DNA from: Oscillospiraceae bacterium
Lineage (GTDB): Bacteria > Bacillota > Clostridia > Oscillospirales > CAG-272
Direction: 5' to 3'
DNA length: 64,000 bases
Assembly (NCBI GenBank): GCA_015065335.1
Contig: SVQM01000001.1
Coordinates: 4-64,003 of the forward strand
Shown: in pieces, positions 1-64,000 of the stretch
How the letters are laid out: each line of letters begins with the position of its first letter
Position numbering within the stretch: position 1 is the first letter of the stretch
The notes under the pieces: generated by a model
Told to the model about the DNA's origin: nothing
The model's input: only the letters and a program-made list of their open reading frames with translations
Databases searched by the model: none
Translations under genes and position numbers: made by a program

Positions 1-2
1 AT

Positions 3-38
3 GCGAGAACCCCCTTTTTGATAAAAGGGGGTTCTCGC
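3..38. repeat. Long perfect hairpin, copy 1 of a local hairpin family
   Basis: GCGAGAACCCCCTTTT-tgat-AAAAGGGGGTTCTCGC (16-bp stem) read directly. The 12-mer AAAAACTTTTAA follows at 49-60, as it does at 1309-1320. Confidence 0.6.
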
Positions 39-80
39 GCTCTCCCCCAAAAACTTTTAAATAAAAGACAAGATAAAGAA

Positions 81-120
81 AGCCTAAACCGTCAGACTAA
101 TAGTTTAGGCTCTTTTTATT
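81..120 (+). terminator. Intrinsic terminator for a gene upstream of the window
   Basis: AGCCTAAAC-N13-GTTTAGGCT stem followed by CTTTTTATT. Confidence 0.6.
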
Positions 121-154
121 ATTATTTCTATTTTTAAGCTTTTTGGGAAGGGGT

Positions 155-192
155 GCGGGGAAACCCTTTTTCTCGAAAAAGGGTTTCCCCGC
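155..192. repeat. Long perfect hairpin just downstream of the metA stop, copy 2 of the family
   Basis: GCGGGGAAACCCTTTTT-ctcg-AAAAAGGGTTTCCCCGC. No trailing T-run on either strand, so it is not a canonical terminator. Confidence 0.6.
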
Positions 193-204
193 ATAATAAA
201 ATAC

Positions 205-1152
205 TTATTCATTCGTAGCTGTTCTCTTTGTAGGGTCACTGATGTGGGTGATATCGAAGGGTGTAGTCTGGTAGACGAAATAGTTCAGCCAGTTTGAGAA
301 CAGCAGATTTGCTGAAGAACGCCAGGATACAATAGGATCCTTTGTGTCGTCGTCATTGGGGTAATAATTCTTCGGTACTTCGATGGGGAGTCCTGCGTTC
401 TTGTCACGGAGATATTCCGATTCAAGAGTACGTGCATCGTATTCGGAGTGTCCCGTGATAAAGATGTGCTTACCGTGATCTGCGATGATGGCGTAAACAC
501 CTGCCTCCTCGGAGGATGCAAGGATCTTAAGCTCGGGCACCGCCTCAATATCCTCACGGCGACAGTAGGTGTGTCGTGAATGAGGTACCATGAAGGTGTC
601 GTCAAATCCTCGGAAAAGGATAGAACGCTTGTAGTCCACTGTATGGGGGAATACGCCGAACATCTTCTTCTCAAGGGGATATTTCTTCACGCCGTAGTGG
701 TAGTAAAGTCCTGCCTGAGCACCCCAGCAGATGTGAAAGGTGCTTGTCACGTGAGTCTTCGACCACTCCATGATCTTGCAAAGCTCATCCCAGTACGTGA
801 CCTCCTCGAACTCCATCTTCTCAACGGGCGCACCCGTGATGATGAGACCGTCAAATGAGCGGTCCTTGATGTCGTCAAAGGTCTTGTAGAAAGCGAGCAT
901 ATGCTCCTCAGAGGTGTTCTTGGCTTTGTGGGTGTCTGTCTTAATAAGCTCCATCTCAACCTGAAGAGGAGTGTTACCGAGAAGACGTGCAAGCTGAGTC
1001 TCAGTTACTATCTTCGTTGGCATGAGATTGAGGATAGCTATTTGCAGAGGACGAATGTCCTGCGTTACCGCACGGTCTTCGGGTATTACGAATATGTTTT
1101 CTTCCCTGAGAGTTTTTGTTGCGGGAAGCTCATTTGGTATACGGATCGGCAT
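205..1152 (-). CDS. metA: Homoserine O-acyltransferase (MetA family)
   Basis: 315-aa ORF. The N-terminus [21 protein letters not shown] and overall length are typical of MetA. RBS AAAGGAGGG lies upstream of the ATG. Confidence 0.9.
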
Positions 1153-1270
1153 TTCAGCCCTCCTTTTGGGGAATGGGATGTGTGCGAAGGCTTAGGTTAA
1201 CCTTTATATGTTCCCTTTTTCAAATTTTTTGGAGAGGACGACCTTCAGGTCGACAAGCGAAGCGATGAGT

Positions 1271-1308
1271 GCGAGGGAGTACCTTTTTTCAAAAAGGTGC
1301 TTCCTCGC
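1271..1308. repeat. Hairpin, copy 3 of the family, in the metY-metA spacer
   Basis: GCGAGGGAGTACCTTTTT-tcaa-AAAAGGTGCTTCCTCGC (imperfect stem) followed by AAAAACTTTTAA. Confidence 0.5.
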
Positions 1309-1321
1309 AAAAACTTTTAAT

Positions 1322-2587
1322 TCACGCTTCCAGTGCCTGCTTCAGGTCAGCGATAATATCGTCGATGTGCTCGATACCGACGCTGAGTCTTACAGCCTCT
1401 GGCTTAACGCCTGCGCCTTCAAGCTGCTCATCGGTGAGCTGACGGTGAGTGGTGCTTGCAGGATGGAGCACGCAGGTTCTTGCATCGGCAACGTGAACAA
1501 CGATCGCCGCCATTTTCAGTGAATCCATGAACTTCATCGCAGCAGTGCGTCCGCCCTTAACTCCGAAGGAGATAACGCCGGAACATCCATCGGGGAGATA
1601 CTTCTGTGCAAGCTCATATTCGGAATCACCCTCAAGTCCGGGATAGCTTACCCAGGACACAGCAGGATGATCCTTCAGCATCTTTGCAACTGCAAGAGCA
1701 TTTGCAGAGTGACGCTCCATACGGAGGTGAACGGTCTCCATACCGAGATTTGTGAGGAATGCGTTCATGGGAGCAGGGGTTGCACCCATGTCACGGAGAA
1801 GCTGTACTCTTGCCTTGGTGATGTACGCCGCCTCACCAAAATCCTTGGTGTATACTACACCGTGATAGCTCTCATCAGGCTCGGTCAGCTCGGGGAACTT
1901 GCCTGCGGCAGCCCAGTCAAACTTACCGCTGTCAACGATAGCACCGCCAACTGCAATAGCATGACCGTCAAGATACTTCGTGGTAGAGTGAACAACGATG
2001 TCTGCACCAAACTCAAAGGGACGGCACAGAATGGGGGTAGCAAAGGTGTTGTCAACGATAAGGGGAATGTTATGCTTGTGAGCGAGAGCTGCAAAACGCT
2101 CGAAATCAAGCACCTTCAGTGCAGGATTCGCAATAGTCTCACCGAATACGAGGCGGGTCCTGTCGTCGATCTTTGCTTCGATCTCCTCATCTGTCATAGA
2201 AGGAGACACAAAACGAACCTCAACGCCCATTTTCTTAAGAGTAACTGCAAAGAGGTTAACAGTACCGCCGTAGATCTCGGAAAGGCTGATAAAGTTATCA
2301 CCGGCAGATGCGATGTTCAGAATGGAGATCATGCTTGCCGCCTGACCGGATGATGTGAACATTGCACCAACACCCCCCTCCATTGCCGCAAGCTTATCCT
2401 CAGCCGCTGCAAATGTGGGGTTGGAGATACGGGTGTACATATGACCGGGAGCTTTAAGATCGAAGAGATCACCGAGATGCTCGGATGAGTCGTACTTGTA
2501 TGTAGTGCTCTGGTAAATAGGCAGGACACGGGGCTGTCCGTTCTCGGCCTTGTAGCCCTCCTGCAGACATTTTGTATTGATATGCAT
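1322..2587 (-). CDS. metY: O-acetylhomoserine sulfhydrylase / aminocarboxypropyltransferase (PLP-dependent)
   Basis: Cys/Met-metabolism PLP fold with ISNPT and the STTKYLDGH lysine motif. Start moved to MHINTK (2587) because GGAGGAATATATA-ATG precedes it; the track ORF carries a 10-codon extension. Confidence 0.85.
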   Translation of the reverse strand: MHINTKCLQEGYKAENGQPRVLPIYQSTTYKYDSSEHLGDLFDLKAPGHMYTRISNPTFAAAEDKLAAMEGGVGAMFTSSGQAASMISILNIASAGDNFISLSEIYGGTVNLFAVTLKKMGVEVRFVSPSMTDEEIEAKIDDRTRLVFGETIANPALKVLDFERFAALAHKHNIPLIVDNTFATPILCRPFEFGADIVVHSTTKYLDGHAIAVGGAIVDSGKFDWAAAGKFPELTEPDESYHGVVYTKDFGEAAYITKARVQLLRDMGATPAPMNAFLTNLGMETVHLRMERHSANALAVAKMLKDHPAVSWVSYPGLEGDSEYELAQKYLPDGCSGVISFGVKGGRTAAMKFMDSLKMAAIVVHVADARTCVLHPASTTHRQLTDEQLEGAGVKPEAVRLSVGIEHIDDIIADLKQALEA

Positions 2588-2745
2588 TATATATTCCTCC
2601 GGATAGTTAAAGATCACATATAATTATTTTATCACATATCTTTAAGGATTGCAACAAATAAATCGCACAACTGTACTTGATACATAAGAATATTTATGAT
2701 AAAATTACATAAAGGAATGCTTTTCAGAGAAAGGTTGGCGGTATA

Positions 2746-3729
2746 ATGGCAAAAACATACGGACAAAGTCAGAAAACTCTCCTTATTGAGCAGATACTAA
2801 CGGAACGTACCGACGAGGATCACAAGCTTTCGGCAGAGGAGATCGGACGTATACTTGAGGAAGAATATGAAGGTCTCGGTGCAGAGAGAAAAGCGATTTA
2901 TCGCTATATAGATGCCTTGAAGGATGCTGATATCGATGTGTGCCATGAATCGGACGGGTATTTTATTGCAAGCCGTACATTTGAGCTTCCGGAGCTGAAG
3001 CTTCTCGTTGACGCCGTACAATCGTCAAAATTCATAACGGAGAAAAAGTCTGCTGAGCTTATAAAAAAGCTCGGAACTCTTGCAAGCACACATCAGGCGA
3101 AGCAGCTCAGACGACATGTATATGCTTTCGGTCGTATAAAATCCATGAATGAGAGTATTTACCGTATTATTGACAGGATCCATACGGCGCTTCTTGAAAA
3201 CAGACAGATCACGTTCCTTTATTTTGACTGGAATGAGAAGAAGGAGAAGATATACAGACATGACGGGGTGGAATATGCGGTAGATCCGCTTCTGTTGTGC
3301 TGGGATGACGAAAAGTATTATCTAATAGCAAGAGATGTGCGATCAGATAGGATAAAGCATTACCGTGTAGATAAAATGGAGAAGATATGTGTTACGGATG
3401 CAGTTGCAACATCACCGAAGCTCACCGCCGATGAGATCGCCGGATATAATGACCGTCACTTCGGAATGTTTGGCGGAGATGTTGTCAAGGTAGTTCTCCG
3501 TTGCAGAAATGAGCTTGCGGGAGTGATCGTCGACCGATTCGGTAAAGATATTCCGTTCCGTCCAACCTCCGACGGATATTTCACAGTTACGGTGAAGGTG
3601 GCGGAAAGTGTTCATTTCTTCACATGGATACTGAATTTCGGCGGTGGTGTATCAATAGCATCCCCCGAAAGCACCAAGGAGCGATTCAAGACCTTTGTTG
3701 CGGATACAAATAAATGGGTGAACGAATAA
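2746..3729 (+). CDS. HTH-WYL domain transcriptional regulator (YafY/BrxR/CapW-like architecture)
   Basis: N-terminal wHTH (LSAEEIGRILEEEY..IYRYIDAL), a central WYL-type core (ITFLYFDW...YYLIARD...IKHYRVDKM) and a C-terminal extension. Confidence 0.8.
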   Translation: MAKTYGQSQKTLLIEQILTERTDEDHKLSAEEIGRILEEEYEGLGAERKAIYRYIDALKDADIDVCHESDGYFIASRTFELPELKLLVDAVQSSKFITEKKSAELIKKLGTLASTHQAKQLRRHVYAFGRIKSMNESIYRIIDRIHTALLENRQITFLYFDWNEKKEKIYRHDGVEYAVDPLLLCWDDEKYYLIARDVRSDRIKHYRVDKMEKICVTDAVATSPKLTADEIAGYNDRHFGMFGGDVVKVVLRCRNELAGVIVDRFGKDIPFRPTSDGYFTVTVKVAESVHFFTWILNFGGGVSIASPESTKERFKTFVADTNKWVNE

Positions 3730-3732
3730 AAT

Positions 3733-3772
3733 ATCCTGTACAGTTCAATGAACTGTACAGGATATTTTTTTG
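3733..3772. terminator. Bidirectional intrinsic terminator
   Basis: 13-bp perfect stem ATCCTGTACAGTT-caatg-AACTGTACAGGAT followed by a T-run. It sits between convergent genes. Confidence 0.75.
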
Positions 3773-3776
3773 TATC

Positions 3777-5924
3777 TTATTTTTCGTTTACGGCAGCTTC
3801 TATCTTTGTACCAAGCTCACGACGTATATCTTCAAGAACATATGCATCCTTTTCGAATGTTACCATATCTGTTGTGATCTTGTGATTGTACTCATCGGCA
3901 ACATCTTTTCCGAAGAGCTCCTCTGCAAGCACGAGATATTCTACATCCTCCATACCGTCACGCATGATCTCCGTGCGCAGGCAGGCGATGGGGCCGTCGA
4001 TCTTGTATATTCCGCCGTTGTATACGTAAAGTCCTGCACCTGCGGAGAGGGGACGCTGAGTCTGAGGTCTGTTTGAAACGCCCTGCCACTCGTTGGTAGC
4101 CCAGCACAGAACGCCTTCAATATCCTCATCATACTGCTGCCAGTAAGCGGTACGGTGAACCATTCCGCTGTGAGGAAGTGCGGTATTGTCGTCACCTGCA
4201 TAGTACCACCAGATCTCCTTGCCTGCTTCTCTTGACGCCTCAAGTCTTTCTCTGAGAGTACCGAAGGTGTCGGTTGCCTTCTGAGTGTACCAGATCTGAC
4301 CGTCAAATGTCATATCGGGTGTGGTAAACAGGCGAACGCTGGGGCAAAGAACGGTAGTGAATTTATCAACGATACCGTAGGTGTCCATATCAGCGTATGC
4401 GGGGTACTTGCCCTCGTTGTCAAAGCCTGTGTTTACGTCACTGAGGTCACCGGTTGCGAAATAGTTGACGTGGGTAGGAACGAGAACTCTTGCACCGGGG
4501 AAGTTGGCGTCAAGGAATCCCTTGGTGCTCTCAACGGCGTTCAGCTGATCGCCGAATCTGGGCTCATCGTTCATATAGAACAGTGCCTTAGATGCCCAGT
4601 CCTCGTTATCCTTGATCTTGTCGTACGCCGCAGAAACATATTCTGCACCTTCAGCATCAAGTCTTCCTTCGTTTCCGTATCTGTCACCTGCATATCCTCC
4701 ATATACAAGGAATGTGGTAACTCTGGGATCAGACATATACTTGTCTGCTCTCTCATCGGTAGGGTCAAAGGGCATACACCAGGGAGTGATCCTGTTTTCA
4801 AGGAAATACTCGTAGTATCTCTCGTAAAGCTGTCCCTCATGTTCCTCTGTTAACTTGTTGTGAGAAGTATAAATAGCATATGCGCTCATTCCGTAAGCAG
4901 TCTTGATGGACGGCTCTTCGGGAATCTCAAAATTCCACACGTAGGTGTAAACGTATCCGCGTTTTATAGTCTGACCTGACTCGTTCTTCACGTCAACACG
5001 TGCACGGTACATTCCGGGAACGGTATCAAAATCGGTCTTTACCTTGAGGAAGAGTCCTTGAGTCTCGGACGCCTTGATCTCAAAGCCGTTCTTTACCTCA
5101 ATGGGAGGAAGCCTATCGGGATACTTATCACCTGTATCCACCTCAAAGTAATCCTCAAAGAAAAGCTCGGTGGGGAGTGTATTACCTGCCTTATCCTTGA
5201 ACTGAGTTACAGATGCACTGAGTCCCTTGTGACCTGTGGACGATGTGAGATTTACATGACATCCCTCATACTCATTCTTCGCCATGTACATATCGAATGC
5301 GTGCTTATCATTGGGTACAGCATCAGTCTTGTATTCCTTGATGGCACTGTGATTGAACCAGAGCTTGAGAGTACTGTCCTCAGCAGGTGCATCCACCTTT
5401 GAGAGATCGTATTTCCATGACACGAAACCGCACTCAACATCCCATTTTGCGATGTACTGAAGAATACGTGATGCATCTGCAAGATTTACCTTGTCGTCGA
5501 CAGTAACATCTGCTGCATTGAGATTCATAGAGACATTCCACTTTGCGATATGCTTGAGCATTGAAGCAACATCTGTAAGATTTATCTTAGTGTCGCAGTT
5601 AACATCACCGTAAATGACGATCTTTCGTGAATCCTCACCGAAGCAGATGGTGTAATCTGTTCCTATGAGCGCAGTACCTTCTATCGGTTCGCCTTTTGCA
5701 TTTTTCAGAGTATGACCGTCAGCGAATTCACTGAGAAGATCTGCAGCAGTAGTACCCTGAGCCATTCCCTTATAGAAGCCCTTAGCTTCGTCGTATACGG
5801 AAATCACGTTATCCTTTTGAGTAAAAGGTGCGGGATCTTGTGACATTGCAGTGTTTGCAAATGTCATTGTACCTGTTACTGCGGCTGTGGCAAGAACGGT
5901 AGAGAGGAGTTTTTTTATTTTCAT
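3777..5924 (-). CDS. Secreted dockerin-containing protein with a DUF4091-like (GH123-like) C-terminal domain
   Basis: Signal peptide MKIKKLLSTVLATAAVTGTMTFANTA. Dockerin duplicate GDVNCDTKINLTDVASMLKHIAKWNV / VTVDDKVNLADASRILQYIAKWDV. The C-terminal WWYYAG...RTAYWQQY...GVLCWATNEW pattern is recalled from DUF4091. Confidence 0.65.
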   Translation of the reverse strand: MKIKKLLSTVLATAAVTGTMTFANTAMSQDPAPFTQKDNVISVYDEAKGFYKGMAQGTTAADLLSEFADGHTLKNAKGEPIEGTALIGTDYTICFGEDSRKIVIYGDVNCDTKINLTDVASMLKHIAKWNVSMNLNAADVTVDDKVNLADASRILQYIAKWDVECGFVSWKYDLSKVDAPAEDSTLKLWFNHSAIKEYKTDAVPNDKHAFDMYMAKNEYEGCHVNLTSSTGHKGLSASVTQFKDKAGNTLPTELFFEDYFEVDTGDKYPDRLPPIEVKNGFEIKASETQGLFLKVKTDFDTVPGMYRARVDVKNESGQTIKRGYVYTYVWNFEIPEEPSIKTAYGMSAYAIYTSHNKLTEEHEGQLYERYYEYFLENRITPWCMPFDPTDERADKYMSDPRVTTFLVYGGYAGDRYGNEGRLDAEGAEYVSAAYDKIKDNEDWASKALFYMNDEPRFGDQLNAVESTKGFLDANFPGARVLVPTHVNYFATGDLSDVNTGFDNEGKYPAYADMDTYGIVDKFTTVLCPSVRLFTTPDMTFDGQIWYTQKATDTFGTLRERLEASREAGKEIWWYYAGDDNTALPHSGMVHRTAYWQQYDEDIEGVLCWATNEWQGVSNRPQTQRPLSAGAGLYVYNGGIYKIDGPIACLRTEIMRDGMEDVEYLVLAEELFGKDVADEYNHKITTDMVTFEKDAYVLEDIRRELGTKIEAAVNEK

Positions 5925-5949
5925 GATTGACTCTCCTTTAAATTGTATT

Positions 5950-7065
5950 TTATTTAATCATGTGCGGATTACTTGTGTTACTGTCGTCGGAGTCATGCTT
6001 GTTGAGCAGTGAAGCCAAACTGAGAAGCTCCTTGCGGGATGAGACACCGAGCTTTGAATATATGTTTTTATTGTGGTATTTCAGGGTATTTTCTTTGATA
6101 CCAAGCTTTGCAAGGATATCCTTTGATGATCTTCCGTCAGCATATAGCTCGAATACCGTATGCTCGGTAGGAGTAAGAGTTTTGAGATTTTCGGTAAATT
6201 CAAAATAGCGTTGCTTATCATCATGTGTCGTATCGACTTCGTTCGGTTCGATTACAGTGAGGGTATTGTTTGTACAAGATTCGTTATCATTGACCGTGCT
6301 GCACGAGAGCATGCTTTTTTCGGCATATTTTATTACAACATAGATACCAATGAGGAAAAGCTCACTCATTATGTAAGAGATGGAGAGCATTTCAAAACGG
6401 ATATCTACAAGCTGTTCAAGAAGCCAGACGCATATGTTTACAAAAACTGCACTGAGGATAACCCACGCATGGATAGTAGCGGTGAGACGTTTTTTTGCAA
6501 GTGCAACCAAAACCACACCTATCATTGAACCAAAATACGATATCAAATAATAAAGATACAGAGAATGCCACGGTCCGTATTCTTTCACGAGGAAAGAAGC
6601 ACCGTTTTCCTGTATTAGATAAACGTCTTTATAGTAGATATCAAGTATTCCCGGACTTGCCGCAATGAGGAATACGGCAATGCTTATGACGGAAAGCACA
6701 GCGATCAGCCATTTTTTTGCAGGGTATTTACATACGTGGAGTATTACGAAAAACATCGACAGAGGCAAGAAAACAGAGCCGAGATACGAAATACGGTTTG
6801 CCCATAGTGCCATCTGCAGAGTTGTTGAAACAGACAGGATGAAATATCCGGTATTTACAACAAGAACTGACGAGAACAGTACGATGAACCATGGCTCAGT
6901 GTTCCTGAGTGTACGTATACATCCAATAAGTAAAAAAAGGCTGCATATGGTAACGATCGCATAGACTGAAGACAGATCAAAAACACTGTTTTTTTGGGGA
7001 ACACAGGATGTGACAAAAAACAGAGCCGATGAAAGTATTGAAACAAGGGATAATCTTTTACTCAT
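5950..7065 (-). CDS. Membrane-embedded (about 7-8 TM) LuxR-type one-component regulator
   Basis: Start reset to MSKRLSLVS (AGGAGGAGCCGATCT-ATG). The hydrophobic N-terminal 300 aa carry multiple TM helices. C-terminal GerE/LuxR HTH: LTPTEHTVFELYADGRSSKDILAKLGIKENTLKYHNKNIYSKLGVSSRKELL. Confidence 0.75.
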   Translation of the reverse strand: MSKRLSLVSILSSALFFVTSCVPQKNSVFDLSSVYAIVTICSLFLLIGCIRTLRNTEPWFIVLFSSVLVVNTGYFILSVSTTLQMALWANRISYLGSVFLPLSMFFVILHVCKYPAKKWLIAVLSVISIAVFLIAASPGILDIYYKDVYLIQENGASFLVKEYGPWHSLYLYYLISYFGSMIGVVLVALAKKRLTATIHAWVILSAVFVNICVWLLEQLVDIRFEMLSISYIMSELFLIGIYVVIKYAEKSMLSCSTVNDNESCTNNTLTVIEPNEVDTTHDDKQRYFEFTENLKTLTPTEHTVFELYADGRSSKDILAKLGIKENTLKYHNKNIYSKLGVSSRKELLSLASLLNKHDSDDSNTSNPHMIK

Positions 7066-7107
7066 AGATCGGCTCCTCCTTTTGTTGAAATACAGTGAAA
7101 GCACATA

Positions 7108-7158
7108 GTGGGATTTTCCACCATGTTTCCCACCCGAAATAATGCAATATTGGGTGGC
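7108..7158 (-). promoter_or_regulatory. Leader element with CCACCC/GGGTGG and GTGGGA/TCCCAC overlapping inverted repeats, containing TTCGGGTGGGAAA
   Basis: Minus strand reads GCCACCCAATATTGCATTATTTCGGGTGGGAAACATGGTGGAAAATCCCAC. It lies between the predicted promoter and the LuxR start, and the 13-mer is identical to 35301-35313. Confidence 0.45.
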
Positions 7159-7183
7159 ATTTTTTAAATATAAATGTGAATAA

Positions 7184-7212
7184 ATTATAACATAAGTCTT
7201 GGGAAAGGTCAA
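7184..7212 (-). promoter_or_regulatory. Sigma-70-type promoter for the LuxR/DUF4091 operon
   Basis: Minus strand TTGACC-17 nt-TATAAT. Implies a leader of about 110 nt. Confidence 0.5.
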
Positions 7213-7347
7213 TAGCAGATGGGGCAAAACTAAAAAAAGACCGATTGAAGAGGATTCCCATCTTTGCGAAAATGTTGACACATGGGCATTGATGTGATAC
7301 CATATATTACAGTATAATTTAAAATAAAGAAGTACAAGGTATGAAAA

Positions 7348-8103
7348 ATGGGAAGGTTTAAATGCGGACTTTGTTCTGTTTCGTTTCGCAGAAATACCCC
7401 TGTTGAGATAATAAGATCTGCTGCTGCGGCAGGACTTGAATATATAGAATGGGGAAGTGATGTGCACGCTCCTCATACGGATATGTGCCGATTGAGAGAG
7501 ATCTCAGAGATGCAGAAGGAATACGGTATCGCTGCATCCTCATACGGAACATATTTCCGTATAGGACAGACGGAAATGAGCGAGCTTTACGGATATATCG
7601 AAGGTGCGAGGCTCCTCGGAACCGATCTTATCAGAGTTTGGTGCGGAGTGAAGGGATCGGATGCTATTGGATCAGGTGAGAAAAAGGAACTCTTTGATAA
7701 ATGCAGAGAGGCAGCAAGAATAGCGGAGACTGAAGGTGTGACGCTGGCTATGGAATGTCATATGTGGACCTTTACTGATACTGCGGAAACTATAACAGAG
7801 CTTATGGATGAGATACGCAGTGAAAATTTCCGTATGTATTGGCAACCGAATCAGTACCGTACAAAAGAGGATAACATACGTCATATAAAAATGGCCGGGG
7901 ATCATGTCACCGCTGTTCATGTATTCAACTGGTCGGGTGATAAGAGATATCCTCTTGCAGATGCAAAAAAAGAGTGGTGTGAATACCTCTCCTGTCTTGA
8001 AGGAGAGCACACGGTGCTTCTTGAATTTATGCCGAACGATGATATAAGTGAGCTTATATCAGAGGCGGCCGCACTCAGAGATATTACAGAAAGTGTAAAA
8101 TGA
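7348..8103 (+). CDS. Sugar phosphate isomerase/epimerase (xylose-isomerase-like TIM barrel)
   Basis: 251-aa ORF. The pattern ...AGLEYIEWGSDVHAP...IRVWCG...LAMECHMWTF...YWQPNQ is typical of AP-endonuclease-2/TIM-barrel proteins. Confidence 0.65.
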   Translation: MGRFKCGLCSVSFRRNTPVEIIRSAAAAGLEYIEWGSDVHAPHTDMCRLREISEMQKEYGIAASSYGTYFRIGQTEMSELYGYIEGARLLGTDLIRVWCGVKGSDAIGSGEKKELFDKCREAARIAETEGVTLAMECHMWTFTDTAETITELMDEIRSENFRMYWQPNQYRTKEDNIRHIKMAGDHVTAVHVFNWSGDKRYPLADAKKEWCEYLSCLEGEHTVLLEFMPNDDISELISEAAALRDITESVK

Positions 8104-8115
8104 AGGGGTTGCTAT

Positions 8116-9117
8116 ATGAAAACCGTATTTTTGTGTGAAGGAGAATCTTCATTCAGATGGGTATATTCCACTGATACCATCAAAAGGGTAAGAAATATCA
8201 CTGATGCAGAGGATAAGGTTTACACAAAAGCCGATGTTATGGCGGAACCGCAGCTTTTTTCTGACACAGAGTATATCTTCAGTACATGGGGAATGCCTGT
8301 TTTTACTACAGATGAGATAAAAGCTGTTTTCCCCGCACTAAAATGTGTATTTTACGGAGCAGGCTCAGTACAGGGCTTTGCCGTACCGTTTCTTGAATGC
8401 GGTGTGAAGGTATTCAGTGCCTGGGCAGCAAACGGTGTACCGGTAGCCGAATTTACGGTAGCGCAAATAATCCTTGCAAATAAAGGATTTTTTGCAGCAT
8501 CAAGGCATATGAGTGTTGGAGATGTAAGTGATGCATGCAGCACTGCAGCCAAATACCCCGGTAACTTCGGCGGGAAAGTCGGGATCATCGGTGTCGGGAT
8601 GATCGGTAAGATGGTCATACGTATGCTTCGGGAATATCGGCTTAAGTGTGTGGTGTATGACAAATTTTTGCCAGAAGACGGTGCGGCAGAACTCGGCGTT
8701 TCCAAATGTTCTCTTGAGGAGTTGTTTGCCGAATGTGATGTTGTGTCGAATCATCTTGCGAACAATCCTCAGACAAAGGGAGTCCTCACAGGTGAGCTTT
8801 TTGCGAAAATGAAACCGTATGCTACATTTATCAATACAGGCAGAGGAGCGCAGGTAGTGGAGGATGAGCTCTGCGATGTTTTGAGGGATCGCCCCGATAT
8901 TACGGTGCTTCTTGATGTTACCGATCCTGAGCCTCCTGTGAAGGATAGTCCTTTTTATGCCTTGTCCAACTGTATACTGACACCTCATATTGCAGGAAGC
9001 AAAGGAAATGAGGTCCACCGCATGTCTGAATATATGATAGATGAATTCTGCAGATACATCTCAGGTGAGCCTTGCCTTTATGAGGTAACTCTGAAAATGC
9101 TTGAAACTATGGCGTAA
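8116..9117 (+). CDS. D-isomer-specific 2-hydroxyacid dehydrogenase (NAD-binding)
   Basis: GxGxxG motif GIIGVGMIGKMV, a NTGRG motif and the catalytic-His motif LTPHIAGS. Confidence 0.8.
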   Translation: MKTVFLCEGESSFRWVYSTDTIKRVRNITDAEDKVYTKADVMAEPQLFSDTEYIFSTWGMPVFTTDEIKAVFPALKCVFYGAGSVQGFAVPFLECGVKVFSAWAANGVPVAEFTVAQIILANKGFFAASRHMSVGDVSDACSTAAKYPGNFGGKVGIIGVGMIGKMVIRMLREYRLKCVVYDKFLPEDGAAELGVSKCSLEELFAECDVVSNHLANNPQTKGVLTGELFAKMKPYATFINTGRGAQVVEDELCDVLRDRPDITVLLDVTDPEPPVKDSPFYALSNCILTPHIAGSKGNEVHRMSEYMIDEFCRYISGEPCLYEVTLKMLETMA

Positions 9118-9120
9118 AAA

Positions 9121-9157
9121 ACAGACCTTGATGAAGTACATCAAGGTCTGTTTTTGT
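9121..9157. terminator. Bidirectional intrinsic terminator
   Basis: ACAGACCTTGATG-aagta-CATCAAGGTCTGT flanked by A-run and T-run, between convergent genes. Confidence 0.75.
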
Positions 9158-9158
9158 A

Positions 9159-10478
9159 TCAGTGATATTTGGGAAGGTAATCTCCGTGGGATTCGATAAG
9201 ATCATCGACCATTTTCTTTATGGTGTCGATATCAAGCTCGGATGCAGTGTGAGGATCAAGCATTGCCGCCTGATAGATATGCTCACGCTTAAGAGTTACG
9301 GCAGCCTCGATAGTCAAAAGCTGAACATTGATGTTAGTCATGTTCATAGCTGCACACTGAACGGGGAGAGCTCCAACATGACATCCGTGAATGCCCTGCG
9401 CATCAACGAGACAGGGTACCTCGACACATGCTTCCTTCGGCAGATTTGTGATAAGTCCGTTGTTCAGAACATTGCCGCCGATCTTGAAAGGATTACCTGT
9501 TACGATGGACTGCATGATATATGATGCATATTCCTGTGACCGGGTAGGACTTTTTACGCCGCTCTTCAGAAGCTCCTCATATTCCTTCTTCCATCCTGCG
9601 ATCTGATTAACGCAACGTCTGGGGTATTCATCAAGGGGAATGTTGTATTTTTCGATAAGCTCAGGATACTTGCTCTTTATGTAGAACATATTGTATTCAG
9701 CATTGTGCTCACTTGATTCTGTGCAGTAATAGCCGAAATTCTTGATGTATTCAAGACGGACCTTATTGTGACAATTCGGATCTGCGATCTTCTCATCGAT
9801 CCTTGCCTTTATCTCGGGATAAAGATCACGGCCGTTCTTATCCTTGAATTCAAGAAGCCATGCCATATGGTTGATTCCCGCAATAAGCTCCTTGTGACCG
9901 TCAAGAAGGCTCTCGTCCATACCGAGGGTCTGAATGAGAGATGAAGCACAACACTGAACGCTGTGGCAAAGACCGATAGTCTTTACACCTGTGTATCTCT
10001 GCATATATCCGGCAAGCATTGCCATTGGGTTAGTGTAGTTGAGGAACCATGCATCGGGGCATACCTCCTCAATATCATCTGCAAAGTCCTTCAGAACGGG
10101 AATGGTGCGAAGCGCACGCATTATTCCTCCGATTCCGAGAGTATCGGCAATGGTCTGACGAAGACCGTACTTCTTGGGAACTTCAAAATCGATGATCGTA
10201 CAAGGATCGTAAAGTCCAACCTGAATTGCATCAACAACAAAGTTTGCACCGCGAAGAGCCTCTTTTCTGTTTTCAACACCGAGATAACACTCTATCTTCG
10301 CATTGCAACCAACAGTATTTTTTATTGCTTCAAGAATGACACGGCTTTCCTCAAGACGTGTACCGTCAATGTCGTAAAGAGCAAATACGCTGTCCTTCAA
10401 TTCGTCGGTACACATACAGTCACCGATGACGTTTCTTGCGAATACGGTACTCCCTGCACCCATAAATGTGATTTTCAT
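9159..10478 (-). CDS. melA: GH4 alpha-galactosidase/alpha-glucosidase (NAD/Mn-dependent)
   Basis: N-terminal Rossmann MKITFMGAGSTVFARNVIGD, GLCHS active-site region and 439-aa length are typical of MelA-type GH4. Confidence 0.8.
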   Translation of the reverse strand: MKITFMGAGSTVFARNVIGDCMCTDELKDSVFALYDIDGTRLEESRVILEAIKNTVGCNAKIECYLGVENRKEALRGANFVVDAIQVGLYDPCTIIDFEVPKKYGLRQTIADTLGIGGIMRALRTIPVLKDFADDIEEVCPDAWFLNYTNPMAMLAGYMQRYTGVKTIGLCHSVQCCASSLIQTLGMDESLLDGHKELIAGINHMAWLLEFKDKNGRDLYPEIKARIDEKIADPNCHNKVRLEYIKNFGYYCTESSEHNAEYNMFYIKSKYPELIEKYNIPLDEYPRRCVNQIAGWKKEYEELLKSGVKSPTRSQEYASYIMQSIVTGNPFKIGGNVLNNGLITNLPKEACVEVPCLVDAQGIHGCHVGALPVQCAAMNMTNINVQLLTIEAAVTLKREHIYQAAMLDPHTASELDIDTIKKMVDDLIESHGDYLPKYH

Positions 10479-10575
10479 GGAAACAGCCTCCTTTTATGAA
10501 TATCATGATAGATTATACTATAAGTTGCCATATTTTGCAAGGTGTCTATAATTATATATAGATATAAATAAAGGC

Positions 10576-10604
10576 TTGACGGAACAGGGGATTTTTAATA
10601 TAAT
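10576..10604 (+). promoter_or_regulatory. Sigma-70-type promoter
   Basis: TTGACG-17 nt-TATAAT, 30 nt upstream of the 10635 start. Confidence 0.5.
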
Positions 10605-10634
10605 ATACATATCAAAAACACCTTGGAGGTAGGT

Positions 10635-11459
10635 ATGACATTTGAAATTTTCGCCGAAAAGATCGGCCTTTCTGCTGCCGCAAAAGAGGTAGTAATGAAT
10701 TTTTCTGTTTCCGATGAGGAAAATGACAGACTTTATGAGTTGTTTCTTAACGATTACGATGAGTTTGAGAAAATAGTAAAAGAAAAGGAAGATCCCAACA
10801 GATTTGCTCTCGGACTGATAGGCAATTGGGGTGTAAGATCCTTGAGCATATGGCAGGAAAAGGGTTTTCCGGAGGATATCGCAATTGCCACCCTCTATGA
10901 TCTGACCATATGGAGCAACAGATGCTTTGACCGTACAGGCAAGGTAGGTCTTATTGAGTGGAGATGGTTCATAGTTCATATTACTGCAAGGATATTCCGT
11001 CTCGGAAGACTGCAGTTTGAGCCCGGTGTCATCCGTGATGAGGGGATTCCTTATCCCGACGGAACTCCAATCCCCGTCGGAACTCCGATACTCGGTGTAC
11101 ACATTCCTCGCGGTGACGGCTTCAAGCCCGATTCGATCCGTGAGTCATTTGAGGAGGCAAAGAAATTTTTCCCGAAATATTTCGGCAAAGAATATGATAC
11201 ATACATATGCACCTCGTGGCTTTTGGCACCTCAGCTTGAATCAATGATCTCCGAAACCTCATCCATAGCATACTTCCGCAGCTACTTTACAGTCTACGGA
11301 GAGCATACGGGTTATTCACAGGCAGAGGAATATGTATTCCTTGAAAAGCTTGAGGATAAGACAAAGTATCCCGAAGATACAAGCCTTCGCCGTAATCTTA
11401 AAAAATTCCTTCTTGATGGCGGCGAGATCGGTATGGGCAAGGCTGTAGGAAAATTTTGA
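10635..11459 (+). CDS. DUF5596/GNAT-C-like putative acyltransferase-domain protein
   Basis: Start set at MTFEIF (GGAGG + 5 nt). The family assignment rests only on recalled resemblance (...IEWRWFIVHITARIFRLGRLQFEP...). Confidence 0.4.
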   Translation: MTFEIFAEKIGLSAAAKEVVMNFSVSDEENDRLYELFLNDYDEFEKIVKEKEDPNRFALGLIGNWGVRSLSIWQEKGFPEDIAIATLYDLTIWSNRCFDRTGKVGLIEWRWFIVHITARIFRLGRLQFEPGVIRDEGIPYPDGTPIPVGTPILGVHIPRGDGFKPDSIRESFEEAKKFFPKYFGKEYDTYICTSWLLAPQLESMISETSSIAYFRSYFTVYGEHTGYSQAEEYVFLEKLEDKTKYPEDTSLRRNLKKFLLDGGEIGMGKAVGKF

Positions 11460-11596
11460 ATTTATGCAATTGTTGTAAATCTTGCATCGATCACAATGTT
11501 TTTTGATGAAAAATGCTTGACAATTTGAGAATGTGTGATATAATACAATTGGCAATTATGTGTTTTGCTTAAAAAAAGGAACGAGGTGTTAAAAAA

Positions 11597-12604
11597 ATGA
11601 AAAGGATTTTTGCGGGATTGATCGCTGCTGCATTGCTTCTGTGTTCTGTGATCTTTACGGCAAGTGCGACAGGTACGCTTATTCTCAGAGACGATTTTTC
11701 TACCGGCTTTTCGGGAAAGAACTGGTCTCATACCGGAACGGCGTTCAAATGGCACGATGAAGGTTATCTGTTCGGATACGGCAATGCACGTGTTCTTGAG
11801 ACAAATTACGGTGCCGGTGTTCGTGAACCCAAGATGTTTGATAAGTTCTACACTTCCTATGATGTGAAGATCTGCGGTTTTGATGATACAGGTGATGTAG
11901 ATGGAAATCACGTTATCGGTTTCTGGTACAGAGATCGCTTTGAGAATCCTTCCGGCTCTCAGGGCTGTGTTTATCAGTTCTTTATTGAGGTTGAGACCGG
12001 TGATGCTTATATTCTCAAGTCCACCTATGGCGACGAGGGATTTACCTATCGTGATGAGAACAATATTCTTCAGAAACACGAGATTAAGCCTACAAAGATC
12101 TGTGAGGGTAAGATCAACGGAGAGATCTCCGTTGGAGAGGATGCTCCCTATGTTAATATCGGAATGAGAGTTACCGAGGGACGTATTGAGGGATACTTTA
12201 ACAAAGAGCTTGTTTGCTTTGCAGAGGTCGATCCCAATGGCGAGAAGCTTGGTGATGTATACCTGAACGGTGTAGATTCTACTGTTGGTTCTCAGAAGTG
12301 CCCCATTCTTATCTGGAGTGGAGAAGATGCCGGCGGAAAGCTCTACATCAATCTTGATAACTTTGAGGTTTGGACTCCCGATTATGATTTCGTATCAGTT
12401 ATGTATGGCGATGTAAACGGTGACGAAAAGATCAATCTCAGTGATGTATCAAAGCTTCTTCAGTATGTAGCAAAGTGGGAGGTCGAGAACTTCGCAGAGG
12501 ATGCTGCAGATGTAAATGATGACGGTAAGGTGAATCTTACTGATGCTTCCCGTATGCTTCAGTACATTGCAAAGTGGGAAGTAGTTCTCGGACCTGCTGA
12601 ATAA
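11597..12604 (+). CDS. Secreted dockerin-containing protein with an N-terminal lectin/LamG-like domain
   Basis: Signal peptide MKRIFAGLIAAALLLCSVIFTASA. C-terminal dockerin GDVNGDEKINLSDVSKLLQYVAKWEV / DVNDDGKVNLTDASRMLQYIAKWEV. Confidence 0.7.
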   Translation: MKRIFAGLIAAALLLCSVIFTASATGTLILRDDFSTGFSGKNWSHTGTAFKWHDEGYLFGYGNARVLETNYGAGVREPKMFDKFYTSYDVKICGFDDTGDVDGNHVIGFWYRDRFENPSGSQGCVYQFFIEVETGDAYILKSTYGDEGFTYRDENNILQKHEIKPTKICEGKINGEISVGEDAPYVNIGMRVTEGRIEGYFNKELVCFAEVDPNGEKLGDVYLNGVDSTVGSQKCPILIWSGEDAGGKLYINLDNFEVWTPDYDFVSVMYGDVNGDEKINLSDVSKLLQYVAKWEVENFAEDAADVNDDGKVNLTDASRMLQYIAKWEVVLGPAE

Positions 12605-12627
12605 TAGAAATATTTTGATTTTACTGA

Positions 12628-12668
12628 AAATCGGCATAGTCGTGTGATACGACTATGCCGATTTTTGC
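12628..12668 (+). terminator. Intrinsic terminator
   Basis: AAATCGGCATAGTCG-tgtgata-CGACTATGCCGATTT followed by TTGC. Confidence 0.7.
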
Positions 12669-12750
12669 ATATAAAAGGAAGTGTGACTTACAGGCATATC
12701 CTCCGACAGAAAAGTGAATACTATTTGTATTGAAAGTTGGAGGAGAGATA

Positions 12751-14058
12751 ATGGGATCTGTTTGGGAAAAAGATGTTGCACGGGTGAGTTTTGACTTGCT
12801 TGAAGGTGATAAGCATACGGATGTACTGATCGTCGGAGGAGGTATTGCAGGGGTGCTTTGTGCATATGTTCTTCGTAATGCAGGGATTGACTGTATGCTT
12901 GTTGAGGTCGGAAGAATATGCGGCGGTATAACAAAAGATACAACGGCAAAGATCACCCTCAGCCACGGGCTCATATACCACAAGCTTTCGGTGAGATACG
13001 GTGATGATACGGCGCGGCTCTACCTTGAAGCACAAAAGCATGCAGGCAGTGAGTATGGACGTCTCTGTCGGGATGTGCAGTGCGATTATGAAATAAAAGA
13101 CTCATATGTTTATTCTCTCGACGATCGCAAAAAAATCGAGGAGGAGATCACAATACTGAACAGGCTTGGTGTAGATGCAGAATATTCTGATGGAGAAGCG
13201 TTGCCTTTTCGGGTATCGGGTGCAGTGCGTGTAAGAGATCAGGCGCAGTTTAATCCGTTGAAATTCATTTTCAACGTCGCAAAAGATATTCCAATATATG
13301 AGAAGACTAAGGTGCTTGAATTGTTGCCGTACAAGGCTGTGACGAACCGTGGTACAATCTCTTATGAAAAGATGATCGTGGCAACACATTTTCCCATCCT
13401 CAATAAACACGGTGCATATTTTTTGAAAATGTATCAACATCGCTCATACGTACTGGCGCTGGAGGGAGCAGAAGATGTCGGTGGAATGTATGTGGATGAG
13501 TGTGACACCGGACTTTCTTTCCGTAATTACGGTGATCTGCTACTCCTCGGTGGAGGAGGACATCGTACGGGCAAGCCGGGGGGAGGCTGGAATGAGCTTG
13601 AGAGGCTTGCCGATAAGTATTACAGTGGTGCAAGAATTCGTGAGAGATGGGCGACACAGGACTGTATGACTCTTGACGGAGTCCCATATGTGGGGCAATA
13701 TTCAAAAAATACTCCAGATGTATTTGTGGTAACGGGTTTTAATAAATGGGGTATGACTAACGCAATGATTTCGGCGCATATCCTTTATGATCTCGTCAGG
13801 GGAAAAGATAACCCTTATGCTGAAGTATTTTCGCCATCTCGCAGTATTCTGCATACACAGCTTGCGGTAAATGCTTTTGAATCGATAGTCGGACTTCTGA
13901 CACCTACGGCACCGAGATGTCCTCATATGGGATGTGCGCTCAAATATAACCGTGCAGAGCATTCATGGGATTGCCCATGTCATGGCTCACGGTTTGGTGA
14001 GGATGGAGAGGTGATAAACAATCCCGCAACCGATGATAAGAGAATTAAAAACAGTTAA
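12751..14058 (+). CDS. FAD-dependent oxidoreductase with a C-terminal Rieske [2Fe-2S] domain
   Basis: Start set at MGSVWEK (GGAGGAG RBS). FAD motif DVLIVGGGIAGV. Rieske CPHMGCAL...CPCHGSRF. Confidence 0.8.
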   Translation: MGSVWEKDVARVSFDLLEGDKHTDVLIVGGGIAGVLCAYVLRNAGIDCMLVEVGRICGGITKDTTAKITLSHGLIYHKLSVRYGDDTARLYLEAQKHAGSEYGRLCRDVQCDYEIKDSYVYSLDDRKKIEEEITILNRLGVDAEYSDGEALPFRVSGAVRVRDQAQFNPLKFIFNVAKDIPIYEKTKVLELLPYKAVTNRGTISYEKMIVATHFPILNKHGAYFLKMYQHRSYVLALEGAEDVGGMYVDECDTGLSFRNYGDLLLLGGGGHRTGKPGGGWNELERLADKYYSGARIRERWATQDCMTLDGVPYVGQYSKNTPDVFVVTGFNKWGMTNAMISAHILYDLVRGKDNPYAEVFSPSRSILHTQLAVNAFESIVGLLTPTAPRCPHMGCALKYNRAEHSWDCPCHGSRFGEDGEVINNPATDDKRIKNS

Positions 14059-14104
14059 TATGTTTTTATGGATAAAGAAATGTGATAACCTGGCGAAGTG
14101 AAAT

Positions 14105-14140
14105 GAAGCAGGTCTGTGGAAACAGACCTGCTTCATTTTG
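14105..14140 (+). terminator. Intrinsic terminator
   Basis: GAAGCAGGTCTGT-ggaa-ACAGACCTGCTTC followed by ATTTTG. Confidence 0.7.
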
Positions 14141-14435
14141 TAATATGCATGAAAATATACTACACTACTATTGTATGAACCAATAAAAAAACCGTAATGT
14201 GGGTATGAAATACGAGAAAAAAAGGATCCGGCTTGCGTCAACGGGTGCAAAAGTGCGTCCGGGGTACCGAAGTACGTATGCCCTTTTCTTCTTCCTACTT
14301 TAGCTGAGTTACGAAGTTTTTGATGTCGCCGTCGGTTGCATCGTGGGTGGCGAAAGTGTATTTGTGATATATTTTGACGTGACTGTATTAATGCCGTTTT
14401 AGCATTTAATAAAGCATATATGAGTCATGCCATCA

Positions 14436-17003
14436 TTAAAATGTAAATCGGAATACGTTTTTTCCCGTCTTCGGGATCTCGTATTTCTCGGAAAGATCAG
14501 GCCCGCAGGATGCGGAGCCTACACCTCGCATTGCAAGGTCGATGCACACGTTTACAAAATCATTTTCTTCAAGCTCGAAGGAGTGAGGGGTTTCCGAGAG
14601 CTGTTTTGTTGTGTAAGGATTGACCGAGCATGAGAAGGAATGCTCGGCGGTCATACAAAACAGATCATCCACCCCAAGATAGACACAGCCATAGTGACTT
14701 CCCGATTCCTGAGGCCGAACGTATCCATGATCGTAATTCATATCGGATGTGCCCTCAAAGTATCCGTAAGTGCAGGCGATATGCTTGTCTGAATAGCTTT
14801 CGGTGGGACCGAATCCCACATAAGAAAAACGATCGTGTTTTTTATCTATACCGAACTCAATGCCGAATCTCGGGAAGCAGTTGATATAGTCTGCAAGTTT
14901 GTATTCAACGGTGACTGTAAGTGTATTACCGCTTACCTCATAGATTAACTCAAACTCTGCCGCAGGCATCAGACAATTTGCGGCAAGACAGCCCTTGAAG
15001 TTGTAGGAGCCATTGTTTTTTTCACAGGAAAATATATGAGGTTTGCAGGCGTCGAGGTGATATCTGTCGATCCAAATAGGAACCAGATATCGGTCATTAT
15101 CTATGAAACGTGTAATATTAAGATGCATGGGAATATGCAGCAACTCATTTCCGTCAGCCTTAATAGAGGTGAGCTCACCCGTGTGCTCATCTGCTTCGAT
15201 CTCAATAGAGGAAGAATGAGATATAGCCTTCGGAATATCTGCATGACACATCGCAGAGTTTGTCTTTCCGCCGTAAACGGCTTTCATTTCAAGAGCTGCT
15301 GATTTCAGCTGTCTGTCAGGTGTCAGAAGCCCGTCGGCACAGAAGTTTCCGTCATGCTCAGTCTCACCGAAATCACCGCCGTAAAGAAATCCTTTATCGG
15401 TCTTTATGGCGTGATCTGCCCACTCCCATACAAATGCTCCCATGATCTGTTCACTGCTGTATATGAGATCCCAGTATTCCGAAATATCACCGCAGCTATT
15501 GCCCATTGCATGAGTGTACTCGCAAAGCACAAAAGGACGTGTTTCCTTTGGATTTTGGAGCACCTGCTCCCTGATGGTGTCTATCGACGGATACATCATG
15601 CTAACCATGTCCACAAGCTCTGTGAAGTAATACTTCTTATCTGCACGTTGCAAGCCTTCATAATGTACGGGCCTTGTTTTATCCCGTCTTTTTATGAATC
15701 TTGCTCCGTCAAAGAATGCTTCCCCGAAGGAGCTTTCATTCCCGAGAGACCAGATGATCACACAGGTGCGGTTCTTGTCACGTTCAACGAGAGCCTTACA
15801 GCGGTCTGTAATACCGGGAGAGAATATCATATCCTCAGCATATTCCGACCACAGACAGGGATCATACCCACCGTCACGACTGCAGGCACCGTGCATCTCA
15901 AGGTCAGCCTCATCCATCACATAAATACCGTAAGCGTCACAGAGCAGATAGAACTCAGGTGCGTTTGGATAATGAGACGTGCGGATTGCGTTTACGCAAA
16001 GCTCCTTCATAAGGTGAATATCCTTCGCCATATCCTCAAGACTCACAGTGGCTCCCGTATTACAGTTGAAGTCATGACGGTTGACACCCTTCAACTTAAC
16101 GGGGGCTCCGTTTATTTTGAAGACCTTTTCATCAATTGAGATCTCTCTGAAGCCAATGCTTTCAATGATCATTTCATTATTTGCAGTGATCCTGAGCTCG
16201 TAAAGCTCGGGTGCATCGGCAGTCCACAGATGAACATTGCTCACGGTGATGTCACCTTTTTCGCTGGCAGGTACTGTGATACATCTGCCGTTGAGTGAAA
16301 CAGTTACATCAATAGGACTTTCATTAAAGAAAGTGAATATACCGTCATTTTTACATATCTTCGTTTCTATCTTGTAGTCGGTGATGTGCTCATTTGGACG
16401 GGTGAGCATATATACGCTTCTGAAAATGCCTGAGAAGCGGAACTTATCCTGACATTCCAGGTAAGTTGATATGCACCATTTCAGAACAAGCACATCAACG
16501 GTGTTCTCACCGTCGAGTGAAAGCTCGGTGATATCAAATTCGCTTGTGGCATGAGATATCTGAGAGTACCCCTTGAACTTTCCGTTTATATAAAGGTAAA
16601 ATGCACTGTCTACACCCTCAAAATTGATGTAGTATCTCTCACCTTCACGTTTACTCAGATCAAAGGTGCGGCGATAATGCCAGCACGGATTATCATATGG
16701 TACATGAGGCGGCATGACGGGAATCGGATAGCGGTGGTTAAGATACTGGATCCTGTCGTAACCATGCATCTGTACGCATGATGGTACGGGAATAGTTTCA
16801 GCAAGTTCTTCGTCCACACTGAAATCCTCAACGTGATCAAGCTGTTTAATTTGCCACTGACCGTCAAGAGACATGAATCTTGAGCTCGATGTGCGGTCAA
16901 TGATGCCGTGACTTTTTTGTATCTCATCATTTGGGGAGAAGGGGATGTAGTAGCTTCTGTGAGGTGTAGTGCCTATTCTGTCAAATTTCAGAAATTCATT
17001 CAT
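14436..17003 (-). CDS. GH2 beta-galactosidase
   Basis: 855 aa. Acid/base region WSLGNESSFG and nucleophile region CEYTHAMGNS match LacZ-type GH2. Confidence 0.9.
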   Translation of the reverse strand: MNEFLKFDRIGTTPHRSYYIPFSPNDEIQKSHGIIDRTSSSRFMSLDGQWQIKQLDHVEDFSVDEELAETIPVPSCVQMHGYDRIQYLNHRYPIPVMPPHVPYDNPCWHYRRTFDLSKREGERYYINFEGVDSAFYLYINGKFKGYSQISHATSEFDITELSLDGENTVDVLVLKWCISTYLECQDKFRFSGIFRSVYMLTRPNEHITDYKIETKICKNDGIFTFFNESPIDVTVSLNGRCITVPASEKGDITVSNVHLWTADAPELYELRITANNEMIIESIGFREISIDEKVFKINGAPVKLKGVNRHDFNCNTGATVSLEDMAKDIHLMKELCVNAIRTSHYPNAPEFYLLCDAYGIYVMDEADLEMHGACSRDGGYDPCLWSEYAEDMIFSPGITDRCKALVERDKNRTCVIIWSLGNESSFGEAFFDGARFIKRRDKTRPVHYEGLQRADKKYYFTELVDMVSMMYPSIDTIREQVLQNPKETRPFVLCEYTHAMGNSCGDISEYWDLIYSSEQIMGAFVWEWADHAIKTDKGFLYGGDFGETEHDGNFCADGLLTPDRQLKSAALEMKAVYGGKTNSAMCHADIPKAISHSSSIEIEADEHTGELTSIKADGNELLHIPMHLNITRFIDNDRYLVPIWIDRYHLDACKPHIFSCEKNNGSYNFKGCLAANCLMPAAEFELIYEVSGNTLTVTVEYKLADYINCFPRFGIEFGIDKKHDRFSYVGFGPTESYSDKHIACTYGYFEGTSDMNYDHGYVRPQESGSHYGCVYLGVDDLFCMTAEHSFSCSVNPYTTKQLSETPHSFELEENDFVNVCIDLAMRGVGSASCGPDLSEKYEIPKTGKNVFRFTF

Positions 17004-17425
17004 TATCGCTGCGCTCCGTTACGTATGACATATATGTATAAACATCATCGGGATCGGAGGAGGAGAATCGTATCACTCTGCATCCGAGCATATCCTTTGC
17101 GTGATACTCGAGGTTAGCTGTATGACACCGACAGAGTACAGAAAAAGAAACAGACAAGAAAACATTTGAAGTTGTGCTGATATGCACATGAATTTATACA
17201 GAATAATTATTCGCACTACATACGGCAGATATTCTTGAACTATTTAAATTGTTATTGATGAAAAAAGTGTATTTTATGCGAAAAAATATTAAAAACCTAT
17301 GTACAAAATTAAAAAATAATAGTACAATTATATATGTATAGAATTATTTATAGCAAAAAGCAATACAGAGCAAGCTTTAATTCAGTAATTACAATAAAGA
17401 GAATTCTTCAAGGAGGTCCTACGCA

Positions 17426-18616
17426 ATGAATTTTAAGAAAAAAGAATGTGTTGCCATGATACTGGCAGGAGGTCAGGGAAGCAGACTTTACGTTTTGACT
17501 GAAAGCACGGCTAAGCCGGCGGTGCCCTTTGGCGGAAAGTACAGGCTTATCGATTTTCCTCTTTCCAACTGTGTCAATTCGGGAATCGATACGGTTGGTA
17601 TATTGACGCAGTATCAACCTCTCCAGCTTAACGAATATATAGGTAACGGCTCACCCTGGGGACTTAACAGTTCGGCGGGAGGTATTCATATTCTCTCTCC
17701 GTATTCAAAGAGTGCCGGTTCCGAGTGGTACAGCGGTACTGCCAATGCTATTTTCCAGAATATTTCTTTTATTGATCGGTACAACCCCACCCATGTTCTT
17801 ATTCTGTCGGGCGACCATGTATATAAAATGGAATACGACCGTATGATGGCAGATCATGTGAAGAATGATGCGGACTGTACCATTGCAGTTCTTAATGTTC
17901 CCCTTGAGGAGGCATCTCGTTTCGGTATCATGAACGCCGACGAGAACGGAAAGATCTATGAATTTGAGGAAAAGCCGAAGGTGCCTAAGAGCACCATGGC
18001 ATCAATGGGTGTTTATGTCTTCCGCTGGGAGGTCCTTCGCAGATATCTTATAGAGGACGATGCCGATCCCGATTCCTCAAACGACTTCGGTAAGAATATT
18101 ATTCCAAAGATGCTTGAGGGCGGACACAGTCTTTATGTACATGAGTTTGACGGATACTGGAAGGATGTTGGAACCATAGACAGTCTCTGGCAGGCGAACA
18201 TGGATATACTCGGTGAGTGTCCGATGCTTGATATGCGAGATACGAAGAATCCCATATATGCAAGAAATTATGCTCATCCCGCAAGCTATATAGACCCTGA
18301 GGCAGAAATAGTGAATTCCTATGTCGCCGCAGGCTGTACCATATACGGCAAGGTGTATAATTCAATTGTTTCTACAGGTTGTGTTATAGAGAAGGATGTT
18401 GAGATACACGACAGCTTTATAATGCCGGAGGCAAAGATACAGAATCACTCCACTGTTCGCTATGCTATAGTAGGTGAGGGAGCTGTCGTACATGCCAATG
18501 CCAGAATCGGTGACAATCCGCAGTTCTATCCCGCAGAAGAATGGGGAATTTCCGTTGTGGGTAAGGAAAAGGAAGTTGCTCAGAACGGTGTTATAAAACC
18601 GAAGGAGATATATTAA
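17426..18616 (+). CDS. glgC: Glucose-1-phosphate adenylyltransferase
   Basis: [11 protein letters not shown]...[15 protein letters not shown] motifs. RBS AAGGAGG. First gene of the glg operon. Confidence 0.95.
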
Positions 18617-18629
18617 GGAGGGTGTCAAC

Positions 18630-19742
18630 ATGAAGGTAATGGGTATAATTTTTTCTAATATTTACGACAGTAAGCTGGGTGAGCTTACCAATCACAGAAC
18701 GGTAGCCTCGCTGCCCTTCGGCGGAAGATACAGGCAGGTTGACTTTGCTCTGTCGAATATGTCCAATTCGAATATACATAATATAGGTATCATAACCAAG
18801 CACAATTACCGATCACTTATGGACCATCTCGGTACATGCAGTGCATGGGATCTTAACAGAAAGAATGAAGGTGTTGTATTTCTTCCTCCTTTTGCAGACG
18901 GAAACATGGCATCTGTATATAAGGGAAAGCTTGAGGCACTTTACTCGGCAGTCCATTTTATAGATAATCCCCTCTACGACTATGTCGTAATATGCGATTC
19001 TACTGTGCTCTGTAATGTGGACTACAGGGCAGCGATAAAGCAGCATATAAAGCTGGGCAGTGATGTAACAGTGGTTTCCACTGCTTCGTCTGCGAACAAA
19101 AAGCGTCCTTTGATCCTTCGAACCGACGAATCCGGCGTTGTTACGGATATGAAGATAAACTCGGAGCCGGATGCGGACGAGCTTGCGGGAATGGGTATGT
19201 TCATCGTGAGCAGAGAGCTTATCGTCAAAGTTATTCGTGATGCTTATGCCAGAGGCTACACTCACTTTGAAAGAGACTTTCTCCAGCGTACCTTCAATTC
19301 AGGTGAGCTTAAGTTCGGCGTATACCGTTTTGACGGTGTAGTATTGTACAACGGTGATATTGAGAGCTATTTTGCCAACAATATGGCACTTCTTAACAAG
19401 GATGTGCGTGACGGAATATTCTTGCCTGATTCTCCTATATATACCAAGGTCAGAGATGAGGCACCCACTTACTACGGAAAAGGCAACAAGGTGTCGAACT
19501 GTATCGTTGCCGACGGCTGTATGATGTACGGTGAGGTAGTCGACAGTGTTCTTTTCAGAGGAGTTACCATCGAAGAGGGCGCAACCGTCAAAAACTGTAT
19601 CGCAATGCAAGGATCAAAGATCGGCAAGGGTGCAAGCCTTGAGTGTGTGATCCTTGATAAGAACGTTACCGTTACCGAAGGTGCCAGCCTCAAGGGTACG
19701 CCCGAGCATCCCGTTATAATCAAAAAGGGGGAGACCGTATGA
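18630..19742 (+). CDS. glgD: Glucose-1-phosphate adenylyltransferase regulatory subunit
   Basis: GlgC paralog lacking the GGxGxRL loop (IIFSNIYDSKLGELT...FGGRYRQVDFALSN). Its position after glgC matches Firmicute glgCD. Confidence 0.9.
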   Translation: MKVMGIIFSNIYDSKLGELTNHRTVASLPFGGRYRQVDFALSNMSNSNIHNIGIITKHNYRSLMDHLGTCSAWDLNRKNEGVVFLPPFADGNMASVYKGKLEALYSAVHFIDNPLYDYVVICDSTVLCNVDYRAAIKQHIKLGSDVTVVSTASSANKKRPLILRTDESGVVTDMKINSEPDADELAGMGMFIVSRELIVKVIRDAYARGYTHFERDFLQRTFNSGELKFGVYRFDGVVLYNGDIESYFANNMALLNKDVRDGIFLPDSPIYTKVRDEAPTYYGKGNKVSNCIVADGCMMYGEVVDSVLFRGVTIEEGATVKNCIAMQGSKIGKGASLECVILDKNVTVTEGASLKGTPEHPVIIKKGETV

Positions 19743-21175
19743 AGATAGTTTTTGCAGCAAGTGAAGCCGCACCCTTTATAAAGACAGGCGGACTCGGTGA
19801 TGTAGCTGAAGCACTTCCCATTGCTCTGTCGGAATATAAGGGTAACGAGGTACTGCTTTTTCTGCCCTATTATAAAAGTATTAAAAACAATCCTTCCATT
19901 GAAGTGGAGGAGGTAGCGATATTCGAGACAGCTCTGTCATGGAGACAGGCATACACGGGACTCTACCGTCTTAAGAGCAGAAAGCGCAAGTTCAAGGTGT
20001 ATTTCATAGACAACGAGCAGTATTTTGCAAGAGAGGCCACATACGGCTCCTTTGATGACGGAGAACGCTTTGCGTTCTTCTCCAAGGCTATACTTGAGTC
20101 ATTGGTGCAGATGGGCGAATGTCCCGATATAATTCACTGCAACGATTGGCAGACAGCACTTGTGCCTACGTTTCTTCATGCATTTTACGGAGAGGCACTT
20201 GGCAAGGCTAAGACAGTATTCACTATCCATAATATCGAATATCAGGGCTGGGCTGATCCTTACTTTATCGGTGATGTCATGGGACTTTCCTCGGAGTACG
20301 AGAGTCGATTTATGTACAACGGCTCCGTGAACTTCGTCAAGAGTGCGATACTTTCCTGTGATGCACTCAGCACCGTTTCCCATACCTATGCAAATGAGCT
20401 GTGCTATCCGTATTTTGCTCACGGACTGTCACAGATAATAAGTGATCATTCCTTCAAGATGTGCGGAATAGTCAACGGTATCGATGTTGCAGGTAATGAT
20501 CCTGCGACTGATAAGAATCTGCCCGAGAATTACAGCGCAGACAGCGTGAAAAAGGGCAAGGCTGCTTGTAAGGCTGCACTTCAAAAACAGCTTGGACTTC
20601 CCGAGAGAGAAGATGTGGCTCTTGTCGGTCTTGTCTCACGTCTTGTGGGACACAAGGGACTTGATATCATGTGTGCAGGAATAGATGAAATGATGTCACG
20701 TGACATTCAGTTCGTCATTCTCGGTACGGGAGAAGAGCTTTACGAAAAGAAGTTCAGTGAGGCGGCAGAGCGTTATCCGGACAAGCTTTCGCTCAATCTT
20801 TGCTTCAACCGTGCTCTCGCTTCGCAGATATATGCGGCGTCCGATATCTATCTGATGCCATCCAAGAGTGAGCCCTGCGGTATATCTCAGCTTCTTGCTA
20901 TGCATTACGGTACAGTTCCCGTGGTGCATGAGACAGGCGGTCTTAAGGATACCGTCATTCCCTTCAACGCCGAGACCGGAGAGGGACTTGGCTTTACCTT
21001 CCAAAGCTTCAACAAAGAAGATATGCTTGATGCTCTTTTCCGTGCACTTGATATGTACGAGAACGATAAGGAAGCATGGAGCACTGTCATAAATAACGAT
21101 ATGACTGAGGATTTTTCATGGGAAAAGCCCGCAGGCGAATATATGGAGCTTTACAAACAAATAATAAGCGCATGA
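19739..21175 (+). CDS. glgA: Glycogen synthase (GT5)
   Basis: KTGGLGDV motif at the N-terminus. ATGA overlap with the glgD stop. Confidence 0.95.
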   Translation: MKIVFAASEAAPFIKTGGLGDVAEALPIALSEYKGNEVLLFLPYYKSIKNNPSIEVEEVAIFETALSWRQAYTGLYRLKSRKRKFKVYFIDNEQYFAREATYGSFDDGERFAFFSKAILESLVQMGECPDIIHCNDWQTALVPTFLHAFYGEALGKAKTVFTIHNIEYQGWADPYFIGDVMGLSSEYESRFMYNGSVNFVKSAILSCDALSTVSHTYANELCYPYFAHGLSQIISDHSFKMCGIVNGIDVAGNDPATDKNLPENYSADSVKKGKAACKAALQKQLGLPEREDVALVGLVSRLVGHKGLDIMCAGIDEMMSRDIQFVILGTGEELYEKKFSEAAERYPDKLSLNLCFNRALASQIYAASDIYLMPSKSEPCGISQLLAMHYGTVPVVHETGGLKDTVIPFNAETGEGLGFTFQSFNKEDMLDALFRALDMYENDKEAWSTVINNDMTEDFSWEKPAGEYMELYKQIISA

Positions 21176-21213
21176 ATAAAAGTGACAGCGCGATAAACAG
21201 GAGAACCCAATAG

Positions 21214-23622
21214 ATGCAAAAGAAACACGAAGAATTACTGACCAGACTTAACGAAACCTCTGCCCGCCTTTTTTCCTGCAATCTTTCCGAGACCACGGAT
21301 AAGCAGGCTTATAAGGTTCTTTGCACTCTCCTCAGAGGAATGCTTGCGAAGAAGAGAAAGGAATATAAGGATTCCTACAAAGAGACGGACAGAAAAAAGG
21401 TGTACTATATGTCCATGGAATTTCTGGTCGGTACATCTCTGAGAAATAATCTCTACAACCTCGGTCTTGAGAAGGATTTCAGACAGGTAATGAAATCTCA
21501 GGGCTTTGAAATAGAGGACCTTTACGCACTTGATCCCGATGCGGGACTCGGCAACGGAGGACTTGGCAGACTTGCTTCATGCTATATGGACTGCCTTACG
21601 GGAAATGACCTTCCCGCTACCGGATTTTCGATCCGCTATGAGTTCGGTATCTTCAAGCAGAAGATAATCGATGGATGGCAGGTGGAATTCCCGGATAATT
21701 GGCTTGAGCGAGGCGAAGTATGGCTTCAGCCGAGATACGACGAGAGCTATGAGGTGAAATTCGGCGGTAAGGTAAGAGAGTGGATCGACAACGGACAGTT
21801 CCGTGTAGCACAGACCGATTACCAAAGTGTAATTGCCGTACCATACGATATGTATATTTCGGGCTATGACTGCAAAGCTGTAAATAAGCTTGTGCTCTGG
21901 AGCGCAAAGATCCCGAGCTTTGATATGGGTGCATTCTCCCGCGGCGAATATCTTCGTTCACTTGAGCAGAATACCATGGCAGAGGTCATATCAAAAGTCC
22001 TTTATCCGGCAGATAATCATATAGAGGGTAAGAGACTCAGACTGAAGCAGCAGTACCTGCTTGTCAGTGCATCACTGCAGAGCATTCTTGCCGAGCATCT
22101 GAAGAAGCACGACAGCCTTAATGATCTTGCGGATTTTGTGGCTATCCACATCAACGACACTCATCCCGCACTTTGTGTTCCCGAGCTTATGAGACTTCTC
22201 ATGGATGAGCACGGATTCGGTTGGGATGAGGCATGGGCGATAGCTGAGAAGACTCTTTCCTATACAAATCACACGGTAATGAGTGAAGCGCTGGAGCGTT
22301 GGAGCATTTCTCTCTTTGAGGAGCTGTTTCCGAGAGTCTATGCGATCGTCAGGGAAATAGACCGCCGATTCAGAGAAAAGGCGCTGGCGTTCTATCCGGG
22401 AGACTTTGACAGAGTAAATCATATGGCGGTGATCGGTGACGGTGAGGTCCGCATGGCAAATCTTTGTCTTGCTTGCTGTCACAAGATAAACGGCGTATCA
22501 AGGCTGCACAGTGATATACTCACCGACAGCATTTTCAAGGATTATTATCAGATGGATAATAGCCGTTTCTGCAACGTGACCAACGGTATCGCATACCGTC
22601 GCTGGCTCTGTCAGTCAAACCCCGAGCTTACCTCATATCTTACGGGACTTATTGGTAAGGGATTCCTTAAGGATGCGTGTGCTCTCGAAGGGCTCATGGA
22701 GTATAAGGATGACATGGGAGTGCTTGACGAGCTTGCACGTATAAAGCTTTCTAATAAGCGCCGTCTTGCAGCATATATTACGGATAAGAACGGTGTGAAC
22801 GTCGATCCGAGCTCCATCTTTGATATACAGATAAAGAGACTGCACGAATATAAGCGTCAGCTTCTTAACGTGCTTCAGATACTTGATATGTATAACTATA
22901 TCAAGTCCCATCCGAATGAGAAGTTCACTCCCAGAACCTTCATCTTTGCGGCTAAGGCATCTGCAGGCTACGATATGGCAAAGCAGATAATCAGCCTTAT
23001 TACCGCAGTATCGGAGTTCCTCAGCTCCGATCCTACTGTACGGGATAAGCTGAAGGCGGTATTCATTGAGGATTACAGAGTATCTCTTGCGGAACTTATC
23101 GTTCCTGCGGCGGAGATATCCGAGCAGATATCTATTGCCGGTAAGGAAGCATCCGGAACAGGTAACATGAAGCTCATGATCAACGGTGCGATCACTCTCG
23201 GTACTATGGACGGAGCAAACGTTGAGATATTCGAGCAGGTCGGACGTGAGAATATGTTCCTCTTCGGAATGAATGTTGATCAGGTAAACGAGCTTTGGAG
23301 ACGTGGGTATGATCCAAGAGAATTCCTTGCGGCTGATCCCGAGCTTTCCGCTGTTATAGATATGCTTACATCGGGAGTACTCGGCCGTCGCTTTGACGAT
23401 ATTGCCTCATCTCTTCTGACAAACCGCTTTGGAACTGCTGACGGATATATGACCATTGCCGATTTTGCCGACTACCGCAGAGCACAGCGTGAGGTTGGTG
23501 AGACTTATCTTGATAAATATAAATTTATGCAGATGTCTCTTGTTAATATTGCGAAGGCAGGATTCTTCTCAGCCGACAGATCGGTAATGGAATATGCCGA
23601 GAATATCTGGAATATAAAATAA
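21214..23622 (+). CDS. glgP: Glycogen/maltodextrin phosphorylase (GT35)
   Basis: 802 aa. PLP-lysine region EASGTGNMKLMINGA. Confidence 0.95.
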   Translation: MQKKHEELLTRLNETSARLFSCNLSETTDKQAYKVLCTLLRGMLAKKRKEYKDSYKETDRKKVYYMSMEFLVGTSLRNNLYNLGLEKDFRQVMKSQGFEIEDLYALDPDAGLGNGGLGRLASCYMDCLTGNDLPATGFSIRYEFGIFKQKIIDGWQVEFPDNWLERGEVWLQPRYDESYEVKFGGKVREWIDNGQFRVAQTDYQSVIAVPYDMYISGYDCKAVNKLVLWSAKIPSFDMGAFSRGEYLRSLEQNTMAEVISKVLYPADNHIEGKRLRLKQQYLLVSASLQSILAEHLKKHDSLNDLADFVAIHINDTHPALCVPELMRLLMDEHGFGWDEAWAIAEKTLSYTNHTVMSEALERWSISLFEELFPRVYAIVREIDRRFREKALAFYPGDFDRVNHMAVIGDGEVRMANLCLACCHKINGVSRLHSDILTDSIFKDYYQMDNSRFCNVTNGIAYRRWLCQSNPELTSYLTGLIGKGFLKDACALEGLMEYKDDMGVLDELARIKLSNKRRLAAYITDKNGVNVDPSSIFDIQIKRLHEYKRQLLNVLQILDMYNYIKSHPNEKFTPRTFIFAAKASAGYDMAKQIISLITAVSEFLSSDPTVRDKLKAVFIEDYRVSLAELIVPAAEISEQISIAGKEASGTGNMKLMINGAITLGTMDGANVEIFEQVGRENMFLFGMNVDQVNELWRRGYDPREFLAADPELSAVIDMLTSGVLGRRFDDIASSLLTNRFGTADGYMTIADFADYRRAQREVGETYLDKYKFMQMSLVNIAKAGFFSADRSVMEYAENIWNIK

Positions 23623-25466
23623 TGCGAATCTTATATAACAGCAAGGATCCGAATTTCAAATCCCCCTTCGGTACTCTTACCGAAGGGGAAAATTGCAGGA
23701 TATCCATTCATATACCATGTAGCTGTAAGACCGTAAAGGTGAAGCTTGTATTTCTGTCTGATGATATGAGCGAATATTGCTTTTTCGGTATGAATAAAGA
23801 TGTCGTGACCGATGATTACGATATCTACACCACAGAGTTTTCACTTGACAGTACAGGCCTTTACTTCTACTATTTTCGTATAGCTACGGAAAATGAGGAG
23901 TTCTCTCTTTACAGAGAGGGCTACGACATGACTAACATGGAGGCGGGTGAGCTATGGCAGCTTTCCTGTGTTCCCGGCGATTTTGTTCAGCCCTCCGATT
24001 TTTGCGGCAGGGTAATGTATCAGATCTTTCCCGATCGTTTTCACTCGTCGGGGAAGTGCGATACGGAAGGAAAGCTTGCTCCGTTCTATATCCATCCGAA
24101 TAAACATGATCTGCCCTGTTATCTGCTGAATGAAAAAGGCAAGGTCACAAATTCCGACTTCTTCGGCGGTAATCTTCGGGGAATTACCGAAAAGCTTGAT
24201 TACCTGAAGTCACTGTCTGTGGGTGTGATCTATCTGAACCCGATCTTTAAGGCATACTCAAATCACAGATATGATACCGCTGACTATATGAAGATCGATG
24301 AGCTCCTCGGCACCGAGGAGGATTTTCGCCTGTTGTGCAGTGAAGCACATAAGAGAGATATAAAGATAATCCTCGACGGTGTTTTTTCACACACGGGCAG
24401 TAACAGCCGATACTTCGATAAAGAAGGAGTATTCGGCGGCGGTGCATATCACGATAAAAATTCTCCGTACTTTAATTGGTATGAATTTCAGGATTATCCC
24501 AAAGAGTATACCTCATGGTGGGGAGTGGAAACACTTCCTTGTGTAAGGGAGATGGATGAGAGCTATCTCAGATTCATTATCGGGGATGAGGACAGCGTCG
24601 TGGCACATTGGCTCCGTGCAGGTGCCGACGGCTTCAGGCTGGATGTGGCGGATGAGCTTCCCGATGAATTTATTGCAATGCTTCGGAAAAGACTGAAGGA
24701 GATCGATCCCGACGCACTTCTTCTCGGTGAAGTGTGGGAGGATGCCTCAAATAAGATGAGCTACGGATGCCGCAGACGGTATTTTACAGACGGAGAGCTT
24801 GACAGTGTAATGAACTATCCCTTCCGCCGTGCGATCATTGATTACATATGCGGAGCAGATGACGGCAGAGTGCTTGCTGAAACTGTAATGACTATAGCGG
24901 AGAACTATCCCCGAGGTGTATTTGGTATGCTTATGAATATGCTCTCTACTCACGATACCCCGAGAATACTATCCATACTTTCTCCTGAGTCATATCCCGA
25001 GGATAAGTCACAGGCGGCAGGATATCGTATGTCGGACAGTGCAAGGAGCATAGCGGAGAGACGACTGCGTCTCGCTGCCTTTATACAGTTTACCCTGCCC
25101 GGTATGCCATGCATATACTACGGCGACGAGATAGGTACTGAGGGGCTTGCAGATCCCTTCTGCCGAGGATATTTTGATTGGGACAGAGCAGAGGAGAATT
25201 CTCTCCTTGACTTCTACAGATCACTTTCAAAGCTTCGCACCTGCGAGAGTGCACTTATGTGTGGCGATGTTTCTATGGAATACCTCGGAGGCGGCTTGAC
25301 GGTGTTGACCAGAACCGCTAATGAGGAAACTTGCCGTGGGTATTTTAATACAGGCACACCTGTAAGTGTTGACCTTTGCGGTAAATGTCTGTTTTCCGTA
25401 GGTGCAATTTCGGCAGACGGGAAAATACAGCTTGATACCTACGGTGCCGTGCTTATACGACTGTAA
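23622..25466 (+). CDS. GH13 alpha-glucan hydrolase (neopullulanase/amylase-type)
   Basis: GH13 conserved regions DGFRLDVADE, LLGEVWED and STHDTPR. TAATG overlap with glgP. Confidence 0.85.
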   Translation: MRILYNSKDPNFKSPFGTLTEGENCRISIHIPCSCKTVKVKLVFLSDDMSEYCFFGMNKDVVTDDYDIYTTEFSLDSTGLYFYYFRIATENEEFSLYREGYDMTNMEAGELWQLSCVPGDFVQPSDFCGRVMYQIFPDRFHSSGKCDTEGKLAPFYIHPNKHDLPCYLLNEKGKVTNSDFFGGNLRGITEKLDYLKSLSVGVIYLNPIFKAYSNHRYDTADYMKIDELLGTEEDFRLLCSEAHKRDIKIILDGVFSHTGSNSRYFDKEGVFGGGAYHDKNSPYFNWYEFQDYPKEYTSWWGVETLPCVREMDESYLRFIIGDEDSVVAHWLRAGADGFRLDVADELPDEFIAMLRKRLKEIDPDALLLGEVWEDASNKMSYGCRRRYFTDGELDSVMNYPFRRAIIDYICGADDGRVLAETVMTIAENYPRGVFGMLMNMLSTHDTPRILSILSPESYPEDKSQAAGYRMSDSARSIAERRLRLAAFIQFTLPGMPCIYYGDEIGTEGLADPFCRGYFDWDRAEENSLLDFYRSLSKLRTCESALMCGDVSMEYLGGGLTVLTRTANEETCRGYFNTGTPVSVDLCGKCLFSVGAISADGKIQLDTYGAVLIRL

Positions 25467-25492
25467 ATAATCTAAAATATTATGGGGGTTTT

Positions 25493-27487
25493 ATGGCAGA
25501 AAGATCTAAAAAGAGAATTTTGAAGATAGACCCGTATTTAAGTCCCTATGAGAATGATATTGAGGTGCGTCATGCACTGATAAATAAGAAAAAACGTGAG
25601 CTGTGCGGTAAGGGTGGAGATCTGTCATCCTTTGCCAACGGCTATATGTACTACGGCTTTCATAAGGTCGACGGTGGGTGGGTGTACAGAGAATGGGCAC
25701 CTGCGGCAGAGGCAATGTTCCTCACCGGTGATTTTAACGGATGGGACACTTACGGATGTCCTATGCAGAGAAAGGGAAGCGGTGACTTTGAAGTATTCCT
25801 TGAGGGCGACGATGCGCTCAGGTATGGACAGAAGATTCAAGCGATAGTAGTACACAACGGCAAAACGCTCCGTCGTATTCCGCTTTATGCCACAAGGGTA
25901 GTCCAGGATAAGACGACCTACACATGGTGTGCCGAGCTTGAGGATACTATGGGTGATTTCCCGTGGACGGATGCCGATTTTTCACCTGAGAAAACACCAC
26001 TTATCTACGAGAGCCATATAGGTATGGCAACCGAGGAATATAAAGTGGGCAGTTATCGTGAGTTTATCGATAATGTTCTGCCTCGTATCAAGGAGATGGG
26101 TTATAATACCCTTCAGCTTATGGCTATCATGGAGCATCCTTATTATGCTTCCTTCGGTTATCAGGTGTCGAATTTCTTTGCTCCCTCATCAAGATACGGA
26201 AACAGCCGTGAGCTGAAGGAGCTTATCAACCGTGCGCACGAGCTTGGTATAGCAGTCCTGCTTGACGTAGTCCATTCCCATGCCATAAAGAATACGGAAG
26301 AGGGGATCTGCGAATTTGACGGTACGGTGTACCAGTTCTTCCACGAGGGAGAAAGGGGAGATCATTCTGCCTGGGGCACCAAGCTCTTTAACTATGGAAA
26401 GGGAGAGGTTCTTCACTTTCTTCTGTCCAATCTGAAATATTGGCTTGAGGTGTTCCATTTTGACGGATTCCGCTTTGACGGAGTGACCTCGATGCTCTAC
26501 CGAGATCACGGTCTCGGCAGTGCCTTTACCGATTACGGAATGTATTTTTCCGAGAATACCGATACGGATGCCGTCACCTATTTGGGACTTGCCAATCTTC
26601 TGATCCATAAGGTAAAGCCCACAGCCATCACCATTGCAGAGGATATGTCGGGAATGCCCGGTATGTGTCTTCCGGTATCAGCAGGTGGAATCGGCTTTGA
26701 TTACAGGCTCTCTATGGGAGTTCCCGATATGTGGATAAAGATGCTTAAGGAGTATCGGGACGAGGAGTGGGATATTTACAAGATATGGTATGAGCTTACC
26801 ACAAGACGTCCCGGGGAAAAGAATATCGGTTATGCAGAGTCCCACGATCAGGCACTTGTGGGCGACAAGACGATAATGTTCCGTCTCTGTGATGCCGAGA
26901 TGTATACGAGCATGAGTAAATTCACTCCGAGTGCGATGATAGACAGAGGAGTGGCACTTCACAAGATGATACGCCTCCTGACATCGTCTCTTGCGGGCGA
27001 GGGGTACCTTAATTTTATGGGTAACGAATTCGGCCATCCCGAATGGATAGATTTCCCACGTGAGGGGAATGGCTGGAGCCATCACTACTGCCGCAGACAG
27101 TGGAGCCTTGCCGATGACACGAACCTTCGGTACGGCGAGCTTTTAGCCTTTGATAAGGCGATGCTCGACTTGATAAAAAACGAGAGAATACCGGAGAAAA
27201 AAGCCGAGAATAAGTGGATGCATGACGCCGATAAAATTATAATATATACTGTAGGAGATACGGTGTTTGCGTTTAACTTTAATCCCGAAAAGTCATTTGA
27301 GGGTTATTTCGTTCCCGTAAACAGATCGGGAAAGTATAAAGTGATCTTGTCTACCGATTCTGCCGAATTTGGTGGTGCCGAACGTGTTGATGAGAGTATG
27401 AGCTACAAAACCATTACTCTAAAAGATACTCGTAAGGGATTTTACTGTTATCTCCCGTCAAGGTGCGCAGTGATTTTTAAGAGGTAA
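25493..27487 (+). CDS. glgB: 1,4-alpha-glucan branching enzyme (GH13_9)
   Basis: DVVHSH, DGFRFDGVTSM, IAEDMSG and ESHDQALVGDK motifs. Confidence 0.95.
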   Translation: MAERSKKRILKIDPYLSPYENDIEVRHALINKKKRELCGKGGDLSSFANGYMYYGFHKVDGGWVYREWAPAAEAMFLTGDFNGWDTYGCPMQRKGSGDFEVFLEGDDALRYGQKIQAIVVHNGKTLRRIPLYATRVVQDKTTYTWCAELEDTMGDFPWTDADFSPEKTPLIYESHIGMATEEYKVGSYREFIDNVLPRIKEMGYNTLQLMAIMEHPYYASFGYQVSNFFAPSSRYGNSRELKELINRAHELGIAVLLDVVHSHAIKNTEEGICEFDGTVYQFFHEGERGDHSAWGTKLFNYGKGEVLHFLLSNLKYWLEVFHFDGFRFDGVTSMLYRDHGLGSAFTDYGMYFSENTDTDAVTYLGLANLLIHKVKPTAITIAEDMSGMPGMCLPVSAGGIGFDYRLSMGVPDMWIKMLKEYRDEEWDIYKIWYELTTRRPGEKNIGYAESHDQALVGDKTIMFRLCDAEMYTSMSKFTPSAMIDRGVALHKMIRLLTSSLAGEGYLNFMGNEFGHPEWIDFPREGNGWSHHYCRRQWSLADDTNLRYGELLAFDKAMLDLIKNERIPEKKAENKWMHDADKIIIYTVGDTVFAFNFNPEKSFEGYFVPVNRSGKYKVILSTDSAEFGGAERVDESMSYKTITLKDTRKGFYCYLPSRCAVIFKR

Positions 27488-27540
27488 GCATCGGGGTAGT
27501 ATAAAAGAATAACTGATCGCCTCAATTTTTACAAGAACAC

Positions 27541-27575
27541 AAAAAGAGTCTTGATTGATCAAGACTCTTTTTTAT
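27541..27575 (+). terminator. Intrinsic terminator of the glg operon
   Basis: AAAAAGAGTCTTGAT-TG-ATCAAGACTCTTTTTT. Confidence 0.75.
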
Positions 27576-27811
27576 CCCGTAACCGATGATTAACTGAGTA
27601 TGACGTAAAATCATTTTTACTTTCATAATATGAATACAGAGAGGGATTATTACAGAGATAAAAGCCGAAATTGCAAAGATACCGAGATGATCATATCATA
27701 ATACGAAGAAGTGTGCGTTCTGTTGCTTTTTGCAAATCATACCTTCTGAATTTTTTCAAACATATTGCTTTTTCTATAATTATATGGTATTATATAATAA
27801 GAAAAGAGATC

Positions 27812-27922
27812 ACCGACGAGCTTAATTTATCGGAAATTACCATTAAGACTTACACGAGGACTCTGTACGGAAAGCTTTGCATCTGTTCGCGTGAAGAACT
27901 TTATGCACTGCTTCTCAAATAA
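27812..27922 (+). pseudogene. Remnant of a LuxR/GerE HTH (C-terminal half only)
   Basis: EITDELNLSEITIKTYTRTLYGKLCICSREELYALL aligns with the second half of the HTH of the 5950 and 32234 regulators. No LTxRE part and no plausible start codon or RBS. Confidence 0.5.
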
Positions 27923-28165
27923 ATATAAAATAAGTCTTTATTGTACGGTAGATCTGCTCTGCCGTCTTTTTTGTTTACGGATCACAGAGAGTGATCTATC
28001 TGAAAGCTTTATTTCTTTCGATGAAGGAGAAGTTTGAAAACAAAACCTGTGCAAAACTAAGATCTTCTGTTTTCAAACGCCGTTTGTGCCTTGCCTCGCA
28101 AAAGCGAGCTCGGCATTTTCCTTCGGAAAAACGACACAAATGCAAAGAAAGGCATGGTCATAATT

Positions 28166-28453
28166 ATGAGAAAAGCAAAATCAAACGGAAACTTTTTTCT
28201 CTGCCTTTTTGTAAATATGATATTCAATCTTGAATGGACTATCCCGGCGTGGATCTTGCTGATACTGCATTTTTGGCTTGGATGGTCAATATGGTGGTTC
28301 TGGCTTGCCCTCGGAATTTGGCTTATAAGTATACTTTTGTGGATGGGTATAATGAGTTGGGCTGCAAAGTGCGGAAACGAGAAAGATCCTCCGAAGAAAA
28401 ATCTGAATCCCTATTCCAAAGGAAATGACAAATACAAGAAAAACAGGGACTGA
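28166..28453 (+). CDS. Small Trp-rich membrane protein (about 3 TM), unknown function
   Basis: MRKAKSNGNFFLCLFVNMIF...WILLILHFWLGWSIWWFWLALGIWLISILLWMGIM. An alternative in-frame ATG at 28154 would give MVIIM.... Confidence 0.55.
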   Translation: MRKAKSNGNFFLCLFVNMIFNLEWTIPAWILLILHFWLGWSIWWFWLALGIWLISILLWMGIMSWAAKCGNEKDPPKKNLNPYSKGNDKYKKNRD

Positions 28454-28595
28454 ATAAACAGAATATGCAAAAAGAATAACGACGATTCTCGTGTGTCTTG
28501 GATTGTCGTGATGTGTAATATTTGCAAACCGATCGGGCAGTGACCGATAAACATAAACTGAGATAATAATTAACTAATTTGAAAGGAGTTCTATT

Positions 28596-30008
28596 ATGGG
28601 ACTTATTAAAGCAGGACTTGGAGCACTTGGCGGAACACTTGCGGATCAGTGGAAGGAATTTTTCTACTGTGACTCACTTGATTCCGATACCCTGATGGTT
28701 AAGGGAGAAAAGCGCACAGGAAGCCGTTCTTCCAACACAAAGGGAAGCGATAACGTGATCTCCAACGGATCGGGAATTATCGTAAACGACGGTCAGTGTA
28801 TGATGATCGTGGAGCAGGGTAAGATCGTAGAATTCTGCGCCGAACCCGGTGAATTTACATATGATACTTCATCCGAACCCTCTATCTTTGCAGGCTCATT
28901 CGGTGAGAGCGTTAAAAATACCTTTAAGACTATCGGCAAGAGATTCACCTACGGCGGCGACACCGGCAAGGATCAGAGAGTGTACTACTTCAACACCAAG
29001 CAGATCCTTGATAATAAGTTTGGTACCGCTACCCCAATTCCTTTTCGAGTAGTCGTAAACGAGGCGATGGGATTCAAGCTGTCCGTTGATATCCGTTGCA
29101 ACGGTGTATATGCATACGAGATCACGAATCCTATGCTGTTCTACACAGAGCTTGCAGGAAACGTGGCTGACAGCTACACCCGAGATATGCTTGATCCAAC
29201 CCTGAAGGCAGACTTCCTTGATGCACTTCAGCCTGCGATCTCCGGACTTGCGGCACAGGGAATCGAGTATTTCGAGATCCCCGGAAAGACTGCCGAGATC
29301 CGCAATGCCATCAACGAGGCACTCCGTGCAGAGTGGGTGGATACAAAGGGTATCTCCATCGGCAAGATCAGCATTAACTCTCTGTCAATTCCCGATGAGC
29401 AGAAGAAGAAGATCACCGAGTGGGAAGAGAACGCAATGACCACCAATCCCATGGTGGCAGGCTCCAGACTTGTTGGTGCTCAGGCTGATGCAATGCGTAC
29501 CGCTGCTGCAAACGAGGGCGGTGCCATGGCAGGCTTCATGGGCATGGGAATGGCGATGAACGCAGGTGGAATGAATGCACAGAATCTTTTTGCAATGGGA
29601 CAGCAGCAACAGGCTGTACCTAATCCTGCAGCTATACCCAATCCGGCTACCGATGCTATGGGCTGGAAATGCGCTTGCGGAGCAGTTGCTACGGGTAAAT
29701 TCTGTCCCGAGTGCGGTGCGAAGAAGCCCGAGCCTCAGTCAGGCTGGAAGTGCTCCTGCGGTGCTACGGCTACGGGCAAATTCTGCCCCGAATGCGGATC
29801 ACCGAAGCCTGCGGATGAGGCAGGCTGGACCTGTTCCTGCGGTGCAGTGAACAAGGGTAAGTTCTGTGCAGAGTGTGGAGCGAAGAAGCCTGCGGGAGCA
29901 CCTCTCTACCGTTGCGATAAGTGCGGCTGGGAGCCTGCAGACCCCAAGAATCCTCCGAAATTCTGCCCCGAGTGCGGTGATACCTTTGATGAAAACGACG
30001 CAAAATAA
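28596..30008 (+). CDS. SPFH/Band-7-like protein with C-terminal zinc-ribbon repeats (YdjI-like)
   Basis: The N-terminus MGLIKAGLGALGGTLADQWKEFFYCDSL is recalled as typical of the SPFH (PF13421-type) family. The C-terminus has four CxxC...CxxCG ribbons. Confidence 0.7.
   Translation: MGLIKAGLGALGGTLADQWKEFFYCDSLDSDTLMVKGEKRTGSRSSNTKGSDNVISNGSGIIVNDGQCMMIVEQGKIVEFCAEPGEFTYDTSSEPSIFAGSFGESVKNTFKTIGKRFTYGGDTGKDQRVYYFNTKQILDNKFGTATPIPFRVVVNEAMGFKLSVDIRCNGVYAYEITNPMLFYTELAGNVADSYTRDMLDPTLKADFLDALQPAISGLAAQGIEYFEIPGKTAEIRNAINEALRAEWVDTKGISIGKISINSLSIPDEQKKKITEWEENAMTTNPMVAGSRLVGAQADAMRTAAANEGGAMAGFMGMGMAMNAGGMNAQNLFAMGQQQQAVPNPAAIPNPATDAMGWKCACGAVATGKFCPECGAKKPEPQSGWKCSCGATATGKFCPECGSPKPADEAGWTCSCGAVNKGKFCAECGAKKPAGAPLYRCDKCGWEPADPKNPPKFCPECGDTFDENDAK
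29661..29903 (+). repeat. Three tandem 81-nt (27-aa) zinc-ribbon repeats inside the SPFH gene
   Basis: GWKCACGAVATGKFCPECGAKKPEPQS / GWKCSCGATATGKFCPECGSPKPADEA / GWTCSCGAVNKGKFCAECGAKKPAGAP, with unit boundaries at 29661, 29742 and 29823. Confidence 0.9.
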
Positions 30009-30042
30009 ACAAAATATCAAAAAAGTTACGGAGGTGTTTTGA

Positions 30043-31128
30043 TTGGCAGTACTTCAGGAATATAAGTGCCCGTGCTGCGGAGGTGCGATCGCTTTCGACA
30101 CGGCATCACAAAAGATGAAATGTCCGTATTGCGATACGGAATTTGAAATGGAAACTCTTGCGGCGTATGACAGTGAATTGAACGCAGAGGGATCCGATGA
30201 TATGAGATGGGAGACTTCGGCAGGCTCCGAATGGCAGTACGGTGAAGCAGACGGGCTTCGTGTATACTGCTGTAATTCCTGCGGAGGTGAGATCGTCGGT
30301 GATGATACTCTTGCGGCAACGGCGTGCCCCTTCTGCGGAAATCCCGTAGTAATGATGGGACAGTTCGCAGGAGCACTAAAGCCCGACTACGTTATCCCCT
30401 TCAAGCTTGATAAGAAAGCGGCGAAGGCGGCACTTCAGAAGCATTACGGTGGCAAAAGACTTTTGCCAAAGGCGTTCAAGGACCAGAACCATATCGACGA
30501 GGTCAAGGGAGTGTACGTCCCCTTCTGGCTCTTTGATACCGATGCGAATGCAAGGATCCGTTATCGTGGTACGACCGTCCGTCATTGGGAAGACAGCCGA
30601 TACGAATATACAGAAACCTCTCACTTTTCTGTTTTCCGAGGAGGTTCTATCGGATTTGAGAGAGTGCCCGTAGACGGCTCCACCAAAATGGCTGACGACC
30701 TGATGGAATCCATCGAGCCTTATGATTTCAGAGAGGCTGTGGATTTCCAGACGGCGTATCTTGCGGGATATCTTGCAGATAAGTATGATGTATCAGCGGA
30801 ACAGTCGATCGAGCGTGCAAACGAGCGAATCAAGAGGAGCACAGAGGAGGCATTTGCCGAAACTGTTCAGGGATATACAACAGTGATCCCCGAATCTACA
30901 AGCATACAGCTGAATAACGGTTCCGCAAAGTATGCACTTTATCCCGTGTGGCTTCTGAATACCACATGGAACGGACAGAAGTTCACCTTTGCCATGAACG
31001 GACAGACAGGTAAGCTTGTTGGTGATCTTCCTCTGGATAAAAGTGCGTACAAAAAGTGGCTTTTCGGACTTACCGCCATCTGCGGAGCAGTGGCATTCGG
31101 ACTCAGCTACCTTTGGTGGCTGCTTTGA
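30043..31128 (+). CDS. Double zinc-ribbon protein with a C-terminal TM anchor (YdjG-like)
   Basis: TTG start 8 nt after GGAGG. Ribbons CPCCGG...CPYC and CNSCGG...CPFCG. C-terminal TM LFGLTAICGAVAFGLSYLWWLL. Confidence 0.65.
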   Translation: MAVLQEYKCPCCGGAIAFDTASQKMKCPYCDTEFEMETLAAYDSELNAEGSDDMRWETSAGSEWQYGEADGLRVYCCNSCGGEIVGDDTLAATACPFCGNPVVMMGQFAGALKPDYVIPFKLDKKAAKAALQKHYGGKRLLPKAFKDQNHIDEVKGVYVPFWLFDTDANARIRYRGTTVRHWEDSRYEYTETSHFSVFRGGSIGFERVPVDGSTKMADDLMESIEPYDFREAVDFQTAYLAGYLADKYDVSAEQSIERANERIKRSTEEAFAETVQGYTTVIPESTSIQLNNGSAKYALYPVWLLNTTWNGQKFTFAMNGQTGKLVGDLPLDKSAYKKWLFGLTAICGAVAFGLSYLWWLL

Positions 31129-31142
31129 GGGAGGTGCGGATA

Positions 31143-31928
31143 ATGAAAAGGATAATATGTGCATTATTTGCATTTGTAATGGTGTTCTCAGCGACAGTTA
31201 TGTGTCACGGTGAGGATGATTATATGATCCCTCGACTCATCGACGAGTCGGAAATCATTCCCGACGATGATGAGGCAGCTCTCCTTAAAAGGATGAATGA
31301 GATCAGTGATAAGTATCAGTTTGATCTCGTAATAATGATCGTCGATAAGCTTGACGGCATCGAAATTGAGGATTACGCAAATTCAGCGTTTGAGTATCTT
31401 GGATTCGGCTACGGCGGAACTGAGGATGGAATGCTCCTTCTGCTGACCATGGATACGAGAGATTGGTGTGTTTCCAAAAACGGATTTGCACTTACTGCAT
31501 TCTGCGATGCGGGATATGATTACATAATAGATAAGATCAAGCCTGATCTCGGAGATGATAAGTATACCGAAGCATTTACCGATTACGTTGAACTTTGTGA
31601 CGATTTCCTTGAAAAGGCAAAGGCAGGAGAGCCTTACACGGCGGATACACTGCCGAAGGAGCCTTTCAGTGTTGTTACGAGCCTTATTATTTCAGTAATC
31701 ATCGGACTTGTAATTGCTCTTATTGTAACAGGTGTGATGAAGGGAAAGCTGAAATCAGTCAGATTTAAGTCTGCGGCATCCGATTATACAAAGCAGGGAA
31801 GTATGTACATAAACGAGTCGAGAGATTTCTTCCTTTACAGCACGGTATCACGTCGTGAGAAAAAGAGGGACAACGATTCAAGCAGCGGCGGTGGCGGTTC
31901 TTCCCGTAACCAAAGCGGTAAATTCTAA
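31143..31928 (+). CDS. TPM-domain membrane protein (YdjH/YgcG-like)
   Basis: Start set at MKRIICALFAFVMVFSA (signal/anchor). TPM-like core (...FDLVIMIVDKLDG..EDGMLLLLTMDTRDW...), a TM helix, then a Gly/Ser tail. Confidence 0.65.
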   Translation: MKRIICALFAFVMVFSATVMCHGEDDYMIPRLIDESEIIPDDDEAALLKRMNEISDKYQFDLVIMIVDKLDGIEIEDYANSAFEYLGFGYGGTEDGMLLLLTMDTRDWCVSKNGFALTAFCDAGYDYIIDKIKPDLGDDKYTEAFTDYVELCDDFLEKAKAGEPYTADTLPKEPFSVVTSLIISVIIGLVIALIVTGVMKGKLKSVRFKSAASDYTKQGSMYINESRDFFLYSTVSRREKKRDNDSSSGGGGSSRNQSGKF

Positions 31929-32233
31929 TTTCACTTGTAAAGGCGTGTTCAGACACATCAAGATTTACTAAATAGCAGAAGGGCGGTGGAAACACCGCCC
32001 TTCTGAGCTTATCGAAAGAACTACAGTTTTCTGCCAAAGTGCTTTGCTTGGGGGCATATCGCCCGAAATAGCCGACTCGTTAATTTTCGATTAACATGAA
32101 GTGGACTTAGCGCTTTTGCACAGAAGCTTCCGGAGTATACGGATTTTATTATATGTCGAAGTAGTTTCGTTTTCTAATAAGCTTTTTTATAGGAATTCTT
32201 CCGTAATAATTATGCTTGCTCATACTACCGATT

Positions 32234-33898
32234 TCATGTATTCGGATATCCCTTTCTATCCTGTTGCTGTTTTAATGCAGCAAAACGAAGTAGCTGTTTT
32301 CTTGACGATACACCCAGTTTACCATAGATATTTTTATTGTGGTACTTCATGGTATTTTCCTGAATTCCGAGAATCGTGGTGATTTCCTTCACCGTCTTGC
32401 CCTCAAGATACAGTTCATAAATACGAGATTCGGTAGGCGTTAATGTCGTTAGATTACAAATAAAATAATCGTAATCCTCCAGTACGATCTTCTTCTTTTG
32501 GTCCTCGGTGAGTTGCAATATCTCATTTTGAGCCAGCTCGTATTCTTCAAGTGCCTTTTCGTAAGCGGCCTTTGTTCGCTGTGCTTCTTCTTCTGCAGCC
32601 AGTTTGGCTGCTTGCAGGTTTATTAACTGTTCTTCATAGGCAACGTCTCTCTGCGCAAGATATTCAAACAGGTCATCGATCTCACGTATCTTTAGCTGCT
32701 TTCCTTGATCTCCGCTGTATTTTACCTGATCTATCTTTTTTAGGATAGGAGAGACGTATTTTTTGCTCATAAACAGGCAATAGGTAAGGGCAACCAAAAC
32801 GACAAACAGTATAATACCCGCTGTTTTCATCTGCCCTTTGAAGATCTGTGCATTGTACTGACTTTCGGTCATCATGAGTGCCACGGTAAAGGTGTTGTTA
32901 CCGAGCTTGATGCTTTGTGTCTTACCGATACATTTTTCCTCTCCAAAGTCAAATACAGTAGCATCGTTACGCTTTGATACTTTCACGAAATCTGAACCGG
33001 ATGTGTTATATCGATTGGAATTAAACTGCCCTGAGAAGCCTTCCTGATCTTCGTCAAGAAGCGCTCCGACAAGCTGGCCCAGCTTGCTGTCGTTTGCCTT
33101 CTTCGACAACTGAAAATACAAGTTATTTATTTCAAAACCGCATACACCGATGATGTGATCTCGCGAATCACGGATCGGTGTATATATGTATCTCGCCCTT
33201 TCCCATGTATCCGGAATATCTACGGTAGGACTCAGAATGTAATAAGTACCTTTTGAGAATTCTGATTTACAAGAATCAAAAAAGTCTGTGCGCATCTCGT
33301 TGTTCCAACCACTGTGAAAGGTCAGATTACCTTCTTTGGCCGTGGAAAAGGAGCCTCGGTACAAAGCAATATCATTGTTTACGGTGCTTTCGGAATACAG
33401 ATTGATGTATTTGAGATAGATTCCGTTATAAAGCTGTGGTTCGGACTGACCGTTGACAGTCGTATCCAGAATATAAAAGGCACCACTGGTTGGGGCGAGC
33501 TGCATATTCAGATAAACGGTGTTGTAGAGTTCACATTGTAATTCGGAAAGCGCATCAGCATTGTTTTTAAGATCTTCAAATGCAATGCTGTTATCAACCA
33601 AAAAGCTTTCCACTGTTGCCTCGATCTGATCGGAGAAGGAAAGAGCGTGTGCAGCAGCTTCGTTATAGTCATGTTCAATGTAGTCTGTGTAAGACAAAAG
33701 CTGAGTATCCATTACCTCCATGATCCTTGAATTCGTTGGATTCATGATTCCGAACAGATTCAATAGAAGTAAGATCAAGGACAGCACTAAAGCAATAGCT
33801 GAGATAATGTACATAACAAAGCGCCTGCGCATGGAAACACCTTCGGCTTTGATCTGTTTGAGTATGCTTGTGATACTGATTTTTTGGAGTCGTTTCAT
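32234..33898 (-). CDS. Membrane LuxR-type sensor-regulator (TM, about 300-aa extracytoplasmic domain, TM, coiled coil, GerE HTH)
   Basis: TM1 YIISAIALVLSLILLLLNLFGI and TM2 TAGIILFVVLVALTYCLFM. Coiled coil EEQLINLQAAKLAAEEEAQRTKAAYEKALEEYE. HTH LTPTESRIYELYLEGKTVKEITTILGIQENTMKYHNKNIYGKLGVSSRKQLL. Alternative start at 33832 (GAAGGTG RBS). Confidence 0.75.
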   Translation of the reverse strand: MKRLQKISITSILKQIKAEGVSMRRRFVMYIISAIALVLSLILLLLNLFGIMNPTNSRIMEVMDTQLLSYTDYIEHDYNEAAAHALSFSDQIEATVESFLVDNSIAFEDLKNNADALSELQCELYNTVYLNMQLAPTSGAFYILDTTVNGQSEPQLYNGIYLKYINLYSESTVNNDIALYRGSFSTAKEGNLTFHSGWNNEMRTDFFDSCKSEFSKGTYYILSPTVDIPDTWERARYIYTPIRDSRDHIIGVCGFEINNLYFQLSKKANDSKLGQLVGALLDEDQEGFSGQFNSNRYNTSGSDFVKVSKRNDATVFDFGEEKCIGKTQSIKLGNNTFTVALMMTESQYNAQIFKGQMKTAGIILFVVLVALTYCLFMSKKYVSPILKKIDQVKYSGDQGKQLKIREIDDLFEYLAQRDVAYEEQLINLQAAKLAAEEEAQRTKAAYEKALEEYELAQNEILQLTEDQKKKIVLEDYDYFICNLTTLTPTESRIYELYLEGKTVKEITTILGIQENTMKYHNKNIYGKLGVSSRKQLLRFAALKQQQDRKGYPNT

Positions 33899-33907
33899 GT
33901 CTGCCCA

Positions 33908-35278
33908 TCACGCTCCTTGCTCGGCTGACAGAGCCATGAGCTCCATGAGTGAAGTTTCGACAAGCTCGTTCAGTACATCGGTGGGATCGTCACCGCCCGT
34001 TACACGTTTTATGTACTGATTGTGTGCGGACGACAATACTGACTTGACGTTTTTTTCAAAGTTAAGTTGAATATCCGAAGCACCGTCGTAAAGGGGAAGC
34101 GCATAGAAGGAATAGTTTTCCAACATAGTATCCACAGCTTTATAAACACTTCGGTAACTTTTCTTTTCGATCGTATTAATGTCTTTGAATAAAGTATCAA
34201 AAGCTTCGGAAGTAACGGGAAGATATCCGGAGTTTGTTACGAAGTCCAAATTGTGCTCTTTTTCGGTCAGCCATTTAGCGAATATGTATGCAGCCTGATT
34301 CTTGCGATCGTCACTGTTCTTTACGGCAAAGAGACCACCACCGCGATAGATCACTCCTGCAGTATTATCCGTGAAAGTAGGATATGGCAGTGCGATCGAT
34401 TCAATTGCTTCGGTGGTGTTGTCCGAGTAGATCACCTCGTCAGGCTGATACAGCACATCCGCAGTGGAGCCGGTGTTTGCAATGATCTCGGCGGTCTTCC
34501 AACGTGCTGCAGCATAACCGTCCTCAAGGCAAATACCGCCGTAGATGGCAGTCTCAGCCAAAGGTACCCAAATCGTCCTGAAGGCGTCATCGTCAAGACG
34601 CAGACGTCCGTTGCGAATAAGCTCGCTGCCGTGAGCCTTCATGCCTACATAGGCATAATTATAGTAGTCGTTGATCTGCATAAAGCTTTGACCGTCTGAC
34701 CAGTCGTAGTACTTACGTGCTGCGTCAAATACACCGTCAAAGGTGTTAAGACCATCAACAGTAACACCGGTAGCAGTGCTGAAACGGTCAAACAGGGTTT
34801 TGTTAAGATAGAAGGCTTCTGCAGATTTTGCTATTGGAAGCATCAGTAAGTCTTCGCCGAAATATCCCTCGGACAGAAAATCCTTACGGAAAACAGATAA
34901 TTCAGTATCTGAGAAACAGTCGTCCCAAGACAGGAGCCGATCCTTGCCGATCAGCTCAACGACACGGGGATAGGCGGTAAAGAGATCAGGCATATTCTCA
35001 GCTCCCGGCTCTCCGTTTGCAGAGGCGGACAATGCATTATCGATAGCGGAGGAGCTGGTAACTGATTCTACGTTGATTGTGATGCCTTTTTCTTTACCGA
35101 TAGTTTGGTTGAATTCGATTATAACATCGTTTAACGGAGATTTGGTTTGACTGCCGTAAACGTGCCACATAGTCAGTGTGACCGGATCTTTAGGACTGAG
35201 CTCCGCACTGCTTTGTCCACATCCGGAAAAACAGCTTATAAATATTATAAAACATAATAAAAATGCGATTTTTTTCAT
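33908..35278 (-). CDS. Extracellular solute-binding lipoprotein (ABC SBP family 1-like), with no cognate permease adjacent
   Basis: Start reset to MKKIAFLLCFIIFISCFSGCGQ (lipobox FSGC). The remainder looks like a sugar-type SBP. Its stop lies 9 nt before the LuxR-sensor start. Confidence 0.7.
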   Translation of the reverse strand: MKKIAFLLCFIIFISCFSGCGQSSAELSPKDPVTLTMWHVYGSQTKSPLNDVIIEFNQTIGKEKGITINVESVTSSSAIDNALSASANGEPGAENMPDLFTAYPRVVELIGKDRLLSWDDCFSDTELSVFRKDFLSEGYFGEDLLMLPIAKSAEAFYLNKTLFDRFSTATGVTVDGLNTFDGVFDAARKYYDWSDGQSFMQINDYYNYAYVGMKAHGSELIRNGRLRLDDDAFRTIWVPLAETAIYGGICLEDGYAAARWKTAEIIANTGSTADVLYQPDEVIYSDNTTEAIESIALPYPTFTDNTAGVIYRGGGLFAVKNSDDRKNQAAYIFAKWLTEKEHNLDFVTNSGYLPVTSEAFDTLFKDINTIEKKSYRSVYKAVDTMLENYSFYALPLYDGASDIQLNFEKNVKSVLSSAHNQYIKRVTGGDDPTDVLNELVETSLMELMALSAEQGA

Positions 35279-35282
35279 AGTG

Positions 35283-35373
35283 CCACCTTCAGGTGTGGTT
35301 TTCCCACCCGAATTCCCACCCCTTTGAAAATTATTTTTGTTTATCCTACCCTTTTGACCTTTTTGGGTGGGGA
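35283..35373 (-). promoter_or_regulatory. Leader element containing TTCGGGTGGGAAA and CCCACCC/GGGTGGG repeats, ending at the RBS
   Basis: Minus strand reads CCCCACCCAAAAAGG...AAAGGGGTGGGAATTCGGGTGGGAAAACCACACCTGAAGGTGGCACT-ATG. Confidence 0.45.
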
Positions 35374-35390
35374 CAAAAAAGTTGAGATCA

Positions 35391-35419
35391 TTATAATTAT
35401 ATATGAGCATACTTGAAAT
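35391..35419 (-). promoter_or_regulatory. Candidate promoter of the SBP/LuxR-sensor operon
   Basis: Minus strand TTTCAA-17 nt-TATAAT (two tandem TATAAT hexamers). Implies a leader of about 105 nt. Confidence 0.4.
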
Positions 35420-35612
35420 GTTATCGCATGGGTATATATCATGTCTTTGTTGCGGGATTGATAAAGAGATATGACAATGCGCCAACGAAACAGTGAGTAC
35501 GTCTTATAAATTGTTTTTGTTTATTGTATCACAAAATATCGACTCAGTCAAATATTATGTCGCCATTGTGAGAAAAAAGAGTTAGAAAATACTCCCAAAG
35601 GAGGAAGAAAAA

Positions 35613-38600
35613 ATGAAACGTAAGCTTTCAAAACGAATTCTGAGCACCCTGCTCGCAGTGGTGATGCTCATCAGCACGTTGCCGATGATCGTGACGTCAG
35701 AGGAGGAAAAACCCACGGTGGACAGCGAGGGCTATACCCTCATCTGGTCCTACGATCAGCTGCGAAGCGTGGCAAAAACCGCCAAGTACAATCAGCGATA
35801 TCGCCTGGCGACGGATATTTATCAGAACGATGGCGAAAACGATCTGGTAATCCGGGTCAGTGACGGCGCCAATTTTTCGCTGGATCTGAACGGTCACGTT
35901 CTGTCCCGCAAGACAAGGTCGCTGGATTCGGTGATGTTTGCCGTGAAAGAACGGTCAACGCTGAACATCTACGACTCCTCACCCGACCAAACCGGTACCT
36001 GCATCTATGATATCACCGGTGCTCCGGGTATCTGCAGCGTGATCGAAAACAGCGGAGGCAACGTGATCATCGACGGTGGCAGCTACATCATCAAAGGGGA
36101 AAGCATCTCGGACTTTGCCGCCGTGTTATGTAGTTTTTCGGGAGAGATCACAGTGTACGGCGGCTACTTCGACTCCACCATGGCAAAAGACGGCAGAGCA
36201 GTGCAGCTGTATTATAACAACTATATTAATGAAATGCCCACCTGCGTCATCTACGGCGGTCGGTTCTACAGCCAACACACTTGTATCTATGTGGATTGCC
36301 TTGGCAACTATGCCAATGTTGGTGTGTATTACCCCTATGCGTTCGTGTTGGGGGGCGAATTTTACACCAGAAGGGAAAACGGCGATAAATACGACGGTAA
36401 TTTCGCCTATTGCAACAACTTCTGGGGACGGGTCATCGTGGCGAACGGCGTGGTGCCCTCTAAATCCTTGAATATGAGGGATCAGCGGTATGCAACGGGC
36501 GCCACGAAAGAATATTTGGTGCTGAAGGATGAGCCGGGTAACGGCTGGACATACGCCTTCGTGACACCTCCGCCCCGTATCGTCAGTCGGCAGATGTCCT
36601 TTGAAGACAGACTGTATTCTCTGTGTTGGCGTGACTACCTAAAAACCGCAAAAGAGAATGAAAGCTACAATATTTGGACTACGTGTCAGGAGCAGATTGA
36701 GGAGGAGCTGGCCAAGATCGACGGCTTTACGGTGAGTAAATACGATACCGAGCCTACTGTTCTCGAAATCGAGGACAAGGGGGAGATCGAATCCGTCAAC
36801 TGGTACTTCTCCGATTCCCCCGACTCCCGCTGGTCGGAGCTTGGCGATTACCGTGACAGCACCGGTCCCGTTACCTTGAACCGTCCCGATAAAGAGACCA
36901 CCTTGTATTACCGTGTGGTGGTCAAACACAAAGACGGCACCGAATATGAGGACGTGATCTGCGTGTACTACCAGGAACCTATAAGGAACCTTGGCGGTAA
37001 GGCGGTGATCCGTATGAACAGTGCCGCCTATGGCAATACGGCACATGTGTTGGTGATGAATGCCCCCGAGTGGCAGGACGCCTCCACCTATACATACGAG
37101 TGGAAGATCAACGGTCGGGTGGTTGGTACCGAACAGCAATTTAAGATCGAAAAGGAATCCTACGTTGGCAAGAGCTTGACCTGCACCGTGAAAAGCACCG
37201 CCTATGAAGGATCGCTTGTTACCCCCGAGGTTACGGTTGGAAAGGGACAAAACACAGATTGGCCCATCTTCCCCACAGCAAGTTTTAACGGCGGCATCTA
37301 TTTGAGCAATGTGAAAACCAATCAGGAATACCTGTTTTCCACCAAGCCCTCGGTGGACGTGCTGACTGAGGAGGATTGGAAAAAAGCACATGCGATCAAC
37401 GCCTTCCAAGCCGGTTTCTCTCTGGATTATCTGGGACTGGAGAGTGAGGTGGGCAAGACCATCTACATATACACCCGTTTCAAAGAAACGGATACGAAAT
37501 TTGCAGGACAAAAGGTGCTGTGCACCCGACTGACGCTTGCCGACGTGGTGCCGCTCAAGACCCTGCGGTTTGAGGATGCAGTGAACGACACGCTGTACAT
37601 TCCTTTTACGGGAGCAGGCGACACGGTGAAAGTGACCTATGAGCTTGATCCCATCAACGCCAACAAGTGGAGCTCCTTCACATGGCGCACGTCCTATCCC
37701 GTTTCGCTGGTGGAGCCCACCGGCTCGGTCAACACGAGCAACAATACGGGCAGTATAACGCTGAAGCTGCTCACCACCGGATCCACCACACTCACGGCTT
37801 CCTACTTCACCTACACCGAAGAGGTGTACAAACGGGTGACCATTATGGTGTATGACCCGGCAAATCCTACCGTTGGATCAGGTAACGTCCTGTATCCCAT
37901 GCCCGACCAAACGGTGATGACCGACACGGTATATGTACCGCAAATGCCGGAGTTCTACCCCGTACCGCCTACTGATATGGAGTTTTCTTGGTCATTTATC
38001 CGCCGCACGGGACTGAAAGAAGAGCGCATCACTGACTGTGAGGTGGCGTCCATTGACCCCGCCACCGGTGCCATCACCGCCAAAACTCCCGGTCAGGTGG
38101 ACGTGGCCTTGATCGGACCCGGCGGTACTGCTGTGGACACCTTCCGCCTGACCGTAATTGAAAACGACGGCACGGTGGCGGTAGAGTCGGTGCACCTCAG
38201 TGAGGAGACGCTGTCGATGGACGTGAAAACACGTGTGACGCTCACCGCCATGATCTATCCCGTAAACGCCAACGACCAAACGGTCGTGTGGGCGTCCTCC
38301 GATCCGTCGGTGGTAACAGTTGACGAGAACGGTATCGTGACCGCAGTGCAGGCCGGTACGGCACAGATTACCGCACAAGTCGGCGGTATTACGGCGACGT
38401 GCACCGTAGCAGTCGAGAAAGACATCTTCTCGGGTGCACTCAGTATGCCCGGTGATGCTACCGGTGATGGCAAGGTGAACCTTGCGGATGCGTCCCTCAT
38501 ACTCAAGTATATCGCAAAGTGGGATGTAACAATGTACACCGATGCTGCTGACGTTACAGGCGACGGTAAAGTCAACCTTGCGGATGTATCACTACTCCTC

Positions 38601-38636
38601 AAGTACATTGCAAAGTGGGATGTAGAATTAAAGTAA
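35613..38636 (+). CDS. Large secreted protein: unknown Gly/Tyr-rich N-terminal region, Big_2 Ig-like domains, C-terminal dockerin
   Basis: Signal/anchor LSTLLAVVMLISTLPMIV. Big_2-like VESVHLSEETLSMDVKTRVTLTAMIYPVNANDQTVVWASSDPSVVTVDENGIVTAVQAGTAQITA. Dockerin GDATGDGKVNLADASLILKYIAKWDV / DVTGDGKVNLADVSLLLKYIAKWDV. Confidence 0.8.
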   Translation: MKRKLSKRILSTLLAVVMLISTLPMIVTSEEEKPTVDSEGYTLIWSYDQLRSVAKTAKYNQRYRLATDIYQNDGENDLVIRVSDGANFSLDLNGHVLSRKTRSLDSVMFAVKERSTLNIYDSSPDQTGTCIYDITGAPGICSVIENSGGNVIIDGGSYIIKGESISDFAAVLCSFSGEITVYGGYFDSTMAKDGRAVQLYYNNYINEMPTCVIYGGRFYSQHTCIYVDCLGNYANVGVYYPYAFVLGGEFYTRRENGDKYDGNFAYCNNFWGRVIVANGVVPSKSLNMRDQRYATGATKEYLVLKDEPGNGWTYAFVTPPPRIVSRQMSFEDRLYSLCWRDYLKTAKENESYNIWTTCQEQIEEELAKIDGFTVSKYDTEPTVLEIEDKGEIESVNWYFSDSPDSRWSELGDYRDSTGPVTLNRPDKETTLYYRVVVKHKDGTEYEDVICVYYQEPIRNLGGKAVIRMNSAAYGNTAHVLVMNAPEWQDASTYTYEWKINGRVVGTEQQFKIEKESYVGKSLTCTVKSTAYEGSLVTPEVTVGKGQNTDWPIFPTASFNGGIYLSNVKTNQEYLFSTKPSVDVLTEEDWKKAHAINAFQAGFSLDYLGLESEVGKTIYIYTRFKETDTKFAGQKVLCTRLTLADVVPLKTLRFEDAVNDTLYIPFTGAGDTVKVTYELDPINANKWSSFTWRTSYPVSLVEPTGSVNTSNNTGSITLKLLTTGSTTLTASYFTYTEEVYKRVTIMVYDPANPTVGSGNVLYPMPDQTVMTDTVYVPQMPEFYPVPPTDMEFSWSFIRRTGLKEERITDCEVASIDPATGAITAKTPGQVDVALIGPGGTAVDTFRLTVIENDGTVAVESVHLSEETLSMDVKTRVTLTAMIYPVNANDQTVVWASSDPSVVTVDENGIVTAVQAGTAQITAQVGGITATCTVAVEKDIFSGALSMPGDATGDGKVNLADASLILKYIAKWDVTMYTDAADVTGDGKVNLADVSLLLKYIAKWDVELK

Positions 38637-38814
38637 GCGATGTGTGCTATGAGTACGACCATAACCCTATACAATACAGGAATCAAAGCATAACGGATGC
38701 GCCGTTCAGGTGTTGATACTGAAAAACGACGAATATGGAGCTTCACTTGATGGCGCAGACGTGAAAAACATTTTAGAAAGTCTTGCACAAATAAATTAAC
38801 AAGGAGGAATCACT

Positions 38815-39573
38815 ATGGCAAAGCATACGTGTGCGATCTGCGGAGCAGAGGTAGGTCTGATCTCCGAACAAAAACTGGCGGACGGGAATTATATCTGCAG
38901 AAAGGTCTGCGCAAAAAAATGCATGAAAATCTTTGATAAAGTCGAGGCAACTCTTAGATCGGTAAATTCCCATATCGAACAGGTAGAATTCGGTACCAAA
39001 GCCTGGAATCAGATTTTCGTACCGCTGACGAAAACGAAAAATAAGGAAGAAAAACTGAAACGGTTCGGAAAGAACGGGGAATTGTACGTGTCTCCCTCTA
39101 CAGGTCTTATTGCTCTCACCGAAAACCGCTATAAGATATTTATATTCGGAAAGTCTACAATTGCTTGTGTTTACCGCCTTGCCGATCTGTACGGATACGA
39201 TTATGTTTCCGAAACGGTAAAAAATTCCGAAGGCAAGGAAGAGATCAAGCATTACTGTATTCTCATGTTCAACAACACGCCCGGTATGTATGAGGTACGT
39301 CTGGAAGTCCGCAACCGTGAATTTGAAGACATGGAAAAGTATTTCAACACCCTTTTCGGTATTCAAAAGACTCTCCGCAATATCGGCAATACGTGGAAGC
39401 AGCAGATGAACGCTGCGAAAGCGGTCGTCGGTGCTGTCAAGGCAGTCAAAGACGGTACACTTGATGAAGCACAGGCGGAAGCGACCAAGGAAGCACTTGA
39501 TGCCGCACAGTACGGTGACAGAACCGAGTGGATCGCTAAGGCGGATGCCGCACTCGCATCGGTGGAAAAATAA
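38815..39573 (+). CDS. Zinc-ribbon (DUF4428-like) protein, unknown function
   Basis: N-terminal CAICG...DGNYICRKC-type ribbon. RBS AAGGAGG. Ala/Lys-rich helical tail. Confidence 0.55.
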   Translation: MAKHTCAICGAEVGLISEQKLADGNYICRKVCAKKCMKIFDKVEATLRSVNSHIEQVEFGTKAWNQIFVPLTKTKNKEEKLKRFGKNGELYVSPSTGLIALTENRYKIFIFGKSTIACVYRLADLYGYDYVSETVKNSEGKEEIKHYCILMFNNTPGMYEVRLEVRNREFEDMEKYFNTLFGIQKTLRNIGNTWKQQMNAAKAVVGAVKAVKDGTLDEAQAEATKEALDAAQYGDRTEWIAKADAALASVEK

Positions 39574-39685
39574 ATTGTAGTTTGAAACCTTTAACTACAG
39601 CATTTCCTAAGCTTCTAACAGCGAACACAAGGAGCGAAAGTGAGGCTTTGCCCGTTCGCCCCTTGTTTTGCGGAAAGGAACGGTT

Positions 39686-41008
39686 ATGAAGAAAACCATA
39701 TGTTTGTTGCTTTTTGTATGTATGCTCCTGTGTCCGGTGTCTTGCCAAGGAAAGGTGGGTCGTCCGCAAGTGACGGAAGGTAGTACAGTATCAACCGAAG
39801 GTACAGTATCAACAGAAAGTACCATTGCAGTACCTGAACAGGTTACTGCAGAGCATCTTACGATAGGTAAATATTTCAGTCAGCAGCAGGAATGGGACGA
39901 TGAAATTCTGTTGGCGTTGAGCGAGTATAATGCTGTCACGCTTTTGGGTGACAGCATACAGAAATATCCCGTTTCGGCAGAAGCTCTGGAACAGACACGG
40001 AGGATGATAATACGTTCCATGGAAGACGAGTTCGACAATCTTCTTGCTACTGCAAAAGATGAACTGGCGCTTCTTGGTGCAGATAGCTTTGTAACCAAAT
40101 CATCCACCCTTGACGTACAGCTACGCCGTGCTGACAGTGTAGCGGTAAGTCTGCTGTCAGATTCTTGTCTGGTATACGGGAATATCAATGGCCGTTATCT
40201 GAACGGAACGACATATGACACCGTAACGGGTGAAACGCTGATGATTACCGATATTATTAAAGACATGAACAGGATTCCCACGATCGTGAAAATGGAACTG
40301 ACTTCCCATATGTGGACGGGTGACTTTACTACTGAAACTGCTGTGGAGGACTATTTCCGTGACACGCCTGAAGACAGTCTCGCATGGACTCTTGATTATA
40401 ACGGCGTGACCTTTTATTTCGGTAACGGTGATGTTGCAGAAATTGGTCAACACGGACGTTTGGCTGCAACTGTGTCCTTTGCCAAGTACCCGGATCTGTT
40501 TGAAGAGAAATATATGGCTGTCCCCGATTCCTACATGGTTGAACTTCCTTTGAAGCACCCATTTTACACTGATCTTGACGGCGACGGTGCACCGGAAGAG
40601 TTTAATGTAACTCCCGTCTCGGGTGATGACGGTCTGTCCTATGAATCATTCGACATTTATACCGACACGGAAACACAGTATCACTGCGCAGAGTTTCCTG
40701 CAGATATCACTCACCGCACCGGCGGATATCACCCGTATTACCTAAAAACTGCAGACGGCAAACACTATCTGTACGTCTTCGCAGAAGGAAGCGAATTGGC
40801 GGCGGGTGACATGAAACTTTATGTGATAGACATAACCGGAGGCGAATTCAAGAAAGTCGGAGATATGCACGTCGCTCCCGGATACGTTCAGGCAGATTGC
40901 GCATGGGCACTGACCGATCCGAACAACATGATGCTTGAGAATTTTGAGCTTATGGAGGAAACTGCAGCTTACCGAGTGGGTGACGATGGAATGCCGATGC
41001 GAAAATAA
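39686..41008 (+). CDS. Lipoprotein of unknown function
   Basis: Start set at MKKTICLLLFVCMLLCPVSCQG (lipobox-like PVSC). No recognisable catalytic motif. Confidence 0.6.
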   Translation: MKKTICLLLFVCMLLCPVSCQGKVGRPQVTEGSTVSTEGTVSTESTIAVPEQVTAEHLTIGKYFSQQQEWDDEILLALSEYNAVTLLGDSIQKYPVSAEALEQTRRMIIRSMEDEFDNLLATAKDELALLGADSFVTKSSTLDVQLRRADSVAVSLLSDSCLVYGNINGRYLNGTTYDTVTGETLMITDIIKDMNRIPTIVKMELTSHMWTGDFTTETAVEDYFRDTPEDSLAWTLDYNGVTFYFGNGDVAEIGQHGRLAATVSFAKYPDLFEEKYMAVPDSYMVELPLKHPFYTDLDGDGAPEEFNVTPVSGDDGLSYESFDIYTDTETQYHCAEFPADITHRTGGYHPYYLKTADGKHYLYVFAEGSELAAGDMKLYVIDITGGEFKKVGDMHVAPGYVQADCAWALTDPNNMMLENFELMEETAAYRVGDDGMPMRK

Positions 41009-41109
41009 GAGGTACATTATAATATTACACGTTACAAAAACTTAAAAATATTAATTATAAAAAATGATATATTTTTTCGAAAATTAACATGCTTGTAATT
41101 AAAAGAGAT

Positions 41110-41168
41110 AAGAAACCGGACACCTGCATGATGCGGATTGTATCAAGTAGGTGTCCGGTTTTGAAAGT
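41110..41168. repeat. Direct repeat copy 1 (terminator hairpin AAACCGGACACC...GGTGTCCGGTTT + TTGAAAGT)
   Basis: About 80% identical to 42304-42356 including the loop ..GAT.CG.ATTGTATCAA... Acts as an intrinsic terminator after the 39686 gene. Confidence 0.7.
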
Positions 41169-41315
41169 AATGGTCTATTTTAATACAAAAGAGACATACC
41201 TACGACCTTTCGTTAAAAGGTTCAGGTTATCTTAAAAGGTGTTTTTAACACAAATGAATTAACTTTATAAGCCTATTATAAACTGATGGTTGACTTTATC
41301 TTGAATATCCGATGA

Positions 41316-41344
41316 TTGACTTTATATGTTTGGTGAATTATAAT
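41316..41344 (+). promoter_or_regulatory. Sigma-70-type promoter of the XRE-PRTase gene, with a duplicated GATGRTTGACTTTAT box
   Basis: TTGACT-17 nt-TATAAT. A second copy of the TTGACT box lies 26 nt upstream (41290-41295). Confidence 0.55.
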
Positions 41345-41391
41345 CATATCATAGGTGGCCGCCTGTATTTAGTATGAAAGGATTTGAACAA

Positions 41392-42153
41392 ATGAATTCG
41401 ATAGGTAAAAACATCAAACGCCTTCGCATTTCAAAAGGTGACACACAGGAAAACATCGCTTATGCTCTTAACATATCTTGTCAAGCGGTATCAAAATGGG
41501 AGAATGGTAACGCAACTCCTGATATATCAATACTACCATTGCTTGCTGATTATTTTGATATAACAATAGATGAACTCATGAATCACAAGTTAAACGCTTA
41601 TACAAAGAAAGACCGCTTTGTTAAACTGCTTCACAATAGCGGTGCTCTTGTTTTTACTGATGACAACTATTATGTGAACACCGAAAAAATCAGCACAAAT
41701 TTGCAGTTTTCCAAGATTGGCGAATGCTTTGCCGATTATATTCAAGAAAATAGCTTAGAGTATGACGCAATCGCAGGATTAGCATATCATGGAATTGGGT
41801 TTTCATCCGCAACTGTATTTTCGTTATACCAAAAATATGGTGTTACCACATCATACTTCTTCGATAGAAAAGTTCCTGACAGTCGCTCACGCATGATTTG
41901 CGGCTATACACCTAAGCATGGTGATAGAATAATTATAATTGACGATATTATTGGAACAGGCGAGTCTCTCGATAAACGCCTTGAATACTTAATTAAAGAG
42001 TTTGGTGTGAAAATCGAATCAGTTATTGCCATAGTGAATCTTAAAAGCAAAAGAACTGATGGGCTTACAGGTGAAGAATATATCTCAAATAAGTATGGAA
42101 CAACAATACACACATTGATTTCAGATGAAAACATAAGAAGTCTTTATCAGTAA
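41392..42153 (+). CDS. XRE-family HTH fused to an orotate-phosphoribosyltransferase-like (type I PRTase) domain
   Basis: HTH IGKNIKRLRISKGDTQENIAYALNISCQAVSKWENGNATPDISILPLLADYFDITIDEL. PRPP loop RIIIIDDIIGTGES with OPRTase-like upstream pattern. An alternative ATG at 41374 lacks an RBS. Confidence 0.7.
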   Translation: MNSIGKNIKRLRISKGDTQENIAYALNISCQAVSKWENGNATPDISILPLLADYFDITIDELMNHKLNAYTKKDRFVKLLHNSGALVFTDDNYYVNTEKISTNLQFSKIGECFADYIQENSLEYDAIAGLAYHGIGFSSATVFSLYQKYGVTTSYFFDRKVPDSRSRMICGYTPKHGDRIIIIDDIIGTGESLDKRLEYLIKEFGVKIESVIAIVNLKSKRTDGLTGEEYISNKYGTTIHTLISDENIRSLYQ

Positions 42154-42303
42154 ATTATATAGTGAAATCCGAGATTCAATCTAGGATACCACTAAACACT
42201 ATTGACATACCATTCCCAAAAATGGACACACCCATATACCAATATTTAAAAGGTATGGATAGGTAAATGTAAGAATAGGCTTGTAATTAGTGACTTTCGT
42301 AAA

Positions 42304-42383
42304 AAGAAACCGGACACCACTTCGATACGCATTGTATCAAAATTGGTGTCCGGTTTTGGTTGCGGGGGTGGGATTTGAAAGTC
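42304..42383. repeat. Direct repeat copy 2, carrying an extra tRNA-3'-end-like insert
   Basis: Same hairpin as 41113-41162, then TGGTTGCGGGGGTGGGATTTGAA, then the shared TTGAAAGT. Confidence 0.7.
42357..42379 (-). other. tRNA 3'-end-like fragment (T-loop, T-stem, acceptor, CCA); possible att or pseudo-tRNA remnant
   Basis: Minus strand reads TTCAAAT-CCCAC-CCCCGCA-A-CCA. No matching 5' acceptor TGCGGGG or cloverleaf upstream, only a weak D-arm-like GCCGAGTGTACCGAGGC at 42410-42429. Confidence 0.35.
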
Positions 42384-42974
42384 CCTTCCTGAAATATGGT
42401 CGAAATCTTCGCCTCGGTACACTCGGCTCTATTTCTCCCTATTTCAGTTATTCGCTTCGCAAAAACGATTCACCGGATCGTTTTTTGCTCGCTCGCCCAC
42501 GACCTCCGGGTTATGAGCTGTTCCGGGAGTACCCGGGATGCCCAGTAAATACTGGATAAAACGGGTTCGGGTATGCAAAAACCGACCAAAAAACCGACCA
42601 AGGAATCCGGGTATACCAAGACTAATTTTACCGGTTCCGATGATCCTGTGGAGATGTTGTCGGCTTCCTTGAAACTTGTCACGAGAGTGGATTTTGATTT
42701 GGTTTTGGGCAGTGTAATTTTAGTTTTAGAGTTGGCTTTCCAGCGGTTATGTGAAATTCGAAAAAGCCAAACCGACGGATCGACGAAAGAGCCGACGAGA
42801 TGGGGTAGGAGGATTTTGGTTAGATGTATACATATTGCGGAAAGTGACAGATATTATCGAATAATTGATCTGAGATAAATTTGGATCTTTGATGAATTGT
42901 GTTCGAATATAAGGTATTTGTATCGAAACAACATCAACTTTTTGCGAAAGTTTACCAAAAGATACTGTTTAATG

Positions 42975-43003
42975 TTGTAATTACTGTGATACTGTGCTAT
43001 AAT
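42975..43003 (+). promoter_or_regulatory. Candidate promoter at the head of the 43-57 kb array
   Basis: TTGTAA-17 nt-TATAAT. Confidence 0.45.
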
Positions 43004-43055
43004 GTATTTGCAAGATAATAATCTTGCGTACATTACTGCCTGTGAAACACAAAAT

Positions 43056-43072
43056 GTCTCTGCAGAAGCGAC
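43056..43072 (+). promoter_or_regulatory. Degenerate copy of the 17-nt palindrome GTCKCY-N5-RGCGAC
   Basis: GTCTCTGCAGAAGCGAC followed by CATAG. Ends 51 nt before the ATG at 43124. Confidence 0.35.
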
Positions 43073-43135
43073 CATAGTCGGTTGTCTTTGTGCTATGATA
43101 AATACAGAATTTCGAAGAAAGGCATGGTTATAATT

Positions 43136-43435
43136 ATGAAACTAAGAATTATAGAAGAATGTTTTGGTATCAATAGAAGAACAGGAGAACGAAGCACCGG
43201 GAAGACGGACGAAAAGTCAGTAGATGCTATTGTGGAAACTGTTATCGAAATGTCTGCCGGCAGACGAAAGTTCCATATAGAAGCTGTGAGTGAAAACAGA
43301 ATTACTGTAACCGTTGTTTATGACAACAATCCTGCGGCGAATAAAACCTATGAAATTGTCAGGGGCGATAGCGTGCTATATAAGCCAATGTCGAGAGACG
43401 GAGGATACAAATACACGCTTTACTGTGAAGATTAA
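43136..43435 (+). CDS. Small-domain protein, copy 1 (MKLRIxE...DGGYKY family), unknown function
   Basis: 99 aa. Paralog of 47049 and 52606, sharing N-terminal MKL[RK]IE, GRRKF[HY]I and C-terminal DGG[YH][KE]Y. An in-frame ATG at 43124 is also possible. Confidence 0.7.
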   Translation: MKLRIIEECFGINRRTGERSTGKTDEKSVDAIVETVIEMSAGRRKFHIEAVSENRITVTVVYDNNPAANKTYEIVRGDSVLYKPMSRDGGYKYTLYCED

Positions 43436-43466
43436 CAAAGCCGTAAGTACCGTAAGGAGGTAAACT

Positions 43467-44126
43467 ATGGGTTATACAGAAATAAGTGTAAAGCGCATCC
43501 TTGAACTGATAAAAGAAATAGAGGAACGTAAAGAGCATCCGAATGCTGCGGCCACCTATAAGGATGTTCCAGCTCTATGTGAGATAGACAGAATCGTAAA
43601 AGAACAGCTGGTTTTGGAAGAACCGTGTGACCGTGATACGCTTATCGACAGCATATTTGCTGTCAGATATCTCGGAACTTCCTATGAAACTATGTGGAGA
43701 ATTGCTTACGCCAATAAATATTATAAATGGCTGTTTGACATTCATTCTGAGCTTTACCGCCGTTTCGGCGAAAAAGACAAGGAACTTGCTGATGACTATT
43801 ATACTGCTCTGAGAGCAAGGAATTATTACGGTAAAGACGAGTGTTCTGACTTAATAGAGTTAGCGAAAGGGCTTATTTCCGACAGTAAACGCCTGAAAAT
43901 CGAAAAAGAGATACTTGAGGACTTCTGTCCGTTGAAGCATGATCCCGTTGAGCTGAGTGACAAGTATCTGGAGGTCATCGACGAAGTGGATCGCCTGATG
44001 GATGTTCCGGAAAACAAAAACGTTCATTCCTTTGTGCGGAATGAACGTTTTCAGGCACTACTTCTGCAGTATGGCATAGAATGGGAACCGATGACTTCAC
44101 TTAATCCCGGTTGGCATTTCGATTGA
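43467..44126 (+). CDS. Hypothetical helical protein
   Basis: 219-aa ORF with RBS AAGGAGG + 7 nt. No recognised motif. Confidence 0.65.
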   Translation: MGYTEISVKRILELIKEIEERKEHPNAAATYKDVPALCEIDRIVKEQLVLEEPCDRDTLIDSIFAVRYLGTSYETMWRIAYANKYYKWLFDIHSELYRRFGEKDKELADDYYTALRARNYYGKDECSDLIELAKGLISDSKRLKIEKEILEDFCPLKHDPVELSDKYLEVIDEVDRLMDVPENKNVHSFVRNERFQALLLQYGIEWEPMTSLNPGWHFD

Positions 44127-44185
44127 TCTGTTGTTAAGGGATATAATTTGAACACAGATAAATATGGAACGGATGGTGGGAAAAC

Positions 44186-44656
44186 GTGACGGAAGAATTG
44201 TTGCAGGCATGTAAGTCGTACATAGAAAACGGCGGTGCGTTGAGTGAAGACAATGTGATACCGCATTTCAAAATGATGGATATCAGCGTAAGCGAAGCGG
44301 ATGCTTATCTGCGGTATAACAGGGATCTTTCCTTTAACGAGCGTCTGTTTCTCCTGATCGACCGAACAGGTCAGAAGGACAGTGATGTATATAAAAAGGC
44401 ACATATCGACAGACGGCTTTTTTCAAAGATTCGTTCCAATAAGAATTACATTCCATGCAAAAAGACGGTGATCGCACTTTGTTTGGCACTGGAGCTTAAC
44501 CGTGAAGATGCAGATGCACTTCTGATTTCTGCGGGATACAGTTTATCCCGTGCAGATGATTATGACCTGGCAATAGCATTTTGCATTGATAAAAAGGTGT
44601 TTGATTTCTTTGATGTTAATGAGGTGATGGTGCACTTCGGATTTGAAGTTTTCTGA
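44186..44656 (+). CDS. HTH-domain protein (XRE-like C-terminal half)
   Basis: GTG start 5 nt after GGTGGG. The segment VYKKAHIDRRLFSKIRSNKNYIPCKKTVIALCLALELNREDADALLISAGYSL resembles an XRE-type HTH. Confidence 0.55.
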   Translation: MTEELLQACKSYIENGGALSEDNVIPHFKMMDISVSEADAYLRYNRDLSFNERLFLLIDRTGQKDSDVYKKAHIDRRLFSKIRSNKNYIPCKKTVIALCLALELNREDADALLISAGYSLSRADDYDLAIAFCIDKKVFDFFDVNEVMVHFGFEVF

Positions 44657-44664
44657 AATGGAAA

Positions 44665-44686
44665 ATGCCGCCCCTAAGGACGGCAT
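44665..44686. terminator. Hairpin between convergent genes (T-run on the minus strand)
   Basis: ATGCCG-N10-CGGCAT. The minus strand continues with TTTTCCATTT. Confidence 0.5.
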
Positions 44687-44690
44687 GGGT

Positions 44691-44912
44691 TTATGAATCA
44701 CTGTCGGTTTTATCAGAATCATCGTCGGATATGTTCTCGAGAGCGTATTCCAAACATTGAATGACGATCTTGTTGACCGATGTGTTGTATTTCCCGGCGA
44801 GCATTTCCAGCTTCTCAACAATGGGAACGGGAATACGAAACGTTTTGTTTACTGATTCAAAGCCTTTTTCAAATTCTAACACTGTCTTGTACATGCCTTT
44901 CTTTGTGTGCAT
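44691..44912 (-). CDS. Small ribbon-helix-helix-like protein (Arc/CopG-like), the only minus-strand gene inside the array
   Basis: FRIPVPIVEKLEMLAGKYNTSVNKIVIQCLEYAL fits a beta-strand plus two-helix RHH pattern. The start is ambiguous (ATG 44912, ATG 44894 or GTG 44882). Confidence 0.5.
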   Translation of the reverse strand: MHTKKGMYKTVLEFEKGFESVNKTFRIPVPIVEKLEMLAGKYNTSVNKIVIQCLEYALENISDDDSDKTDSDS

Positions 44913-44999
44913 TTAGTTTCATACATTATTATGCACGAAAAAGAGGCAAAAATATACAATTAAATTGCATTTAACTATTCTTGCAAAAGCATTGCAAAT

Positions 45000-45016
45000 G
45001 TCGCCGTAACGGCGAC
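45000..45016 (+). promoter_or_regulatory. 17-nt palindrome GTCGCC-GTAAC-GGCGAC
   Basis: Perfect 6-bp arms, followed by CACAAG. Ends 51 nt before the ATG at 45068. TATGAG/GATAAT -10-like hexamers start 17 nt downstream. Confidence 0.5.
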
Positions 45017-45067
45017 CACAAGATATAAAAAATATGAGATAATAATTACGCTGAAGGAGGCGATATT

Positions 45068-45298
45068 ATGAGTAAATCTAAAAAAATGAGAAGATTGATT
45101 AAGTCGGCTAAAATGGGTAAGCCTTATGCCATGTATGAACTTGGTATCTGTTACCAGCTCGGTCGTGAACGTGTGCAGGATATGAATGAGGCTGCAGGGT
45201 GGATCGGCTGTGCCGCAGTAGCAGGGTATGCTCCCGCAATCGAGTGGATGAAGGATTACGGCTTTGACGACGATGCCATGGTTCAGGCAGAGTCTTAA
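45068..45298 (+). CDS. Single Sel1-like repeat protein
   Basis: GKPYAMYELGICYQLGRERVQDMNEAAGWIGCAAVAGYAPA matches the Sel1 consensus. RBS GAAGGAGG. Confidence 0.65.
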   Translation: MSKSKKMRRLIKSAKMGKPYAMYELGICYQLGRERVQDMNEAAGWIGCAAVAGYAPAIEWMKDYGFDDDAMVQAES

Positions 45299-45312
45299 GG
45301 AGGAGTATTTTA

Positions 45313-45594
45313 ATGATCAAAATAACATGTCCGTATTGCGGCGGCAGATGCGAAACTACCGGTGGACCTGACGGGAATCCCTTTAATAAAGACCGCACGG
45401 AAAAGACCGTGTGTACTGCTTGCGGGCGTACTGTATCGGAGGCAGAGCCTTTGCAGATTCCTGCAGATGTTCTTGAAGAATTACTGACTGATGTCGATAT
45501 AATCGAAATAGATACGGACGGTGATGACGTACCTGATACGGAAGATGTCAACATGAGCATTTCCGATATTGTAAATCCTCCGAAAGTAGATTGA
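45313..45594 (+). CDS. Zinc-ribbon protein with an acidic tail
   Basis: CPYCGG...CTACG ribbon, then a D/E-rich C-terminus. RBS GGAGGAG. Confidence 0.6.
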   Translation: MIKITCPYCGGRCETTGGPDGNPFNKDRTEKTVCTACGRTVSEAEPLQIPADVLEELLTDVDIIEIDTDGDDVPDTEDVNMSISDIVNPPKVD

Positions 45595-45611
45595 AATTGA
45601 AGGAGTATGTT

Positions 45612-47018
45612 ATGGCAGACAACATGAAATGCTTGAAAGCTACAGACGGAACTGTTGCCGATAAAACTGCAATAAATGTCGGTGAGAGTACATACTCATC
45701 GCAGGCAGCTAATAAAGAAGAAATAAAAGAAGGATATCTCTGTCGGCTCAGATGGCGTGTTATGCGTCAGTGTGACGGCGAGAGCGAAATGCAGTGCATA
45801 CCCTTTGATGAGTTGATTTTTAAGAATGGCAAATGTATAGGAATATATCATGCAGACATCATTATGCTGTTCGATGATGAAAATACTCACCAGCATAAAA
45901 AATGGGTTGGTGAAGTTGTTACAGGTCATGATCAAGGATATGATGTGTATGAAACTTATTCCCTGATAAGAATCAAGCGAATAGTCAATACGGATGGTGC
46001 TGACGAAGCGCAAGAGGCTTATGACAGAGCCGAAAAACTATATAATGACGGAAAGTACGAGGATAGCATTGAATGGTATGAAAAAGCCGCACTGCTCGGC
46101 CATGAGGCCGCAATAAATGCTCTTGGATTCTGCTATCTTTACGGAGTTGGTGTGGCTGAAGATATGGATATAGCTGCCGAGCTTTTCAGACAGGCTTTGG
46201 CACATGGTAATATGAAGGCTGCCGGAAATTTAAGCAGAATGCAGTGCTTATACGGATATAAGATGAAGGAATCAGAGGCATTCCGTGTGGCAAAGCTCGG
46301 AGCTGAGACTGGAAACATCTATGCTTTTGTACCACTTGCTTATTGCTATTATTATGGTACAGGATGTGCCAAAAATGAGAAACTTGCCGCATATTGGGCA
46401 TGCAGAAGCTACGAGCACAGAGAAGATTTACCCGAAGCATATAAGCTAATGGCATTCTTATACAGAGAAGGGTGTTTCTTCCCGAAGGTGACTTCCATGG
46501 CGAAATACTGCTACCTGAAACTCACAGAAATGGGTGCTGATTTTTCGGGAATCCTGGATACACCTGAATTTAAGACAGTGAGTCCCGTGGAGCCGATCAT
46601 TCCCGAATTTGATGACAAGTCTCCTGATTTCTTCACACAGGAGTGTCCCCGTGACCTGTATACCGAAGCTTTGCATTACCTCGGCTACAGAGACGGATAC
46701 ACTCCCATTGATGCAAAGAAAGCTGAGGAATTTCTGACAAAAGCGGCAGAACAGGGATATACAAAAGCGCAGTATTCACTTGGAATCAGATACGTCGATT
46801 CCATGGAGCGAAGTGAAGTCAGATATTATCCCGACGGATCTATATCTGCATTTCCTTGTAACAATGAGCTTGGATGTGATCTAATCCGTAAAGCGGCAGA
46901 ATGCGGTGATTATGACGCTATAGGGGCAATGTCGACACTGTGTTTTGACGACGTGGGGATCGATATGTATGAGTATGAACATTACGAAGAACTGAAAAAG
47001 AAGTTTTTCGGGAAATAA
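45612..47018 (+). CDS. Sel1-repeat protein with an unknown N-terminal domain
   Basis: Start set at MADNMK (AAGGAG RBS). Repeats such as WYEKAALLGHEAAINALGFCYLYGVGVAEDMDIAAELFRQALAHGN. Confidence 0.7.
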   Translation: MADNMKCLKATDGTVADKTAINVGESTYSSQAANKEEIKEGYLCRLRWRVMRQCDGESEMQCIPFDELIFKNGKCIGIYHADIIMLFDDENTHQHKKWVGEVVTGHDQGYDVYETYSLIRIKRIVNTDGADEAQEAYDRAEKLYNDGKYEDSIEWYEKAALLGHEAAINALGFCYLYGVGVAEDMDIAAELFRQALAHGNMKAAGNLSRMQCLYGYKMKESEAFRVAKLGAETGNIYAFVPLAYCYYYGTGCAKNEKLAAYWACRSYEHREDLPEAYKLMAFLYREGCFFPKVTSMAKYCYLKLTEMGADFSGILDTPEFKTVSPVEPIIPEFDDKSPDFFTQECPRDLYTEALHYLGYRDGYTPIDAKKAEEFLTKAAEQGYTKAQYSLGIRYVDSMERSEVRYYPDGSISAFPCNNELGCDLIRKAAECGDYDAIGAMSTLCFDDVGIDMYEYEHYEELKKKFFGK

Positions 47019-47048
47019 GCATTTACATAGAAATACGGAGGACTAAAA

Positions 47049-47348
47049 ATGAAACTTAGAATAGAAGAAATATTTTGGGGAATCAATCACCGTGAAGGTA
47101 GATTTAGTGAAAAGGTAACTGCAGATGAGGTTTTCCCTTGTGAGGTAGGAGCCGTACCGGAGTTCGGTAACGGAAGAAGAAAGTTCTATATTGACAAGGT
47201 AACGGAAAAGACCATCGTTCTCTCCGTTCATTACGAAAACAATCCTTCTGCAGACGAAGAATGGCGGCTCAGGATCGGCTGCAAAAAGGAATATGCACCT
47301 ATCTCATTTGACGGCGGATACAAGTACCGTTTTTATGTAACCGAGTGA
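47049..47348 (+). CDS. Small-domain protein, copy 2
   Basis: 99 aa. MKLRIEEIFWGINHREG...GRRKFYIDKVTEKTIVLSVHYENNP...DGGYKYRFY. RBS GGAGG + 8 nt. Confidence 0.75.
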   Translation: MKLRIEEIFWGINHREGRFSEKVTADEVFPCEVGAVPEFGNGRRKFYIDKVTEKTIVLSVHYENNPSADEEWRLRIGCKKEYAPISFDGGYKYRFYVTE

Positions 47349-47368
47349 TTTGACGGAGGGTATTTACA

Positions 47369-47599
47369 GTGAATGACGTATATTCCGTAGTGCTTGAAAG
47401 TGTAGGAACACGACCGCTTCTGACCATGAAATTTATTATGGAAATAACGGGGATCGGCCTCGGCGATGCCAAAAATATGGTGGATGAAGTACCGTCAATC
47501 GTGGCAACAGAAATGGACATTGATGAAGCATGCGAACTTCGGGATGGTCTGGAATATATCGGGAACGTGGTGACTATCCCGGAGCTTGAAATGTGGTGA
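47369..47599 (+). CDS. Stand-alone ribosomal L7/L12 C-terminal-domain-like protein
   Basis: VVLESVGTRPLLTMKFIMEITGIGLGDAKNMVDEVPSIVATEMDIDEACELRDGLEYIG aligns with the L12 CTD (...[27 protein letters not shown]...). GTG start after GGAGGG. Confidence 0.65.
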   Translation: MNDVYSVVLESVGTRPLLTMKFIMEITGIGLGDAKNMVDEVPSIVATEMDIDEACELRDGLEYIGNVVTIPELEMW

Positions 47600-47627
47600 A
47601 TACTAAAAAATCAGGAGAGATGTTTAC

Positions 47628-48221
47628 ATGGAACAGACCATTGAATATAAAAACGGAATATATACGGGTGAATTAAAAAACGGATTTCCCCACGGCGTGG
47701 GACATTACTCCCATATATCGACGCATGATTACGACGGACTTGAGTGTAAATTTGTTTGTCACAAAAGAGGAATATGGGTAGATGATATTCTTTCCGGTGT
47801 GGTGTGGGAATACCTCCACGAGGATGATACTCGTGAGAAAACCACTGAGAGCTGTGTATTTCAGGATGAATACGGTCTGGTCTTGCTTGGTATCGACAGA
47901 GATGGTAAGCTTATCGGAACTCTTGCAGAAACTCTCACAGAGCTTGAAGTATCATATGATCGTGGAATGATTTGTAGGCAAAGCAACCGAAGCTGGGGCA
48001 AGGTTATCCGTGACGGTCATACATTCATCGGTCAGTTTTCCTCCGAAAAGGAACTCCCTTATTATGCAGATGATTATGTTCCTCACGGATTTTGCATTGA
48101 AATGGAAGGCGAAAAGTTGGTTTATTGCGGAATGTTCGATATGGGTGAGAGAAAAGGTGCGGGTGTGATCCCGTCAGCTGATCCCGATGTTCCTTTTACT
48201 ATGAGTTTTCAGGTTATCTGA
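47628..48221 (+). CDS. MORN-like repeat protein
   Basis: YKNGIYTGELKNGFPHGVGHY matches the MORN consensus (YxGxxxxGxxHGxG). RBS AGGAGAG. Confidence 0.55.
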   Translation: MEQTIEYKNGIYTGELKNGFPHGVGHYSHISTHDYDGLECKFVCHKRGIWVDDILSGVVWEYLHEDDTREKTTESCVFQDEYGLVLLGIDRDGKLIGTLAETLTELEVSYDRGMICRQSNRSWGKVIRDGHTFIGQFSSEKELPYYADDYVPHGFCIEMEGEKLVYCGMFDMGERKGAGVIPSADPDVPFTMSFQVI

Positions 48222-48253
48222 AACAGATACGAGATAAGTAAAAGTATGATTTT

Positions 48254-48270
48254 GTCGCCCCGACGGCGAC
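48254..48270 (+). promoter_or_regulatory. 17-nt palindrome GTCGCC-CCGAC-GGCGAC
   Basis: Perfect 6-bp arms, followed by CATAAA. Ends 50 nt before the ATG at 48321. TATGTT/TACAAT hexamers start 17 nt downstream. Confidence 0.5.
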
Positions 48271-48320
48271 CATAAAAGCGAGCAGTTATGTTACAATAAG
48301 CTCGTAAAGGAGGATGGCAT

Positions 48321-49949
48321 ATGAGACCTCAGACCGTATTGAAAATTGATCCTGTAGGAAAGAGTGCTGATGAGATATACGCTGTGAGAGATCAGTGGAT
48401 ATCGGCGTATGAAAAGTACATAGAGGAAAATCCCGATAAAGAGGATCTTGGAGAATTGCTCATCCGTCGTGTTACCCGCGCAGCAGATATGCTTGTGGAA
48501 CGTTATGTGGAAGTACCGCTTGATGAGCAAAACAAAAAGGATCCCGACAGCGACTTTGACTTTGATAATTACAACCCCGAATACAAAGATGCAAACGCAT
48601 CCCTTGACGGAGATTTCCCCCTCGGTGATGCCTATGATGCGGATTTTATAACCCCTTATTTTACTATCGAAAATCTTGTCCGGATCCAGTTTGGAGAAAC
48701 TCATTCCGTTCCCACGGGCCACTTTGTTGAGCCTGCATACGATGTACTCATAAGAAAAGGCTTTATTTACGAGCTTATGGGAGACCTTGCACAGGCAGAG
48801 GCATGCTACCGCGGAGGCGGTATGTCGGAGAGTGTTCGTAGACGTGAGTTTGAATGTCGCCGTAAAAAGGACGTCGAAGGAGAGATGGCATACGCCACGG
48901 CACAGCATCATATGGAAAGCGGCGAATGGAGCAAGGTGTACGATCATCTTCAGAAAGCCGTTGATATGGAAAATATCGATGCAATGGTGGATATGGGCCT
49001 TAGTCTCATCTATGGAACCTTTGGTATTCCCACAAGCTATGATGAAGGTCTGGAACTTCTTCGCAAAGCGGCAATGTACGGTAATATGAGAGCATGTGTG
49101 GAGATCGTGGAGCTGTACGATAGCGGGTCTTCAGCTATAGACGGTGAAGAAGCTGAAAAGTATTGCAAAAAGGCAGCAGAAGCCGGTGACAAGAGTGCTG
49201 CTGTTCGCCTGGAGGACGGCTTTGATACCCGTCCCCTTATAGAAATTCTTGAAGAACAGGCACAGAAAGGCAGTGTTGATGCACTGTGGTATTTGTCACG
49301 TGAATACAGCCGTATAGGTGATGATGAGAAATCTGTCGAGTATTTGATCCGTGCGACAGATGCAGACCAGATCGATGCACTTCTTTATATGGCTGATATG
49401 CATCTGGACAGTGATGCATATCAGGCAGAAGAATATTTCCGCCGTGCCGCAGAAAAGGGAAGCGAAAAAGCAATAATCGCTCTCGGTACCCTTGCACTAA
49501 AGGATACAGAGATACCCTTTTGGATTCAGGCAACAGGTTCACAGGAGACTTCTGATGTAATCCGTGAACAGCATAAAACGCAGTTTGCGTGGTATCTGCT
49601 TGCGGCAGAGGGTGGTCTGACGGAGGCAATGACAAAAGTTTCCGTCGCTTACCATTACGGTTATCCCTGCGATAAGAATGACGATGCGGCGTTTTTGTGG
49701 GCATCACGTGCAGCAGATAACGGAGATGCAACTGCGATGTATCAGATCGGCTATTTTTATGAGAATGCCTGCGGATGTGATAAGGATATGAATGCTGCTG
49801 CTTTGTTCTATACACAGGCGGCAGAAGCAGGAATATTTGAAGCGATGATGCGCCTTGTCGAGATCTACGGATGTGGCAAGGACGGTATAGAGAAAGACGC
49901 GGCAAAGGCAAACCGCTACCGCTTTATGTCGGGAATCGGCCGGGACTGA
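48321..49949 (+). CDS. Shared N-module (about 190 aa) fused to Sel1 repeats
   Basis: N-module motifs DQWISAY, SLDGDFPLG and IRKGFIYEL are paralogous to 50735. The C-terminal half has classical Sel1 repeats (e.g. AMYQIGYFYENACGCDKDMNAAALFYTQAAEAG). Confidence 0.75.
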   Translation: MRPQTVLKIDPVGKSADEIYAVRDQWISAYEKYIEENPDKEDLGELLIRRVTRAADMLVERYVEVPLDEQNKKDPDSDFDFDNYNPEYKDANASLDGDFPLGDAYDADFITPYFTIENLVRIQFGETHSVPTGHFVEPAYDVLIRKGFIYELMGDLAQAEACYRGGGMSESVRRREFECRRKKDVEGEMAYATAQHHMESGEWSKVYDHLQKAVDMENIDAMVDMGLSLIYGTFGIPTSYDEGLELLRKAAMYGNMRACVEIVELYDSGSSAIDGEEAEKYCKKAAEAGDKSAAVRLEDGFDTRPLIEILEEQAQKGSVDALWYLSREYSRIGDDEKSVEYLIRATDADQIDALLYMADMHLDSDAYQAEEYFRRAAEKGSEKAIIALGTLALKDTEIPFWIQATGSQETSDVIREQHKTQFAWYLLAAEGGLTEAMTKVSVAYHYGYPCDKNDDAAFLWASRAADNGDATAMYQIGYFYENACGCDKDMNAAALFYTQAAEAGIFEAMMRLVEIYGCGKDGIEKDAAKANRYRFMSGIGRD

Positions 49950-49977
49950 AAAATAAAACAAATAGCAGGGAGACGTT

Positions 49978-50709
49978 ATGATGAGATATCTGACATCCGA
50001 TGAGGTTCGTGAACTTGATAAATTTTTAATTGATGGTAACGATGAGGCAGTCGGCATTGAAATACACATCGGTAAGGAGTGGCGTACAGGTTATTCCGAG
50101 CCGGATACAATTCAGAAATTTACTCTGAGTGAGCTTGAAGGCAAAGAGCCGATTGAAATCGGACGAGTGAAAGTATGTGCTTTGGCAGGCGATCAGCTGT
50201 ATTGCATAGAAAAGGGTAAATATTCCGACGAGGTTCATTCCACGGGAACGGAATATGCTTACCGTGGTGTTTCTCCTGACACGGGTGACTATATGTATGT
50301 GAGAGTAATGGTTACATATTGTTGTCCCATTGTAACTTTACCGGTTGAGGAGATATTGTCCCTTGATACTTTCATCGTAAAGGGCAACAATCGTGTAGTC
50401 GGTGTGAGATTTGAGCCGGGTTCTTCGGGCGTTGGCGGATCGAATTCTTCGGGATTTTCTGCATACGGGGGAAAAGAGTACGAGTATACAGTTGAGGAAC
50501 TTGGAACAAAGAAACCTTTCCGTGTAGAGGAAGACGTGCTGTGTGCCCTGGTGAATGACGTGCTGTATTTAAGATACAGAAATCGTGACGGAGATATGCG
50601 TGTGTATACACTTGATTACAGAAAAAGATCACTTGTCACGAGCGGTGATGGGATTGCTTACGATACTGTTTCAGCAACACGAATTACGCTTATATTGAAG
50701 GATCGGTAA
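49978..50709 (+). CDS. Hypothetical protein made of two tandem copies of an unknown domain
   Basis: ELDKFLIDGNDEAVGIEIHIG...FTLSELEGKEPIEIGRVKVCALAGDQLY versus SLDTFIVKGNNRVVGVRFEPG...YTVEELGTKKPFRVEEDVLCALVNDVLY. Confidence 0.65.
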   Translation: MMRYLTSDEVRELDKFLIDGNDEAVGIEIHIGKEWRTGYSEPDTIQKFTLSELEGKEPIEIGRVKVCALAGDQLYCIEKGKYSDEVHSTGTEYAYRGVSPDTGDYMYVRVMVTYCCPIVTLPVEEILSLDTFIVKGNNRVVGVRFEPGSSGVGGSNSSGFSAYGGKEYEYTVEELGTKKPFRVEEDVLCALVNDVLYLRYRNRDGDMRVYTLDYRKRSLVTSGDGIAYDTVSATRITLILKDR

Positions 50710-50734
50710 TACCCTGAATTAAGGAGGACGCTGT

Positions 50735-51760
50735 ATGAAACCCGAAATTGCACTTGCGGGAAGATTTCCTTATGAGTATAAAGAAATTGAAGTATTGTAT
50801 GATCAGTGGCTTGAAGCGTATGGATCTATCTCAAATGAGTATCCGTCCGTGAAGGAGTTTGCGGAGAAACTGACCGAACGTATAAAGTTTGCATATAAGC
50901 TATTCCTGGAGAGGGACTGTCCAAACTCACGGAAGGTAAGCAATTTTTGCGGAGACGATTCCTATATGGAGGAACTCAGTCGCGTGAGAAAAGAAGAGGA
51001 CGATTCCTTTGATGGCGATTTTCCTCTCGGTAATGAGAAGGATATGTCGTTTGCAAAACGCTTTTTTTCCGTACGTGAACTTGCCTTGATCCAACTTGGT
51101 TTGGCACATACTATTGATCTTGAAAAAGCAGCGAGGAATGTTCCTGCAGATCACATTCGCAAAGGATTTCTTATCGAACTTCAAGGACTTTGGCATGAAG
51201 CTGCGAGAGCGTACAAAAAAGGACGACAGTTCCGTTCAGGCGAGGTGTATGACAGAGAGCAGGAATGCTTCGCAAAGGCAAAAGCGGAACGAGGAAGATG
51301 CCCGAAGTGCGGTAGTACCGATACATTGAATACGGGCAGCGGAGAAGTGAATCCCGAGACGGGAGATATTTCACTTGATACCTGCACTGAAACATGGCAG
51401 TGCAATTCCTGCGGTGAGACGTTCACAACGGAGGCAGATGTTTACTACAATCTTGTAATAAACTGGCGATACAAATACGATAAAGAAGGTCGTACAAACA
51501 ATGAGGATGGTGAGGATTTTTACAATCTTGAGGAAGGTGCGACCTATTCTCTGCCGTATATGAGTGATCGTAAACTTGAGATTCGCTGGGTTAAAGTAGA
51601 TGGCGACACCATTACTGCAGAAGTATGTGCGGGATATGATACGGTTATCGTGTCAAATAAAGGAGAAGATGTTTCCGCATATGCATCAAGCGAATATTCT
51701 GTGTGCGGTGACTGTGTGCATGAGAGTATATCAATGGCACTTACGATAAAAAAGGACTGA
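50735..51760 (+). CDS. Shared N-module, then zinc ribbon, then C-terminal small domain
   Basis: DQWLEAY, SFDGDFPLG and IRKGFLIEL (as in 48321). Ribbon CPKCGS...CNSCGE. The C-terminus WRYKYDKEG...EEGATYSLPYM...LEIRWVKVDGD is paralogous to the 56254 C-terminus. Confidence 0.75.
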   Translation: MKPEIALAGRFPYEYKEIEVLYDQWLEAYGSISNEYPSVKEFAEKLTERIKFAYKLFLERDCPNSRKVSNFCGDDSYMEELSRVRKEEDDSFDGDFPLGNEKDMSFAKRFFSVRELALIQLGLAHTIDLEKAARNVPADHIRKGFLIELQGLWHEAARAYKKGRQFRSGEVYDREQECFAKAKAERGRCPKCGSTDTLNTGSGEVNPETGDISLDTCTETWQCNSCGETFTTEADVYYNLVINWRYKYDKEGRTNNEDGEDFYNLEEGATYSLPYMSDRKLEIRWVKVDGDTITAEVCAGYDTVIVSNKGEDVSAYASSEYSVCGDCVHESISMALTIKKD

Positions 51761-51773
51761 AGGGGATAGATGT

Positions 51774-52409
51774 ATGGATATTATTTGGGCAGTAAGAGAG
51801 CTTTGCCGTGGAGACGGTGGCTTTGAGAATATGTTTGACAGAGAAAAAAGTAGTGGAAAGCTTGCCGGACTTACAGGAGACAGCCGTGATGCAGAGCTTT
51901 TTGAAACACTTATCTATGGTGAGGCAAGAAGCACGCTTATCGATATGATCTGCGACGCATATAACTACAATACCTTTGAAAACACTATACATGCAAAGCT
52001 TATGTCTGACGGACTTGACTTTACCGATGCAAAGAGAGCACTTGAGATATTCTATACTGCATTCGGTTTCCCGGAATACAGAGATACGGACAAGTCACGT
52101 ATAGCTATTCTTCTTGACGGAGATGAAAAATTCAGCACAGAGTATGTCGGTGAGGCAATTGACGGCAAAGAACACGGCGTCGGTGTAAGAACCTGCTATT
52201 ACAACGGCAAGTGGTGCAGCCACGATGAGTGTGTCTGGATCAATGGTGAGATGACAGGCTTTGACAATGCCAAAGAGATGGAATTTGAAGTATTTGAGGA
52301 TCGTAAGATGGGATTTGTTGTCAATAACAATTTCGTCGGAAGATTCAAGTGTATATTTAGTGACGGCACAGAGAGCTACGAGCCCGGAGTGAAACTTAAT
52401 ATACGATAA
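51774..52409 (+). CDS. Hypothetical protein with a MORN-like C-terminal half
   Basis: YVGEAIDGKEHGVGVRTCYYNGKW...WINGEMTG. Confidence 0.55.
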   Translation: MDIIWAVRELCRGDGGFENMFDREKSSGKLAGLTGDSRDAELFETLIYGEARSTLIDMICDAYNYNTFENTIHAKLMSDGLDFTDAKRALEIFYTAFGFPEYRDTDKSRIAILLDGDEKFSTEYVGEAIDGKEHGVGVRTCYYNGKWCSHDECVWINGEMTGFDNAKEMEFEVFEDRKMGFVVNNNFVGRFKCIFSDGTESYEPGVKLNIR

Positions 52410-52429
52410 TATAGGTGGAGGATATAAGT

Positions 52430-52609
52430 ATGGAGAAAAACGAGAAGATCGTATGTCCCAAATGCGGCAGCGAAAACGTAAAATGTATGGATGGTGCAGG
52501 AGCTGTTTCAAAATACGGCAAGGACGTAATGATCGATATTGCACCTGATATGTGGATTTGCGAAGATTGCAAGGAGAGCTTTCGTATAACAGAGGGGGAA
52601 TCCTTATGA
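52430..52609 (+). CDS. Small zinc-ribbon protein
   Basis: CPKCGS...CEDC. Start set at MEKNEK (GGTGGAGG RBS). ATGA overlap with the next gene. Confidence 0.6.
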   Translation: MEKNEKIVCPKCGSENVKCMDGAGAVSKYGKDVMIDIAPDMWICEDCKESFRITEGESL

Positions 52610-52890
52610 AGCTGAAGATCGAAGATTACTTCTGGGCGGTAGGCAAAAGAACAAAAAAAGTGAAAACGGTGCGTGTTCCTCTCAAAGTCGGTGAGATCAA
52701 GGCACTTGACAACACATGTACCTGGCAGATCCACGAGGTAGGTGAGGATGAAGTTAAAATCTGTGTTATCCGTCACGACGGTGAAACTATCAAAACCTTC
52801 ACTGTTACAAAAGACAAAGATGAATATTGGCGTCCCCGTTCAATGGACGGTGGACATGAGTATACACTGAAGCTGGTTCGCTTCTTTTAG
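52606..52890 (+). CDS. Small-domain protein, copy 3
   Basis: 94 aa. MKLKIEDYFWAVGKR...WQIHEVGEDEVKICVIRHD...DGGHEYTL. Translationally coupled to the previous gene (ATGA). Confidence 0.7.
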   Translation: MKLKIEDYFWAVGKRTKKVKTVRVPLKVGEIKALDNTCTWQIHEVGEDEVKICVIRHDGETIKTFTVTKDKDEYWRPRSMDGGHEYTLKLVRFF

Positions 52891-52928
52891 AAAAATAAAA
52901 ATCACCTTTGACAGAAAGAAGGAAAAAT

Positions 52929-53483
52929 ATGAAAAACGCAATTGGAATCAAAGTAGTAAAGTCACCCGAGAGATATGATCTCGGTGCAAGTAAATTTTTC
53001 GGAGATCCCACCGTTCCAAGTGAGTGGGAGAATAAGTTTTATAATACGGAAATGTTCTTCTGTCAGATACGTCTGTCTGATATTGCAGAACTTGACACTG
53101 AAAACATACTTCCTCATACGGGTTATCTCTATGTATTCCTTGATACGGAAAGTTATCCTTATGAGGCACGTGTGCTTTACTATGACGGTGAGCCGGATAT
53201 GGTTCTTGATGACTTTAATGCCGATGTTACCGATGCGGAGCATCTTACTAAAGGATGGCTTATGAATTTTGAGGCGGCAGAGGCGGATGCAGAGGGAATC
53301 AAACTGTTCGGTATGCCTGCAGACTGGCCTTATGGTGATGAACCTCCGAAGCTCCTTATGCAGTATGATCCGCTGGCATCAGGTATGGGGTTCCGTGACA
53401 GTATTGACGGATTTGCCTATCTTGCATTTGCCGAGGGTTCTGACAGCCTGGAGGATATTACATACTTCGAAGAACGAAGCTGA
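52929..53483 (+). CDS. DUF1963 (YwqG-like) domain protein
   Basis: SKFFGDPTVP...MFFCQIRLSDI...LPHTGYLYVFLD...KLFGMP...LLMQYDP pattern. Confidence 0.65.
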   Translation: MKNAIGIKVVKSPERYDLGASKFFGDPTVPSEWENKFYNTEMFFCQIRLSDIAELDTENILPHTGYLYVFLDTESYPYEARVLYYDGEPDMVLDDFNADVTDAEHLTKGWLMNFEAAEADAEGIKLFGMPADWPYGDEPPKLLMQYDPLASGMGFRDSIDGFAYLAFAEGSDSLEDITYFEERS

Positions 53484-53519
53484 TCTGAAAAAACAAACAG
53501 AAATAAAGAGGTAACGAAA

Positions 53520-54413
53520 ATGAATGACAAGAAATTTGTTAAGGTTATAGGTAAACAGGTAGATAAGGACGGATGCGTAGTAGCAGAGGCGACTGCCGTT
53601 GTGCCCTACAAAAAAGAAGGACGCGTAAGTCTTCCCGCCGTTCCTCCCTTTAATACAAACGTATGGCTGGACGGTGACACCGGATACAATATGGCATCTC
53701 TTGGATTTACCGAAAACGATAAGGTTGAATATTTTTGGGGTGATTATTACGATTTTGTCGACGGTAAGGCACATGCAGAGAAAGAGATTAAGGACTATAA
53801 TATGATCTTTGACTTTGAGCTTATCGACCTTGCTAAAAATGCAGATTACGCTATTGCAATGAAGGTAAGAAAGGTCGAGCCCGGTGAGAAGATCGACGAG
53901 AGCTGCAGTAAGTTCTTTGGCAGACCTTGCCTGCCTGAGTCCATGAAAGAGCCGTATCCCGATGACGGTGTATTCTTCGCACAGATCAGATGCGAGGATA
54001 TAAAAGATCTTGATCCCGAGTACAGACTCCCTCACCAGGGCTATCTCTATTTCTTTCTTGATGCCGAGATGTACCCCTCCAATGACCTTTATATGATGGT
54101 GGATCACACCACGGATGAACTGAAGTACGTTATCGACGATTATAACGAGAATTGTAATATCAAAGGTCTGACCGACACCTACGTTATCACCTTTGAAAAG
54201 GTTGATGCGGGATACGAGGGAACCAAACTCCTCGGTTATCCCTCAAACGATGTGGATGACAGTGATGACAGAGCAGGTCTGCTCCTTCAGTACGATCCCC
54301 TGGACTTTGACGTTCCGTTCCTTTCGACTCTTGACGGATATGCATTTGTTTTCTTCGGTGATAATGATGAGGATAAGTTTAGCGGCGTAGATTACGTAGC
54401 TTGGGGTTCATAA
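53520..54413 (+). CDS. DUF1963 (YwqG-like) domain protein with an extra roughly 120-aa N-terminal domain
   Basis: SKFFGRPCLP...VFFAQIRCEDI...LPHQGYLYFFLD...KLLGYP...LLLQYDP, paralogous to 52929. Confidence 0.65.
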   Translation: MNDKKFVKVIGKQVDKDGCVVAEATAVVPYKKEGRVSLPAVPPFNTNVWLDGDTGYNMASLGFTENDKVEYFWGDYYDFVDGKAHAEKEIKDYNMIFDFELIDLAKNADYAIAMKVRKVEPGEKIDESCSKFFGRPCLPESMKEPYPDDGVFFAQIRCEDIKDLDPEYRLPHQGYLYFFLDAEMYPSNDLYMMVDHTTDELKYVIDDYNENCNIKGLTDTYVITFEKVDAGYEGTKLLGYPSNDVDDSDDRAGLLLQYDPLDFDVPFLSTLDGYAFVFFGDNDEDKFSGVDYVAWGS

Positions 54414-54438
54414 TCACAGGCAGAAAGAAAGTTGAATT

Positions 54439-54876
54439 ATGAAGAACGTAAATGATTTTGTAATTGAAGACGGCGTTTTAGAAAAATACCTTGGAGGCGG
54501 CGGAGATGTCGTTATCCCCGACGGGGTGTACGAAATCGGCAGGTCTGTGTTTTATGGTTGCAAGGAACTGACAAGCATCACCATCCCCGATAGTGTTATG
54601 AGAATCAGAGGGTCTGCTTTCCAAGATTGTGAGGGACTTACCGAAATCACTATTCCCGCACGTGTTGAAAACGTTGAAGACTGGGCGTTTCAGGGCTGTA
54701 CGGGCTTGAACGATGTTACCGTTCTCGGCACCAATACGATGATCAGCAAATGGGCATTTTATGAATGTTCACCGGATCTCTGGTTCGATGTGCCGGAAAA
54801 CAGCAGAGCGAGGAAGTTTGCTGACCGCTATGAGGATGACAGGCTTTGGTCGGATGATGATTATAATCCGCATTGA
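54439..54876 (+). CDS. BspA-type leucine-rich-repeat protein
   Basis: Repeats IPDGVYEIGRSVFYGCKELTSITIPDSVMRIRGSAFQDCEGLTEITIPARVENVEDWAFQGCTGL. Confidence 0.7.
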   Translation: MKNVNDFVIEDGVLEKYLGGGGDVVIPDGVYEIGRSVFYGCKELTSITIPDSVMRIRGSAFQDCEGLTEITIPARVENVEDWAFQGCTGLNDVTVLGTNTMISKWAFYECSPDLWFDVPENSRARKFADRYEDDRLWSDDDYNPH

Positions 54877-54896
54877 GAAAGGGCAGTGGATAAAGA

Positions 54897-55787
54897 ATGG
54901 CTATTCATACCTGTCGGCATTGCGGTGCAATTCTTCCGTATGACGACTCCCGTATCTGTCCCAATTGTGCGCGAAAAAGGGAAGCTGAAAAGAGACAGGG
55001 CCCCGACAGTACGGTCAACACTGCAGGCGCAGGTTGCCTTGCAGCACTTGCCGGACCTCTCTTAAAATTTCTGAAAATCTTTGGCGTATTTCTTGTATTC
55101 TGCGCTGTCATATGGGTGATACTCTTCTTTGTTTTCGATACGTATAAAATCGATTATACAGTTGTCGGTGAGTCTACCCGCACAGCGGAAGAGTTTGAAT
55201 CCTTTCTCCTGGATTTTGACAGCAATAGAGACGTTTGGGAAATTCAGTATGAGAAAAAAGGCTCCGGAATTTTCGGACGGTTGTCATCAGGTAGTAATGG
55301 CTCCTATACCATGCGTTACAATAAGGGTGAAACAGCCTCACATACCACCTTCATTTTTGATGGTGAGAATCTCGGCACGGAATTACCTGACGGTACATAC
55401 ATTCTGACAAAGATCGACGGTGCGGACGTGCTGATTGACGAAAATAGCAAGCTCATTTATAAAGCGGACAGTGAGTTTTACACGACCAACGCACCGAAGC
55501 TGCAGGCAATCACCCACGATGCTCTGCTTAGTGAAATTCTGGAGAAGACCGATGGCGGTGAACACGGACTAGTCGAAACCGATCCGCCGATGGAAGCTAT
55601 CTTTACAGAGAAGGCAGCTATAACTGCAAGGCTCGTGCGCAATGATCCGGATGCGCTGATGGATCACGGATTTGAAGCAAGATGTAATATCGGAGATAGT
55701 AATGAGTGGGATGTATACAAGTTTACGTACTACTATCAGAACTCCGTCCGAGATCTGAAAATTGACGGCTATACTTATGCCAAGTAG
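54897..55787 (+). CDS. Zinc-ribbon, single-TM protein with an unknown C-terminal domain
   Basis: CRHCG...CPNC, then TM LKIFGVFLVFCAVIWVILFFVF. The only membrane protein in the array. Confidence 0.6.
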   Translation: MAIHTCRHCGAILPYDDSRICPNCARKREAEKRQGPDSTVNTAGAGCLAALAGPLLKFLKIFGVFLVFCAVIWVILFFVFDTYKIDYTVVGESTRTAEEFESFLLDFDSNRDVWEIQYEKKGSGIFGRLSSGSNGSYTMRYNKGETASHTTFIFDGENLGTELPDGTYILTKIDGADVLIDENSKLIYKADSEFYTTNAPKLQAITHDALLSEILEKTDGGEHGLVETDPPMEAIFTEKAAITARLVRNDPDALMDHGFEARCNIGDSNEWDVYKFTYYYQNSVRDLKIDGYTYAK

Positions 55788-55796
55788 GAGGTACCT

Positions 55797-56216
55797 ATGA
55801 CAGATAACAAACTTAAGCTTTTAAAGCGTTATCAATATGACAGAAGAAAAGAAGATGACGTTAACGAAGAGAGACGCACCTGGACCACTTTAGTAACGGT
55901 ATCAGCACTTTATGTGTATGACTATAACGGAAATTCATATGTCGTAACGGTGCACTGGTATAATAAATACTACAGCGACATGAACGAATATTACAGGTCA
56001 CTTGATCTGACAGTATATCCCATAGGTGACGACGATGCGGACAGCGAGGAAAAAGCGCGCAGAGTTGCAGAGGGTACAGCCGGTTTTAAGATGAATCTTG
56101 GGAACAAATCGTTTTTAGATTCATCTCTGGACACTAGTAGTGAGGAAGATTTTACGGACAGTATTCACAGCTATGTGACCCGTGCAATTGAAGAATATCT
56201 TGCAGACAAAAAGTAA
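55797..56216 (+). CDS. Hypothetical protein
   Basis: 139-aa ORF starting 9 nt after the previous stop, with GGAGG RBS. Confidence 0.55.
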   Translation: MTDNKLKLLKRYQYDRRKEDDVNEERRTWTTLVTVSALYVYDYNGNSYVVTVHWYNKYYSDMNEYYRSLDLTVYPIGDDDADSEEKARRVAEGTAGFKMNLGNKSFLDSSLDTSSEEDFTDSIHSYVTRAIEEYLADKK

Positions 56217-56253
56217 GCGACTATGGCGGAAGAGGTTTGAGGAGGTATAAGTT

Positions 56254-56907
56254 ATGAACACAAAACCTATCATTCACGTTCACTATATGAACGACGACTA
56301 TAAAGGGCGGGAAGGGGCACCTTGCTTTGATAAGTATCTGCAGGTGACTCCGGGGAGGATCTTCGAATCATACGGCGGATTCGATCCGTTTGATGTGCTT
56401 TCTGTTTCTAAAAACAAAATGGTTATGCGACTGGACAACGCAACCCAGACGCTATGCCCCGGTGAAACTATTACTATGCACTATGAGCTTCCCGGTCTGA
56501 TCGCTGACGGCAGCGGATTTGAATATTTCACAGCAACCGTCCGTTGGCTGACGGAAGAGGAAGCGGAACAGGTTACCGCCGAGCCTATGAATGACCGTTA
56601 CTTGGCTATGAAATGGGACTATAAGTACGACAAGGAAAGCACTTGGTTTGACGAGGACAGCGGCGAAGAACAGTATGAACTAAAAGAAGGTGCATCCTAT
56701 ACACTGCCCCACATAAAAGAGGAAAGCCTTGAGATTCGTTCGGTTAAGACTGAAGGTGACCTCGTCCAAGCCGAGATATACGTGGATCACAACACGTATA
56801 CCGTGTGCGAAAACGGAGAGCCTGTAGTCGGCTATGCATACGACGATTATATGGTTGCAGGTGATTTTGTTTCGCAATCGCTTTATATGAAATTTACAAT
56901 CCAATAA
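56254..56907 (+). CDS. Protein made of two small domains (N-half resembles the MKLRIE/DGGYKY family; C-half is paralogous to the 50735 C-terminus)
   Basis: N-half FDVLSVSKNKMVMRLDN...DGSGFEYFTATV versus FHIEAVSENRITVTVVYDNN...DGGYKYTLY. C-half WDYKYDKES...KEGASYTLPHI...LEIRSVKTEGD. Confidence 0.7.
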   Translation: MNTKPIIHVHYMNDDYKGREGAPCFDKYLQVTPGRIFESYGGFDPFDVLSVSKNKMVMRLDNATQTLCPGETITMHYELPGLIADGSGFEYFTATVRWLTEEEAEQVTAEPMNDRYLAMKWDYKYDKESTWFDEDSGEEQYELKEGASYTLPHIKEESLEIRSVKTEGDLVQAEIYVDHNTYTVCENGEPVVGYAYDDYMVAGDFVSQSLYMKFTIQ

Positions 56908-56964
56908 AAAAAGCTTCTTGCAGTAGAATAGAATTACTATTACAGATTTTATCTTTGACCTCTG

Positions 56965-56984
56965 CAGATTCGTAATCTGTTTTT
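56965..56984 (+). terminator. Intrinsic terminator ending the array
   Basis: CAGATT-cgt-AATCTG followed by TTTTT. Confidence 0.5.
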
Positions 56985-57134
56985 GCAGGTATTGACTTGC
57001 AATTTGAGGTTTGAGAGTAGTGTAAATCTATAGGGGACTAAAACAGGTTTACAAACCCTCCCACCTGCCACAAACCCCTGAAACCCTCGTAACATAAGGA
57101 AAAACCACATATTGTGCCAGGTGGCAATCATGAG

Positions 57135-57177
57135 AAAAAACAGTATCCGGAGGAGCTTTCCCGGATACTGTTTTGTA
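57135..57177. terminator. Bidirectional terminator
   Basis: AAAAAA-CAGTATCCGG-N10-CCGGATACTG-TTTTGT. Confidence 0.7.
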
Positions 57178-57181
57178 TTTA

Positions 57182-58105
57182 TCACTTAATCTTTGCTTTT
57201 ACTTCATCGGCATTATGTTTTGCCATTTCAGCTTCGTTTTCAAGGCCCTCGTTTTTATAAAGATTTACAAGCTCGAGCCATGTATTATAAGACTTCTCGT
57301 ATTCACCCATATAATCGTAGCACCAAGCTTTGTTCCAAAGTCCGGAGTGGCCTTCCACCCCCAGCTTTTCTGCGGTTTCATAGCATTCTATCGCTTCGTT
57401 GTAACGTCCGAAATGATTGTGAGCTGATCCAAGGTGAATATAAAGAACACCACATTCGGGGAATAGCTTAATAGCTTCTTTGGCAGTCGATTCAAGCTCG
57501 TCATAGCAGTCACAATAATACAGGGATTCGCAAAGAGATGCCCATTCCAGAGGATTGTTTTTGTCACGCTTAACTCTATCTTTGAGATAGGGAATTATCT
57601 CATCATAACCGTCCCCGGCTTCACGTTCAATTCGCATCTTAAAATCAAGGGCATTATAATAAGACTGTGGATCTTCTCTGTAATCTCTCGCAATTATTCT
57701 TTCGTACCATTCGCGAGCTTTCCTTCGTGAATCTACGTACATAAGATCGTTAAGAAGAGCATAATTGAACATATCCCGCATGGTCATATTACTGGAGTTT
57801 ATCAGTTTGCGAAACTCGAATTCAGCAGCAAGAAAATCTTCGGGAAGATCGGTCTTTTTATATACCGCGGTAAGACGTTCTGCGTAATTTCTGTATGCTA
57901 CGGAATTTGATTTGTAAAAGTCATCGACAGTAACACAGTACAGTTTTGCGATATCGGGAAGCCTTAAAACATCGGGAAGGGCATTGCCACACTCCCAACG
58001 TGATACAGTCTGAACAGTAACACCAAGAATCTCTGCTACCTGTTCTTGTGTCAGTTTTTTCTGATTACGAAATTTTCTTAAATTTTCGGAAAATATAGTA
58101 GACAT
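57182..58105 (-). CDS. XRE-family HTH regulator with C-terminal TPR repeats
   Basis: Start reset to MSTIFSENLRKFRNQKKLTQEQVAEILGVTVQTVSRWECGN (AAAGGAA RBS). TPR-like helical repeats follow. Confidence 0.8.
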   Translation of the reverse strand: MSTIFSENLRKFRNQKKLTQEQVAEILGVTVQTVSRWECGNALPDVLRLPDIAKLYCVTVDDFYKSNSVAYRNYAERLTAVYKKTDLPEDFLAAEFEFRKLINSSNMTMRDMFNYALLNDLMYVDSRRKAREWYERIIARDYREDPQSYYNALDFKMRIEREAGDGYDEIIPYLKDRVKRDKNNPLEWASLCESLYYCDCYDELESTAKEAIKLFPECGVLYIHLGSAHNHFGRYNEAIECYETAEKLGVEGHSGLWNKAWCYDYMGEYEKSYNTWLELVNLYKNEGLENEAEMAKHNADEVKAKIK

Positions 58106-58146
58106 ATTTTTATTCCTTTCGGTATTTATTAGAAGCTTCTGTCTAT

Positions 58147-58175
58147 ATTCTAACCGAAAATGTATCATGTGTCCA
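58147..58175 (-). promoter_or_regulatory. Promoter of the XRE-TPR gene
   Basis: Minus strand TGGACA-17 nt-TAGAAT, about 35 nt before the start. Confidence 0.45.
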
Positions 58176-58334
58176 TATCACGTTTTATGATGTTATTCTC
58201 TTTTTATGTTAAGTTGAAGTATAGTTTAATATTCACATTAAACTTGTTTCCCCCCCCAGAGCCGTCCCCAAAACCGACCAAAAATACATGTCTAAACCGG
58301 TCTAAAACGGTTTACTCCCATCATCACAAAAACG

Positions 58335-58508
58335 CAAAAAAGAGTCTTAATCCTGCGATTAAGACTCTTTCTTTATGCCCCGAAACCCCTTATCTACAAG
58401 GCTTTTACCAAGGATACCGAACTGTTTTACTGGAATAAAAGAGAAGCCACGTCTTTACTACAGAGTGCTAGGCTCCAATTGCCCAGTAGGCTGCCTCAAG
58501 ATGGCTTC
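58335..58508 (-). ncRNA. Candidate roughly 175-nt small RNA or orphan transcript (promoter to intrinsic terminator, no convincing ORF)
   Basis: Minus-strand TTGACT (58543-58538)-17 nt-TATACT (58520-58515). 13-bp terminator AAGAGTCTTAATC-gcag-GATTAAGACTCTT followed by TTTTGCGTTTTTG. Internal 7-bp closing stem GAAGCCA...TGGCTTC. Confidence 0.35.
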
Positions 58509-58632
58509 GTACATAGTATAATAGAACCCGGTTCAAAAGTCAAGCCTAAAATTTCTGACGTTGCTGTTAGGTACAGAAACAATATCCGAATCCGAAATAA
58601 CAGATGCAGAGGGGAGAAATCTTCCGCTTTAC

Positions 58633-58661
58633 TTGTATAACACATGAAAAAATGGTACAAT
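58633..58661 (+). promoter_or_regulatory. Promoter of the GH78-like gene
   Basis: TTGTAT-17 nt-TACAAT with a TGn extended -10. Confidence 0.5.
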
Positions 58662-58690
58662 AGTATTATCAAAAATCTGAGGGTAATGTC

Positions 58691-60874
58691 ATGAAATATG
58701 AGAGAAAAATAAAGTCTGACTGGTCAGCAAAATGGATCTGGGCAGAGGCGGAGGAAAGCTCAAAAAACGCATGGCTGTGCTTTAATAAAACGGTGTTTCT
58801 TGGTGAGGTGCCGCAAAGTCTTACGGCGTGTATTGCCGCAGAGAACAAGTATATTCTGTACATAAACGGAGAGCTTGCAGTCAGAGATGGCGGTATCAAG
58901 CGAGGACCTACTCCCACGGACTGTTACCACGACGAGGTGGATATTGCTCCGTTTTTGAAGGTCGGTGAAAACCTCATCAGCGTTCACGTTTGGTATTGGG
59001 GTAAGGATCAGAGCTTTTCAAGCACCGATGCAGGACAGGGCGGGCTTCTTTTTGAAGCGATAGGTGAGGATGTATCCGTAATCTCGGATAACACCTGGAA
59101 GGTCAAACGTGATCCTGCATTCAAGGAAGATCACGGCGTACTTCAGCCGAACTTCAGACTTCCCGAAAGCAATATCTACTACGATGCACGCGAAGAGATG
59201 TGCGGTTGGAACACTGGAGGCTATGATTTTTCCGATTGGGAAAATGCTGCGGAATACTCTGTCGGCGGAAGTGGAATGTGGGGCAAGACCTACAGACGCG
59301 AGATACCCATGTTCAAGGATTTCGGACTTAAGGATTACGCAAGCTCCACCGAGGGAGAGGGCAGCATTACCCTGAAGGTCCCCTATAACGCACATATAAC
59401 GCCTTATTTGAAGGTGGATGCCGTGGCAGGCAAGGAGATCTCGATAACCACGGAAAACACCGCTGAAGGCTCACTTCACAGTACGTACGTGACGAAGGAC
59501 GGACTTCAGGAATTTGAGTCACCCCTTTGGTTCAATGGAGAGAGGATAACCTATACCGTACCCGAGGGAGTCCGTGTGATATCGCTGAAATACAGAGAAA
59601 GCGGATATGCTACCGAATTCCGTGGTGATTACCGGTGCAGTGATGAGCAGATGAATACCCTATGGCAGAAGTCACTGCGTACCCTTTACGTTACTATGCG
59701 TGATACGTATATGGATTGTCCCGACAGAGAAAGAGCACCCTGGTGGGGAGATGCAACGAATGAAATGATGCTGAGTATGTACAGCCTTGATACGGCATCG
59801 CACCTACTGTACCGCAAGGGCGTCAGCACTATGCTCGGTCACGCTTCCCCCGAAACGAAGGTGCTTTTGACGGTGGTGCCCACCAAGGGGTATTATTCCG
59901 AGCTTCCCATGCAGCAGCTTGCGGGTATTTGCGGTTTTTACTCCTATTACAGATATACCGCCGACGAGGAGTTTTTGCGGCAGGTGACCTGTCCGTCTCT
60001 TGATTATCTTGATCTGTGGGATATCGGGGAGGACGGACTGGTCACTCACAGAACGGGCTCCTGGGACTGGCCCGATTGGGGCGACAGATTCGACGTTCCC
60101 GTTCTTGAAAATGCGTGGTACTATTATGCCATGTTATCCGTACTCAGTATTGCGGAAATTCTCGGAGACATAGAAGCCCGCGATGCTCTCGGAGACAGAA
60201 TGGCAAAGCTCTACGATGCATACCAAAAGCTTTGGTGCGGTAACGGTTATAAAAGTGCATCTGCCGAAGGCTTCGACGATCGGGGAAATGCCGTTGCGGT
60301 GCTTGCGGGACTGTGCCCCGAGGAGCATTACGGCGAGATGAGGGAGCTTCTCTTTGACGTGCGTAATTCAAGCCCCTATATGGAGTATTATGTCCTTGAG
60401 GCACTGTGCAAAATGGGTGAGTACGAACTTGCCAAACGGCGTATGTGTGAGCGATATCGTGATATGATCGCCGAGGATTATTCTACTCTTTGGGAACTTT
60501 GGGATAAAAGCGGTACTATGAATCATGCGTGGTCGGGAGGCCCCCTCGTGATAATGAGTAAGCATTTTGCAGGGATCACTCCGCTACTTCCCGGATACAT
60601 GCTCATCGGTATCGATCCGAGGTACAGTCTTGACAGCCATATGTCTTGTACCGTGCCTGCAGTGATCGGTGAGATAAAGCTGTCTTATACCACCGAGAAC
60701 TGTCATACGAATATTGAGGTTGTAATCCCCGAAGGGGCGCGTGCGGTCATACGTCTGCCCGAGAAAGAGGCTGTTCTTTGGATAAATGGACAAAAGGTAT
60801 TTGACGACAGTACGGGAAATGCTGCAGTCGGTATGGAATACGACAGCGAAAGCCGTACGGTTACAGTGGAATAA
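58691..60874 (+). CDS. Six-hairpin glycosidase, alpha-L-rhamnosidase (GH78)-like
   Basis: N-terminal SAKWIWAE pattern and MDCPDRERAPWWGDA (compare DCPxRER.GWxGD of GH78). 727 aa, no signal peptide. Confidence 0.5.
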   Translation: MKYERKIKSDWSAKWIWAEAEESSKNAWLCFNKTVFLGEVPQSLTACIAAENKYILYINGELAVRDGGIKRGPTPTDCYHDEVDIAPFLKVGENLISVHVWYWGKDQSFSSTDAGQGGLLFEAIGEDVSVISDNTWKVKRDPAFKEDHGVLQPNFRLPESNIYYDAREEMCGWNTGGYDFSDWENAAEYSVGGSGMWGKTYRREIPMFKDFGLKDYASSTEGEGSITLKVPYNAHITPYLKVDAVAGKEISITTENTAEGSLHSTYVTKDGLQEFESPLWFNGERITYTVPEGVRVISLKYRESGYATEFRGDYRCSDEQMNTLWQKSLRTLYVTMRDTYMDCPDRERAPWWGDATNEMMLSMYSLDTASHLLYRKGVSTMLGHASPETKVLLTVVPTKGYYSELPMQQLAGICGFYSYYRYTADEEFLRQVTCPSLDYLDLWDIGEDGLVTHRTGSWDWPDWGDRFDVPVLENAWYYYAMLSVLSIAEILGDIEARDALGDRMAKLYDAYQKLWCGNGYKSASAEGFDDRGNAVAVLAGLCPEEHYGEMRELLFDVRNSSPYMEYYVLEALCKMGEYELAKRRMCERYRDMIAEDYSTLWELWDKSGTMNHAWSGGPLVIMSKHFAGITPLLPGYMLIGIDPRYSLDSHMSCTVPAVIGEIKLSYTTENCHTNIEVVIPEGARAVIRLPEKEAVLWINGQKVFDDSTGNAAVGMEYDSESRTVTVE

Positions 60875-60879
60875 AGTAA

Positions 60880-60913
60880 AACCTCTGCGAGGTATATTTC
60901 CGTCGCAGAGGTT
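60880..60913. terminator. Bidirectional terminator
   Basis: AACCTCTGCGA-N12-TCGCAGAGGTT between convergent genes. Confidence 0.65.
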
Positions 60914-60941
60914 TACCTGTTGTTGTATTGCCGTGGCAGAT

Positions 60942-63900
60942 TTACTTACCGATATATTCTACTGTTATAACCCAGTCACCGTCGCCAGGCTTCTTCGGGA
61001 TCTTATATTTTCCGTCAGTGATATTCACCGTGAAGGACTCGGTGTATTCTCCCGTTCTGCAGTTGAGCCACGTCACTTCGTACTCACCGTTCTTCATGGA
61101 CATAAGTGTTCCCAAGGCAGTATAATTCTCACCCGTACCGTAGAAATATCCCAAATATACGTCATTTTCTATAGTTGACACGGAATATCCCCAGCCGTTT
61201 GGCTCATAGTAGTATGATCCATTGAAGCAAGGAACGAGACGCCACCATTCGTAATTCTCAAGGAGATTTTTGATATAGGTGACTTGCTCACCTGCCTCGG
61301 CGTACAGTCCTTCCACCCAGTTATCGTCTCTGTTGTATGTGCCAAGCTCATCTGACGAATCGTCAATTCCCTCAACGCCCGACCAGAAGATGCTCCATAT
61401 GGGCTGAACACCATAGCCGTAGCCCACGTGTCCGTTCATGAATGCCTGCCATCCCTGCGCACGGGCACCGTAGGTACCCACCCAGAAGTGGTCATATCTG
61501 CCCTCGTAATTCACCACAGGCTTTGATCCGATGTTGCCGTAATAGTCACGCAAGAACTGCCATGTAAACGGATCCTCCAGGTGCAGCTGCAAATAATACT
61601 GTGCCGCATACCACGTATGAGCATCTCTGTCGTCAAATGACGAATTGTTTGCACCGGTGTAAAACCAGTGCTCCTGGTGACAGGTGGAGGGATGTGCATA
61701 GGGATCGTACTTGTGCATATAGTCGATCACGAAGTGCCAGGGATTATTGTCGGGAGTTGCCTCGCAGTCACCGCGATCCTCACCGTAGTAATCGTTGTCC
61801 GCCTCCTGTGCCGTAGTCCACATAACGGGATATGCACCGTAGCGTGCAACCCAGTACCGGCACAGCTTCTCAAGTCGCTCCTCAGTGATATTCCCTGCAA
61901 AATATTCGGTCATCAGTGCAGGCACGGAGCTGAACTGCGAGTTGGCATGAACAAGTCCAAGCTCTGCAATATAGGCAAAATGCTTGTCATACTGCTGAAA
62001 CTTATCAAGTATAAAATCGTTCACACCGTAGGTGTAGATATTCCCGTGATCGTCTGCAAACCAAGAGTTCTGTCCGGGATCAGTCCACCATCCGAGAGGC
62101 TGGGACTGGATCACGGTGTATCCCTGCTCGGCTCTGTAATCCATAATGTACTTGAACTGAGATGTGATGCCGTACTCCGCCGCGATATCCTGGGTGATTC
62201 CCGCCGATGCCTGATCTTCGATCGAGCCGTAGCCATCGAGCTGTTCAAGGGGAAGAGTCCAGTGCGTATCCGCAAGATAGAAGAAGGGCGTGCCGTCATC
62301 GTATACGAAATAATTCTTACCGGGGACAGTTTTCACAAAGCCGTGCTTGTATATATCAAGCTCTCCGCTGTACTCACTGCATACGACCGTACCGTAGCGG
62401 TGGTGAAGTCCGGCATTTTCGGTATCGGAGCACACTGTATAGAACTCCCATGTGCCTGCTTCCGTAAGGGCAAAACGCACCTTAAAGCTTCTGCCGCCGT
62501 CCCAGAATGCGGGAACACTGTAAGCAGTGCCCGTTTCCTTGTTATAGAATACCGCATCCATATCCATAGTGTACACAGGATCGGTATAATCAACGCTGCT
62601 TATGAACTCCATCTCGGTGGCGACCCATTTTTCGCACTCAAGCTCGAGCTTATCACCTGATGGAGAGATATCCTCGATCTCCACAGAGGGCTTCTTTCCT
62701 GCTACGGTATCATACGGCCTTTTTACAACGCAAAAATCCGAAGGGAAAGAAAAGTTTTTGCCGTCATCGGAGCGCACCATATTTTCAACAAAATCACACG
62801 CCGCCAGATAGGTGAGATCATCATTGTAACCGAGAATAACAAGCTTGTTTCCCATCATACGGATGACATATTCCCCTTGGGAGAGAGTCATATAAACGTC
62901 ACGGCTCTCACGGCGGTTGGTCTGTCCGATAAGTATCTCGTCGTAACTGACGTCCACCTCACCCATTACGGAATCATCCTCTTCAAAGTCGGTGAATACA
63001 CTGTATTTTGAATAAAAGTCCTCTTTGATCTTGTTTTCGATAATTCCCGTAGCTTCTTCAAGAGTTGAACTTGCCTTTTCGGGTCTTGTAAGCGAGTAAA
63101 CAGGTGTGCCGTCACGAACGATATCCACACAACTTATCTCTGTATCATCAATATGACCGGCAGTTCCCTTGAGTATGCTGAAATCAAGCTCAGGTGAGAA
63201 CGCTTTGTATGTTATATAGTTAACACATTCGGCCACACCCTCATCGGAATTTGCCGTGAGATATATGTTCTTAGCGTATGTATCAATGTACGCGGTGTCA
63301 GGCGTAGCCGTGACAGCGGATTTGTCAATAAAGTCATATTTTTCAAACAGATCCTTGCCTACGGTAATGAAGCGATCCCCTTCGGTGGCTTCGGTGATCA
63401 CTTCAATATCATTACCGGTAACAGCCTTGATCCCGGATACGATCTTTTCATCGATAGCAGGATCATTTGCAAGGAGCTTGTATTCCGTCCTGCCTGCGGT
63501 AAATACGGGAAAGGTAAGTGCCTCATCAAAGATATATACATCCCATTTTGCGATATACTTCAGAAGCAAGGATACATCACTGAGATTCACCTTGCTGTCT
63601 TTGTTTACATCGGAAGCTTTTTCGGAAACATCTACCGGCCATTTTGCGATTTGCTTCAACACCGCAGAGGCATCTGCAAGATTGATGCTTCCGTCTTTTG
63701 TTGCATCTCCGGGAACAGTTACGTATGCTATGATCTCAGCCCCCGATTTGATGACGGAATCCGATGGCACGGTCACGTCGCCGATCATCTCCTCACCGGA
63801 CGCCGTATATATTGCAACGGTGCCGTCGAATTGGCTTTTGAGATGATCAACACTAACGAGTCCGGTCAGTCCGATGATCTCACCGTCTATAAGCTCAACA

Positions 63901-64000
63901 GTTGCTCTTGGGGAAAGTTCTGCTACGTCAACCACAGCATCAGCCGCGAAGATTCCGCATACGCTGCCAGCAATGATTGCAAGCGCCGACAGCGCAGAAA
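60942..64000 (-). CDS. Secreted dockerin protein with DUF5060 + DUF4038 (GH140-like) domains; 5' end runs off the window
   Basis: The frame stays open to 64000 and reads ..SALSALAIIAGSVCGIFAADAVV (signal peptide). Dockerin GDATKDGSINLADASAVLKQIAKWPV / DVNKDSKVNLSDVSLLLKYIAKWDV. PFFYLADTHWTL and the WEFYTVCSD... patterns are recalled from DUF4038/DUF5060. Confidence 0.7.
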   Translation of the reverse strand, partial: SALSALAIIAGSVCGIFAADAVVDVAELSPRATVELIDGEIIGLTGLVSVDHLKSQFDGTVAIYTASGEEMIGDVTVPSDSVIKSGAEIIAYVTVPGDATKDGSINLADASAVLKQIAKWPVDVSEKASDVNKDSKVNLSDVSLLLKYIAKWDVYIFDEALTFPVFTAGRTEYKLLANDPAIDEKIVSGIKAVTGNDIEVITEATEGDRFITVGKDLFEKYDFIDKSAVTATPDTAYIDTYAKNIYLTANSDEGVAECVNYITYKAFSPELDFSILKGTAGHIDDTEISCVDIVRDGTPVYSLTRPEKASSTLEEATGIIENKIKEDFYSKYSVFTDFEEDDSVMGEVDVSYDEILIGQTNRRESRDVYMTLSQGEYVIRMMGNKLVILGYNDDLTYLAACDFVENMVRSDDGKNFSFPSDFCVVKRPYDTVAGKKPSVEIEDISPSGDKLELECEKWVATEMEFISSVDYTDPVYTMDMDAVFYNKETGTAYSVPAFWDGGRSFKVRFALTEAGTWEFYTVCSDTENAGLHHRYGTVVCSEYSGELDIYKHGFVKTVPGKNYFVYDDGTPFFYLADTHWTLPLEQLDGYGSIEDQASAGITQDIAAEYGITSQFKYIMDYRAEQGYTVIQSQPLGWWTDPGQNSWFADDHGNIYTYGVNDFILDKFQQYDKHFAYIAELGLVHANSQFSSVPALMTEYFAGNITEERLEKLCRYWVARYGAYPVMWTTAQEADNDYYGEDRGDCEATPDNNPWHFVIDYMHKYDPYAHPSTCHQEHWFYTGANNSSFDDRDAHTWYAAQYYLQLHLEDPFTWQFLRDYYGNIGSKPVVNYEGRYDHFWVGTYGARAQGWQAFMNGHVGYGYGVQPIWSIFWSGVEGIDDSSDELGTYNRDDNWVEGLYAEAGEQVTYIKNLLENYEWWRLVPCFNGSYYYEPNGWGYSVSTIENDVYLGYFYGTGENYTALGTLMSMKNGEYEVTWLNCRTGEYTESFTVNITDGKYKIPKKPGDGDWVITVEYIGK

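Follow-up and report, generated by a model that had tools for sequence, protein, structure and literature searches.

MalT carries a LuxR/GerE-type helix–turn–helix (HTH) and uses boxes of the sequence GGGGAKGAGG, the proximal one at about −37/−38. GerE, NarL and CsgD recognize short asymmetric sites (consensus RWWTRGGYNNYY, TACYYMT and CGGGKGAKNKA, respectively) that vary in number, spacing and orientation, and these regulators activate or repress according to position. The lux box of LuxR and TraR is a 20-bp palindrome centred near −42.5 and overlapping the −35 element. ToxR, TcpP and CadC are membrane-anchored one-component activators whose sites are direct repeats close to −35. Promoters that face each other and give overlapping structured transcripts form the switches of prgQ/prgX of pCF10 and of pR/pL of phage 186. 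In Bacteroidota, BguR and SusR are membrane-spanning one-component regulators of glycan utilisation, and BguR combines a single TM helix with a beta-propeller/Y_Y_Y periplasmic sensor in PULs (bioRxiv 10.64898/2026.01.10.698779).

Here we analysed a 64-kb stretch of DNA from an Oscillospiraceae bacterium (the window), in which an initial annotation had noted an identical 13-mer in the leaders of two operons with LuxR-type regulators. The 13-mer, TTCGGGTGGGAAA, is one box of a conserved array with the consensus AAAA-GKGTGGG-AAA. The best explanation, which we regard as probable from sequence comparison, is that the GGGTGGGAA motifs are DNA operator boxes of the two adjoining membrane-anchored LuxR/GerE one-component regulators, working through the mechanism proposed below. 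The array layout, which extends to hundreds of Clostridia of the gut and rumen, has not yet been described: there is no Rfam family for it, and we found no paper covering it.

Only two genes in the window encode an LuxR/GerE HTH of this type, and they are sited at its only two box clusters. Both products match the Pfam GerE domain (E = 2.9e-14 and 1.3e-13), and both consist of a transmembrane sensor fused to the DNA-binding domain, with neither kinase nor receiver, as judged from Pfam domains and hydrophobic segments. Pfam resolved them as HisKA_7TM plus GerE, or as an unclassified TM sensor plus GerE, and detected in neither a MalT-like STAND ATPase, an Autoind_bind domain, or Y_Y_Y or propeller domains. 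The closest solved structures to the HTH are GerE (1fse) and NarL (1je8), the HTH tool alignments having been made to GerE, a response regulator and EL222. Over 84 aa of the HTH region, the 554-aa regulator and the 7TM regulator are 55% identical. Their recognition-helix regions (ENTLKYHNKNIYSKLGVSSRK and ENTMKYHNKNIYGKLGVSSRK, respectively) are near-identical, with the same KYHNKNIY core, and together with the common box type this makes cross-talk between the two regulators possible. The 7TM core is conserved in 35 homologs. One regulator search recovered over 3,600 proteins in the databases, together with over 500 loci in species-representative genomes, and a second returned 697 matches; in the species-representative genomes searched, the best match was about 52%. 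Regulators of both kinds, 7TM-LuxR and solute-binding protein (SBP)-linked LuxR, abound in the Oscillospirales of gut and rumen, and a literature search found no publications on these regulators or their sites.

The first leader (leader A) belongs to the operon of the 7TM regulator and contains, or is followed by, these features:

7184..7212, minus strand: sense promoter of the 7TM-LuxR / GH123-dockerin operon, TTGACC-17-TATAAT with TG, 11/12 matches
7152..7158, minus strand: box1, an inverted copy GCCACCC, without the GAC/−35 extension present elsewhere
7126..7138, minus strand: box2, the 13-mer TTCGGGTGGGAAA (core GGGTGGG, 7129-7135), 23 nt past the start of box1
7117..7123, minus strand: degenerate tandem box TGGTGGA, 12 nt from box2 (start to start), one mismatch to the tandem pattern
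7108..7113, minus strand: partial inverted box TCCCAC, after the tandem pair
5950..7065, minus strand: gene for the regulator of 371 aa, which has a 7TM domain (HisKA_7TM) at its N-terminus and an LuxR/GerE HTH at its C-terminus
3777..5924, minus strand: downstream gene of the operon, for a GH123 catalytic domain plus dockerin

The sigma-70 promoter that had been predicted upstream of this leader is well founded in its 11/12 match plus TG (read from 7212 down to 7184), and the orthologous promoter at the related locus L094 is nearly identical. The 12-nt tandem spacing is the norm across the box-array family, and trailing inverted boxes comparable to TCCCAC occur at L001, L012 and L066. The 61-nt core of the leader folds into two hairpins with z = −3.85. 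These had been described as mutually exclusive, which they need not be, as the minimum-energy fold places CCACCC/GGGUGG and CAUGGUGG/CCCACUAUG side by side.

The second leader (leader B), that of the SBP-LuxR operon, holds a larger array and a second promoter, P(div), on the opposite strand:

35523..35551, minus strand: P1, upstream sense promoter of the SBP-LuxR operon, TTGACT-17-TACAAT, 10/12, with a TG-extended −10
35405..35520, no strand assigned: decayed relic of a structured element (see below), with a ~39-nt deletion and broken helices, from alignment with L096, L097 and L098
35370..35397, plus strand: P(div), divergent promoter GGGACA-16-TATAAT, toward the dockerin-protein gene, its −35 element overlapped by box1
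35365..35374, minus strand: box1, inverted, GTCCCCACCC (plus-strand reading GGGTGGGGAC)
35345..35351, minus strand: box2, GGGTAGG, 20 nt after box1
35315..35321, minus strand: box3, GGGTGGG, 50 nt after box1
35300..35312, minus strand: box4, the 13-mer TTCGGGTGGGAAA, core 35303-35309, 12 nt after box3
35292..35298, minus strand: CCACACC, a partial inverted box that had been proposed as an anti-SD; not conserved
33908..35278, minus strand: gene for a solute-binding protein, first of operon B
32234..33898, minus strand: gene for the 554-aa regulator, with a TM-flanked extracytoplasmic domain and an LuxR/GerE HTH
35613..38636, plus strand: divergent gene whose 1007-aa product has Big_2 and dockerin domains; P(div) likely acts on this gene

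Both the four-box array and the identity of box1 with the −35 region of a divergent promoter had escaped the initial annotation. It had placed the leader B promoter at ATAACA-17-TATAAT (35424..35396), which matches the consensus at only 10/12 positions and lacks the TG; the TATAAT used there is better read as the −10 of the plus-strand divergent promoter. The roughly 110-nt leader derived from that promoter is also to be revised. The more upstream P1 is kept in the orthologous SBP-LuxR operons, and leader B is probably ~240 nt long. The box1 core (35365-35371) lies ~36-37 bp upstream of the predicted start of P(div) near 35404, and with a tandem pair 12 bp apart this gives leader B a MalT-type geometry. 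CCACACC reads CCCGTAC in L081, whose regulator is 89% identical, and varies in L096-L099, which speaks against its proposed role as an anti-SD.

In the window, TTCGGGTGGGAAA occurs exactly twice, both times on the minus strand and once per leader (7126-7138 and 35300-35312), so the 13-mer reported as common to both leaders stands; of its two positions the first was exact and the second, given as 35301-35313, was off by one. For one 13-mer common to two ~110-nt leaders in the same orientation, the chance expectation is ~2e-4 (110 × 110 / 4^13). An exact 13-mer repeat somewhere in 64 kb is by itself not rare. All three mismatch-free occurrences of GGGTGGGAA in the window fall in the two leaders. 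The tandem-box pattern GKGTGGGAANNNGKGTGGRAA matches both leaders, with 0 and 1 mismatch, where 0.16 matches are expected in the window at up to 3 mismatches. CCACCC upstream and GGTGG downstream of the 13-mer, also noted at the outset, are indeed present in both leaders. Box4 of leader B recurs in the SBP-LuxR orthologs as GGGAATTYGGGTRGGAAAA.

Comparison with relatives established the array as a conserved architecture in dozens of species. An inverted box comes first and is succeeded by direct boxes, one to five in number, and in most cases the array has a tandem pair spaced at 12 bp. Of 80 homologous 7TM-LuxR loci, 68 carry box1 and one or more direct boxes, and all four boxes are retained in orthologous SBP-LuxR operons whose regulators are 89, 86, 80, 73 and 69% identical. 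The array thus precedes two sensor architectures that have only the HTH in common. Tandem box pairs number 51 within 330 nt upstream of these genes versus 2 in the other ~575 kb of fetched sequence. A metagenome scan yielded only five short contigs; in strain-level contigs the leaders were identical and gave no added information.

The boxes are phased on the DNA helix. Their offsets from box1 cluster at 12, 21/22, 31, 41-43, 51-53, 63-65, 73-76 and 85/86, with a best-fitting period of 10.1-10.5 bp (about 10.3; R about 0.75), such that direct boxes lie ~1, 2, 3, 4, 5, 6, 7 or 8 helical turns from the inverted box and architectures differ among loci in steps of ~10 bp. Orientation is also flexible, L094 having three inverted and two direct boxes. 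Relative to the promoters, box1 holds a fixed register to an opposite-strand GGGACA-17-TATAAT in most of 70 leaders: the strand opposite box1 reads GGGACA or GGGACT, followed by a spacer of 17 bp in 51/70 leaders and 16 bp in 9/70, and the divergent −10 TATAAT is perfect (6/6) in 52/70. A SigI-type promoter on the plus strand (C-rich −35 plus CGAA) was considered and dropped, because its spacing and CGAA are not conserved and the sigma-70-type GGGACA-17-TATAAT is. Upstream of box1, a strong sense sigma-70-type promoter was present in 61/70 leaders, and the RBS starts as little as ~10 nt past the last box; with a promoter before and an RBS after them, the boxes are always transcribed.

Box sequence and protein sequence also change together. 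At loci with GTATGGG instead of GTGTGGG boxes, E[ST]T replaces ENT in 8/9 cases (versus 1/61 other loci) and H[NS]R replaces HNK in 9/9 (versus 2/44), a covariation of recognition helix and box with a Fisher p of about 1e-8, calculated without phylogenetic correction. The covarying positions are those that we take, from a manual alignment, to correspond to NarL S185 and K192.

About one in three related loci, and likewise the direct orthologs of operon B, have a ~140-nt structured element between the face-to-face promoters; where present, it is exactly the transcript overlap. Its fold is a three-way junction whose loops AAGGAGGGTATA and GCGCCAAC are invariant, and it is absent from Rfam. In the window it has decayed to the relic listed above, with one weak nhmmer match (35462-35492, E = 0.27), and the promoters and boxes are retained. 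There is only a lean towards assigning the element to the divergent strand, on which 18/27 copies are more stable (G·U counts 19 versus 14). Two other readings were set aside here: CCCTCCTT upstream of box1, taken as the RBS of a divergent gene, proved to be a loop of the conserved noncoding element with no conserved ORF, and an apparent 'flipped loop' (GCGCCAAC / GTTGGCGC) resolved into a mini-hairpin, GTTG-NNN-CAAC, whose triloop is CGC or GCG.

Inverted boxes necessarily also give RNA hairpins, and a cis-acting RNA switch had been the second option of the initial annotation: the C-rich box1 would have the G-rich boxes or the GGTGG-type RBS as alternative partners, and its pairing would control translation or elongation, with a ligand or protein optional. 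We consider this unlikely. The boxes do lie within the transcribed leader at every locus, the leader A core folds into its two hairpins (z-score given above), and paired boxes can change in concert: in L081, box1 (CCTACCC) and box2 (GGGTAGG) have changed together with perfect complementarity restored, and ACAC/GTGT and ATAC/GTAT versions covary. However, the pairing is unspecific, box1 being more complementary to box2 than to box3/box4 in 3 cases, equally so in 38 and less so in 4. Not a single G·U wobble occurs in 54 × 8 box1:box2 cells, the 81 deviations, of which 31 fall in the 7-bp core, being mismatches throughout. What is conserved in the distal GTC of box1 is the opposite-strand −35 GAC and not a pairing partner, the 10.3-bp periodicity has no rationale in RNA, and the flipped orientation at L094 and the variable anti-SD fit such a switch poorly. 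The fold of leader B is ordinary (z = −0.8 to −1.4), and no terminator-like site was found on the sense (minus) strand inside either leader. Rfam in gathering mode gave no leader-RNA match in the window plus 19 related loci, with only tRNAs and chance miRNA matches overall, and nothing meaningful emerged for the leaders in E-value mode.

Binding of the LuxR proteins to the boxes is itself a prediction, and G-rich asymmetric boxes are atypical beside the well-studied palindromic lux boxes, so the boxes might be DNA sites of a different protein (another transcription factor or a nucleoid protein) linked to the LuxR genes by chance. We give this slightly less credence than the RNA switch, as the boxes are almost exclusive to regions upstream of genes with this HTH (the 51 pairs versus 2), precede both sensor architectures and covary in sequence with the recognition helix. 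A DNA or RNA G-quadruplex that modulates expression is a very improbable account. The leader B stretch GGGG-T-GGG-AATTC-GGG-T-GGG (35303-35322, minus strand) has four G-tracts and meets the G3+N1-7 rule, but leader A has two G3 tracts only and the four tracts are not conserved in the family, because most members have GTGTGGG boxes with one GGG each and just two or three boxes. A fortuitous likeness of two purine-rich leaders deserves the least weight of all. When up to 2 mismatches are allowed, the window shows no enrichment of the 13-mer alone (2 matches versus 1.44 expected), yet both matches are exact and sit in the two relevant leaders, and the conservation of the array in dozens of species has already refuted chance. 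The first option of the initial annotation, an LuxR operator downstream of the promoter, is thus the one that gains support, from the recurrence of the boxes with this HTH type, their phasing, the overlap with the divergent promoter and the protein–box covariation, all of which point to a candidate operator.

We infer that the LuxR regulators bind these operator boxes. In leader B and most relatives, the divergent promoter combines a weak −35 (GGGACA) with a perfect −10 and has the inverted box at about −37. An array-bound regulator would most likely activate P(div) in the manner of a class II activator, and with it the adjacent gene, which encodes a secreted dockerin protein. As the regulator's operon carries the whole array in its own transcribed leader, with a strong sense promoter further upstream, occupation of the boxes should also feed back on that operon; the sign would most likely be negative, through a roadblock and collision between the face-to-face promoters. 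The arrangement in leader A fits this general operator model only in part: it has no divergent promoter and only three boxes are left, and only autoregulation of the LuxR–GH123 operon is therefore expected there.

A more specific proposal, which we hold tentatively and at somewhat less than an even chance, is a conserved bidirectional switch that is controlled at the array, with a constitutive-looking P1 facing an LuxR-dependent P(div). Binding of the membrane-bound regulator to the phased boxes within its own leader DNA would then fire P(div), turning on an adjacent gene for a secreted or surface protein, and would throttle synthesis of the regulator by roadblock, collision or antisense pairing, and the ~140-nt overlap element may be a sense/antisense kissing-loop pair. 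The face-to-face promoters with their structured element could be a new case, from Firmicutes, of transcriptional interference or antisense RNA regulation. The box consensus and the fixed promoter geometry provide a handle for regulon prediction and for asking how fibre-degrading bacteria turn on dockerin, SLH and other surface proteins upon extracellular cues.

The arrangement shares features with several described systems. With the quorum-sensing regulators LuxR and TraR it shares the GerE-type HTH, but here there is no autoinducer-binding domain, and asymmetric 7-13-mer boxes in arrays replace the single 20-bp palindrome. GerE, NarL and CsgD have the same HTH fold; their consensus sequences differ from that of the array, and as proteins they are soluble or belong to the phosphorylated response regulators. 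ToxR, TcpP and CadC have an N-terminal OmpR-type winged helix and a single TM helix and come from Proteobacteria, whereas the HTH here is C-terminal and of the GerE type.

As in prgQ/prgX and pR/pL, two strong consensus promoters face each other here, across 50-190 bp, and in many relatives the overlap between them is a conserved structured element. The regulator is, however, unrelated to PrgX or CI, and interference or antisense pairing is putative here. Like BguR and SusR, the regulators join a membrane sensor straight to a cytoplasmic GerE domain and lack both kinase and receiver, and they show a conserved intergenic motif beside the regulator gene and linkage to carbohydrate-active proteins; they differ from BguR in carrying HisKA_7TM or, in the regulator paired with an SBP, an unclassified extracytoplasmic domain, and in belonging to Oscillospirales (Firmicutes). 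MalT-bound promoters in the maltose regulons of E. coli and Klebsiella resemble the present ones in their asymmetric G-rich boxes, with a proximal box on a weak −35 and a distal direct-repeat pair. MalT is a soluble STAND ATPase, whereas the regulators here are 7TM or TM-sensor membrane proteins; the box sequence is different, the proximal box runs opposite to the distal ones, and the array is part of the leader transcribed with the regulator itself, where it faces a convergent promoter.

The 13-mer TTCGGGTGGGAAA, which the initial annotation had reported in the leaders of both LuxR-sensor operons, is indeed shared, lying on the minus strand at 7126–7138 and 35300–35312; the first copy had been placed correctly and the second was off by one. 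The genes involved are as follows.

3777–5924, minus strand: GH123 enzyme with dockerin
5950–7065, minus strand: HisKA_7TM domain and C-terminal GerE/LuxR HTH, 371 aa (7TM-LuxR)
32234–33898, minus strand: 554-aa protein with a TM-flanked extracytoplasmic region and an HTH of the same type as the 371-aa protein
33908–35278, minus strand: solute-binding protein (SBP)
35613–38636, plus strand: 1007-aa Big_2/dockerin protein, divergent from the SBP-LuxR operon

On the minus strand, the leader of the 7TM-LuxR gene (leader A) reads TTGACC-17-TATAAT-25 nt-GCCACCC-16 nt-CGGGTGGGAAACATGGTGGAAAATCCCAC...AGGAGG-ATG(7065), and that of the SBP-LuxR operon (leader B) reads ...GTCCCCACCC-13 nt-GGGTAGG-23 nt-GGGGTGGGAATTCGGGTGGGAAAACCACACC-TGAAGGTGG-ATG(35278). 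Leader B has the canonical four-box layout, with direct boxes (box2–box4) at offsets of 20, 50 and 62 from the inverted box1; leader A holds box1 and a tandem pair at 23 and 35. Exact GGGTGGGAA is found at three places in the 64-kb window, every one inside these leaders, and the tandem-box pattern matches leaders A and B at 0 and 1 mismatch, with 0.16 matches expected in the window at up to three mismatches; the sharing is therefore real and not chance. A weak tandem-box match with three mismatches at 44174–44194 (plus strand, TGGTGGGAAAACGTGACGGAA), spanning the GTG start of an ORF at 44186 and the bases just before it, is probably chance or RBS-like sequence. The stretch GGGG-T-GGG-AATTC-GGG-T-GGG at 35303–35322 (minus strand) meets the canonical G-quadruplex rule, a pattern not conserved across the family because GTGTGGG boxes carry one G-tract each.

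The HTH regions of the 371-aa and 554-aa regulators are 55% identical across 84 residues, with near-identical recognition-helix regions (ENTLKYHNKNIYSKLGVSSRK and ENTMKYHNKNIYGKLGVSSRK) and an identical KYHNKNIY core. A tblastn search of the 64-kb window returned no third copy of this HTH, so that two regulators accompany two box clusters. The 7TM-LuxR N-terminus (residues 1–25) is lipobox-like, with the consensus LSGC (VTSC in the protein encoded at 5950–7065, minus strand) and Cys21 in at least 90% of 35 aligned homologs, which suggests a predicted topology of a lipid-anchored N-terminus outside the cell, seven TM helices and a cytoplasmic HTH. Two dockerin proteins in one window (3777–5924, minus strand; 35613–38636, plus strand) suggest a Ruminococcaceae organism of the cellulosome type; the 554-aa regulator cluster goes under the NCBI name 'MAG: Ruminococcaceae bacterium', and its 697 relatives are described as Ruminococcaceae MAGs. 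A WYL/WCX-domain protein gene (2746–3729, plus strand) adjoins the GH123 gene and has no relation to the boxes.

Database relatives of the 7TM-LuxR protein number more than 3,600 and come exclusively from Clostridia, Oscillospiraceae or Ruminococcus metagenome bins. We compared 80 loci from species-representative genomes (44–52% protein identity) and found a single upstream architecture, in which an inverted box1, GTC(C/G/A)CCAC(A/C)C, is followed by direct boxes, AAAA-G(T/G)GTGGG-AAA, usually with box2 at +21/22 and a tandem pair at +51–53 and +63–65. Some arrays carry extra boxes (+73–76, +85/86), alternatives at +31/+43 or box2 at +12 within a short palindrome. Box1 and at least one direct box were present in 68 of the 80 loci, and 51 tandem pairs lay within 330 nt upstream of regulator genes versus 2 across the other ~575 kb of fetched DNA. 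Orthologous SBP-LuxR operons (89, 86, 80, 73 and 69% identity) keep all four boxes, the upstream sense promoter P1 and a divergent promoter, P(div), together with the stretch GGGAATT(C/T)GGGT(G/A)GGAAAA that contains the 13-mer; the motif thus follows the HTH type, not the sensor type. In a locus encoding a 56% homolog (L094), the sense promoter differs little from that of leader A and the middle boxes by the regulator are inverted. Three more tandem boxes (CCGGTGGGAAT CCGGTGGAAAA GGATGGGAAAATC; L094:735–775) form a second set there, immediately 5′ of the divergent gene's ATG.

Each array is associated with one or two promoters, all of them consensus predictions.

7212..7184, minus strand: sense promoter, leader A
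35551..35523, minus strand: sense promoter P1, leader B
35370–35375 (GGGACA) and 35392–35397 (TATAAT), plus strand: P(div), leader B

On the strand opposite the regulator gene, the box1 core runs into GGGACA or GGGACT, followed by a spacer of 17 bp (51 of 70 leaders) or 16 bp (9) and, in 52 of 70, a perfect 6/6 TATAAT. P(div) is, by prediction, a conserved sigma-70-type promoter whose weak −35 is overlapped by box1. This overlap puts box1 at about −37, where a class II activator would bind. In leader B, P(div) is directed towards the dockerin gene, and neither a stronger promoter nor a terminator intervenes; leader A lacks P(div) and has GGGTGGCATTT at the corresponding place. P(div)-served genes are heterogeneous: among their products are large SLH, fn3, BspA-LRR or dockerin proteins that are secreted or at the surface, as well as small zinc-ribbon proteins. 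A strong sense promoter, TTGAC(T/C/G)-17-TATAAT, often with TG, was found in 61 of 70 leaders, at 25–105 or 140–186 nt 5′ of box1 except for two at 264 and 272 nt, and the gap between the last box and the RBS can be as short as ~10 nt (loci L047, L076, L064 and L027). The boxes therefore always fall within the transcribed leader, and the two promoters are oriented face to face.

The initial annotation had offered two readings of the shared 13-mer, an autoregulatory LuxR operator or a cis-acting RNA switch. Several tests point to boxes that act at the DNA level, as predicted binding sites of the LuxR regulators: the register of box1 to P(div) is fixed in most of 70 leaders, box-to-box distances show a best period of 10.1–10.5 bp (resultant 0.75, in phase at 10.5), architectures differ from one another by ~10-bp steps, and the middle boxes of L094 are inverted. 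Box1 showed no preference for its nearest partner, box2, which it complemented better than box3/box4 in 3 cases, equally in 38 and worse in 4. Among 54 leaders there were no G·U pairs between the two, all deviations being mismatches, and variation at the K position of the boxes (GGG or GTG) frequently lacks a compensating change in box1 (as in loci L002, L073 and L080 and the L013 group, among others). No terminator-like site occurs on the sense (minus) strand within either leader, Rfam gave no match to leaders or boxes, and the arrays belong to no Rfam family. The proposed anti-SD CCACACC reads CCCGTAC in the ortholog with an 89% identical regulator, and the hairpins of leader A, described as mutually exclusive, fold as two compatible ones. 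The 61-nt core of leader A folds with z = −3.85 (leader B, −0.8 to −1.4), but inverted protein sites would yield such hairpins in any case. The box hairpins may carry an additional RNA-level role.

Box type also covaries with the HTH, which aligns to GerE and NarL (residue by residue to GerE, a response regulator and EL222). With leaders grouped by majority box type, E(S/T)T replaces ENT in 8/9 GTATGGG loci versus 1/61 elsewhere (Fisher p ~1e-8), and H(N/S)R replaces HNK in 9/9 versus 2/44 GTGTGGG loci (p ~1e-8) and 6/17 GGGTGGG loci (p ~4e-3), statistics that ignore shared ancestry, though several lineages are involved. We take the two positions to be NarL S185 and K192, from a manual alignment to the NarL sequence; K192 contacts bases in the NarL–DNA structure.

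In 29–32 of the 80 loci and in three orthologous SBP-LuxR operons (L096, L097 and L098), a conserved noncoding element of ~110–140 nt fills the space between P1 and P(div). Examples are listed by locus.

L012:3691–3859, minus strand: structured element
L019:3669–3837, minus strand: structured element
L096:~960–1105, plus strand: structured element

On the P(div) strand it reads TTGCAAG..GAAGGAGGGTATA..CTTGC / CCNNN..NNNGG / GGGTACCC / variable hairpin, then GTCTCTG-(GTTG-CGC-CAAC)-AAAA-CAGAGAC-CGCCCY, with invariant loops AAGGAGGGTATA and GCGCCAAC. Three of its helices are 90.5% paired versus 39–51% in slid controls, and 35 cells show compensatory changes, a count reached by 0/500 shuffles; helix H4 has 2–8 per pair. 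The element extends from the predicted +1 of P(div) to ~10 nt from that of P1, and so coincides with the overlap of the convergent transcripts. Strand tests lean slightly to the P(div) strand. It has no Rfam counterpart; it could represent a new ncRNA or two leaders in a sense/antisense pair. Set against orthologs with 86, 80 and 73% regulator identity, the window homolog (about 35405–35520) is a decayed relic: it has a deletion of ~39 nt, and substitutions break helices H1, H3 and H4. What survives is GTTTCGTTGGCGC and TATACCC, with a weak nhmmer match at 35462–35492 (plus strand).

Together, these results, all computational, allow us to propose how the cassette would work. Membrane-anchored regulators would occupy the phased boxes along one face of the helix, as an array of several protomers. 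In leader B, the proximal inverted box would recruit RNA polymerase to P(div) and turn on the dockerin-protein gene, and the occupied array, with P(div) firing against P1, would limit SBP-LuxR operon transcription, most likely as negative feedback. Leader A would retain the feedback part alone, on the LuxR–GH123 operon. As the two HTHs and the two sets of boxes share the GGGTGGG type, either regulator may also act on the leader of its counterpart.

Literature searches found no description of the domain combination, the motif strings or the topic. Operator arrays of a LuxR-family factor are nothing unusual in themselves; the novelty lies in a very widespread, uncharacterised family of regulators whose promoter cassette has a distinctive face-to-face arrangement. 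This is not a quorum-sensing LuxR/lux-box system, because the regulators have no autoinducer domain and the arrays no 20-bp palindrome. In concept, the 7TM/TM regulators come nearest to one-component GerE regulators that span the membrane, such as BguR. The arrays resemble MalT-dependent promoters, in which the regulator likewise has a LuxR-type HTH, the proximal box lies over a weak −35 at about −37/−38, and the distal boxes include a pair in direct repeat.

Follow-up and report, generated by a model that had tools for sequence, protein, structure and literature searches.

What is the small domain of about 95 residues that recurs in a gene array at positions 43136..56907 (plus strand), and what might it do beside the proteins with which it is encoded? 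The array lies within a stretch of 64,000 nucleotides, hereafter the window. The first-pass annotation of this stretch described the domain, here called S, as a novel module present in four to six copies.

A small all-β family in gut Clostridia

S is a real protein family that had not been named before; its members, from gut Clostridia, are small, soluble, cytoplasmic, all-β, and about 95 residues long. The window encodes three stand-alone copies on the plus strand, each preceded by an RBS: a 99-residue A-type protein that opens the array (copy 1, 43136..43435), a 99-residue G-type protein (copy 2, 47049..47348), and a 94-residue O-type protein (copy 3, 52606..52890). An HMM made from 59 homologues matches all three over its full length, with E-values of 5e-39, 6e-41, and 1e-36, respectively. 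Searched against a six-frame translation of the window, it matches only these copies, and the next best hit has an E-value of 4.4. The ORFs and their HMM scores bear out the proposal that the three are true paralogues, and the motifs quoted for them are present. By BLASTP, copies 1 and 2 share 44% identity (E 1e-23), and both are 25–28% identical to copy 3 (E about 1e-5 to 1e-6). The family signature comprises MKL+I...W, a central hairpin, and P-x-S-x-D-G-G-[YH]-x-Y. No hydrophobic segments were found in the S copies.

The family search gave 114 clusters, an exhaustive search gave 139 matches, mostly stand-alone proteins of 91–104 residues, and about 85 family representatives were found. S loci in species genomes fall without exception in Clostridia, nearly throughout in MAGs, and the source annotation of every member is "hypothetical protein". 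The family is under purifying selection, with a median dN/dS of 0.19 across 139 orthologue pairs; this gives no sign of diversifying selection, for which the first-pass annotation had suggested a test.

The AF2 model of copy 1 (pLDDT 94.3) has eight β strands, and Foldseek with this model returns no match in PDB or BFVD. Curated families were called at a score equal to or above the curated cut-off, or at E < 1e-3. By this test, a Pfam scan of 59 S members yields no family at threshold; the best match, Cadherin-like, appears in 7 of the 59 with E-values of at least 0.011 and reaches 16.6 bits where 24.2 are required. Searches of NCBIfam, PADLOC, PHROGs, and PDB sequences also give no S match, and the family is thus as new as it had first appeared.

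A probable distant copy and a separate module

The array ends with a 217-residue protein that combines two modules. Its N-terminal half, U-N (residues 1–111; 56254..56586, plus strand), was earlier aligned to the S pattern. The S-family HMM does not match it, but hhalign and the predicted strand pattern indicate that it is probably a distant S relative that has diverged and become fused. The hhalign probability is 34% with small profiles and 87% with enlarged ones (P 3.9e-6, score 34.7, 51 columns), in the same register as the alignment first proposed. Controls score lower: at most 19.0 for 60 column-shuffles, 11.4 for a reversed profile, and at most 18.1 for 30 comparisons with other array modules. 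In jackhmmer searches with U-N, the top out-of-family matches are S members (E 0.04–0.08), and the predicted eight-strand pattern of U-N agrees with the AF2 model. Elsewhere, U-N versions occur as stand-alone proteins (about 116 residues), fused to TYPP (P0271, P0272), and fused to S (P0120). The tally in the window is three clear copies and one probable distant copy, rather than four to six.

The C-terminal half, U-C (residues 112–217; 56587..56907, plus strand), is an all-β module with eight predicted strands. A related module forms the C-terminus of a 341-residue mosaic protein encoded at 50735–51760 (module at 51434..51760, plus strand); with 37% identity and an E-value of 3e-25 by BLASTP, the two are mutual paralogues, as the first-pass annotation recognized. 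Stand-alone U-C homologues of about 106 residues also exist. The further suggestion that these C-termini are distant S members finds no sequence support, since hhalign of U-C against S gives 1% and a score of 14.3, equal to reversed and shuffled controls. The common feature is the eight-strand all-β prediction, and by sequence these C-termini form a family separate from S.

A mosaic array with a different neighbor for each S copy

Gene calls and spacing delimit 21 same-strand genes, with one small minus-strand ORF inside the array. Their modules are S, B, HTH, Sel1, Zn-ribbon, L12-CTD, MORN, TYPP, LRR_5, and U, and the intergenic gaps are mostly 5–37 nt with GGAGG-type RBSs. About 130 nt 5' of the first S gene lies a promoter-like site (TTGTAA, 17 nt, TG-n-TATAAT; 42975..43003, plus strand), identified by consensus match only, within a conserved leader block (42927–43122) that is 71% identical to that of three other loci (L009–L011). 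Compared across lineages, the array DNA is a patchwork of cassettes that are 65–85% identical, and in its closest relatives (L058, L059) the gene order is identical to that in the window. The 14-kb array is probably a conflict-type (immunity/defence) locus of gut Oscillospirales-type Clostridia, a role that we infer.

Each S copy in the window has its own neighbors. Copy 1 is separated by 31 nt from a downstream gene for a 219-residue B-type protein (43467..44126, plus strand). Neighborhood maps identify this protein as its partner, as does P0115, an orthologue of copy 1 in which S is fused to a B-type protein. In other species, B-type is the last gene of a conserved J/L-S-TYPP(-kinase-VWA-PP2C)-B unit. 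Downstream of copy 2, at a distance of 20 nt, lies the gene for a stand-alone paralogue of the ribosomal L7/L12 C-terminal domain (76 residues; 47369..47599, plus strand; Pfam Ribosomal_L12, E 1.9e-12), and an L12-domain protein lies downstream of G-type S in 6 of 12 non-redundant cases. The start of copy 3 overlaps the stop of a Zn-ribbon gene (52415–52609) by 4 nt, and the next gene downstream is a TYPP gene. Overall, S is found fused or adjacent to TYPP/DUF1963, B-type, MORN, a Sel1-like region, U-N, and S itself. This fusion and pairing behavior fits the binding or recognition module envisaged in the first-pass annotation, as does the absence of a catalytic-looking motif in S; the binding itself we infer.

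Recurrent pairing with TYPP proteins

The partner of copy 3 is a short TYPP/DUF1963 protein (52908..53483, plus strand) that scores 21.7 bits against Pfam DUF1963 (cut-off 23); its true start is likely the ATG at 52929, which is preceded by AGGAG. A second TYPP/DUF1963 protein (53520..54413, plus strand) exceeds the 23-bit cut-off with 38.8 bits and is 38% identical to the first (E 6e-34). Its N-terminal module (residues 1–125) shows no relation to S, U-N, or U-C. According to PMC4275035, a TYPP domain has two repeats, and each combines a GGxP-like motif with a conserved Q. In TYPP alignment A5, G25/P27 and Q46 are invariant in the N-terminal half, as are G128/P130 and Q145 in the C-terminal half, and both repeats of the short protein carry the G-x-P and Q motifs. 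The Pfam DUF1963 match of the array TYPP proteins is confined to the N-terminal part of the model, and neither phmmer with the longer protein nor hmmsearch with the A5 profile retrieves a YwqG chain that would link them to the solved YwqG structure (1PV5).

The pairing is most regular in a widespread 97-residue S subtype, in which 20 of 21 assessable non-redundant copies have TYPP either directly downstream (within 150 nt in 18) or fused (in 2). Four A-type S copies are fused to TYPP, and at six loci O-type S is followed by a 510-residue protein with TYPP at its end. In the window, a stand-alone TYPP gene is the immediate neighbor of only one of the three S copies, and most O-type copies lack such a neighbor. 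In the fusions P0128 (S and TYPP) and P0271/P0272 (U-N and TYPP), the junction falls at one TYPP start, AIGxxxKKA...SKFFGxP, which is also that of stand-alone TYPP and of Q53520. The S–TYPP linker is about 7 residues long, and the junction is the site at which other array TYPP proteins bear alternative N-terminal modules.

A proposed role for S

Because S is usually encoded beside or fused to DUF1963/TYPP, it is likelier to be a detachable binding module than an enzyme. We tentatively favor, with slightly less than even confidence, a reading in which S is a non-catalytic adaptor that binds proteins and forms a detachable partner on the N-terminal side of bacterial TYPP (DUF1963/YwqG-type) proteins. 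In most lineages, S lies directly 5' of a short TYPP gene or is joined to it by the short linker. Copy 3 retains this arrangement, and copies 1 and 2 would have been re-paired, with the B protein and the L12-CTD paralogue, respectively. S would recognize or anchor a putative client protein, in physical contact with TYPP, which by analogy may grip an extended segment of the client. The setting is a single-strand mosaic island of candidate binding-domain cassettes. Co-regulation alone could also explain the adjacency of S and TYPP.

Alternative explanations

The fold itself invites another account, in which S is a diverged Ig-like or fibronectin-III-like β-sandwich, a generic structural domain that seems new only as an artefact of divergence. 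Like Ig, fn3, and cadherin-like domains, S is about 95 residues long and all-β, and its central strands show a weak profile similarity to them that stays below threshold. A few members give weak Pfam Cadherin-like and Big_13 matches, P0159 has 95-residue repeats that align with nearly the whole S profile, and giant fn3/Ig-repeat proteins match it with whole-protein E-values down to 1e-14. These low values arise because many near-identical weak repeats are summed, however; single repeats score 2–12 bits, with per-domain E-values far above 1 at database scale. Pfam Ig/fn3 models stay below cut-off in all 59 S members, and the top 50 PDB matches to the predicted model by Foldseek contain neither Ig nor fn3 (best E 0.13, TM at most 0.41), making a generic domain of this kind a very improbable explanation.

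Two further accounts concern the array as a whole. It may be a heterogeneous polyimmunity locus in which each S paralogue neutralizes a different polymorphic toxin by direct binding, with TYPP, Sel1, LRR, MORN, and L12-CTD as further immunity proteins and the fusions as "polyimmunity proteins". The array largely fits the description given by Zhang et al. 2012 (PMC3482391): small, soluble, cytoplasmic proteins are encoded by tightly spaced genes of one orientation, no toxin gene interrupts them and no toxin domain was found, and some proteins fuse unrelated modules. Content varies from lineage to lineage, yet gene order is the same in the closest relatives (L058, L059); recombinase genes occur at the edges of related islands (L003, L031). 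However, no SUKH, SuFu, Imm1-74, or other known immunity family and no toxin domain was detected in the window or in the related loci examined, among them L031, no toxin linkage of S was seen in 59 loci, and no recombinase lies inside or beside the array in the window. The 2012 catalogue (PMC3482391) does not include DUF1963/YwqG, and dN/dS is low. Moreover, the order of the genes and certain pairs (J/L-S-TYPP...B) are kept across many species; because polyimmunity loci are described as sets of functionally equivalent genes (PMC3482391), this conservation looks more like cooperating parts, and we consider a polyimmunity locus unlikely. The related islands also differ from such loci in containing a Ser/Thr kinase-VWA-PP2C triad, which raises the idea that S-TYPP serves as a sensor or adaptor arm in a TerY-P-like system whose triad the window island has lost. 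In five loci (L031, L042, L040, L043, L048), S-TYPP is followed directly by Pfam-confirmed kinase, VWA, and PP2C genes, a 317-residue protein, and B, and in L001–L004 and L012–L015 the triad lies a few genes downstream of an S copy. TerY-P triads have been proposed as phosphorylation switches tied to defence systems, and TerY-P-like modules are anti-phage (PMC11090510). Yet none of the array genes in the window encodes a kinase, VWA, or PP2C protein, short J/L-S-TYPP-B units lack the triad in L028, L045, and L051, and PADLOC matches the kinase alone, generically, leaving the VWA, PP2C, S, TYPP, and B proteins unmatched. A role as the arm of such a switch therefore appears doubtful.

Comparison with known TYPP systems

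The chaperone analogy behind the adaptor reading comes from eukaryotes, whose TYPP proteins Tsr4/PDCD2/PDCD2L act as dedicated chaperones that hold the ribosomal protein uS5 (PMC7736825). The notion that S-TYPP may hold a client protein derives from the membership of Tsr4/PDCD2/PDCD2L and the partner domain of S in one superfamily (PMC4275035). They represent different TYPP families, however, one encoded in a mobile-looking variable island and the other by a housekeeping gene; Tsr4/PDCD2/PDCD2L have no S counterpart, and the tie to uS5 is one described for them.

TYPP/YwqG proteins have been proposed to be peptide-binding and chaperone-like, with variable N-terminal protein-binding fusions and multi-copy operons (PMC4275035). 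S is absent from the fusion partners listed there (C-type lectin, ankyrin, BRCT, WGR, TM), and searches of known domains and solved structures reveal no relative of it. It also differs from the N-terminal domains of YwqG-family TYPP proteins in being mostly encoded by a separate gene and in pairing with non-TYPP modules (B, L12-CTD). Like those domains, S and U-N lie directly N-terminal to the TYPP domain, and the TYPP genes in the window, like those of the YwqG family, occur in several copies per operon.

An unannotated all-beta domain family

S is an unnamed family of all-beta domains of about 95 residues. Three open reading frames encode it in the window, at 43136-43435 (A-type), 47049-47348 (G-type) and 52606-52890 (O-type), just where the first-pass annotation had placed them and with the motifs that it quoted. 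The A- and G-type copies share 44% identity (BLASTP, E 1e-23), and the O-type copy shares 25-28% identity with each of them (BLASTP, E about 1e-5 to 1e-6). An HMM of 59 homologues matches all three (E 6e-41, 5e-39 and 1e-36) and finds no further copy in a six-frame translation of the whole window. The three copies contain no hydrophobic segments; the sole protein of the array with such a segment is encoded at 54897-55787.

The suggestion that the family was unrecognized holds: S is unannotated, the Pfam threshold is reached by none of the 59 members scanned, and profile searches against NCBIfam, PADLOC, PHROGs and PDB sequences return nothing at threshold. A phage or defence origin was rejected, as PHROGs and PADLOC gave no matches. 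AlphaFold2 modeling from a 59-sequence alignment yields a confident all-beta structure (pLDDT 94.3, pTM 0.83) with eight predicted strands, comprising a long β1-β2 hairpin, a short β3 and five more. Foldseek comparison of this model with 350,542 PDB chains produced nothing significant (best E 0.13, TM at most 0.41), nor did comparison with BFVD (best E 0.037, TM 0.26). A domain-family entry is merited, as the domain is unannotated, has a confidently predicted structure and matches no solved or viral structure.

That S is a generic, diverged Ig/fn3 domain is very unlikely. The S profile reaches whole-protein E-values as low as 1e-14 on fn3/Ig repeat arrays of 1,000-4,400 amino acids, but the individual repeats score just 2-12 bits. 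For a database of this size, that puts the per-domain E-values well over 1; the small whole-protein values arise because many near-identical weak repeats are summed. These giant proteins were rejected as relatives on per-domain inspection, and the S model retrieves no Ig or fn3 structure.

Beyond the window, 114 S clusters emerged from a word-seeded search of 5.8 billion proteins, nearly all of them stand-alone proteins of 92-103 amino acids without a Pfam domain. An exhaustive HMMER search of 1.84 billion representatives gave 139 matches at E 1e-3 or better, of which about 85 are genuine members (full-length or fragment) and the remainder giant repeat proteins. Wherever a source supplies a name it is "hypothetical protein", from Ruminococcus sp., Acutalibacteraceae or Oscillospiraceae. 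Scanning one genome per species identified 46 S loci, all in Clostridia and almost all in metagenome-assembled genomes, whose titles in many cases refer to gut or rectal samples or to a human-gut catalogue. The median dN/dS across 139 orthologue pairs with 0.05 < dS < 1.5 is 0.19 (maximum 0.91). S members are real genes under purifying selection, and the diversifying selection considered in the first-pass annotation has left no sign of pervasive diversification.

Modules compared with S

Two modules, each of which occurs stand-alone elsewhere, are joined in the 217-amino-acid protein encoded at 56254. The N-terminal module, U-N, spans residues 1-111 (stand-alone versions, ~116 amino acids), is fused to TYPP, the DUF1963/YwqG-type domain, in proteins P0271 and P0272, and in P0120 precedes an S domain. 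U-N is not matched by the S HMM, and hhalign with small profiles relates the two families at 34%. Enlarging the profiles from the fetched loci raises the probability to 87% (P 3.9e-6; 51 aligned columns, score 34.7) and exactly reproduces the alignment register proposed from sequence. Control scores are lower: at most 19.0 in 60 column-shuffles (mean 11.1), 11.4 for the reversed profile, and at most 18.1 in 30 comparisons of ten other array modules with S, U-N and U-C. The best out-of-family matches of the U-N profile are S members, and an AlphaFold2 model of the 56254 protein (pLDDT 87) gives U-N the same eight-strand pattern as S at nearly the same positions. U-N is thus a probable distant relative of S.

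The C-terminal module, U-C (residues 112-217; stand-alone versions, ~106 amino acids), recurs at the C-terminus of the 50735 protein. The two are paralogues as proposed, with 37% identity (E 3e-25), but their proposed distant membership of S finds no support in sequence: hhalign relates U-C to S at 1%, and the common ground is an eight-strand all-beta prediction only. Nor does hhalign relate U-C to U-N (1%, with sets sorted by BLAST). Judged by their sequences, the U-C modules form a separate family. The four to six copies originally counted therefore become three clear members and one probable distant one, with the two C-terminal modules set apart. Other S-like candidates were rejected at scores of 18.1 or less and probabilities of 1% or less: the N-domain of 53520, both halves of 49978, 55797, the C-terminal part of 54897, 51774, 47628, 43467, 45313 and the N-region of a 510-amino-acid TYPP protein.

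The 341-residue product of 50735-51760 (+) is a mosaic of three modules that also occur apart in the vicinity: an N-module in common with 48321-49949 (32% identity, E 2e-17), a Zn-ribbon similar to 52415-52609 (E 5e-7), and the C-terminal U-C in common with 56254. The 243-residue product of 49978-50709 (+) is an internal tandem duplication of a ~120-amino-acid unit whose halves align at E 1e-7. It matches no known family, and P0147 joins a related module to MORN repeats and an S domain.

S domains and their TYPP partners

Eukaryotic TYPP relatives are dedicated ribosomal-protein chaperones, and bacterial DUF1963/YwqG proteins are widespread; no report on the function of the bacterial proteins was found in the literature. 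Downstream partners were counted over non-redundant S domains from 59 fetched loci and the window. In the 97-amino-acid subtype, taxonomically the most widespread, TYPP lies within 150 nt downstream in 18 cases and is fused to S in two, with one other neighbour and one contig end. A-type S is followed in three cases by B, a 219-amino-acid protein type, and fused to TYPP in four, while G-type S is followed by a protein with a ribosomal L7/L12 C-terminal domain in six, TYPP in one and something else in five. O-type S precedes TYPP in the window and a 510-amino-acid protein ending in TYPP in related loci L001-L004, L017 and L047.

The exhaustive HMMER search also recovered S fused to a B-type protein (P0115; B is encoded directly after 43136 in the window, at 43467-44126), to DUF1963/TYPP (P0128), to MORN repeats (P0147), to a Sel1-like region (P0223) and to U-N (P0120), as well as two S domains in tandem (P0227). 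The same TYPP junction (AIGxxxKKA...SKFFGxP) occurs in S-TYPP fusions, in U-N-TYPP fusions and after the unrelated N-module of 53520-54413, which makes S, U-N and others alternatives to one another at the TYPP N-terminus. YwqG-family TYPP proteins have been described as sporadically carrying N-terminal protein-binding fusions and as occurring more than once in an operon, and a peptide-binding, chaperone-like role has been proposed for them (Burroughs and Aravind, PMC4275035). The 53520-54413 protein passes the Pfam DUF1963 cut-off (38.8 against 23 bits), and the TYPP partner proteins of the window carry two G-x-P...Q repeats; HMMER gives no link from them to the solved YwqG chain. The idea that S is a split-off piece of TYPP was rejected (hhalign 0.2%, with 1PV5 absent from the Foldseek matches).

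The short TYPP gene of the window, 52908-53483 (+), corresponds to only the C-terminal 185 residues of a 510-522-amino-acid protein in L001-L004, L017 and L047 (10299-11831 in L001), and is a domain-level deletion or acquisition relative to it. Its listed TTG start is probably wrong, as an ATG at 52929 follows AGGAG. In one lineage (L005-L008), the S-TYPP pair lies outside any large array (7075-10851), after an 829-843-amino-acid LRR_5/Flg_new surface-type protein and an 83-amino-acid gene and beside glycoside-hydrolase-like genes, so that it can occur as a minimal unit.

Architecture of the array and related islands

The array (43136-56907) comprises 21 tightly packed genes on the plus strand and a single small ORF on the minus strand. 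Most of the gaps measure 5-37 nt, and GGAGG-type ribosome-binding sites are present for the majority of the genes. Its modules are S, B, HTH, Sel1, Zn-ribbons, a stand-alone L7/L12 C-terminal domain, MORN, a J/L-type N-module, TYPP, LRR_5 and the U modules. The array shares blocks of 65-85% identity with L001-L004, L009-L011, L047 and L050, from which it differs by cassette- and even domain-level gains and losses. Its closest relatives, L058 and L059, have the same gene order, with different downstream flanks in L059. In more distant species, the conserved unit consists of a Zn-ribbon, a Zn-ribbon/TM protein, a 171-192-amino-acid gene, J/L, S, TYPP, an optional Ser/Thr kinase, VWA, PP2C and 317-amino-acid segment, and B.

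A leader of about 1 kb (42154-43135) without a convincing gene or Rfam match precedes the array; the window as a whole has no Rfam families or tRNAs. A leader block at 42927-43122 is 71% identical to the L009-L011 leaders and contains the best promoter-like site (42975-43003, with an extended -10), which is a consensus match only. The minus-strand ORF (44691-44912, 73 amino acids) is followed by a terminator-like hairpin (44686-44665, minus strand) and has 63-73-amino-acid counterparts on the same strand and at the same position in related arrays. It has no Pfam match and, by eye, looks like a ribbon-helix-helix regulator. Directly after the second S copy, 47369-47599 (+) encodes a stand-alone 76-amino-acid L7/L12 C-terminal-domain paralogue (Pfam E 1.9e-12) that might bind translational GTPases or act as a decoy for them; related arrays carry this domain within proteins of 267-699 amino acids.

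Two HTH_3 regulators with unusual fusions bracket the array: an HTH-phosphoribosyltransferase protein upstream (41374-42153, plus strand), also upstream in the near-identical contig L058, and an HTH-TPR protein downstream (57182-58168, minus strand). Plus-strand GC skew is markedly raised across the island (0.15-0.23 over 42001-54000), being mostly below 0.13 in most of the remaining window; GC content over the same interval is slightly lower (0.40-0.46). Farther upstream, a 1007-amino-acid protein with Big_2 and type I dockerin domains (35613-38636, plus strand) suggests a Ruminococcus-like host that bears a cellulosome, in keeping with how related loci are labelled taxonomically.

Proposed role and comparison with known systems

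We tentatively favour S as a binding or adaptor module for bacterial TYPP that is non-catalytic and detachable and that sits in a mosaic, probably conflict-related island. The binding or recognition module envisaged by the first-pass annotation is consistent with this reading; a physical interaction between S and TYPP, the client and the biological role are what we infer. As a small partner that is strongly co-located with TYPP and in some cases fused to it, S offers a concrete, testable pair for finding bacterial TYPP targets. A broader and rather doubtful extension holds that S and U-N, possibly with U-C, form a new beta-fold superfamily without a solved relative that gives TYPP its target specificity, and that, together with Sel1, MORN, LRR and L12-CTD cassettes and, in many strains, a kinase-VWA-PP2C switch, they make up an undescribed mosaic immunity or defence island found only in gut Oscillospirales-type Clostridia. 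If true, this would open the first route to the function of bacterial YwqG/DUF1963 proteins, and a mosaic island of binding-domain cassettes in abundant gut Clostridia may represent a new flavour of conflict locus. The finding itself is solid as an annotation gap and unsurprising in kind; should S turn out to be just another small hypothetical protein, little is lost by the error.

An S domain acting as the sensor arm of a kinase-VWA-PP2C system would account for the Ser/Thr kinase, VWA and PP2C genes directly after S-TYPP in related islands (L031, 10866-13800; L001, 13191-16533), the former with two serine-recombinase genes at its edge (17439-19959). The triad is absent from the window, however, and we regard this role as unlikely. 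In composition, the triad of the related islands resembles the TerY-P triad (PMC11090510), but PADLOC models match only its kinase, and that only generically, leaving the VWA and PP2C proteins without a match. It is similarly improbable that S domains are stand-alone immunity proteins. The array does fit the description of heterogeneous polyimmunity loci (PMC3482391), from which it differs in having no known immunity or toxin family. It also has conserved gene pairs, which suit cooperating parts better than a pure set of equivalent immunity genes.
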